From Euglena gracilis (lineage: Eukaryota): a stretch of DNA of 64,000 nt. Made by a program: the position numbers and the translations under genes. The notes beneath the pieces were generated by a model. It made no database searches. It saw only the letters and a list, made by a program, of their open reading frames with translations, and was not told the DNA's origin. Within the stretch, counting starts at the first letter, position 1. Each line of letters begins with the position of its first letter. Of this stretch, positions 1 through 64,000 are shown piece after piece. Location of the stretch: assembly GCA_039621445.1 (NCBI GenBank), contig CP154954.1, positions 38,835,816 through 38,899,815 on the forward strand, in the 5' to 3' direction.

Positions 1-240
1 TGGGTCGGATTTGACCCTCCCCTCTCCGAAGAGTCCCCCTTCCACCAATCAAAACAGGTCTTATGGCCCCAGGAGTTTGCAAGTGTGTGATCATTGCGCT
101 CAGTGAACCCCACCCCCATTTATAACCAGGTTTTGAATAGTGCTGAGCTCTTAATAAGCGCGCACCCACCCCTTCATTGACCCCTCCATACATACCGGCC
201 CACTCCATGGAGCTCTTTTGCCTGAAATCCATGGGTTTTG

Positions 241-1192
241 TGCCAGAAACAGGGCGCCGGTGGGTCGAAAAACGCTCATTTTCGGCTCGAAAACAGTTTT
301 TCCGGGTCCGGGAGGCCCAAAAGCATCGTTTGGTCAAAAAATTTTTTTTTGATTTTTTTCGACTTTTTCGACCCGGTTTTGACCCAAAGTCAATGGTCGG
401 CGTCCCAAAACGGGGCGCTGGCGGGTCGAAAAACGCTCGTTTTCGGCTCAAAAACAGTTTTTCCGGGTCCGGGAGGTCAAAAAACATCGTTTCGGGCAAA
501 AAAAATCTTTTCGATTTTTTTCGACTTTTTTGACCCGGGTTTGACCCAAAGTCAACGGGTCGGCGGTCCAAAACGGGGCGCCGGCGGGTCGAAAAACGCT
601 CGTTTTCGGCTCAAAAACAGTTTTTCCGGGTCCGGGAGGCCAAAGAACATCGTTTCGGGCAAAAAAAATTTTTTCGATTTTTTTCGATTTTTTTGACCCG
701 GATTTGACCCAAAGTCAATGGGTCGGCGGCCCAAAACGGGGCGCCGGCGGGTCGAAAAACGCTCGTTTTCGGCTCAAAAACAGTTTTTCCGGGTCCGGGA
801 GGCCAAAAAACATCGTTTTGGGCCAAAAAAATTTTTTCGATTTTTTTCGACTTTTTTGACCCGGATTTGACCGAAAGTCAATGGGTTGGCGGCCCAAAAC
901 GGGGCGCTGGCGGGTCGAAAAACGCTCGTTTTCGGCTCGAAAACAGTTTTTCCGGGTCCGGGAGGCCAAAAAACATCGTTTCGGGCAAAATTTTTTTTTG
1001 ATTTTTTTCGACTTTTTTGACCCGGTTTTGACCCAAAGTCAATGGGTCGGCGGCCCAAAACGGGGCGCTGGCGGGTCGAAAAACGCTCGTTTTCGGCTCA
1101 AAAACAGTTTTTCCGGGTCCGGGAGGCCAAAAAACATCGTTTTGGGCCAAAAAAAATTTTTCGATTTTTTTCGACTTTTTCGACCCGGGTTT
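241..1192. repeat. Tandem satellite, about 161-164 bp unit, about 6 copies
   Basis: The motif (c)ggggcgc(c/t)ggcgggtcgaaaaacgctcgttttcggctc recurs near 251, 411, 574, 738, 900 and 1061, with conserved spacers and variable A/T homopolymer runs. Confidence 0.92.
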
Positions 1193-1527
1193 GATAATTT
1201 TCCCACAACGCTCCAGTTTTACACCCATTTTTGGCCATAATGGGTCAATTTTTGCTAATTTGGGGGCTATTTATCACTGATTTGGCAAATATTGGGCTAC
1301 TTGGGGCCTTTTTGAGCAGATTGTATGGCATTTTTGGCCGTTTTGCGCCTTTTTGGTGATTTTGGGTCATTTTTTCACAATCTTTTGTAGACATTGTTGG
1401 CGTTTTTGGGGCAATTTTTAGTTATTTTGGTTGCTTTTGGGGGCTTTTTGTGGGCAATTTTGGGCTTTTTGTGGCCATTTTTGGGGCTTTTGTAGTTATT
1501 TTGGCTTGATCAGGAGCCAACGGATGA

Positions 1528-1872
1528 ATACTGGACAGATGATGGACAAGATGAAGATGCTACAAGATGCCGATGCTGGACAAGATGCAAATGCTGGACA
1601 CGATGCAGATACTGGACAAGATGCCAATGCTGGACAAGATGAACTGGATGGTTGCTGGACAAGATGCCGATGCTGGACAAAATGCAGATGCTAGACAAGA
1701 TGCAGATACTGGACAAGATGCCGATGCTGGACAAGATGAACTGGATGCAGACACTGGACAAGATGCAGATTCAGTTGTTGGACAAGATGCTGATGCTGGA
1801 CAAGATGCAGATGCTAAACAAAATCAGATACTGGACAAGATGCCGATGCTGGACAAGATGAATTGGATGCAG
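1528..1872 (+). repeat. 18-bp-based minisatellite (GCTGGACAAGATGCAGAT variants)
   Basis: Direct tandem units are visible. They produce the repetitive DADAGQ/MLDKMQ ORFs in several frames. Confidence 0.9.
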
Positions 1873-1883
1873 GCAAGGACAGC

Positions 1884-2420
1884 CACCGGATCCCACCGGA
1901 TCCCACCGGATCCCACCATCTCCACCATCTTTGGTTGCTTTTTGACCACTTTGACCACTTTTGGCTGCTTTTTGCCCACATTGACCACTTTTGACTGCTT
2001 TTTGACCACTGTTGCCCACATTTGCTGCCTTTTGACCAATTTTGACTGCTTCTTGACCACTTTTGCTGCTGTTTGCCCACCTTTGCCCACCTTTGCCCAT
2101 GTCCAACCACCTTTGCGGCTTTTTGATCACTTTTGCTGCTTTTTGACCACCTTTGGCCCCTTTTGCCTGCTTTTTGACCACCTTTGACAACTTTTGTTGC
2201 TTTTCGACCACTTTTGCCCACGTTTGCTACTTTTTGCCCACTTTTGGCCATTGTTGCTGCTTTTTGATCACTTTCACTTTTTTTTGCCCACTTTTGCTGC
2301 TTTTTGACCACTTTTGTCCGCTTTTGCCCACTTTTTTACCACTTTCGCTGCTTTCTAACTATTTTTACCCCACTTTTGCCTGCTTTTTGACCACTTTTTG
2401 ACCACTTTTGCTGCTTTTTG
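1884..2420. repeat. 10-bp CCACCGGATC repeats followed by a degenerate ~10-bp TTTTGACCAC/TTTTGCTGC array
   Basis: Seen directly in the sequence; low-complexity and pyrimidine-rich. Confidence 0.8.
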
Positions 2421-2540
2421 CCGGAGGATGTGGTGCAGGCCTGTGAGATGGCAACATCGAGTGCAAGTTGCAAGCCTCTTGCCGGTCAGACAAACAAAGT
2501 CCAAAACAGTTGTTGTGCTGGAGGGTGGAGAGTGGCACCC

Positions 2541-3298
2541 CATCTTGTCCATCTACATCTTGTCCAGTATCTGCTTCCTGTCTAGCATCTGCATCTTGTC
2601 CAGCATCTGCTTCTTGTCCAGCATCGGCATCTTGTCCAACAACTGCATCTGCATCTTGTCCAGTATCTGCATCTTGTCCAGCATCTGCTTCTTGTCCAGT
2701 ATCTGCATCTTGTCCACCATCTACTTCTTGTCCAGAAACTGCATCTTGTCCACCATCTGCATGTTGTCCAGTGTCTGCATCCAATTCATCTTGTCCAGCA
2801 TCAGCATCTTGTCCAGTATCTGATCTTGTTTAGCATCTGCATCTTGTCCAGCATCAGCATCTTGTCCAACAACTGCATCTGCATCTTGTCCAGTGTCTGC
2901 ATCCAGTTCATCTTGTCCAGCATCGGCATCTTGTCCAGTATCTGCACCTTGTCTAGCATCTGCATTTTGTCCAGCATCGGCATCTTGTCCAGCATCAGCA
3001 TCTTGTCCAACAACTGCATCTGCATCTTGTCCAGTGTCTGCATCCAGTTCATCTTGTCTAGCATCGGCATCTTGTCCAGTATCTGCACCTTGTCTAGCAT
3101 CTGCATTTTGTCCAGCATCGGCATCTTGTCCAGCATCAGCATCTTGTCCAACAACTACATCTGCATCTTGTCCAGTATCTGCATCTTGTCCAGCATCTGC
3201 TTCTTGTCCAGTATCTGCATCTTGTCCACCATCTACTTCTTGTCCAGAAACTGCATCTTGTCCACCATCTGCATGTTGTCCAGTGTCTGCATCCAATC
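2541..3298 (-). repeat. Same 18-bp minisatellite in inverted orientation (ATCTGCATCTTGTCCAGC)
   Basis: Reverse complement of the 1528-1872 units, including the higher-order sub-blocks. It is followed at 3330-3400 by GGATCCGGTG units, the inverse of 1884-1915. Confidence 0.9.
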
Positions 3299-4194
3299 AG
3301 GCAAGGACAGTCATCCCCGGTTTTTGGTCTCCGGTGGGGTCCGGTGGGATCCGGTGGGATCCAGTGGGATCCGGTGGGATCCGGTGGGGTTCCGGTGGGT
3401 TGCCTTGGGGGGGGGGATCGGGAATTCATCAATTATAAAATTGCAATAAAACAGCATTTTGGGTGAATTTGGTCATTTTCGGTGTTTTTGGCCCAAATCA
3501 CCTGGTTTTGCCGGCAGATCTTATCAAAACTGTACCAATGGTCACCGAATCTGTGCACAAAATGGCCAAGAATGGCCAAAAGGGGGCAAAAAGTGGATAA
3601 AAAGCAAAAAAAGCCCAAATGTGCAAAAATCCAGAAAAAAGCCAAAATGCCAAAAAAATGCAAAATGTCAAAAGTAGCCAAAATGGCCAAAATGGCCACA
3701 AAAAAACAAAAAAAAGAAGCAGCAATTTGGAAAAAAAATCATCTCAGAAAAGGAAAAAAAAAAATTGAATCTTTGGATTATGTATGGTTTTGGAAATTTT
3801 CAAAACAAATGCTTAATGCTTGTGCTTACCAAATGGGGCAAATGTGGGAAGCTTTTTTGAGGCGTGGTAGGCGAAAAGCCTTCCTGGCTTTCCAAAGTCT
3901 GGGCTGGGAGGTGCCCGCGTTGGCTGGGCAGGCTGCCCTGCTCCGGCGATGCTGGGCGATGCTGGGCGATGCTGAGCGATGCTGGGCGATGCTGGGCGAT
4001 GCTAGGCCCAAGGGCATGGTTGACCAGAGGTGCTTGCCCCCGACAATGTCTCACAGGAACCAGAGCTTTTTTGAGGAAAAATGGTTGGTGACCCAGGGGG
4101 AAAAAATGGGGTTCCAACCTCCCCTTTCCCAAAGAAACCTCTGATGGTGACCTGGGGCATTCATGGCGGGTTGCCCCTGTTGTTCTCGGTGCAG

Positions 4195-20950
<16,756 letters not shown>

Positions 20951-20969
20951 CTGCAGTTCCATGCCTGTT

Positions 20970-21095
20970 TGTGTTGTGTTGTGTCGTGTCGTGTTGTGTT
21001 GCGTTGTGTTGTGTTGTGTCGTGTCGTGTCGTGTTGTGTTGTGTCGTGTCGTGTCGTGTTGTGTTGTGTTGTGTTGTGTTGTGTTGTGTTGTGTG
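20970..21095. repeat. (GTGTT/GTGTC)n pentanucleotide microsatellite
   Basis: Seen directly; flanked by a ~30-bp direct repeat ggctgc(a/g)gttccat(g/c)cctgtttgtgttgtg. Confidence 0.9.
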
Positions 21096-23542
21096 TCAGG
21101 GCTGCGGTTCCATCCCTGTTTGTGTTGTGCACCCCCCCCCCCCAAAGCAAGTACCTGGTGTTGCGGGGTGGCAGCTCACCGACCCCCGAAGCAGCCTGGC
21201 GGGCTGCTAACCGCGAGCCGATCGCCCCCTCTCTCTGCTGCTGTGCCGCCTGGACCCTCTCCCTTCCTCGTCCTTCCTCGTCCTTCGTCTCTGTTTCGCA
21301 GTTCTTGGCTGGCAGTCAATCCCCCCCTCAATACCTCATACTGTTGCATCCCTGAAAGAAGATCCGCCCATGGTTTGGTCTTTGACTGAGGATGGCAGGA
21401 TGCTAGCAGGAAGTGTCATTTAAGCATTTGAACACCCATGCAGCATGAACCCAAACTCTTTTTTGTCACCATCTTCCTAAAGTTACCCCCAGAATAATAA
21501 CCCCTCCTCCCAAGGACTTTCCGAAAAATACTGCAAATTCCAAAAAAAATTACAGAAATTAAGAAAATTAAGACTAGCGAAACAAGGACCAGAGGGGTTG
21601 GTGAAGTGTTTTTGTTGCCTTTTTGGTGGGGGGTTGGAAATATAATTAACCGATACCGCCAAATAATAAATTGGGGTCTGTCTGGCTAGCTGGCTCTCTG
21701 GCTGGCTGGCTGGCTGGCTGGGTGGCTGGCTGTCTGTCTGCTGGTCTTATGTTTTTTTTTTGAATATCTGCCTGCCTGTCTGACTGGCAGGCTGGCTGTA
21801 TATTTGTTTGTCTGTCTTTTCGTCTGTCTGTGTGTATCAACGTGACTGGCTGGCAGAACTTGAACCATCCCCCCCCCCCCAACTCCCCAAATACCCGAAT
21901 ACCCTACAAAGTTGCTCGCTCCTTTTGCCCTCAGGAGCCAAAGAAAGGGCCACACAGGCAGCACCCCAACCACGGATGGTCCCGTTTATTTTGAAGTGTA
22001 ACCCCCGATAATAAATGCGGATTTACTCAGTTAATTTTTTTTCTTTCGGCAACTTCCACTCACACGTTTCCTGCAAGCGCTCAAGTCCCCCAGGCTGGGG
22101 GGGGGGTCCGCTGACCCAACCAGCTGGGGGGGGGGGGGGGGGGGTGCCCCACCCGTCTCGTGTGTGCATGGCTACCAAAAACAACAGCCGTCCGTCATTT
22201 CCTCTTATGGGGTGACCCACACTGCATTGCATTTTTGCCAGTGAACCTGCTTCTTTTTAACTCAAAAAACACCTCAGGGGTGGGCTGGGAAACACCAGAT
22301 GGTGAATCTTGGGGGGGGGGGTCTCCCCCGATTTGGGCTGGGCTGGCTGTGGGGCTTGCTTATTTTTTTTTTGGCTATTGCCTCTGTCTGATGTTTTTGG
22401 CTGTCTGTTGCTCTTTTGTCTGTCTGAACCATCTGTATTCTGGCACAGACTGGCCACACACTCGCACCCACAGTCCCCATCCTCCAGTCAACCCCACACA
22501 TGCAAGAAAATTAAATTGCCCAACTTTACCCCTTTATTTTGAAGGGCCCCAACATTGCCTCCCAGTTTTTTTCCCCCAAACCCCACTCCCCCCGCAAAGT
22601 CCCCCGGCTGGGGGGGGGGTCCCCACCACTGGCTGGTGCGGGGGGTGCACCGTCCGTCATGTCTCGCCTCCATCCCGCCGTCCATTTCCTCATGGGACCA
22701 TCACGGCTCTTGCCAGGGAAACCGGCTTCTTTTTAACTCAAAAACCCCTCAGGGGTGGGCTGGGCTGGCCATCCCCAGGCCACCCCATCTGGGCTGGAGG
22801 CGTGGATGTGGGTTTTGGAGCGAAGCCCCAGAATTTTTTCTGGAATGACACATATATGTGCATACATAAAATCGTACATATTGCATTGTGCAGGCTGTGC
22901 TTACGTGTGCATGTCTACAATATGTACATGCACACATATATACGTACATACGTGCATACAGACAGAAAACAGGCAGACAGACAGACAGACAGACAGTCAG
23001 ACAGACAGACCGCCAGCAAGAAAGACATATTTTCGTTTTGCAGTGGTTGGCAGATCCAGAGAGGAACCTGTGCCCTTCGTCCTCATCTTTTGCCCCTCTG
23101 CACCATTGCACCCTCATTGTCACATCACCCAAATGGTCCTCCCCCCCTCTCATCACTCTCACCCTTCCACCACAGCAACGGCCCCACATCTGCACGATTT
23201 CCAATCGACGATTTTTTGACCCTTTCTGCCCCCTACCCGTGAATGGGCCCCTCGCCTTCCCCACCGCCGTGCATTGCCTTCCCCTCTGCTTGCGTGCTCG
23301 CCACGGAGCAAACTCCTGCAACGCCCCCTCCCTGCAAGCGTACCCCCAGAGAGCCCACTCGCCCAGGCAAGGCTGCACATGCGTCACAGCGGGTTTGGCT
23401 CCCCGTGCGCACTGCCCAACCCGACAAAGGCCACCACTAGACCCAGGGAGGTCCACCCCGGCCCGGCCAGGCGGTCCCCCACCCCGCCGCCCGCCCCCCT
23501 CTGCCTGCGGTGCCTCCCATCCACAGCCGGCCTGCGGGCGCC

Positions 23543-26500
23543 ATGTCCCGGATGGATCTGGACGACGAGCCCGCCAACGGGCTGAAGCGTGACTTGGAGG
23601 AGGACGAGGCGGAGGAGGAGGAGGAGGCGGAGACGGAGGGGGAGGGCGGGCACTCCCCCAAGCGGTACCGCCGGGATGGCCCCGCTGACAGCGCCAGCCC
23701 GCCGGACTTCTCCGCCCAGCACTGGTCTCACGGCGCGCACGCATCCCCCCACCCCCATGCCTGGCCGTCTGAGCATTTGTTGCCCGAAAAGAAGGGCTTG
23801 AGACATTGTACTCCACCGGATTCGAGGAGCATCGGGAAGGCCCCGGTCGGTGTTGGCAGGAGCTGGGAACCCCCAAATTGGATGTTTTTGACAAAATTTA
23901 TCAGAAATGGCATTTTTGATGATGGTTGGTCTCATAAGAATTTCCAAATCAGTTTTGGGCGTTTTGCGACCGAAAAAATCATCACCAGTGCTTTTCATTT
24001 TTCTCCACGAGGGGGGTTATAAGTGGGGGAGGTCATCAGTAGGGAGTTTATAAGGACACACCCAAGAACGGTATGGGTGGGTGTGGGTGTGGGTGTGGGT
24101 GTGTTTGAGTAGAATTGGAACGTGCGAAGTTAAAATAATTCACATCGTCCCGTCATATCTGCCTTCAAGCCCCCCACAGGGAAGCCTGCACCGTGTCTGG
24201 TCCTCGCGGTGCTGCCCCCAGCCCACCGGCCCTGTCGCCGTCCCCCGCCGACGGCGACGTCTGCCCGTCCCCCGGCCTCGGCCTGCGGTCGCCGCCGTTC
24301 TTCTCCGGCCTCGTGGAGCGCCTCGGCAGCGCGGCCCGCGCCCCGCTGCCGCTGTCACTGCCTGTGGGGGGGGGGGGGGGGCACCCCAGCAGAAGTCTGG
24401 GGGGTGGGCAAGTGGTGGGTGGCCAAGCTTTTCGCCCCAAAAAGGAATGTTTCTCCCGTCGTCCCCCGCGGGTATTTCAGGTTTCAACCCACTTCCGCAT
24501 TTTGTTCCGGAAAGTCGTCTTTTGCTTGCATTTTCCCCTGGGGCGGGTTCCATCAGGGTGTCGGGGCCCTGAAGGTCTGTGGCCCCCTTTGGGGAAAGCC
24601 CAATGGTGTTGGGGTGAACCTTGGATTGCATTCCGCTCCCTTTGATGGAAGGAGGTTGTCATGGCTTTTGGTGGGCGTGCTCCCTACCGTAGGGGAAGTT
24701 CGACCCCCCCCCCACCTGCCAAGGGCTTAGGTGGCGTAACTTGAGCATTTTTGTTTTGAAGGGTTGGGGTCCAGGTTTTTGAACTGTTTGTGACACACCG
24801 TCCCTCCATTTGTTTATTTTCTGGTGGTAAACATCCTCAGGAACACAAATTTGTTTTGACCCTCTGAAACTCGTCGCTGAGTTGTGAAACCCGCTGACCT
24901 CTCCAAAGTGAAGTATATGCAAGAGCAAGGACCGGGCTTCTCGTGTATTTTTGGCATACAGATGCACATATACAGATCCATCCATCCATCCATCCATCCA
25001 TCCATCCATCCATCCATCCATCCATCTGTCCGTCCATCCTTCCTTCTACCCATCCATCCACCCATCCATCCATCCACCAATACGCAAAACTCCAGTCTGC
25101 GCCCCCCCCCCCTCCCCCCCGCCATTTCATATTCTGATGGTTGATTGTGCTCCATTTCGCAAATGGACCAAAGTTTTGTTTTAATTTTGAAGCTGTTACA
25201 ATCGAGACAAGATGAGAAGGAGGAGAGCAGCCTGCGGAGTTGTTGTGCTCAAAGTGGAGGTGCTGTGCGTCCGAGAAGGTCAAATAAAGCATGTCACGGC
25301 ATTGTCTTATATGGCCTCCAACACCAAGATTTTCAACTCAGTTGACACATCCATTTCCAGCCAATGTACTGTGCCTCATTTTCAGACTAAAATGCTGGGG
25401 GGGGGTAAAGGTCACCGTTAAATTTATGCAACCCAGAAATACCGTTTATTTTGAGGGTCAAAAATTGTTTTTCATAGGCTCAACTGCGGACAACACACCT
25501 CTAGTTGGTATGTGTGTTAAGTTGCACAAGTGGTCAGTGTGCAGATGCGCAACCGACCAAACAGATTATTTGCGCATTGTGCAAACCAATGTTGTTTGTG
25601 GAATTTCACAACGCACCAATTTCAGCTTGCACATGTGGCCCGTTCACAGATTTGTGCAAATGGTTCATTTGCGCACTTACACCAATCATTGGGTTCTCAC
25701 AAATTCAAAATTGGGATGCTGCTCCCAATTTGGGAGCAGCATTCGATATCAAGGGCAGGTGGGGCAGCTCCAGCCACCTCCTTTCGGTCAATGGGGGGGG
25801 GAGGAACACCACCCCCACCTAAATAGTGGCACAGCCAAAGTGACCAAAAAGTTCCCGAAAAATGGATCCAAAATGCCACTTTGGGTTTTTTGGCAAAAAA
25901 GAATAATCAAAATCCCAAAAACCCAAGCACGGCAAAATGTGATCTGGTGCCCCAGGACGGGGAGATGGAAGCAGGGACTTTGCCAGTCAGGGTGCCTCAG
26001 AGCAAGTGTCACCAGATGCATCCGGGGTACACAACCCCCAACACGTTTGTTTGGAAACCTTCCATCGGTTACCTCATGAACATGGGGTGGAAGGTTTGGG
26101 GAGGGGAGGCAGCCTTCCCCGGAACTGCCCCCTCGGCCAGGGGCCGGGGGTCCCCCCGCACACACCCCAGCCGGGCGCGGCAGCCGTCCAGTCAGTGGGC
26201 CTCCCCCTTCCGGGCGGAGGTCCCAAACAAGGCCGCCCGGCCCCTCCCCTCCCCGGCCGCTGCGCCGCGGGAGCCGGCCAGCCTGCGCCCCACCACCCGC
26301 CGGGGCTGGGCCGGGGCCGGGGGCCCGCGGGAATGCCTCCGATCGCCTGCCCACGTGGGGGTCCCACCCACCCACGATAACACACACACACACGCACATG
26401 CACATGCCCGCAAACACACCTCCCCAATATTGGCAGCCGGGGGGGACCACACACCCCAGCCAGCACATCGTTGTTTTTTTTTCTTCCAGCCAGCAGCTCC

Positions 26501-29500
26501 GCCGGGGTGTGGGATCCTCCTCTGGCGGTCTGCTGTACGAAAGGTTGGCCAACCACAGCTGGGGTGAGCCGAACCGTTCGAAAACGGGGTCACTGGCGGA
26601 GGTTTTTTCAGAACTTTGTGGGGGGGGTACAACCACGCAACTGGAAAGGAAAGAAACTGACTGGAAGTCCAGCCCGCTGCTGGGATGGACCTACCTGGTG
26701 GGCACCTGGAAACAAAGCAAAAACCGTCCAGAGCCACTTTTTGGCGCTTCCTTGACTACCATCCCTCTCCTCCGCAGTCCAGCCCACCCAACAGTCCTCC
26801 ACACCACCTCTGGCCTCCACTGTCAAGCTGCCGCCTTCAAAGGCCATCCCACTTCCTTCGTCATTGCACAAGCACCAGCCCAATGGGCAACGATGCTCGA
26901 TTTTTGTTCCAGCCATCCGTCGCCTTGGCCGTACCTGAAGCGGACAGCAGATTCCACAACCCTTCTCCCATGCATATGGAGGGAAGTGGTGCTTGCTCGC
27001 GTTGCTGCCCTCGTGGTGGTCCTGGCCAAGCCCCTCTGTTGGTTGGTCGTTCCCCATGCGGATTAACTGCTCTTCAACACCCACGTTCGCTCGCAGTCGT
27101 TGCATTGTTGGACTGGTTGGTGACTTTGTTTGGAACCTCTCCTTTGCACTCTGGTTTGAGGAAGCCGTGGCAAAAAAGAAAGTGTGCGGGGGGGGGGTGA
27201 AAATCAGAGAGTGAGATTATCACCCTGCATAGATGCATTATTGGAAGGAAAGATTTCGTTGTTGGTTCTTTTGTTTCAGGAGCAGACAAAGCCCTGGTGG
27301 TGTGCATGTGTGGTCATTACAGGGCCTCAGTGCTGATTTTATTTCAAATAAAGGAACTGGAGCCGGCAGGGGGGGGGGCAGGTATTTAGGTCCCAAACGA
27401 GCCTAAATAAACTGGAAGAAAAAATTTCCCGAAATTCCTGAAAACCCTGATTGCCTTAAATGAAAGTTTCATAGCAAACGGTAAGGCCGTAAAGCGCAGC
27501 TGTTCATGGACCATTCGTTCCTGGCTGCTGGTGTGGATGATCATATTTGTTTGGCCACAGATACGTCCTCGAACACTGCATCAGCAAGGCATCTCAGGCA
27601 CATACAAAATGATAGGATGCCAAAAATGGCTTGAATTTGTCATGCTGAATTTTTTCTTGGTAATTGTCAGTACAAAGTCGCTGGAAGTTCCAGAGTTATT
27701 CTTTCACCTGGGGGGGTACCTGGACCCCAAAAAAATTGCTGGCAGTTTTGCAAATTTAAGAACATCCCATCAAAGGTGCTCAAATTGTATAATTGGCAAT
27801 CTTGGGGGTCAACATTGTTCGGCTGAAAAATGGGTCATTGTGGTCTGTTTAGGTGGTGGGGGTCTGGACCAAGATTCTTTTGAACACCTCTGGGGGTGGC
27901 TTGTGCAATGGGTTGCCTGTCCATAGCAAGCAAAACAGGGGGGGGGTCGGCTTTGGTTTCGGCCGAGGCCAACTCTGCTGATCTCCCCCTCGAAATGGCC
28001 ATTTCAGGCCCTCCTGAGTGTAGTAACGCTGAATATTCCCACCCCTAAATGAAATTTTGAACAAACCTGATTGGACGCCTGACATTAGTGCCCCAGAGGT
28101 TTGGGACCACTATTAAGATGGGGGATTAGCCACCTTGGGCCCGGAAAGTACAAAACACAAATCGGCACCCGAGTCTGGGCGGGTATACCAAAAATCCCTG
28201 ACTTGCCAGATTTATGTTGTTTTCGGGATACTGAGTGAGAAAAGGATGGGCCGTCGTCATGGATAGGGCCTGGGTCAGGCTTTTGTCCTCATGTTTGGCC
28301 AATTTTAGTTCAGTCGTGCCTCAGGGGAAAGGCTGGAAAATTGGAAAAAGGCTGCGTTTTTTCTAAGTATTGCACCCAGGGTTTGATATGAGGAGGGCGT
28401 ACGGGGTTTAGGTGGGGGGTGTCCCCCCACCCCCCCCCTCCTGGCCCGCAGGGGGGGGTCCCTGGGGGGGGTACCCGGGACCCCCCCAACAGGGTCAATT
28501 TTTTCCTCCGGCGCTTCGCGTCGATTTTTTTTGCATTTTTGGCAAATTTTTGCCCAAAAGTGCCCAAAATTGCACTTTTGGTCGTTTTGGGGGGTCAAAA
28601 AATTTCGGTCACCCGGACCGCGCCACTGTTTAGGTGGGGGGGGTGTCCCCCCCAGCCCCCCCCCCCCTCCTGGCCCGCAGGAGGGGGGTCCGGACCGCCC
28701 CCCCCACCTGTCCTTACATCAAACCCTGATTGCACCACATGTAAAGTTTTTCGAGTACATTTAAATATGCCCCAATTTGCAGGTGATGAAAAATCAATGT
28801 CAAGCAACGTTTTTTGGATTCTCATCAACACCGAGCATTTATATGATGATGGGGGGCTAGGTTTTTTGAGCCTCAAATATGGGGTTCATTCTGGCCGCCA
28901 AATCAAGCATCCCACGGGGGATTCTACAAGCAAAGAAACCCAAAGCCCTCGTTTCTCCTAAAACTTGCCATCATTCCGCTGAGCAGACCATGATGGGGTT
29001 GACAGATATTCTTGAGGGTGGGAAGCCCAGAAAACCTGGTCCCGGGGACTGGCTGCCAGTTTTGCCACAGCTAATTTTCGGGCATCGAGACATTTCGCCA
29101 CAAAAATCATGCCCCCAACCCCCCCTTTTCACCTAAAAATTACCATCATTCTGCTAATTCGGGTAGAATAAACACTTGCCGCAAATTATGACAAACCGAC
29201 AACCTGATCACATCCACACATATACCTGGTGACTGTTTACACCCATTCCCACACATCCGGTAGTTTGAAGCGGGGGGGATATGCAACAGTGACCCTCGAA
29301 AAGCACGACACAAAAAAAACACACAAAAATGCAAAAAAAAACACGCAAGTTGCAAGTTAAATCCCGTAGGAGGTCCCCCAGGATGCACACTGTCTGCTGG
29401 AGAAGACGGAGATAATTTTTTACCTCTGCATTGGAGGAGTTTTCATTGTACAAAATAATATGCAACTTTCTGACCCAAAAATGCAAAAGCATTCACAAAA

Positions 29501-32500
29501 AAAATGACAAGAATTTTGGTCTCGGGGGAAAATTGGAGCCAAAAGATAAGGAGTTTTTCAGAATAAAAAAATTCCAGCAAAATCGCCAAAAAAATCACAA
29601 AAAAAAACCCGCAAAAATTCATAAGAACCCGCTAAATTTTTTGTTTTATACATGACGAAAAGTGCAAAAAAAACCGCAAAAAAAGAGCGCGTGTGTTCGC
29701 CCCCCCCCCCCTTCAAAGGGGCTTCCCCTGGCGGCGGGCTGCTGCCTTGGGCCTCGTCCTCCTCCTCGTGGGCTGGTGGTGGGGCCGTCCCCGCTATTGC
29801 AGCTCCGGGGCAGCCCCGGAGGGTGGCTGTGCCCGGGGCCCGACCCGCCCGGGCAACCATTTTGACTGGCTGCCCCCCCCCCCTGAGTGAGTCCACGATG
29901 ATACATGTTGTAGCCGGCCAGGCCCCGCCCAAAGCAGCCCCCAACCTTTTGCTGAAGGCTGAATGATTTTTTTTTTAAAAAGAGCAACATATCCACATAC
30001 AGATATAGATGCAGATGTAGACGTAGATGTGGATGTGGGTACAGATATATATGTAGACATAGATATGGATATGGATATGGATATGGATGTAGATAGAGAT
30101 AGAGATACAGAGATAGATCTTGATATGTGTGGATGCTCATTTCCCACCCCGATGGATTTGACCATTTTGAGGTGACCGACTTCTCAGCGGTGTGGGTCAC
30201 TAGTGAATGGTTTGTTCTCAAACGGTGTCCGGCTGAGTTTTTGAAAGTGGACCGGGGGTCAGTAAGTGATGAGAAATCAGGCTCAACGCTACCTTGCACC
30301 AAACAAACTGGAACAGTTGTCACCTCCAGGCTGAATTTTACCCAAAACCCCCTGGGTGGGCCGACCCCACCCCGGGGGGGGGGGGGGGGCTGCCTGGGCA
30401 GGCACTCCAAGGCACCCAGATCTGACCCCCCTGGGGGGGGGGGCAGGGGCACATGGCCAAGAGTGCCTGGGCACTTGGCCAAGGCACTTCCGGCGCCTAC
30501 AGCGCCGGAAGCCCAGAGTTTTTTTTGGGGCACTTTTTGGCCCACGACCAGGCAGGCACCGAGACTCCCCTCCCCCCGGATTGGTCTATTTCCACCTGGT
30601 CACCTCCCCTGTCCCAACAACAGAGGGGATTTTACGATATGGGCAAGGTTGCTGGAGAGCGGGTGGAGCGAAACAGATCCGGCGCCAATGGGGTGTGTTG
30701 CTGATCGGCCCCGGCCGGATCCCGTGCGACCCGGAGGGGGAGTGCCAGCTCGGCCTCCTGGCGTGCAAGCCGCGCAGCAAGCGCATCGGCGACCGCTGCG
30801 TCCCCTGCGTGGTGGCCAGGGCCCCGGACCGTTCCCACCCTCAAAACAAGCCCCGTCCCCAAACCTTGAGACAACGCAGCAGTTTTCGATGCAGTGTCCT
30901 GAGCAGCCTCCCCCCCTTCCTGTACCCCGCCCAGCCCGGCCGAACCCCCAGACCTGCATAGATACTGCATTGATATCCCGCGTCCCGGGGCCCAAGCTTT
31001 GAAAAATCCCCGGTTTATAAAACCCCCCAAATAACTTTGCATTGCCCTGAAGCATTGCATGCCCAAAGAATTCTGCAGGGGAGAAGGCCGAAGACAATAC
31101 TTTGCCACCCCCCCTTCACAAGGACAACATGCAAACTGATGCATCTTTCAAAAAAATCAGGAGATGGTAAGCCCAGAAAAAAAAACAACCTGAAATACCA
31201 CAACGTTTTGCTGTCGGATGAATTGAAGCATTGAATCATATGAGAATTGTTGGTAGAAAAAACAACCCGCCTTTTTCCGACCAGCAGCAAACAGCAGCCT
31301 TTTCTCAACCAGCCTGTTTCCAGCCCCGGACCCTCCCCCCCCATCGATAATATTTATTTTCCGCTGCTCTGCAATAAATGGGCTGGAAATGGGCAGAAAT
31401 GGGTGGGGAAAGGGCTGGGCAGTTCAAGGGCTGGCCAGTTCTTTTTCATAATTAGCAGCGGTGGAGTTTTTTTCCTTCAATTTCAATTTTTTTTGGCCCC
31501 ATTTGGGTCCAGCACCAGCTGGGGGACCCTATGGGGGGATCAGCCAGCAGCCTTTTTCCGGCCAGCCTAGATTTTCCAGCCTTCTGAGCTGGACCCCCCC
31601 CCGAGGTTGTTGAGCGACACCTTGGTCAGGCAAGGCACCCCACCTTACCTGACACCTTACGAGGGGGGATTTTCTTCCCCCTGACCCCCCCCCGCCTGGG
31701 GGGACCCCCCCTCCCCCTCCTTTGGTTATAACAAAATCTGTGGTTTACACCTCTAGTGGGACAAAAAAATACATTTTTTGGACACAATAGCCTTGGGCTA
31801 GTTACAGACTATTACCTCAAAACACATTAAAACCGCCACAAAAAATCACCCCCCCCCCCAGCCCTCCACCCCACTGGATCCCAAAACCCCGAGGGTTCGA
31901 GGGTTGTGCGTGCGGGTTCCGCACATTCCCATGAAAATGCCGAATTTTTTCCCTTCTGACAGCAACACCATCCCGTGTTTACTGTGTACGGTTTGGCCCA
32001 TTTTCCCCTTTTGGCCCGGCCTCCCTCCGCTTCAGCCCCGCTCCCCGGCACATGGGCTGGGGCGGGGCGGGGCCGTCCCACGCATTTGCCGGACCCACGC
32101 CATTTGGATCCTCTCCCTCCCCTGGCCCCAGGCCCTCGGGGCAGGGCTGGATGGGGATACCGGTGGCCGCGTGGGGGATGGGTGGTGGGGCCCCCCCTGA
32201 CGGTCCCATTTCTTCCCGGCAAGTACTACCGGGTCGGTCGGGCGGCGCCGTCAACGCCCGCCGCGGCTTCTGTGGGGGCTCCTCCGTCGCCAGGGGCGGG
32301 CCGGGCCCCGTGGCCGGGGCCCTGGGGCCGTTCCAAGACAAGCTCCCCTGCCTGCCCGACGCGGCCCTCGCGGAGGACAGTGAGCTGGCGATGGAGGGGC
32401 AGGGCCGGGCGGGGCAGGCACAGGGTCCCCTCCTCCGCGTTTGGATCGGCGGGTCAACTCACACCCACCGTTTCCCGCGTTGCTGCCGAACTGCTCGGAG

Positions 32501-35500
32501 CAGTCCCCACGACGGCACGGCCACCGCCCCCCCCCCCCCCGCCGGCCCTGGCGGCAGCGTGCTGGCCCACCTGGTGGACAACGCGTGCGGGCAGCTGGCG
32601 CGGGGGGCGCCGCTGGCCCGGGCCGCCCTGCCGAGCCAGTTCCTGAAGACGGCGGCCCGGCAGGCCACGGGGCTGAGCGGCGACCGGTTTGAGGAGGTGT
32701 GTCCTCGGGGACGTAGATGGCCACCGTTTGCGCCTCGGGGGGCTATTGCACTCCGAATTTGCATTTGTTTGTGTTGTTGAAGCTCACAGGTCATTATGTG
32801 TTTTTGCAACGTTCCTAATTGGTTGTCTGATGGTAGACTTTGCATGCTTGAAATCGCTGCAACCTTTTGGTTTATTCTGTTGGCATTGACCTTATTTTCT
32901 GGCACCATAACCAGCATCCTGTTTGATTCTCCATCTGACAATTTTGTGTCTCTTGACTGGCAAACCCAAGAGGTTTCACTGTCTGTGGGGGTGTGTGGGG
33001 GACAGGGATTTTTTTTAGTCGTGGACCCCGGGGGGGGGGAAGTTAGGTGGGACCGTCTGAGCCCCCCCCCCCCCCCCCGGGGGTCCCCCCGGAGGGGGGG
33101 TGGGATATATTTTTCTGGCCGAAATTTTTTGAAAAGGCGCTATTTTTAGCACTTTTCGCGATTTTTTGTGGGCCCCCGGGACCCCCCGGGGGGCCCAGGG
33201 GGGTGGGTGGGTGGGAGGGGCCCTCCCCCCCAGTCTTAAAAAAAACCCCTGGTGGGGGTGGTCTCCTTCTGGTTTTGACAACACAAACCAGGGTACCAAG
33301 TGGGCAGTTCCTGTGGCATTTTCCAATTTCTTGGTTGCCCCACTTTCTTGGTACTCCCTCAGGATTTCTGAAGCCAGGCCGATTTCCTGAGCTGACTTTT
33401 GTTGCTGTCTTCTTGACAGAAACTGGGGTAAGGGGTGGTCTGGCTGAACCCCATTTTGAATCAGGGACACCACTCACTGGGTGGCATTTTCCTGCCACCA
33501 TGGCAGACATTTCCTCAATCTCTGCAACAATGGCACTCCCTGCCATGCTAGTTCTCTGAATCCCAGCCCCTGAATGATGCCTTTCTCCCACTGCTCTGGT
33601 GAGGGCCATGCCACTCCTTCCAGAAGCCCTTGCCAGTCTGGAGATGACATCCGGGCAGCGGTCAGCTGGGGACTTACCCTTTCCCCTTGGCTCAGCTGGG
33701 GGCTCTCCTGGCTTGCCCTTCCTGGGCAGAGGGGGCCTGCTGGCCCTGATTCCTTCTGGGCTTGGCTTTGCTGGGTTCTCCCCCTCCTGGGGCCTTTGAT
33801 GCTTCAGGCCTTCCCCTTGCCTTTCCTCAGGACATGAGGGGGAAATGACCTGGAATTACACCAGAGTTGCTCACCCGGCCTGGTGGAGCAACACAAGAGC
33901 ACTGGTGTAAGGGGCACCTGGCCACTCACCACACAGCAAACTGGGCCACAGAAGTGAAGCTAGCGCTGGCCCTAAACAGACAACAGGCCTTAGTGCAAAC
34001 TAAGGGGGGGCACATGGCCAAAGTGCCTGGGCACTTGGCCAAGGAGCCAGAAGCCCAGAAAAGGCCACTTTTGGGCTGGGATCCCCCTCCTCCCCTCCGG
34101 GGTTGTAATTTCGGCCTGTTCCATGTGCCTCCATTTCAAACACCTTCATCGTTCCCCATGGCTGCTTACAAAACATTTTTTTCCTGCTCAGCGTAAGCAT
34201 GGGCAGCTGCAAAACGGTGGCATCGTTTGGATGTGTCACCATGGGGTTCCAATCATGGCAGGCCTCACGGTTTCCTGGGGCATTCTCTGGCCGCCGCAGG
34301 TGTGGACGTTCACGCTGACGTCGCTGCGCCAGCAGGCTGTGTCGTGGAGCGGCGTGGCGGTGCCCCACCCGGAGGACAACAACTGGCTGCTCTGCTCGGT
34401 CCCCGGGGGCAACCCCAAAATATGCCAGTGCCTGACGTTCAAAAGCGAAACCGTACATTGGGTCCAGGTTTTGTTCCACACCAAGTCCACCATTGGCAAG
34501 CGGTCTTCGAGATGTGTGGGCCGGACGGAACGACCCCACCTGGGCTTTGTGGGAGCATTGCAATTTTTGGGGGAAAGAACAACTGTCGAAATGCCGTGTT
34601 TGCCGTCCATCCGGCGACCGCCTCCGGCGCATGCCCCTCTCCGCCCCCTTCCCGTGCGTGGTGGCGTGGCTCCGGGGGCCAGGGGACGCCGGCGCTGTTT
34701 CGGACCTGAGAAGCCCCCACCCAACTGGCCGCCCCCCGGTGCTCTGGGCAGGCCGGGGGGGGGGTGGAAGTACAAGGTTCGATAGGCAGAAGATGCCTGG
34801 GGTCCGGGGTCTGGCGTTAGGTGAGGGGTTGTTGCCTTGAATTCCCCCCCCTTGTACAAGGCACACCGCGCTTTCGGTACACACCCCGTGTCAACGGCAC
34901 ATCCCTGGAGCACTGCTGTGTCTATTGTGAGGAGGGGGAAAGGCAGACGGCGGCAGCGGGGGGGGGTTGGTCTTGGGGGACACCCCCCCTGAACAATGGC
35001 ATGGCCAAATTGATCTATTTGGCATACAGTGCCAGGCAGAAAGGTTTCGACCCTAAACTCAGCCAAAACTGCGACACTTTTTTTGTGAAGAATTTTGACA
35101 GAATCCTGAAGATTTTCTGCCAAAGCATCCATCAAAATGTCGAAAATGGCAATATTTTTTCAGAAATTTTTGTTTTTCATCGACCCAGCCCAGCCCAGCC
35201 CAGCCCAGCCCAGCCCAGCCCCCTCCAGCCCCGGACCCCCCCCCCCCTATACCCCTGGGGGGTCCAGCCAGCAGCCTTTTTGCCAGCCGGAGGCTGCCCC
35301 CCCCCCCACGGGCTTTTAAGAAAACCCCTGGCGGCCATTTTTGAAATGAATTTTTCTGGGTGGTCCCCAGCTGGGTGGGCCCCAAGACCGATGATACCCG
35401 GAACCCCACAAGGGGGTGCCTGGCACTGGGCTGGCACCCACACCTCCCAGCCCCACTCCCAGGGGTTTCGAAAGAAGCCTGCCCGGCAACGGCCTACTCT

Positions 35501-37541
35501 TTGCCCCCCGGTGGACCACGCTGTGGCTATGACGCTCCCCAGAGATACCTTGGTTGCATTTGTGCAGAGGAAGCAGCAGGGCGATGGGGGGGGACCCCTC
35601 CCCCCCAGCCGGCCGGGCCGGCGGCGTCCCCTGGGGCGGACTGGCCCGGCAGGCGGTGTGGCCGGTGGTGGGCGTCTTGCTGGCGGTGCCGCTGCTGTTG
35701 AGGCTGTGGCGGTGGTTTGGGAGGTGTGGCCCCGGGCGCTGTTGCGGGGGCGGGGGGGGGGGGCACCGTTTCCCTGGGGCTGGGGTGTGGCACAGTCCAC
35801 TGTGGGGGCTTCATTCACAAGAAATCAATCGCCCTCCTGGCCACCCTGATTTCAAGTTCCGGCTTTCGCCAGTGAGGCTGATACACATTGGCTTGTGCGA
35901 AATCGCATGGATTATTGGTTGACGTCGCATGCAATCGTGAATTTTCAAGGCGTGTTCGGATCTGACGAATTTTGGAGGAAATGATTGAAGGATTGCATGC
36001 GGGTGAGTATTGCACGAGGCTCTGGAATTTGCGCCTCAGTGCTGCAAATAGTCAACAGGGGCCACAACGTCACCCCTTGCGGAGGAGTGCGCCTCCTGTG
36101 TGCCCCTCTTGTGCCCCTCTTTGCCCTGATGGAGAAGGGTTGTTCCCTGACCCACCTCCTGCCCCCCCCCCAGGTACCGCAGGGCGGTGCAGCAGACTCG
36201 ATTCCTACCGCAGGCCTTTGCTGGCAAGAGGCGAGTTGCGAATGATATGTCGGCAAGTGGCGCAGATGCCCGCGCCAGCTATGGCGTGGGGGGGAGGGAA
36301 AGAAGAAGGATCACGAGGAAGGAAAGATGCAGAAATGGAGCGAAGAAACGTCCTCGGCGCCTAAATCCCCCACGACAATGGCTGGTGCGTGTCTGTTGAG
36401 TGATTTCGTAAACAAAGGTTCCTGCGCCAGGGCATCCAGTCTGGTCAGTCACCTTGTACACAAACCCATCAAAGGTCTGCTTCGAATTGAAGTGGTGCTC
36501 AACTCCCTCGAGAGCTTGGCTGGTCAGCCGTTCGCTGTCAGTGGCGTGCAGCGGACGCTGGAGGAGGAGTATGGAGCGCAGGTGTGCTCCAGTGTGCTTC
36601 TGCCCGCAACATCAAGGTTTGAACAACGGCAACAAGTTGAATGTGCTGCTGATGTTTGGGTTTCGCTAGGATTCAGAAAGTTATTTCTTTGGGGTGGGTT
36701 TTGTCATATCCGGGGAAGGGGCCCAAAAGATGGACACTTAGCATTTGAAGTTTTGGGGTGGTTTGACTGAATTTCAACAGATTCTCAGACGCATTTTATC
36801 ACCTCATCCTTTTTTTATGGTGTACCTTCCATAACGGACAACTCATTATCCTTCCTATCACCTCCAGTGGGATCTTTTTTTTTTGGACGGGGACGTTGCC
36901 TCGTATCCGTTTTTGAGGTTCAGTGTTTCCCTCCGCACCCGTTGAGTGTCGGCTTTGCTCCCATTGTGGGGGGGGGGGGCACAGGAGGCTCCTGTGGGCC
37001 TCCAGGAAGCTCCTCACCTCACGGTCCTCAGGTGGAGGTGGCCACCCTGTGGCCCGACGTGTGCCGGGCTGTGGAGACGGACACGCACGTGACAGTCCAG
37101 AACCAGCCCCGGGCCGTTCAGTTTCGATCCGGATTGAACGGCCAAAAGCAACCCAGCAACGACCCACAACGAAATTCACACTTGGGAGGACCCCGGCCTC
37201 GGCAGGTTGGTTGAAGGTTGGAGGCGGAACGGTTGCTGTAATCCCCCCCAAATTCCAGGGTGGGCCAAAAGATCTAGGTGTTTGCAGTGAGGGGTTGCTT
37301 GAATTTTGGGGGTTTTTTGCGCATTGCATCGAACCTTGTTCAAAGGAAAGTGGAGGTCTGATGGGAATGTGGTGCCAAAGAATTTTTACGTATGGATTTT
37401 TACAAACTTTTCTGTTCGGATTTAACCAATTCTTTTTTTATTTTTTTGAATGTATTTCCACTCAATAAGCGATGAAATTTTCATTCAAATATTGCTGTTG
37501 GAACGACCAAAGCTCCAAACTAAAGCAAACCATGGACAACA

Positions 37542-37602
<61 letters not shown>

Positions 37603-37796
37603 CACATCTATCCATCCATCCATCCATCCATCCATCCATCCATCCATCCATCCATCCATCCATCCATCCATCCATCCATCCATCCATCCATCCATCCATC
37701 CATCCATCCATCCATCCATCCATCCATCCATCCATCCATCCATCCATCCATCCATCCATCCATCCATCCATCCATCCATCCATCCATCCATCCATC

Positions 37797-37827
<31 letters not shown>

Positions 37828-38439
37828 TCTTGGGTTGTTATATACAGCAAATATACAGCAAAGCCAAATGTCAGCAGCAGGGTTACGGTAGGAGTTGGCT
37901 CCGTAGGAGGAGGCTCTCGAGCCTCCTCGAACGTGCTCGAAAACACACACAGAGCACTGGGGCTTGTGCTTGATATGGATCAGCCATGCTGGGAACACAG
38001 ATTCACTCAAAGTGTACTGACCTCTCCCCTGGCGGGTTTTGAGAGTGGGCGGGTGGTTGGGGCCGCTACCCCCCACCAGGTGTTGGGGTGACATGGGTTA
38101 GTCCGCTGCGGCTGAAGGCTGGGCAGAAAATCCAGCTTGATTTTTTCTATGCCCTTTTGGCCGATTTTGGGTGGGGTTTGGATAGGTGGTGAGTGGGTGT
38201 TGGATTTTCCAAAGGACCCCCCTTGGGTTTTTTCCCAGTTCACGGTGGATGGGTGGACCCCCCCCCTCTGGGGTTGTGCATGGGGTTGTTGTTTTTTTAA
38301 GAGAAAAAAAGTGGGTGGGGGAGTTTGGGAAGAAGCCCCCCCCCCCCCGCCGCCCCAGGGGATGAACGGAAGATGCACGCTGGAAATTGTGCTAAAGGGC
38401 ATCACAAGTGTCTTCTTTGACGCCAAACGCCGGCCATGG
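23543..38439 (+). CDS. MAN1/Src1/Heh1-like inner nuclear membrane protein (MSC domain, two TM helices); multi-exon, terminal exon uncertain
   Basis: Exons: 23543-23724 (acidic N-terminus, SPKRYRR), 24180 to about 24355, 26171 to about 26304/26354, microexon about 26490-26506, 29719-29830 (TM1 [26 protein letters not shown]), 30719 to about 30810 ([29 protein letters not shown], the Cys-rich lumenal MSC pattern), microexon near 32224, 32294-32396, 32556-32696, 34300-34393, 34626-34676 ([10 protein letters not shown]), 35639-35723 (TM2 [21 protein letters not shown]), 36174-36206, 36485-36581, 37032-37110 ([15 protein letters not shown]), 38375-38439. Family assigned by motif recognition only; no search was run. 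Confidence 0.75.
24976..25075. repeat. (CCAT)n microsatellite
   Basis: Seen directly in the sequence. Confidence 0.95.
28377..28728. mobile_element. hAT-like MITE (CAGGGTTYGAT family) with perfect 8-bp TSD
   Basis: ATTGCACC at 28369-28376 and 28729-28736. TIRs CAGGGTTTGATATGAGGA / TCCTTACATCAAACCCTG match at 16/18. Confidence 0.92.
29831..30718 (+). other. Nonconventional intron (MSC gene)
   Basis: There is no AG before the downstream exon. The 5' end gccCGGGGCCcga pairs with the 3' end tcGGCCCCGgccgg (CGG at +4..6, CCG at -8..-6). Splicing gives [12 protein letters not shown] and restores the CxPC motif. Confidence 0.8.
30327..30598. mobile_element. hAT-like MITE nested in a nonconventional intron, perfect 8-bp TSD
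   Basis: GTCACCTC at 30319-30326 and 30599-30606; ends CAGGCTGAATT / ATTTCCACCTG. Confidence 0.85.
32397..32555 (+). other. Nonconventional intron, 159 nt, in frame
   Basis: gggCAGGGCCGGgCGGGG pairs with CCCCGCCGGCCCTGgcggc, with R start, Y end and R at the next exon start. Joins ELAME|SVLAHL. Confidence 0.8.
33003..33251. mobile_element. hAT-like MITE (CAGGGATTTTTT family), free copy inside a GT-AG intron
   Basis: TIRs CAGGGATTTTTTTTAG / CTTAAAAAAAACCCCTG; flanks GTGGGGGA and GTGGGGGT (7/8). Internally similar to the intron-forming copy at 55707-55972. Confidence 0.85.
34394..34625 (+). other. Nonconventional intron (MSC gene)
   Basis: gctCGGTCcCCGG..GGCAAC pairs with GTTTGCC..CCGGcGACCGcctcc. 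The phase-1 join gives [16 protein letters not shown]. The duplicate copy has a 1-nt indel inside this interval. Confidence 0.75.
34677..35638 (+). other. Nonconventional intron (MSC gene)
   Basis: ggcCAGGGGACGCCG pairs with CGGCGTCCCCTGgggcg (12 bp here, 14 bp in the duplicate copy). The phase-1 join gives [13 protein letters not shown]. Confidence 0.85.
36207..36484 (+). other. Nonconventional intron (junction ambiguous by 1 nt)
   Basis: GCAGGCCTTTGcTGG pairs with CCAtCAAAGGTCTGC. The join gives [17 protein letters not shown]. Confidence 0.8.
37544..37826. repeat. (CA)n-(TA)n-(CCAT)n-(TA)n compound microsatellite
   Basis: Seen directly; second copy at about 44270-44564. Confidence 0.95.
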
Positions 38440-38674
38440 GTCCATGGCCGGCGTAGCCATGGGGTCTCTCAGTGCCCTGGGGCTGCCCTCACCACGCCGG
38501 ATGGGCCGGCTTGGGCCTGGGCAGCGCCGGAAGGCAGCGTTGAGGGGTAGCGGAGGCAGGCAGGTAGGCCATGCTGCGCACTCAGCTTGCCACAACCCTC
38601 TCCCTCCCCCTCCCCCTCCCACGGTGGAGGGCGTCTTTTTGGTGGACCGACGCTTCCAACCGGAGGGGGGGGGG

Positions 38675-38804
38675 CAGGGTTCGATATAAGGAGGGCGTAT
38701 ATGGTTTAGGTGGGGGGGTGTCCCCCCCCCACCCCCCCCCCCCTCCTGGCCCGCAGGGGGGGGTCCGGACCACCCCCCCCCACCTGTCCTTATATCGAAC
38801 CCTG
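38675..38804. mobile_element. 130-bp hAT-like MITE with perfect 18-bp TIRs
   Basis: CAGGGTTCGATATAAGGA / TCCTTATATCGAACCCTG, flanked by G8 on both sides. Same family as 28377-28728; duplicate copy at 45404-45532. Confidence 0.9.
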
Positions 38805-41073
38805 GGGGGGGGCACTTTGTTTGAACTGCAGTGTACATTGCATGCCTTTCCCTCATCCAACACAATAGATCTGCTTTGTTTGGAGGAAAGGTCAAAGAGC
38901 TTTGTTTGACATGGAATGTTTGCCACTGGGATTCACCTCTCTTGGTTTGTCGGTGGGGGGGGGGCGATGTCATCGTTGGACGTACGCTCCGTGGAAGGGG
39001 GGTGCCCTTTTAGCTACCTGCTCGTGTACATTTTTGGACCCCACTCTGCTATTTTGGGGGTGCATTGATCGAATCAAATTGCTGAAAGCAGCTCGTCTCT
39101 GCAACGTCCAACCCTTCAATTTCTGTCTCCATCTCCCGCTGTGTTCCCCGCTGTTCTTCCTTCAACTACCCTGGCGCCAACGCCATCATCTGACCACCCC
39201 AGCCATACCCCCACCCTCTTGCTCACGCACATGCATTTGTGTCTGACCCCCCTCCCCCCACCCCCTCAGGTGAGTGCCGTCGCCCATCAAACAGGATCGA
39301 CAGGAGCGTTCCGTAAGTCCGCAGCGCTCTGCATTTTTGGCAGCTCGCGGCCTGTGCCGCTCCATTGTGCTGCCCTGCTCTGCCTGCCCTGCTCTGCCTG
39401 CACATGCAGTTGTCTCGTGGCCCAGTACACTCTGTTACCCTCTCCCGGCCCTCTGCCCTCTCCCGTGGCACAACCCCTTATTTGCTGCTGCCCGTCTTCT
39501 CCCCGTGACCACTGGCAGCACGCACCCCGGGCGAATCGTCTGTACAGTAAAGTGTCTCGGGCCTGCTGGAGCGGAGTGACTCCTTTCCACAGCGCTGGAT
39601 ACGGCTCCGCAACCTTCTTTCCCCATGTAATTTCCGATTCTCATCCGTCTTGTACAATTTTTAAATACATGTTTTTGTGTGGCAGTTTTAAACCTTCCCA
39701 AATTTTCAAGCTTCATGATTATCGCCCGTCTGTTTGTGATTCACTTCAAAATTCAGATTCCACCCGAACACTGATAAACACGTCCGTTGGTTCAGCAGGA
39801 TTTCAATCATCAGTCGAAATGTCAAAGGTTCCTGGCAAAACAAATTGATTAAAACCAATTGTGCTCGATGGCAAAGACTCACTTTTGACCTCTTTGAGCA
39901 AAGACCTCTTTTGAGCCCACGAAAGCACCCCTCGTCGCTCACAAGTTTTGTATCCTTCAAGGGTTTAGGTGGCCAGCAATACATAGCCAGCGGTGCTCAT
40001 ATCATGCTTTTTAAATGCCCTCGGCAATTTATGCTTTGATGTTCAAAACCTTCATTTCCTTGAGAAACACACGTCAAGTTCAATTAAAGTTTGCACCTCT
40101 CTGCAAATGCAAATGAACGCTGCTTCGTTTTGCAGGAGGGCATGCTTTTCTCTTCATTTTAATGTGCCAAAAGACATTGAAGTGCCAGTTCTATTGCGAA
40201 CAAAATGGCAAGCAAAAAAATGACAGACAATCCTTTGGATTTAAAAAAAAATGCAGCTGGTAAAGTAGCCGATTGCTTATTTGGCAGCAATTGACAATGA
40301 AAGACTTCTTTTTCCTTGGCACATTTCATTTCCTTGAACACACAATCCCTCAACCCCCCAAATAAACCCGCCCCCCCCCCCCCCAAATTACCTGGCGGGG
40401 GCTGGATAATCTGGTGGAGGGAGGGGCAAAAAATATTCTTCTAGTAACTTGGCACTCCCCTTTTTCAGGCAAAGTTCCTTTACGACGCTGAAAAAAAAGG
40501 GCCCAAAAAACCTGGCAGGGGGGGGCAGGGTCAAAAGTTGGTTCCAATAACTGGCACCCCGCCAGGTTGTTTGGGGGGAGGGGTTTAATGCCCCACCCCA
40601 AAAAATTAAGACCCCCCGGCAGTGCAAAGCGCCGGGGAGGGTGAAACTTTTCCTGCAAATTACCAAAAACCCCAATTTCATTAACAACAAGTGTTGAAAT
40701 TCAAAATTTTTAGATGTTTGAAGTGCAAAAAAATAGTAAATTTGAACTTGCACTAATTTACATACATGTGGGGCGAAGCGCCAAAGGAAAAACTTTGGTG
40801 TTTTTGGGAACCTGAAAATTGACGTCTTTTCCGGGCCCGGGTCAGTGGAGAAAAAATCCAAAAATAGGACCGGACCCCCCCCCCCCAACTGCGGCGTTGC
40901 CGTCCAGTGTCGCCTGACTGAGGCTGCAACTGCCCTCCGGACGCCTGGGGCCGGCCTCAGTTGTCTGACCGGTTGGACCAACCCGGCTGCCGCACCGGAA
41001 GCCCTCCGCCTGCCCCTTCAGCTCCGGCTCCCCTTATGCCACGAGGCAGCCCAGCGTGACCTCCGGCGGTGGG

Positions 41074-41086
41074 NNNNNNNNNNNNN
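41074..41086. other. Assembly gap (13 N)
   Basis: The N run separates two near-identical ~7 kb blocks. Confidence 0.99.
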
Positions 41087-41087
41087 A

Positions 41088-44000
41088 GCTGTGTCGTGGA
41101 GCGGCGTGGCAGTGCCCCACCCGGAGGACAACAACTGGCTGCTCTGCTCGGTCCCCGGGGGCAACCCCAAAATATGCCAGTGCCTGACGTTCAAAAGCGA
41201 AACCGTACATTGGGTGCAGGTTTTGTTCCACACCAAGTCCACCATTGGCAAGCGGTCTTCGGGATGTGTGGGCACGACGGAACGACCCCACCTGGGCTTT
41301 GTGGGAGCATTGCAATTTTTGGGGAAAGAACAACTGTTGAAATGCCGCGTTTGCCGTCCATCCGGCGACCGCCTCCGGCGCATGCCCCTCTCCGCCCCCT
41401 TCCCGTGCGTGGTGGCGTGGCTCCGGGGGCCAGGGGACGCCGGCGCTGTTTCGGACCTGAGAAGCCCCCACCCATCCCGGGGGGGGGGGGGTGGGAGGAC
41501 AAGGTTCGATAGGCAGAAGATGCCTGGGGTCTGGGGTCCGGGGTCTGGCGTTAGGTGAGGGGTTGTTTCTTTAAATCCCCCCTGTACAAGGCACACCGCG
41601 CTTTCGGTACACACCCCGTGTCAACGGCACATCCCTGGAGCACTGCTGTGTCTATTGTGAGGAGGGGGAAAGGCAGACGGTGGCGGCGGGGCCGGGGCCT
41701 GAACAATGGCATGGCCAAATTGATATATTTGGCATACAGTGCCAGGCAGAAAGGTGTCAACCCTAAACTCAGCCAAAACTGCAACACTTTTTTTTGTGAA
41801 GAATTTGACAGAATTCTGAAGATTTTCTGCCAAAGCATCCATCAAAATGTCGAAAATGGCAATATTTTTTCAGAAATTTTTGTTTTTCATCGACCCAGCC
41901 CAGCCCAGCCCAGCCCAGCCCAGCCCCCTCCATCCCCGGGACCCCCCCCCCTTTACCCCTGGGGGGTCCAGCCAGCAGCCTTTTTGCCAGCCGGAGGCTG
42001 CCCCCCCCCCACGGGCTTTTAAGAAAACCCCTGGCGGCCATTTTTGAAATGAATTTTTCTGGGTGGCACCCAGCTGGGTGGGCCCCAAGACTGATGATAC
42101 CCGGAACCCCACAAGGGGGTGCCTGGCACTGGGCTGGCACCCACACCCCCCAGCCCCACTCCCAGGGGTTTCGAAAGAAGCCTGCCCGGCAACGGGCTGC
42201 TCTTTGCCCCCCGGTGGACCAAGCTGTGGCTATGACGCTCCCCAGGGATACCTTGGTTGCATTTGTGCAGAGGAAGCAGCAGGGGGCAGAAGTGGGGCGA
42301 TAGGGGCCCCCGCCGCCAGCCAGCCGGGCCGGCGTCCCCTGGGGCGGACTGGCCCGGCAGGCGGTGTGGCCGGTGGTGGGCGTCTTGCTGGCGGTGCCGC
42401 TGCTGCTGAGGCTGTGGCGGTGGTTTGGGAGGTGTGGCCCCGGGCGCTGTTGCGGGGGCGGGGGGGCACCGTTTCCCTGGGGCTGGGGTGTGGCACAGTC
42501 CACTGTGGGGGCTTCATTCACAAGAAATCAATCGCCCTCCTGTCCACCCTGATTTCAAGTTCCATCTATCAGCTCTTCTGGGCTGGCTTTCGCCAGTGAG
42601 GCTGATACACACTGCTTGTGCGGAATCGCATAGGTTATTGGTTGACGTCGCATGCAATCGTGCATTTTCAAGGCGCGTTCGGATCTGACGAATTTTGGAG
42701 GAAATGATTGAAGGATTGGATGTGGGTGAGTATTGTGCGAGGCTCCGGAATTTGCGCCTCAGTGCTGCAAATAGTCAACAGGGGCCTCAACGTCACCCCT
42801 CGCGGAGGAGTGCGCCTCCTCTGTGCCCCTCTTGTGCCCCTCTTTGCCCTGATGGAGAAGGGTTGTTTCCGGACCCACCTCCTGCCCCCCCCCCAGGTAC
42901 CGCAGGGCGGTGCAGCAGACTCGATTCCTACCGCAGGCCTTTGCTGGCAAGAGGCGAGTTGCGAATGATATGTCGGCAAGCGGCGCAGATGCCCGCGCCA
43001 GCTATGGCGTGGGGGGGAGGGAAAGAAGAAGGATGACGAGGAAGGAAAGACGCAGAAATGGAGCGAAGAACCGTCCTCGGCGCCTAAATCCCCCACGACA
43101 ATGGCTGGTGCGTGTCTGTTGAGTGATTTCGTAAACAAAGGCTCCTGCGCCAGGGCATCCAGTCTGGTCGGTCACCTCGTACACAAACCCATCAAAGGTC
43201 TGCTTCGAATTGAAGTGGTGCTCAACTCCCTCGAGAGCTTGGCTGGTCAGCCGTTCGCTGTCAGTGGTGTGCAGCGGACGCTGGAGGAGGAGTATGGAGC
43301 GCAGGTGTGCTCCAGTCCCGCTTCTGCCCGCAACATCAAGGTTTGAACAACGGCAACAAGTTGAATGTGCTGCTGATGTTTGGGTTTCGCTAGGATTCAG
43401 AAAGTTATTTCTTTGGGGTGGGTTTTGTCATATCCGGGGAAGGGGCCCAAAAGATGGACACTTAGCATTTGAAGTTTTGGGGTGGTTTGACTGAATTTCA
43501 ACAGATTCTCAGACGCATTTTATCACCTCATCCTTTTTTTATGGTGTACCTTCCATAACGGACAACTCATTATCCTTCCTATCACCTCCAGTGGGATCTT
43601 TTTTTTTTGGACGGGGACGTTGCCTCGTATCCGTTTTTGAGGTTCAGTGTTTCCCTCCGCACCCGTTGAGTGTCGGCTTTGCTCCCATTGTGGGGGGGGG
43701 GGCCACAGGAGGCTCCTGTGGGCCTCCAGGAAGCTCCTCACCTCACGGTCCTCAGGTGGAGGTGGCCACCCTGTGGCCCGACGTGTGCCGGGCTGTGGAG
43801 ACGGACACGCACGTGACAGTCCAGAACCAGCCCCGGGCCGTTCAGTTTCGATCCGGATTGAACGGCCAAAAGCAACCCAGCAACGACCCACAACGAAATT
43901 CACACTTGGGAGGACCCCGGCCTCGGCAGGTTGGTTGAAGGTTGGAGGCGGAACGGTTGCTGTAATCCCCCCCAAATTCCAGGGTGGGCCAAAAGATCTA

Positions 44001-44266
44001 GGTGTTTGCAGTGAGGGGTTGCTTGAATTTTGGGGGTTTTTTGCGCATTGCATCGAACCTTGTTCAAAGGAAAGTGGAGGTCTGATGGGAATGTGGTGCC
44101 AAAGAATTTTTACGTATGGATTTTTACAAACTTTTCTGTTCGGATTTAACCAATTCTTTTTTTATTTTTTTTGAATGTATTTCCACTCAATAAGCGATGA
44201 AATTTTCATTCAAATATTGCTGTTGGAACGACCAAAGCTCCAAACTAAAGCAAACCATGGACAACA

Positions 44267-44333
<67 letters not shown>

Positions 44334-44529
44334 CACATCTATCCATCCATCCATCCATCCATCCATCTATCCATCCATCCATCCATCCATCCATCCATCC
44401 ATCCATCCATCCATCCATCCATCCATCCATCCACCATCCATCCATCTAACCATCCATCCATCCATCCATCCATCAATCCATCCATCCATCCATCCATCCA
44501 TCCATCCATCCATCCATCCATCCATCCAT

Positions 44530-44567
<38 letters not shown>

Positions 44568-47500
44568 TTGGGTTGTTATAAACAGCAAAAATAAAGAAAA
44601 GACAAAAGTCAGCAGCAGGGTTACGGTAGGAGATGGCTCAGTAGGAGGAGGATCTCGAGACTACTCGAAAGTGCTCGAAACACACACAGAGCACTGGGGC
44701 TTGTGCTTGATATGGATCAGCCATGCTGGGAACACAGATTCACTCAAAGTGTACTGACCTCTCCCCTGGCGGGTTTTGAGAGTGGGCGGGTGGTTGGGGC
44801 CGCTACCCCCCACCAGGTGTTGGGGTGACATGGGTTAGTCTGCTGCGGCCGAAGGCTGGGCAGAAAATCCAGCTTGATTTTTTCTATGCCCTTTTGGCCG
44901 ATTTTGGGTGGGGTTTGGATAGGTGGTGAGTGGGTGTTGGATTTTCCAAAGGACCCCCCTTGGGTTTTTTCCCAGTTCACGGTGGATGGGTGGACCCCCC
45001 CCCTCTGGGGTTGTGCATGGGGTTGTTGTTTTTTTTAAGAGAAAAAAAGTGGGTGGGGGAGTTTGGGAAGAAGCCCCCCCCCCCCCGCCGCCCCAGGGGA
45101 TGAACGGAAGATGCACGCTGGAAATTGTGCTAAAGGGCATCACAAGTGTCTTCTTTGACGCCAAACGCCGGCCATGGGTCCCAGCCATGGGGTCTCTCAG
45201 TGCCCTGGGGCTGCCCTCACCACGCCGGATGGGCCGGCTTGGGCCTGGGCAGCGCCGGAAGGCAGCGTTGAGGGGTAGCGGAGGCAGGCAGGTAGGCCAT
45301 GCTGCGCACTCAGCTTGCCACAACCCTCTCCCTCCCCCTCCCCCTCCCACGGTGGAGGGCGTCTTTTTGGTGGACCGACGCTTCCAACCGGAGGGGGGGG
45401 GGGCAGGGTTCGATATAAGGAGGGCGTATATGGTTTAGGTGGGGGGGGTGTCCCCCCCACCCCCCCCCCTCCTGGCCCGCAGGGGGGGGTCCGGACCACC
45501 CCCCCCCCCACCTGTCCTTATATCGAACCCTGGGGGGGGCACTTTGTTTGAACTGCAGTGTACATTGCATGCCTTTCCCTCATCCAACACAATAGATCTG
45601 CTTTGTTTGGAGGAAAGGTCAAAGAGCTTTGTTTGACATGGAATGTTTGCCACTGGGATTCACCTCTCTTGGTTTGTCGGTGGGGGGGGGGCGATGTCAT
45701 CGTTGGACGTACGCTCCGTGGAAGGGGGGTGCCCTTTTAGCTACCTGCTCGTGTACATTTTTGGACCCCACTCTGCTATTTTGGGGGTGCATTGATCGAA
45801 TCAACTTGCTGAAAGCAGCTCGTCTCTGCAACGTCCAACCCTTCAATTTCTGTCTCCATCTCCCGCTGTGTTCCCCGCTGTTCTTCCTTCAACTACCCTG
45901 GCGCCAACGCCATCATCTGACCACCCCAGCCATACCCCCACCCTCTTGCTCACGCACATGCATTTGTGTCTGACCCCCCTCCCCCCACCCCCTCAGGTGA
46001 GTGCCGTCGCCCATCAAACAGGATCGACAGGAGCGTTCCGTAAGTCCGCAGCGCTCTGCATTTTTGGCAGCTCGCGGCCTGTGCCGCTCCATTGTGCTGC
46101 CCTGCTCTGCCTGCCCTGCTCTGCCTGCACATGCAGTTGTCTCGTGGCCCAGTACACTCTGTTACCCTCTCCCGGCCCTCTGCCCTCTCCCGTGGCACAA
46201 CCCCTTATTTGCTGCTGCCCGTCTTCTCCCCGTGACCACTGGCAGCACGCACCCCGGGCGAATCGTCTGTACAGTAAAGTGTCTCGGGCCTGCTGGAGCG
46301 GAGTGACTCCTTTCCACAGCGCTGGATACGGCTCCGCAACCTTCTTTCCCCATGTAATTTCCGATTCTCATCCGTCTTGTACAATTTTTAAATACATGTT
46401 TTTGTGTGGCAGTTTTAAACCTTCCCAAATTTTCAAGCTTCATGATTATCGCCCGTCTGTTTGTGATTCACTTCAAAATTCAGATTCCACCCGAACACTG
46501 ATAAACACGTCCGTTGGTTCAGCAGGATTTCAATCATCAGTCGAAATGTCAAAGGTTCCTGGCAAAACAAATTGATTAAAACCAATTGTGCTCGATGGCA
46601 AAGACTCACTTTTGACCTCTTTGAGCAAAGACCTCTTTTGAGCCCACGAAAGCACCCCTCGTCGCTCACAAGTTTTGTATCCTTCAAGGGTTTAGGTGGC
46701 CAGCAATACATAGCCAGCGGTGCTCATATCATGCTTTTTAAATGCCCTCGGCAATTTATGCTTTGATGTTCAAAACCTTCATTTCCTTGAGAAACACACG
46801 TCAAGTTCAATTAAAGTTTGCACCTCTCTGCAAATGCAAATGAACGCTGCTTCGTTTTGCAGGAGGGCATGCTTTTCTCTTCATTTTAATGTGCCAAAAG
46901 ACATTGAAGTGCCAGTTCTATTGCGAACAAAATGGCAAGCAAAAAAATGACAGACAATCCTTTGGATTTAAAAAAAAAATGCAGCTGGTAAAGTAGCCGA
47001 TTGCTTATTTGGCAGCAATTGACAATGAAAGACTTCTTTTTCCTTGGCACATTTCATTTCCTTGAACACACAATCAACCCCCAAATAAACACCCCCCACC
47101 CCCCATCTGGTGGGGAGGGCAAAATTACCTCTTAGGGGGATGGGGTCCCCTTTTAAATGAGCAAAGGCAAATCTGTTGAAGGAAAGGGTCAAAAATAAGG
47201 CAGGGGGTGATGGGAAAAAAACGAGGCAGAAAGCGCCGGGGGGGGTGGGTTTTGAAATTACAAAAAAAAACTGCAAAAAAAATTTTGGAGTCTTAATTTA
47301 ATCAAAATAGTGAAAACAAATTTACAGAAACACGAAGCCAAAAAAATTTGAGAACCTGCGGGTTTGTTTTGGGCAAAAAAATAGTTTTGAAAAGCCCGGG
47401 AATCCAAGTACTGAAAAAAAAATTTGCTGCTCGGACGCCCAAAAACGTGTTTGGGCGGGGTACAATATCAAAGGGGCACTCATGCACAAAAAAGTTGAGC

Positions 47501-48533
47501 AGGGGCGGTGCGGGCGCCATTTTAAAAAAAATCTAAATGGTGAAAGTAAACGAAATATAAAGTCTGTAGTTTCGAAAACAATTGTCAATGGGCGAGCAAA
47601 AAAAACCAAAAAAGGTGACCGGGGGGCACCTAAAAAGTGGACAATGTTGGGATATTGGGATCCCAAGAAAAACAAATGCTAAAAGATTTGTCGGTTTAAG
47701 CGGGTGAATAAAGAAAAATGTTGCATGACGGCCAAAAAGAAATATGTTTGGGGCCGCATGCTATTGCGAGGGGAGAAAAAATCCAAGGGGAGTTTAATGG
47801 TCAGTACAGATGTTATCATGGGGGCCCTCTGATTTTGGATCCCCGCTCCACCTGAAGAAAAACCGCTCCCCCCCGATTCACGAAAATCCGTCCTCTGGTG
47901 GAGGGAGCAAAAAATATTGTCTAGATAATTGGTCCTTTTTTCAGGCAAAGTTCCTTTACTACGCTGAAAAAAAGGGACCAAAAAACCTGGCAGCACAAAA
48001 TTCCAATAACTGGCACCCCGCCAGGTTGTTTGGGGGGAGGGGTTTAATGCCCCACCCCAAAAAATTAAGACCCCCCGGCAGTGCAAAGCGCCGGGGAGGG
48101 TGAAACTTTTCCTGCAAATTACCAAAAACCCCAATTTCATTAACAACAAGTGTTGAAATTCAAAATTTTTAGATGTTTGAAGTGCAAAAAAATAGTAAAT
48201 TTGAACTTGCACTAATTTACATACATGTGGGGCGAAGCGCCAAAGGAAAAACTTTGGTGTTTTTGGGAACCTGAAAATTGACGTCTTTTCCGGGCCCGGG
48301 TCAGTGGAGAAAAAATCCAAAAATAGGACCGGACCCCCCCCCCCCAACTCCGGCGTTGCCGTCCAGTGTCGCCGGACTGAGGCTGCAACTGCCCCTCCGG
48401 ACGCCTGGGGCCGGCCTCAGTTGTCTGACCGGTTGGACCAACCCGGCTGCCGCACCGGAAGCCCTCCGCCTGCCCCTTCAGCTCCGGCTCCCCTTATGCC
48501 ACGAGGCAGCCCAGCGTGACCTCCGGCGGTGGG
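41088..48533 (+). repeat. Second copy of 34336-41073 (3' half of the MSC gene plus intergenic DNA)
   Basis: Colinear and near-identical. Scattered substitutions and indels fall mainly in the first ~2.3 kb, and about 47075-47990 is garbled or unmatched. Confidence 0.95.
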
Positions 48534-51500
48534 ATGTTTGGCGGCGTCGAGGTGCGCCTTTGCGATGGGTTGCCCCCGGGGACGGGACTGCGCTGATTTG
48601 CAGGGGTTTTGCCGTTATCTGTGGGCAGTGCCTCTGATCTTTTCTCCCCCTAATCCTGGTGTTGGTGTGCTGTGGTATGTGCAAGTGCAGTCGGTGTTGA
48701 CCGGAAATTATGTTTGCTGACCTGGCTGCATCGCAACTCTTCGTCTCCACCTGTTGGATTTCTGTGGCGAAACAGGTTGCGAAGTGGGGACCAGAGCGAC
48801 CCTCCCTAAACCCACCCAAATAATCAACCCGAGTCCGGGTTTGTGTGATCCATGCTTTCTGGTAGTGGACAATGCTGATTCGTGTGTACTATTTTGGGAG
48901 AATTGCACTGAATTTGTTCAGCAGAGGTAATTTGTCGGTCTTTGTTGTGTAGGGGACTGGGCTTAAATCCCAAATCCTGAAAAATATGTTTGCAATGCGG
49001 CAATGCGGTGTACACAAAATAGGATCCTTCCCCAAATGACACTCATTTTCGCCCAAAATGTTTTTTATTGTTTTGCCGTACAGTCTGTAGGGATGACAAT
49101 CATATGGGAGGGGTCGCTAAGCTCATGTCCGAGCAGAGCTTATCATGGGGCCCTTTTGACCCCCCCCCCCTCTCGGGGCCACCTCGGGAGAACCAAGATT
49201 CCCGGTGTGAACCGACTCCCACCCCGGGAACTTTTCTTGGAGAAAAATATCCCCACGGTCCCTCGCATCCAGAGATACCCTTTTGTCATCCTAATTTTGT
49301 ACCCACACGAGATATTCCCATTTTGACAGGCCGAGGTCCAAAAAAGGGACTATAAAACAGGGTCTCTCTGCCAGCCAGAAACTACATATTTTGAAGTAAC
49401 TCCCCATGGCTGCTGAGTCGCAAAGAGGGCCCAACAGAAAAATTCAAACATGTGCAACGCCCTATCCAACCATACCTGGATTTCCTGGAAGCTGCATAGC
49501 TGGCCAAAGTTATGCCCTGAATCCACAGCCCCGTTTTTTTTTGCTGTGTTTTTCGACCGTTTTTGGTCCGGTTTTTTGGTGAAAATGGGCTAAAAAAAAC
49601 ACACAATTCTCAAAATATCTCGAAAATTACGCAAAATGAAAGAAAACGTTTGAAACGTCAAATGAAGCACTTGGCCCGAGATACGGCACGTTTACGCTGC
49701 AAAACAGTGCTGCAGCCCTCCATCTCTGCCATTCTCGGCCGTTTTTGGGTCAATGAATCAATTTTTCCGCTGAGTAGTCGGGCCGGGCCGGGTGGGGCCG
49801 GGCCGGACTGCCAGGCCACTCCAGGCAGGGATCGATGGGAAGCCCTTTGGTTTTGAGGCAGGTGGGGGGTCTGGACCCCCACCCCCCCTGGCAGGTTCCA
49901 AAAGTAGCAAATTTTCTTTTCCGGCACACAGCGCCGGAAAGTGAGCAAAAAAGTGTTTTTCCTCACTTTTGAGGATATTGCAGAATTTTTGATGTTTTGG
50001 TGTTTCCCACATAAAAAGTGTTCTAAACTTTTGAAAAATGAGCATTTTTTTTAATTTATTTTCAAAGAAAAATCACCGATTTTTTTATACCAATTTTGGC
50101 CTTGTATCCGCCCTTTCCCGGTCCACAAAATCGAAAATTTTCCTGGCCCCCTTCAGTCTCGAGGTTTGAGGGGGGTCTGACCCACCCCCCTCTATTGGGA
50201 GGGGGTCCCCCCAAGGCTTCCCATACATCCCTGTGGCCGTTCTGCAGGGCCGCACCGCCGGGCGTGTTGCTTTTGATAACAAAGAGCTCAGCCCGATTCA
50301 AAACCTGGTTAACGAAACGACACAATTGGCAGAGCTTGCAATTTCTGCCTGTTGGAACGGTGACAAATCATTTTTTGTGGACATGGCCTTCCTCCTCGAC
50401 ACAGCGTTTTGCAGTTTGTTGACGTGTGGGTGGATTTTGGAGCCTCTTTTTTTTTTGCTCGAATGCTCATTTGCATGTGTGTGGCGTCCCAGGAACAGCT
50501 GCAAGCACAATGATGCCCCCCCCCTTCCCCTCGTCCCTCCGCCCCCCCCCCCGCAGATCGTGGCGGGGGGCTGCGTCATCTTCTGGGCGAAGCGGCGGTA
50601 CCTCGGCAGCGCCGCCGGCGCAAAGTTCTGCCGCAAGGCGGTGACGGAGGGGCCGGAGGCGACCGTCCCGGTGGCCCAGGTGTGGGGCGGCGCTGGCCTG
50701 TGAGGCAGTGTTGGGTAGGTAGGTGTAGGGCAGGGCTGTACGGGAAATCCCGAAACCCGATGGGCGGTGGGTGGGTGGTGGGTCCGACCCCCCCCCAGTT
50801 TTCCCGTGCACCTCTGAGGTTGAAACAAAGGTGGAAACTTGTTTGTGGCCTTCCCCGTGGCACAGCCTTCCCCCGAGGCCGGGGACTCCCACCTGTGGGG
50901 TGGCAGGGCCTGCCCCCCCCCCCCCCTAGCATGTGCGGGACCGGCTGCGGGAGCTGACGGAGGCGGACCAGCAGCGGCGGAGGCAGCGGCGGGCAGAGGG
51001 GGGCGAGGGGAAGGACGCGGACAGCGACACCGAGGCGCAGCTCGACGAGGAGGAGATCTTCGGGTCCGGTGTGGTGGTCGCTTGGGTTCCTGGGGGAGCC
51101 TTACCCCCCTCCCCGCCCCCTGATGTTGCTTTCGAGTCGGGAGAGCATCGCCCAGAAAATCAGAGGAATCGGGCAACCAGGTAAACCCAAACCCCCCAAA
51201 TACCTGGCGAGGTGCCAGGTTATTGGAACCAACTTTTGGCCCTGCCCCCCCCCCCTGTCAGGTCATTTGGGCTTTTTTTTTTTCAGCGTCGTAAAGGAAC
51301 TTTTCCTGAAAAAGGGGGGGGGACAAGTTATTGGAACCATCCTTTTTGCCCCCCACCTCCCCGCCAGGATTTTTTGCCACTGCCAGGAGCAAGGTCCCTG
51401 CCAGGTTATTTGGGGGGTGGTTTACCCTGAATAGATTCCATTTGATCACAGTTTTATAAATTTCTTCCCAGCAAAAGAAGGGAAATTGCAGGTTCTTATA

Positions 51501-54500
51501 CCATCTGCTCAAGCATGCAGAACGCGCACAATGCACGTTTTTACGATGTCTCCAGGTGCCTCTAGCCCTTGGTGAACGGTTTCTTGCAGCACGGGGGTAA
51601 AATAAATAAGTATTAAGTTGATGTATGAAGCTGATATTTTCTTTACCATCACAGAAGGTGTTCCCGCTTGCGTGTTTTTACAAAATTTGCACGGCACTGT
51701 TGGGGATGATGACGTTGGAGGCAATAATTGCAACGACAAAACTACTCAATTGCTGCAGCCTACAAATGGAAATGGAACAAAGATGGAAACTTGAAACGCT
51801 TTGGAAATTAATGGGGGGGAAATATATTTTTTTCCTTCACCATCTTGCATCTTAAGGATTGGGTTGAATGGATATTGCTGTTGTAATCCCAACAGAAAGG
51901 GAAGCGATGTTGAACTGATTCCCGGCGCAGATGTTCGGTGCTCCAACAGTCGAAGAAAGAAAAAAGCGGAGAGGCCAATTGGTGCCATTCCAAACAACAG
52001 ATTTATTTCACCATTCTCAACTGTCTCAGTGAAACAGCAATGCCATCTCTCTCTTTAGAGCAACGTCAGGTATGTGCTCATGTTTATTGTGATCTTCCCC
52101 TGCCCAGGTGTGTGGGGGGTGGATTTCATGAACCTCCGCTACCGGGATGAGCCCATCAAAAGCGTGGCACTGTACGAGGAGACAATCAAGCCCCGGCCCA
52201 TCCTGCCGATCATTCACCCGTATGTGTTTCACTTCCTGTGTGTTATTATTCAGCGCGTATCCACCAGCAAGCTTGTGAGGCTCCTCATTCCGTTTTCTCG
52301 TTTTGGCGATGTGACTCTTTTTTTCGGGTGCCCTGGTTCTGGCAGAAACCCGTGAAATTCCACGTTTTCGACGTGCCTGCTTACAAGAATCGTTGCTGCC
52401 GTCCTTGAGTGTATCGCGATGGCTGTCCCGATGGGTTACAAATTGGTTGGAGAGCCGCCGGGGGGGGGGGGCAGCGCCGCTGACCTTTCGAATCGGGCGG
52501 CGCAGGTACATCCTGGTGGAGACGGAGACGTGGATGTACGTGCTGGAGAAGTGGCGGGACGGCGTGGCCATCTCCCGCTTCAAGCGGAAGGTCTGCCCGA
52601 TGTGCCCCCCACCCCCACCGATTTCCACGGGCACCCCCGTGTTCACGGCTCACTTGGGACCCTAACACCCGCTGAAGGACTTTGTTGGGAAAATGAGAAG
52701 TGTAGGAATGGGAGAGAGATTTGCCATCTGTGAGCTGAGATGTGTGGCTTCTGTGAGACACGTGTGGCTTCCGCTCTCTGCCCAGGTTGAAGCAAAAGTG
52801 TGCCTGCCACCAGCCTTGGAATGTAGTTAAAGGGCTTCTTTTTAACTTGGAAGGCTTCCCAGGGGGTGGATGTGTCTGGGACCTGACACTCCCTGGGGGG
52901 ACCGGGGCCGGAGGCCCGAGTATGGTTTTGCAAAGCACCAAAATCTTTTTGGGGAAATGCCTTTAGACAGCCCGATTTTTCTGGGTGCTCTCCCTCCCCC
53001 CCCGCGGGCCCGTGCCAGGCCGGTTGCATAGGGGACCCCCCTCCGGGGTCTCAAAAAGAAGCCTGTTTGGTTATCCTCCGACCGATATCATTCTTTTCCC
53101 CGTTGGTTCAGATGCAGCGTGCTACACCTGCCATCTTCCACAATGCTTTTGTGGAAGATGCGCTGGATCATTGCCCCGTTGGCCCCGAGAAGGTGGCCCA
53201 AGGCTCGTACCAGGGGCAGAGCGCTCGTTTTTGGAGTGCCGACGCAGCCAATTTCGGCCGAAAATGGCTGAAATATGACGTTTTTTGGGGAGTCCGTTAC
53301 CAACGTGCTATTTTGCGCCTCCCGGGCGGTAACTGCTGCGTTTTACGCACGCCCGCCGCAGGCCAAATTGCGTCTGTCTGCCCGGCGCCCTTCGCAACAA
53401 TTAGGTAAAGGATCGCCGACCTCTAGCCGGGGCAGATCGCTCGTTTTTTGGGCACGTACGCAGCCAATTTCAGCCGAAAATGGCCGAAAAAGGAAAGACG
53501 ACACATCCTTTCTTGACAAAGTGAGAATTTATTTTCCTTGTTGTTGTGGTATTTGGCTGTTTGTTTGGGGGGCACGTTGCCTGTATGTTGTTGCCGAGGC
53601 GTTTTTCGCAATTCCCCAGGTTTGTTGATTTATTTTCAGTTTTTTTTTTAACACCTACTACTAGAACTTTCAACCCTCTTCTGCTAAGGAATTTGCTTTG
53701 TTAATGCGTTCATCGGATTGCGTAGCTTCTTCTTTCCCTTGATCAAATGGAAAGTTTTGAAACTTTACTCAAAGCTGAATAGATGCTCTGTTGCCGAACA
53801 GCTCGTCTTTTGTCAAAAAATGGAACCTAATTCGGCCGAGAGGCAGGGGGGTTCGAAAAAAGGAAAAGGTGTGTGCGAGGTTTAGGTGGGAGGTGTCCCT
53901 CCCTCCAGACCGGGGGGGGGTGTCCGCCCCCCCCCCCCCCACCTGCCAAGGGGGTCCGGACCGACGCGGAGGGTACCTGACCCCCCAAAACAGTTCAAGT
54001 TTTTCCTTCCGGCGCTTTTCACATTTCGGAAATTTCCGTTGGATCGATCAGCAAGATATCATGCCGCAGTGGGCCCTCCTGCTCCAGCTGAAATTGCGAA
54101 AATGAGCCATGAGTCAGCTATGGATTCTGTTGAGCTCAGGGTCCATTGCAGCTGGCTGGACTCCCCAAGGGGTCAGCCAGCTGCCCCCCTCCCCCTCCCA
54201 AAATGGCACTTTCATTTTCGGCCTGAGACTTTGCATTGGGCCGAAAACCAGTTACCCACCCAGACCCAGACCGCCATTGTTTAGGTGGGGTGGGGGGACA
54301 CCCTTCCTTCTCTTCATTCTGCTTCATTTGAGCAGAAGCCAGCCATGGTCTCAATAAGTTCTTTGTTTTCGCTGCGGTGGTTTCTGTGCATTCTTTTTGC
54401 CGGGCAGGATGATGCCGTTCGCAGCCGGGGCAAATGGTTTGGGCCCGGCCGGCTGTCGCAACGCAAAGCGCCGCACCTCGTCCAGTGTGCCACGCCGTGC

Positions 54501-56396
54501 TTGCCATGGATTCCGGAGCTGCGAGTGTGGACTGGCAGTTTGGTCTTTCACATGACCAATTTTGATCAAACCTTTCCTATCAATATTCATGGCATGCAGA
54601 GACTCTCTTAGCTCAGGGAGGTTGAATTTTTCCCTGCCTCACGGGGGGGGGGGGCAGGTGCTACCCGGAGGGGGGGGGTTCCTCTAATTTCGGTGCAAAG
54701 CGCCATTTTTTTTTGGGCCCCAAAGTTGACCCCCCAGGGTTATACAGGGATTCTCTAAACCCATGGGTGGCTCCCCTGCCACCAAGCCTTCTGTTATGGA
54801 TTCAACCCCTCTTCGTCAAAGGCGAGCTCTTCCACTGCGCCCCGGAACACACCCGGACGTTTTGGAACAGCCGTTCACCCCGAGTACTGGCGCAGTGTTT
54901 CGGAGAGGATTGCGTGTTGGATTTCCAGCACGGCACACCTTTTGCTTGGACGTGCACAGTGTGCCACCGTGTGCGGCACAACCAACCGGATGTGCATGTG
55001 TGCAGGGGCAACCCACGACGTTCCACCATTCTGGGGGCACCGGTTTTTTAGCTCAATATTTTCCTTCGGTGTCGAAGGAATTTTCCTTCCAGGGTGCTGT
55101 GGTGCGTGGGGGGTGATCACCCCCGCACAGCCCCCCCCCCCCCCAGAGGGCCTAAGGGTGGGTGCAGGGATCCTTAAACTCTGATCCCGTACCTTCCTTC
55201 TTCAATCTCAAGACAATTGGATCATTTCAACACTTTCAACATAGATCCAACGACCCCAACTCCGATTTGCCATGAGTGGATATGGTTGAATCAATGCGTC
55301 GGTGGGAGTGCTGGAGTGACTGCCTTTCGGGGGGGGGGGGGGTGGAAGTTGCTGATTGGTTTCAAGGCGGTGACTGGCTGGTGATTTGTGAACAAGCGGC
55401 AGGGGGTGGGGACGGTGAGCTACATGGTATGGCCCGTCTCTTTGGGCGCATTCTTTAAAAAAATTTAAGGGTGATAAGACTTCCCCTGCTTCTCCTTCTC
55501 CTTCAACCCTGGAAGACATGCACAAAGAATGTTCAGAATCCGGAGACCCGCAGATTTGACCCCCAACTGTGGTCCTCAACCAAGCCCCCAACCCCCCTCA
55601 CGCCCCCCTTGCCGTATGCTGCAGGTCGACCACCGACGTGCGCCTCACCACTACAGAGCTGCTGTGCTGGGCGATGGAGCACCCAGAGTTCAAGCAATAC
55701 ACCGACCAGGGGTATAGTCTTGGCCCCCCCCCCCCGGGGGGGTAGGGGGGGGGGGTCCCTTGGACCGGGGGGGGGGGGGGGAGGGGCTGGTGGGTATATC
55801 TTTTTCGGCGCCAAAGGCGCTGAAAATTTTGAAAAGGTGCTATTTTGGCCATTTTTTTGGCCATTTTCGGGCAAAGGTGGGTGGGTCCCCCTGGAACTCC
55901 CCCCTCCACCCCGGGGAGCACAGGGAGTGGGTGGGTGGGTGCTGACCCCCCCTGGTCTTAAAAAAATCCCTGGCACCGACAACTGCCACACCTTCGCCCA
56001 CGTCCCCCGCCCGGCAGCCCCCGCTGGCCGCCTCATCCTCGGGAGGCGGCGATGCGTTCCCCTGTGGGTGGGCGGGCGGCTGCTGGGTTGGCCTGCCTTT
56101 GGACGTGCTCGGGAGCAACCTGCACCTGGCGGGGGGGGGGGGACGAGTTTCCCCCGGTGGTGGTCAATTGGCGTTCCGGCGTCCATGCCCCCCATTCTCT
56201 TTTTTTCTCACACGCTTTTCTGACCCCCCCCCCGGCGGAGGGCATCGAAGTCCGGGCACGCCCCGGGAGGCCCGGCGTGCCGAAGGCGCCCCCCCAACCC
56301 AATCGGCCGCCGGGCGGGGCCGGCAACTGCAGCCGCAAGGTGGGCATGGTGAACCCCAACAGCTTCTGGGAGGACGTCCTCTACGACGACTACTGA
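48534..56396 (+). CDS. Putative permuted papain-fold (PPPDE/LRAT/NlpC-P60-like) cysteine hydrolase with a hydrophobic N-terminus
   Basis: Phase-consistent exons: 48534-48551 (MFGGVE), 50557-50679, 50930-51068, 52108-52219 (..DEPIKSVALY..LPIIHP), 52506-52590 (YILVETETWMYVLEKWRDGVAISRFKRK), 54408-54484, 55625-55703 (..TTTELLCWAMEHPEFKQYT), 55978-56008 (DNCHTFAH), 56091-56128, 56241-56396 (..FWEDVLYDDY*, possibly containing one further intron). His on a predicted beta strand precedes an (F/Y)x5NCxxFA motif. Confidence 0.75.
55704..55977 (+). other. Nonconventional intron, equal to a MITE (55707-55972) plus one TSD
   Basis: gacCAGGGGTAT...AAAATCCCTGgcacc; flanks ACACCGAC (55699-55706) and GCACCGAC (55973-55980). 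Removal gives FKQYT|DNCHTFAH. Confidence 0.85.
56009..56090 (+). other. Short nonconventional intron (82 nt)
   Basis: CCCGGCAGCC-CCCGC pairs with GCGGGcGGCTGCTGGG. The phase-1 join gives FAHVPRLPLDVLGSNLHL. Confidence 0.7.
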
Positions 56397-56595
56397 CCCG
56401 CTGCCCCCCCTCTCCTCCCCCCCCCCCCGCCCTCCGGTGGGGTGGGGTCTGTGTGTGGGGGGCAACGCCCCTCAGTGGGAGGACGGTGGCTGGGGGGATG
56501 CGGTAAAGGAGACCGTTGAACGAACGAAGGGGCAACCCAACCAGGCTTCTTCTTTTTTTTTTTAACTTGGAACCCCCCCCCCCCCGGGTCGGAGG

Positions 56596-56948
56596 CAGGC
56601 AATTGCTTAAGCACTGACCAACCCCTCCCCCCCCCCCCGGGGGGGTGGGTGACTGGTTTTTTCAAAGTGACTGACTGGTTTTTGGCCCGGACCCCTCCCC
56701 CCCCGGGGGGGGGTCGGCCAGGAGTGGGCAAAAGTGGCTTGAGTGACCCCGGCGCCGAAGGCGCCGGAAAATTTTTTTGGGCCTAAAATGGCCTAAAGTG
56801 ACTGGAACGTGGCCGTTTTTCTGAGTGGCCGACCCCCCCCCCCCCGGGGGGTTGTGACTGGCTGGTTTTTTGAAAATGAGTGACTGACTGGTTTTTAAAA
56901 AAGTGGAGTGACCCCCCCCCCCCACCGGGGTCGGTAAGCAATTGTATG
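56596..56948. mobile_element. hAT-like MITE with perfect 8-bp TSD, nested in an older MITE (about 56542-57549)
   Basis: GTCGGAGG at 56588-56595 and 56949-56956; TIRs CAGGCAATTGCTTA / TAAGCAATTGTATG. The outer element has ends CAGGCTTCT / AGAAGCCTG and 6/8-matching flanks. Confidence 0.85.
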
Positions 56949-58775
56949 GTCGGAGGCCCAAACATGGGTCTCAGTGCAATGCGCCTGAATTTTTTTTGGG
57001 AAATACCCTTAGACAGCCCGATAATGGTTAGGGGGTATCCCCGCCTGTCTTTTGCTTAAAGGTTCACTGTACCCCCCCCCCCCAGGGTGGACTACGGACT
57101 ACAGCTAGTCCAAATTGGCCAGTGGAAATGCTCAGGGACCTGGGAGGACCGCTGGCAGGGCCAGTGCTGGAAAACCCTTTCTAATAACCGGCGTGAAGCG
57201 CCGAAAAAATTTTGAACCCCAAAAACCGGCCAAAAATGCCCATTTTTGGCCAGCTTTGAGATTTTTCTGGAACAAATTGGCCAAAAAACAATGCATTTCA
57301 CACCCGATTTCCACCGATGGTGGAGAGCTACGGATGAATTTTTTTCCATTCGGGACCCCTCCCCCTGGGGAGGGGGGTCTAGCTAGTGCCTCTTTTCCAG
57401 TGTCTAGTAAATGGCTAGCCAGCGCCCCCCCCCATCCTTAAGCAAAAGCCTGGCCCACGCCCCACCTCCCCGGGGGGGGGGGGGAGGAGCCATTCTGCAC
57501 CGGGCCGGGTGGGTGGGGGGACCCCCCGGGTGTCTTAAACAGAAGCCTGGACCCCACCACCAGACCCTCCTCCAGGCCCACCATCTGTTATGTTCTCTGA
57601 CCCAAGGCATCGTAACCTTCATTCCTGTGACCTCAGGCTCTTCCTGACCTGCCACAGCAAACCTCCTTCAGCAATCACCAGGGTTGACTGGGACTCCCCA
57701 AAAGCCAACGGTGGAGGGTCAGGGTTTTGGTGCTTTCCCCGCAGACTGCAGGAAGGTCCAGATCACACCCCCATGACCACCAAGGGGGTCCAGGCCAACC
57801 CCGAAACGCCCCAAAACGTGCGTATTTCTTTCCAGTGTTTTGCGCAAACTTTTTTTAAAAAGAGCACCTTCCACAAAATTTTGCCCAATTTTTTGCCTGT
57901 CAGAACCGATTGACCAGCGCAGAATCATAGAATTTCCTGAGATTTCCACTTTTCCCCTGCCACTGGTGTCCTCCACTCCATCCTGATAGGCGGGGCAGGT
58001 TCCCACGCCTTCCATTCTTTTGGTGCCTCAGAAATTCTCTGGTCAAAAAAATATCAACGTTTTTCGTCGCAAAGTGCTATGGTTGGTGGTGGGTGCACCC
58101 GGCCACCACCAACCATTTTTGGTTCCCGCATTTTGGCATTTTGGTTCCCGCAACTCTGGCAATGGCGCATTAGACCACTCTGAACCCTTTTGACTGCATT
58201 AATCACCGGCTGCTGGGCTGCTCTCAAATTCTTGGGCTAATGATGATAGAAGCTATGCGGAGGTTTTTTTTTCTTCAAATGTGAGTGATTCACAGAAGGT
58301 CTTTCAAATGGATTGGATTCCTCCCATTTTAAACCCAAGGTTCCTCACCCGGGCAAAAATTGATGGGAAGGAAATTCGTCATTTTTTGAATATGAATGCT
58401 TTTGTGCATTTTTTAATTTGGAGTTTTATGGGTTTCGGTGAGGGTGTTGATTGTGGTGAGTTATGGTCACTTCACAATGAATATTGCAAAGAATGAATAG
58501 CAGAAGAATGTCTGCAACTCCAAAGCATTCTGAAATCAGCGAAAACAACGCAAAGTAGGGGAATTCCCTCCTAGCGGGTGAGTCTAAGTAATCCGGCATG
58601 GACGACCGCCAAAAGGCAACGTTCATGACATTTTTTTTTTAGAAAAAGGAGATGCCTTTTGAGTGCACCTCCACGGCCCAACGTCATTTTTTTCCCCTGT
58701 AGTGCTGTGCACCGTGCTCATTTGGAGGGGAGACGATCAGCAGGATCAACACCATACCCGCCCTCCCCCCCCCCC

Positions 58776-59172
58776 GGGCAATTGACGCCCCCGGGCAATT
58801 GTCACCCCTGGCTGTGCCGGCCAATTTGTCACCCCAGGAAATTGTCACCCCCCTCTGTGCTGCCCAATTTGTCACCCCCCCCCCACAGAAGATGTTTGTG
58901 AACTTTCTTTTCGCCGGCACGGCTCGATTGATCCTCACCAAATGCTCTGCACAATATCACAACCATAGCTGCATTTTTGCGGGTTCACTGGTGTTTCAGA
59001 TGGTGTTCTTGGTCATTTGGATTTAATGTGGCCTACATGGGTGGGCAATTGACGTCCCCGGGCAATTGACGCCCCCGGGCAATTGTCACCCCCCTCTGTG
59101 CTGGCCAAATTGTCACCCTGGGAAATTGTCACCCCCCTCCGTGCTGTCCGATTTGTTGCGCGACAATTGCCC
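58776..59172. repeat. Two copies of a GGGCAATTGACGCCCCCGGGCAATTGTCACCC-based repeat with AATTGTCACCC subrepeats
   Basis: Blocks at about 58776-58885 and 59043-59172. Confidence 0.75.
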
Positions 59173-62100
59173 GGGGGGGGGGGCGGGTATGCTTTTCTTT
59201 TTCCCTTCTTTCCCATTCCCTGTGTGTGGGCCAAGTTTGGGGGCCAATCGTAAATCTGTCATGGACGTTTCATCCTGCTCTTTCCAAAAACTTGGCCAAA
59301 ACAATTGGTGGGGACAGACAGGTTCCCAAAAGTTAAAGCAGCAGGATACAGTGAAAACTTAAGCTACAGCTTTGTAATCAGTTGGTGTTGATCCAAAGAA
59401 CCTTTGCCACACGCACACAAATGGAGTGCACATACCATCAGAGCAGTACCGTATCCCACATTTTATTTTGATTTGAAAATTCCAATGGACATTAAGGGGA
59501 TCTTATTCTTGGGACGGGTCCACATTTGGATCTTTGCTGAAAGGATTGGCTGGAAGAGGTCTTCGTCCATGAGGTTCCAAAATCAAAGGGCAGGATTTTT
59601 GCAACAAACAAATGTTGCCTCCAAAGATGCCAAGTTTCAACAAACGAGAAAAAATATAAGCCAAAAATCACCATTTCAAAAACTCATCCATTTTCGATTA
59701 TTTTGCACAATCGTTTTGCACATGTTAGTTTTAGAAGGGTCTTCTTTTTAGATTTTTGCCAAAATTGGCAGGGGTTTTATTTGAGGGAGGGTCTTTAGGC
59801 AAACTTGTTGATTCAAGGCTTTTGCTGCGCTTTGGCTTGGACCGTCCCATTCAGGCTTCTGTTTCAACTCAGAACACCCCCTCGAGGGGGTGCAGGAAGG
59901 ACCTATTGCTTAATTGGCCTGGAAAGCCCAAATGATTTTGACCTTTTTTTTGGGTTGGGGTCCCTAAAATTCCCGAGAATTTCCTAAATGGCCCAAAGTG
60001 GCCCAGATCACCTAAACCGAGAAAAATTTGGCCATCCTCCTTTGAAATTGTTTTTCAAGGGACGAAAATTTTGACTTTGTGGTCAGGACCAACAATCTTG
60101 GGTTCCAAGTGACTGCTTTCTCAATCCAGGCCATTGAGAGGGAGACATATGATGGGGTTTTCTGGTCATGATTCTGCGATTCTGGGATTCTAGGAACTTG
60201 GTTTCAACCTCTCTGGCAAGAAACCCAAACTTACTTTTTCTGGGTTATTGCAGTTGAATTGCATTCTCCCCTCATTTTGGCATTTTCACATTCGGAGCAA
60301 GTGTCCAACAAAGTTCTCCATTTCTTATTATTTAATTATCGAAGGCCTTTGCGCCATGTGACGCAGTTGGCACCATGGGGGAGGGACACAGACACTTTTT
60401 TTGTGTGTTTTTGTGGTGTTTGAATTGGCAAAATTTGTGGGTTTTTTTTGCTTTTTTTCTTGTTTTTTTTTTTGTGTTTTTGTTTTCCTCCGGCGATTTC
60501 TCATTCCCATTTTTTTAGAAATTTTTCGACTTCGAAAAAAATTCAACATTTTGGCCCGATTTTTCCCTGTGACCAAACTTTTTGCCAATTTTTGTCATCT
60601 TTGGACTATTTTTGGCCAAAAATTGCACATTCCCGAAATCTAAGCGAAATACATCAGAATATAGTTGCACAATAAATGATATTAACAGGTGAAATTTTTC
60701 AAGTCCACTCCTGAATAGCGTATATCCTGGGAGTTCCTGAAGGAATTTATGCAACTGCCGCTCTTTTTGTGTTTGTTTGTTTGCTTTTTGTTTGCGTTTT
60801 TGTTTGCGGCTTTTTTTGTGTCGCATTTTTTGAGGGTCCATTGTGCTTACCCCCTGTTGGCACCGAATACAACCCAGAATTGTGATATTTTGAACCCCCA
60901 CCTACAGTTTAAAAATGACCAACCTAAAGTGGGCAAATTTTAGGCTTGATCACAGGCTCTTGGGTGCGGCACCAAACAACCTCTGGGGGGGTCCTGGACC
61001 AGCAGCCTGGGTATGGGTTTCGACCGGAGAATTTTTCGAAACTGCCCCGAGACAACCCCATTTCTGGGTGGTTTCCGGGGGGGATCCCGCGCCGGGCTGG
61101 GTGGGTGGGTGGGTGGGTGGGGTGGGAGGACCCCCTGGGTCTTCAAGAAGCCTTGCACCATTGTTCAATTTGTGTCCAACCCCAACCCTGAGGGGTGCAC
61201 CTGGTATTGCGGAGTGACTGGCTCCTCTTGGTTCCGGACAACACCAACACCTCTGGGGCTTGTGGCACCGGAACTGGCCCAAAGAAATCCGTTTGCACCG
61301 GGGTTTTTTTAGTCTTGGACCCCCTCCCCCAGGGGGGAGGGGGGGGGGTGGGTGGGTCCCTTGGACCCGGTGGGTGGGTGCCGACCCCCTCCCCCCTCCC
61401 CCCCCCCCGGTCTTAACCATCAGAGAGTGACACCCCATTGGTATTCGGCCATATCGGCCCCCGGCCCGCCCGCCCCAGCGCTTCGCCCCTTGCTGCTTAC
61501 CCCAGTGCCATGCCCTGGGCTGCCCGTCCCTGTGCCGGGTTCCCTGCACCTTTTCCTGCCTGGCATTGCCCTCACTTCCCCCAAAGCTGTTCACCCAAAA
61601 GGGAACCATTTTCCACATTTTTGCCAAAAGGGAGTATGCGAGGCATAAAGGGACAGCACAAAGCACCTTCGTCTTCATCAAAATGGCCCGGCCAAGTCAT
61701 CCCGGGGATCCAGAGCGAAAACCCTATTTTTCACCCCCCCCCCACCCCATGGGCAGGGGGTCGAAAAAAACTGGGGGCAGGCGGTTTAACCGTTTAATGG
61801 CTTGAAGGAAAATTTTGCTTTGTGTTGTGCGTTTTATTATTTTGTTCACGCGGCACTGTGCAGATTGTGAACAATTATGCCTGTCGTGCATCCAAAAAAC
61901 CAAACTGTTTCTGCACATTGAAAGACAACACAAAGGGTTTGAAGTCATTGATGGCGTTTTTCATGATGAAGATGGAGAAATATCCGAAGTTCCCCCCCCT
62001 GCTCTTCTTCAGTGCCATGGCTCCTCCCCGCACCCCCAACAGAGCACCTCCATTTCAGCCTTTGGCCCCACTCCTGTATTCAGAGAATTGGTGCATTTCT

Positions 62101-62975
62101 CACAGTGCATCTCTTAAGCGGTAAATTGGAGGGGGACGCATGAGACACACGGTGGTGCCGAACGATTTGCAGGGAACGGCAACGTTCTTCTTCGTTCGTG
62201 GCAACCTTTCTTGTGGGCTTGCATTTGAGCACAAATGCCTTGTTGTGAAGCAGTTCAGGGGGGAGTTCATATGCTTCTTCCGAACATCTTGTTTGCCACA
62301 CTCACTTGTTCCTTCAGCAATGGAATGCATGCTGTCGGCGGTTGAAAGCCTGCTGTGCACAGAAGATTCAAACTGGATCATTGATTTGAACGGTGTGCGC
62401 CTCCACCACTGTGCGGGGAGAGAGTATGGAGGTCCTGCACCACATTGAAACATATCCAGGAGAGGGGGGGATTGGGCTCGACCAAGTTCAGCCCATTGAC
62501 CTCCTGCCATCTCCCTTTGTCCTTGAACCAGGGTGGTCATTCTTCAGGCAGCCAGGAGACCAAGGAGGGGGGAGGGGGTCAGCCCTCCACCAAAAAGGGC
62601 ATCCTCCTAGCAACGTTTTGCAGTGTGATTTTCCCTAAAGAGAGTTGGTTTTATCTCCGGAAAGAAAGTCACGGCTGATTTGGCTTCTTCCTCAGTCAGT
62701 GGCACGGGAGTCCACCGTCTGGTCATGGCAACTGGAATTCTCCGCCGACTCCCAACCCAAAAAGGAATTTCAATTCCAGTTTCGATGCAGATTCGATCGC
62801 TTGGTCGGCAGACACCCGGGGCCCAGCACCCCATTGCACAAGGCACCCCCCTCCCTGGGGTTGGCAAAAGGAGCAGCCTGGTCTACGCTTTCGGGGGCTG
62901 CCCTCTCCTTGCCGGTGGTGCAAGACCACCCCCTGCGGTCCGAAGGTTTACGTGCCACACATTATGTACCTGCAG

Positions 62976-63958
62976 ACCTGGGCTTTGGCGTGAATGGAGC
63001 AGCACACCTGGGCGAGGTGCTGAGGGGGAACAGCACCGTGCAGAAGCTCCGCATCTGGAGTGTGCCAGTGAAACGACACGCGTGCTCTGATTCGCATCCT
63101 GGGCCATCTTTTCTTTGGGTCATCCACTTAAGGTCCTTTCAAGCAAAAACAAGGGGAACATCCGAAAATACCAACGTCAAGTTTAGGGAGTTTGAAATTG
63201 GTCACATAATGGCCACCCCACACCACCATCATCTGCAGTTTCAGTGATGCGCTGATGAACCTATGCATTTTTTCCGTGCAGGTGCAATTGACCCCCAAAA
63301 CAGTGGCACAGCAAGTTGGACCACTGGACCGAAAAAAAATACCCTCATACTGGCCAAAAAATGCTGGGTTGGGTAAATCCCCCCTAATAATAAACCCACC
63401 CGGTTTATTATTTGGACACCTGAAGTCGGGGTCCGGGGGGGGGGGGGTTATTATTTGGGGGGGTTTATTATTTGGGAAAAAAATTCGAGGTCAAAATTCG
63501 ACCAGAAACCCCCTACACAGGCTCCAATGGTCACTTTTTTGGCACTTTTGGGCTTTTTTTGAAAATTGGGTGCTTTTTTGGCATATTTTCTGCACCAATT
63601 TGATCTATTTTTGTGATTTTTTGCAACATTTCTGCTAATTTTTTACTCTTTTTTTCTTTGCCCTCACACCTGCCAGAGGGGGGGGGTTATTATTTGGGCG
63701 GCCGATTATTATTTGGGCGACCTCAAGGGGGGTTTATTATTTGGGGGGGGGGTTATTATTTGGGGGGGGTTACGTTTTCGAGAAGGCATGCGAGAGATCC
63801 GTTAAAAAAAGCGGTGCAAAACACCAGAGGGAGAAAAACCTGACCCTTTTCTCGTACCCCTCTGCTCGTTTCAGATAACGGCATCGGCCCTGAGGGGGCC
63901 CGGCACCTGGCAGAGGTGCTGAAGGTGAATGCCACCCTGCAGGAGATCTATCTGGACC
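62976..63958 (+). CDS. Leucine-rich repeat protein (RI-like/NLRC3-type 28-aa LRRs), partial
   Basis: Two 84-nt phase-1 exons: 62976-63059 (LGFGVNGAAHLGEVLRGNSTVQKLRIW) and 63875-63958 (NNGIGPEGARHLAEVLKVNATLQEIYLD). Each has a CAG acceptor and a GTGTGCC donor; the gene continues beyond the window. Confidence 0.9.
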
Positions 63959-64000
63959 GTGTGCCCTCCCCGCCTTTTGCTGTTCTTCCCCTTTCTGTTG

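What the first reader, a model, noticed from the sequence alone, without database searches (positions are those of the whole stretch)
55699..55980. An intron that is a hAT-type MITE: the euglenid +4 CAG / -8 CTG rule equals removal of one 8-bp TSD
Seen: coding sequence stops after ..KQYT and resumes at DNCHTFAH with no GT-AG pair at these junctions. The 266-bp insert (55707-55972) has CAGGG...CCCTG inverted ends and lies between ACACCGAC and GCACCGAC. It shares termini and internal motifs (gtggg.tatat.tttt, aattttgaaaagg.gctatttt, gggtgggtggg, gtcttaaaaaaa.ccctg) with a free element at 33003-33251. Established: hAT elements typically begin CAG/TAG and make 8-bp TSDs; euglenid nonconventional introns carry paired CAG (+4..+6) and CTG (-8..-6); a transposon origin for them has been proposed. 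Inference: an intron starting 3 nt before the TIR and ending 5 nt after it removes the element plus exactly 8 nt, restoring the pre-insertion mRNA. The nonconventional splicing machinery would then work as a scarless RNA-level excision system for hAT MITEs, making them introners. The insertion sits next to the putative catalytic Cys codon, so splicing must be precise.
Basis: partly seen in the sequence, partly recalled or inferred. Interest (0 to 1): 0.95.

Follow-up and report, generated by a model that had tools for sequence, protein, structure and literature searches.

The report
Euglena odd intron is a transposon copy
A non-GT-AG intron in a Euglena gene is a copy of a small cut-and-paste transposon, and the cell's unusual splicing removes the transposon plus exactly one copy of the 8-base duplication it made on insertion, so the original message is restored.

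Summary
RNA data show a joint 55699->55974 that skips 274 nt (266-bp insert + 8), with 7 nt of register ambiguity that includes the predicted 55703^55978. It stands in one contig in each of 2 runs and in 18 raw reads of a third; a fourth run had 0. The spliced 242-aa product is 241/242 identical to a Euglena gracilis transcript protein.

The intron fits the published nonconventional code N3-CAG...CTG-N5|R (PMC12501133). Its core aligns with 33003-33251 far above shuffles (z 11.7). Both copies have 7/8 matching 8-bp flanks.

Elsewhere in the window, CAG...CTG elements carry exact 8-bp duplications (12652-12729, 28377-28728). The gene's four nonconventional introns show 23/32 identity in the 8-nt window, against 8-9/32 beside it.

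So the MITE origin and "element + 8" removal are supported here. The hAT label rests only on hallmarks (8-bp duplication, YARNG ends); no transposase was found. One of the four introns removes element + 9, and one lacks CAG/CTG.

The MITE origin is already a published hypothesis. I found no paper linking N3+N5 to an 8-bp duplication.

The parts
48481..58188 (+). Host gene (transcribed span as seen): trans-spliced 5' end, 6 GT-AG introns, then 4 nonconventional introns; 242-aa PPPDE-like protein, stop codon at 56394-56396
   Evidence: joints, a 1068-nt contig in X15 and X16, loose end TTTTTTTTC before 48481; translation, 241/242 identical to P0003
55704..55977 (+). Nonconventional intron 7 (274 nt) in the register of the published code: GAC-CAG...CTG-GCACC | G. 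Phase 0, between Thr211 and Asp212
   Evidence: joint 55699->55974, skips 274, slide 7; only register k=4 fits N3-CDG..CH'G-N5|R; codon position
55707..55972 (.). 266-bp MITE core, family B, CAGGG...CCCTG ends
55699..55706 (.). Left copy of the 8-bp target-site duplication, ACACCGAC
55973..55980 (.). Right copy of the 8-bp target-site duplication, GCACCGAC (first base differs)
55978..56001 (+). Micro-exon between two nonconventional introns: 24 nt in the code register, 27 nt (55974-56000) as laid. Encodes DNCHTFAH with the conserved Cys214
56002..56324 (+). Nonconventional intron 8 (323 nt). A 10-bp stem CCCCGCCCGG/CCGGGCGGGG starts at +4 and ends at -6; there is no CAG/CTG. Core 315 + 8; flanks match 4/8
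56539..57555 (+). Nonconventional intron 9 (1017 nt, in the 3' UTR): AAC-CAG...CTG-N6|A. The core 56542-57549 (1008 bp) has 9-bp inverted ends CAGGCTTCT. Removal = core + 9
57676..58163 (+). Nonconventional intron 10 (488 nt, in the 3' UTR): CAC-CAG...CTG-GCAAT|G. Core 57679-58158 (480 bp) + 8; flanks GCAATCAC/GCAATGGC match 6/8
33003..33251 (.). Second copy of family B (249 bp), flanked by GTGGGGGA (32995-33002) and GTGGGGGT (33252-33259)
61291..61420 (.). Degenerate, shortened relative of family B (starts CCGGGGTTTTTTTTAGTCTTGG; 3' end decayed); limits approximate
28377..28728 (.). Family A MITE (352 bp), inverted ends 10/10, exact 8-bp duplication ATTGCACC
38675..38804 (.). Family A MITE, 130-bp deletion derivative (ends 87-91% identical to 28377-28728), flanks GGGGGGGG. 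Its duplicate lies at 45404-45532 in the tandem copy
12652..12729 (.). 78-bp CAG...CTG element; the 14 terminal bases printed are complementary; exact 8-bp duplication CGCTGGAC
16440..16766 (.). 327-bp element with CAGGCTTCTT ends (the same terminal 10 nt as the core of intron 9); flanks TGGGGGGC/TGGGGGAC match 7/8

Best explanation
The segment 55704-55977 is a genuine euglenid nonconventional intron in an expressed gene for a 242-aa PPPDE-like protein. Its 266-bp core is a non-autonomous DNA transposon (MITE) with CAGGG/CCCTG inverted ends. The element inserted into the coding exon and duplicated 8 bp of target (ACACCGAC); one of the eight positions has since changed.

In the pre-mRNA the inverted ends pair. 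The unknown nonconventional splicing machinery cuts 3 nt upstream of CAG and 5 nt downstream of CTG. That removes the element plus 8 nt, which is one duplication's worth, and restores the uninterrupted codons ..Q-Y-T-D-N-C...

Shown: the RNA junction and its length; the family relationship to another copy; 8-bp duplications on this and other CAG...CTG elements in the window; the fit to the published splicing code.

Inferred: that insertion was made by a hAT-type transposase (about 0.6-0.7, from the 8-bp duplication and YARNG/CAGGG ends); and that the 3+5 spacing of the splicing code is matched to the 8-bp duplication as a general rule, so that new exon insertions are harmless at once.
For: RNA: joint 55699->55974, skips 274, 7 nt fit either side. 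It stands in 1 contig of depth 214 (X15), 1 contig of depth 162 (X16) and 18 reads from 17 starts (X21).

Protein: the spliced CDS is 241/242 identical to P0003. 5 of 5 orthologues keep KQYTDNCHTFAHNCS.

Code: only register 55704-55977 gives N3-CAG..CTG-N5|G, matching the genetically defined code of PMC12501133 (abstract, sections 8 and 11 read).

Structure: the terminal stem CCAGGGGU/AUCCCUGG appears in both the MFE and the centroid fold.

Family: alignment with 33003-33251 has z 11.7. The N3 and N5 letters differ between the two copies, and each copy's flanks match its own site. This argues for duplication at the DNA target and against carry-over by RNA.

Window scan: among 1203 CAG..CTG pairs with inverted ends >=8/10, 6 have >=7/8 identical 8-nt flanks, against 0.5 in shifted controls. 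Two are exact and not low-complexity (12652, 28377). Exact flanking repeats exceed controls at length 8 (3 against 0.38). They do also at length 7 (3 against 0.75, only 1 not low-complexity). The 10 hits at length 9 are all satellite artefacts.

The gene's 4 nonconventional introns show 23/32 identity at -5..+3, against 9/32 and 8/32 in the adjacent windows (binomial 4e-8).

Literature: a recently gained E. agilis gapC nonconventional intron has eight-nucleotide direct repeats (PMC4770533, passages). hAT hallmarks are an 8-bp TSD plus YARNG ends (PMC3014272, passage). The Ac/Ds end is (C/T)AGGGATGAAA (PMC3260210, passage); the 33003 copy and the intron's 3' end share its first 7 bases.
Against: The duplication here is 7/8, not 8/8. 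The inverted ends of this copy are short (5 perfect, 7/10).

The RNA cannot fix the cut within 8 positions, so the '3 before, 5 after' register rests on the published code, not on these reads. Run X24 showed 0 reads for this joint, although it had 6 for the neighbouring GT-AG joint.

Only 2 good copies and 1 degenerate copy of the family were seen, because no genome is held. No transposase domain was found in the 10 longest of the 93 listed ORFs.

Intron 9 removes core + 9. Intron 8 has no CAG/CTG and only 4/8 flank identity. Three of the eight elements end CAGAC or CAGGC, which does not fit YARNG.

GT-AG introns of the window also show raised junction identity (28/64), expected from the AG|GT consensus.

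Merlin elements with 8-bp duplications exist in E. gracilis (PMC8101967).
Confidence: 0.8

Rival explanations
1. This is the same MITE-intron, but mobilised by another superfamily that also makes 8-bp duplications (Merlin, P or similar), not hAT.
For: Two Merlin families with 8-bp duplications and an intact DDE motif are reported in E. gracilis (PMC8101967, passages read). My searches found no paper reporting hAT in Euglena. Three of the eight elements end CAGAC or CAGGC, which does not fit YARNG. The code's tolerance of N5-6 (8-9 nt in all) resembles Merlin's 8-9 bp duplications.
Against: Merlin ends carry a conserved terminal GG (PMC8101967, introduction). All elements here start CAG flush against the duplication. 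CAGGG fits YARNG, and the first 7 bases match the Ac/Ds end (PMC3014272, PMC3260210).
Confidence: 0.15
2. The direct repeats come from intron gain through repair of a staggered double-strand break, as proposed for the new E. agilis gapC intron, not from transposase action. On this view the likeness to 33003-33251 reflects copied filler DNA.
For: PMC4770533 (abstract and passages) offers this reading for an 8-nt repeat at a recently gained nonconventional intron.
Against: Several unrelated element families in the window end exactly at CAG/CTG inverted repeats and have flush 8-bp repeats. Family A and family B each have two or more copies at unrelated sites with different flanks. That is the signature of transposition.
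Confidence: 0.04
3. The intron spread as RNA: the excised, circular nonconventional intron reverse-spliced into a new transcript and was copied back into DNA.
For: Nonconventional introns are reported to be released as full-length circles (summarised in PMC11282704, passage).
Against: An RNA-borne copy would carry its parent's N3 and N5 letters. Here GAC/GCACC (intron 7) and GGA/GTGGG (the 33003 copy) differ, and each matches its own flank as a duplication. Several elements with 8-bp duplications have no evidence of lying in exons.
Confidence: 0.03
4. It is chance: an ordinary old nonconventional intron whose 7-nt flanking repeat and likeness to 33003-33251 come from low-complexity G/C and A/T runs.
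For: The sequence is rich in homopolymer runs. A profile of the two copies gives many weak hits across the window. The whole-intron fold is no better than shuffles (z -1.26).
Against: Dinucleotide shuffles never exceeded score 29, against 63 observed. The alignment is collinear, including non-homopolymer blocks (TTTTGAAAAGG.GCTATTTT, GTGGGTGGGTGGG, GTCTTAAAAAAA). P(>=7/8) = 0.0013 per site, and it occurs at both copies.
Confidence: 0.02

Closest known systems
Euglenid nonconventional introns (code 5'-N3CDG-/-CH'GN5-6|R, Nomura et al. 2025, PMC12501133; Milanowski et al. 2014 and 2016)
   Same: No GT-AG. CAG at +4..+6 and CTG at -8..-6. A terminal stem, a purine at the first base of the downstream exon, and direct repeats that make the junction 'slidable'. 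It sits beside GT-AG introns in the same gene.
   Different: Nothing differs as an intron. What is added here is that the core is shown to be a member of a repeat family with a copy elsewhere, and that the slidable repeat is read as an 8-bp target duplication whose length equals N3+N5.
Introner elements of Micromonas and Aureococcus and other transposon-derived introns (Huff et al. 2016, as summarised in PMC11282704)
   Same: A DNA transposon with inverted ends and a target duplication becomes an intron. Splicing removes the element plus one copy of the duplication.
   Different: Those are removed by the spliceosome using GT/GC-AG sites that are partly co-opted from a 3-8 bp duplication. Here removal follows the non-spliceosomal-looking CAG/CTG stem rule, and no splice dinucleotides are needed.
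hAT MITEs such as maize Ds1 (PMC3260210). A Ds insertion spliced as a de novo intron (Giroux et al. 1994) was seen only as a reference in PMC3935182.
   Same: 8-bp duplication. Ends start (C/T)AGGG; the first 7 bases equal the Ac/Ds end. The elements are short and non-coding, with little internal likeness between classes.
   Different: No autonomous partner or transposase is known here. The internal sequence is G/C-run rich. Ds is spliced by the ordinary spliceosome and usually imprecisely.
Merlin transposons of Euglena gracilis (PMC8101967)
   Same: The same organism group and 8-bp duplications.
   Different: Merlin ends begin GG; these elements begin CAG.
Non-canonical introns with inverted ends and duplications in Fritillaria borealis and Amoebophrya (PMC11282704, PMC7789003; search listing and passages only)
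   Same: Transposon-like introns with non-GT-AG borders that are tolerated by a modified splicing system.
   Different: They have different border rules and 3-5 nt duplications, and are thought to be spliceosomal.

Membership tests
Euglenid nonconventional intron | Removed from mature mRNA without GT/GC-AG borders | tested here: met
   joint skipping 274 nt in 3 of 4 runs; none of the 8 registers is GT..AG.
Euglenid nonconventional intron | N3 then CDG at the 5' end; CH'G then N5-6 at the 3' end; purine as the first exon base (PMC12501133) | tested here: met
   GAC-CAG ... CTG-GCACC | G, in register 55704-55977 only.
Euglenid nonconventional intron | The intron ends pair into a stem that brings the splice sites together | tested here: met
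   an 8-bp terminal stem in the MFE and the centroid. The whole-molecule z-score (-1.26) is not significant.
Euglenid nonconventional intron | Released as a full-length circular RNA | not testable with these tools
   Only one read-laying run was allowed. Back-spliced reads were not looked for.
MITE (non-autonomous DNA transposon) | Short and non-coding, with terminal inverted repeats | tested here: met
   266 bp with CAGGG/CCCTG ends, 7/10. The 33003 copy has 9/10.
MITE (non-autonomous DNA transposon) | Flanking target-site duplication of fixed length | tested here: met
   7/8 at both family B copies. Exact 8/8 at 12652 and 28377. Excess at length 8 over shifted controls.
MITE (non-autonomous DNA transposon) | Many dispersed copies at unrelated sites | tested here: inconclusive
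   2 clear copies and 1 degenerate copy in 64 kb. No genome is held.
hAT superfamily | 8-bp target-site duplication | tested here: met
   Hallmark cited from PMC3014272 and PMC3260210.
hAT superfamily | Terminal motif YARNG | tested here: met
   CAGGG at both ends of this element. 5 of the 8 elements examined fit at both ends; 3 (CAGAC, CAGGC, CAGGC) do not.
hAT superfamily | An autonomous partner with the same ends that encodes a hAT transposase | not testable with these tools
   No Pfam family in the 10 longest of 93 ORFs of the window. No genome is held.
Merlin superfamily | Terminal 5'-GG-3' of the inverted repeat, with an 8-9 bp duplication | tested here: not met
   The ends are CAG, flush with the duplication. 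Criterion taken from the introduction of PMC8101967.
Introner (transposon-derived spliceosomal intron) | Spliced by the spliceosome at GT/GC-AG sites supplied by the element or the duplication | tested here: not met
   No GT..AG register exists. It works like an introner but is not a spliceosomal one.
PPPDE / Peptidase_C97 (host protein) | Match to Pfam PF05903 with the catalytic His and Cys | tested here: not met
   No Pfam hit at E<=1 other than a chance MatP match. Support comes only from a UniRef name on orthologue P0007 and an Atlas feature hit of 0.95. The AF2 model was too poor to use (pLDDT 49.6).

The most novel reading that the evidence does not exclude
The asymmetric spacing of the euglenid nonconventional splicing code (3 nt before CAG, 5 nt after CTG) exists because it adds up to the 8-bp target duplication of CAG-ended, hAT-like MITEs. 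Any such element that lands in an exon, in either orientation (CAG...CTG reads the same on both strands), would be removed at once from the RNA without a scar. This would explain why about 70% of Euglena introns are nonconventional and mostly 'slidable', and it would make the machinery an RNA-level excision system that co-evolved with one transposon superfamily.
Probability: 0.5. Interest if true: 0.88.

Novelty: new variant of a known kind. Interest (0 to 1): 0.72.

Why it matters
The origin of euglenid nonconventional introns has been called a mystery, and the transposon theory an open question, in papers from 2014 to 2025 (PMC3935182, PMC6221363, PMC12501133). In 2014 no transposable element had yet been identified in a euglenid genome.

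This window gives a concrete case. An expressed, precisely spliced nonconventional intron has a core that is a copy of a MITE family, with an 8-bp duplication. Next to it lie other CAG-ended MITEs with exact 8-bp duplications.

The numerical match between the experimentally defined spacers (3 + 5) and the duplication length turns the hypothesis into a simple genome-wide test on the roughly 466,000 nonconventional junctions implied for E. agilis (71.8% of the 649,158 junctions analysed in PMC12501133). It also predicts which transposase to look for. If it holds generally, it explains how a genome can tolerate massive transposon invasion of its exons.

Tried and rejected
- Pfam on single exons gave nothing.
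- Pfam on the 10 longest of the 93 listed ORFs gave no family, so no transposase was seen in the window.
- Pfam and PDB sequence searches of the host protein gave no useful hit. The AlphaFold model had pLDDT 49.6, so no fold search was made.
- Exact flanking repeats of 9 bp at CAG..CTG pairs (10 hits) were all artefacts of the satellite at 2565-3253.
- Is the 33003 copy an intron of a minus-strand gene? Removing element + 8 joins two long minus-strand ORFs into 380 codons. However, a near-length homologue search found nothing. The relatives found in the representative library (P0008, P0009, P0011; 45-49% identity) stop matching 2 residues before the junction. This is unresolved.
- I looked for an 'empty site' in the 6.1-kb tandem duplicate. 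The only large indel (47105-47893) has no CAG/CTG ends and is bounded by ~20-bp direct repeats, so it is not a MITE.
- Run listing: no RNA holder was listed by the index. RNA evidence came from laying guessed-RNA contig runs and raw RNA runs.
- Searching papers for the Ac end motif returned only primer hits. The motif was then cited from PMC3260210.
- Supplements are closed. SI Fig. S3 and the datasets of PMC12501133 (sliding distances) and Table S3 of PMC4770533 (repeat lengths) may already hold the genome-wide answer, and I could not see them.
Full report
**1. What is in the sequence**

At 55707-55972 lies a 266-bp insert that begins CAGGG and ends CCCTG. It sits between ACACCGAC (55699-55706) and GCACCGAC (55973-55980). 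The upstream frame reads ..EFKQYT(D) and the downstream frame reads DNCHTFAH. None of the eight registers allowed by the repeat gives GT..AG.

**2. RNA evidence**

No genome is held for the window. I therefore looked for public runs and laid two guessed-RNA contig runs and two raw RNA-seq runs on 47201-64000.

A 1068-nt contig, present in both X15 (depth 214) and X16 (depth 162), together with raw reads, defines a plus-strand gene:
- A loose end TTTTTTTTC lies before 48481. From recall, this looks like the tail of the Euglena spliced leader.
- There are six GT-AG introns.
- There are then four joints without GT-AG: 55699->55974 (skips 274, 7 nt fit either side), 56000->56324 (323), 56535->57553 (1017) and 57670->58159 (488).

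The first of these joints is the finding. It is carried by the two contigs and by 18 reads from 17 start points in X21. X24 had 0 reads for it, although it had 6 for the neighbouring GT-AG joint.

The skipped length is 266 + 8. The predicted 55703^55978 is one of the eight equivalent registers, and the reads cannot choose among them.

**3. The product**

Joining the exons by coordinates gives a 242-aa protein. It is 241/242 identical to P0003, which a source names as a Euglena gracilis transcript. Five of five euglenid orthologues keep ..EFKQYTDNCHTFAHNCS... The splice therefore restores the conserved sequence, with the intron in phase 0 between Thr211 and Asp212.

The 'catalytic Cys' is only a lead:
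- Pfam gives no family.
- One orthologue is named a PPPDE domain protein.
- The Atlas nearest clusters include a PPPDE cluster at 0.95.
- The structure model was too poor to use (pLDDT 49.6).

**4. It is a textbook nonconventional intron**

Nomura et al. 2025 (PMC12501133; abstract and sections 5, 8 and 11 read) defined the code 5'-N3CDG-/-CH'GN5-6|R by knock-ins. One base more or less in the 5' spacer abolishes splicing. The 3' spacer tolerates 5-6 nt.

Only register 55704-55977 fits this code: GAC-CAG...CTG-GCACC|G. The ends pair as CCAGGGGU/AUCCCUGG in both the MFE and the centroid fold.

The other three nonconventional introns compare as follows:
- Introns 9 and 10 also fit the code, with N6 and N5.
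- Intron 8 has a 10-bp CCCCGCCCGG/CCGGGCGGGG stem in the same +4/-6 geometry but no CAG/CTG.
- Removal equals core + 8 for introns 7, 8 and 10, and core + 9 for intron 9.

**5. It is also a transposon copy**

The core aligns collinearly with 33003-33251:
- The score is 63, against 10.6 +/- 4.5 for 300 dinucleotide shuffles (z 11.7).
- The score is 6.5 against the reverse complement.
- Mean column identity is 77%.
- That copy is flanked by GTGGGGGA/GTGGGGGT, which match 7/8.
- A degenerate third relative lies near 61291-61420.

I scanned all 1203 CAG...CTG pairs in the window with inverted ends >=8/10. Six had >=7/8 identical 8-nt flanks, against 0.5 in shifted controls. The six are:
- 12652-12729 (CGCTGGAC, 8/8).
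- 28377-28728 (ATTGCACC, 8/8).
- 16440-16766 (7/8).
- 33003-33251 (7/8).
- 38675-38804 and its tandem duplicate 45404-45532. Their flanks are G-runs, so they are uninformative.

Exact flush repeats exceed controls at length 8 (3 against 0.38). They also do so at length 7 (3 against 0.75), but only 1 of those is not low-complexity. The ten hits at length 9 are satellite artefacts.

Elements 28377 and 38675 are one family, with ends 87-91% identical. The window therefore holds at least two multi-copy families of CAG-ended elements with 8-bp duplications.

**6. The 8-nt window in the gene's own introns**

Comparing positions -5..+3 at the two junctions gives 7, 4, 6 and 6 matches of 8, or 23/32 in all. 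The neighbouring 8-nt windows give 9/32 and 8/32. The background is 0.253 per position (binomial 4e-8). Eight GT-AG introns give 28/64, which is raised as expected from the AG|GT...AG|G consensus.

**7. DNA duplication or RNA carry-over**

The spacer letters differ between the two family B copies (GAC/GCACC against GGA/GTGGG), and each pair matches its own site. That is what a target duplication made at the DNA level predicts. Reverse splicing of an excised intron would not give this.

**8. Superfamily**

An 8-bp duplication plus terminal YARNG are given as the typical hAT features (PMC3014272, passage). Ac/Ds ends are (C/T)AGGGATGAAA with an 8-bp duplication (PMC3260210, passages). [quoted passage not shown]

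Five of eight elements fit YARNG at both ends. Three, ending CAGAC or CAGGC, do not.

The main rival is Merlin, reported in E. gracilis with 8-bp duplications. Its ends begin GG (PMC8101967, passages).

No transposase was found in the window. I put hAT at about 0.6-0.7.

**9. What is known and what is new**

Already in print as hypothesis:
- The MITE origin, the reading of CAG/CTG as inverted ends, and 'TSD-like' repeats at junctions (PMC3935182, sections found by term; PMC11282704, passages including the legend of Fig. 3D; PMC12501133, discussion).
- PMC12501133 reports that 84.4% of all E. agilis introns are 'slidable', and it set them aside.
- PMC4770533 reports eight-nucleotide direct repeats at a newly gained E. 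agilis gapC intron, but read them as a trace of break repair.

Searches for a link to hAT or to an 8-bp duplication:
- Neither PMC12501133 ('hat' 0, 'duplication' 0) nor PMC11282704 ('hat' 0, '8 bp' 0) makes this link.
- My searches found no paper that does.
- Subscription papers and supplements were not visible.

New here:
- A documented intron that is a family member of a MITE.
- Exact 8-bp duplications on sister elements.
- The equality N3 + N5 = duplication length.

**10. Verdict**

The intron itself is ordinary for Euglena, and the general idea is published.

Open points:
- The transposase.
- The generality, from a sample of only four introns here, with one +9 case and one without CAG/CTG.
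- The status of the 33003 copy. Removing element + 8 fuses two minus-strand ORFs, but homology to related ORFs stops at the junction.
- The exact cut register.

Noticed in passing
window 48481 and 62317: Contigs carry the loose end TTTTTTTTC just upstream of both positions. From recall, this looks like the 3' tail of the Euglena spliced leader, so these are probably trans-splice acceptor sites of two neighbouring plus-strand genes.
   Followed up: no
window 55974-56000 (55978-56001 in the code register): A micro-exon of 24-27 nt encodes DNCHTFAH. It is bounded on both sides by nonconventional introns.
   Followed up: partly
window 56002-56324: This nonconventional intron has a perfect 10-bp CCCCGCCCGG/CCGGGCGGGG stem at the usual +4/-6 positions but no CDG/CH'G motif. 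It is spliced (18-19 X21 reads plus the contigs), yet it lies outside the published code.
   Followed up: partly
window 56539-57555 and 57676-58163: Two nonconventional introns lie after the stop codon (56394-56396), so in the 3' UTR. The first removes core + 9 (N6 spacer), and its 1008-bp core holds internal matches to the family B profile (56628-56902).
   Followed up: partly
window 12652-12729, 16440-16766, 28377-28728, 33003-33251, 55707-55972, 56542-57549, 57679-58158: In 5 of the 7 sites at least one copy of the 8-bp duplication ends in AC as written on the + strand (33003 does so only when reverse-complemented; ATTGCACC does not). Position 6 is a purine in at least one copy at 6 of the 7 sites; at 56542 both copies have C there. 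This is either a target preference or a link to the purine rule of the splicing code. I read it by eye from the printout and did not test it statistically.
   Followed up: no
window 34336-40382 and 41088-47104: A 6.1-kb tandem duplication (96% identity) is separated by a 13-N gap. Copy B has an extra 789 bp (47105-47893) bounded by ~20-bp direct repeats. It may be real or an assembly effect.
   Followed up: partly
window 240-1194 and 1520-3295: Satellite-like tandem arrays, partly inverted relative to each other. They produce false 'duplication' hits in repeat scans.
   Followed up: no
window 33259-33855, minus strand: A 199-codon open frame has relatives at 45-49% identity in the protein libraries (P0008, P0009, P0011) and no Pfam name. 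It is probably a dispersed Euglena ORF or repeat family. It ends at the insertion site of the family B copy.
   Followed up: partly
window 55765-55786 and 61332-61352: Many reads and contigs join 55786 to about 61332 or run off into G-runs there, with depth in the thousands. This short G-rich block of the element is shared by many transcripts or repeat copies, so these 'joints' are cross-mapping and not splicing.
   Followed up: no
window 52833-53065: A decayed CAGGCTTCTT-type element (3' end AAAAAGAAGCCTG, 5' end mutated) lies inside GT-AG intron 5 of the same gene. It is an example of the same kind of element sitting in a non-exonic place.
   Followed up: no
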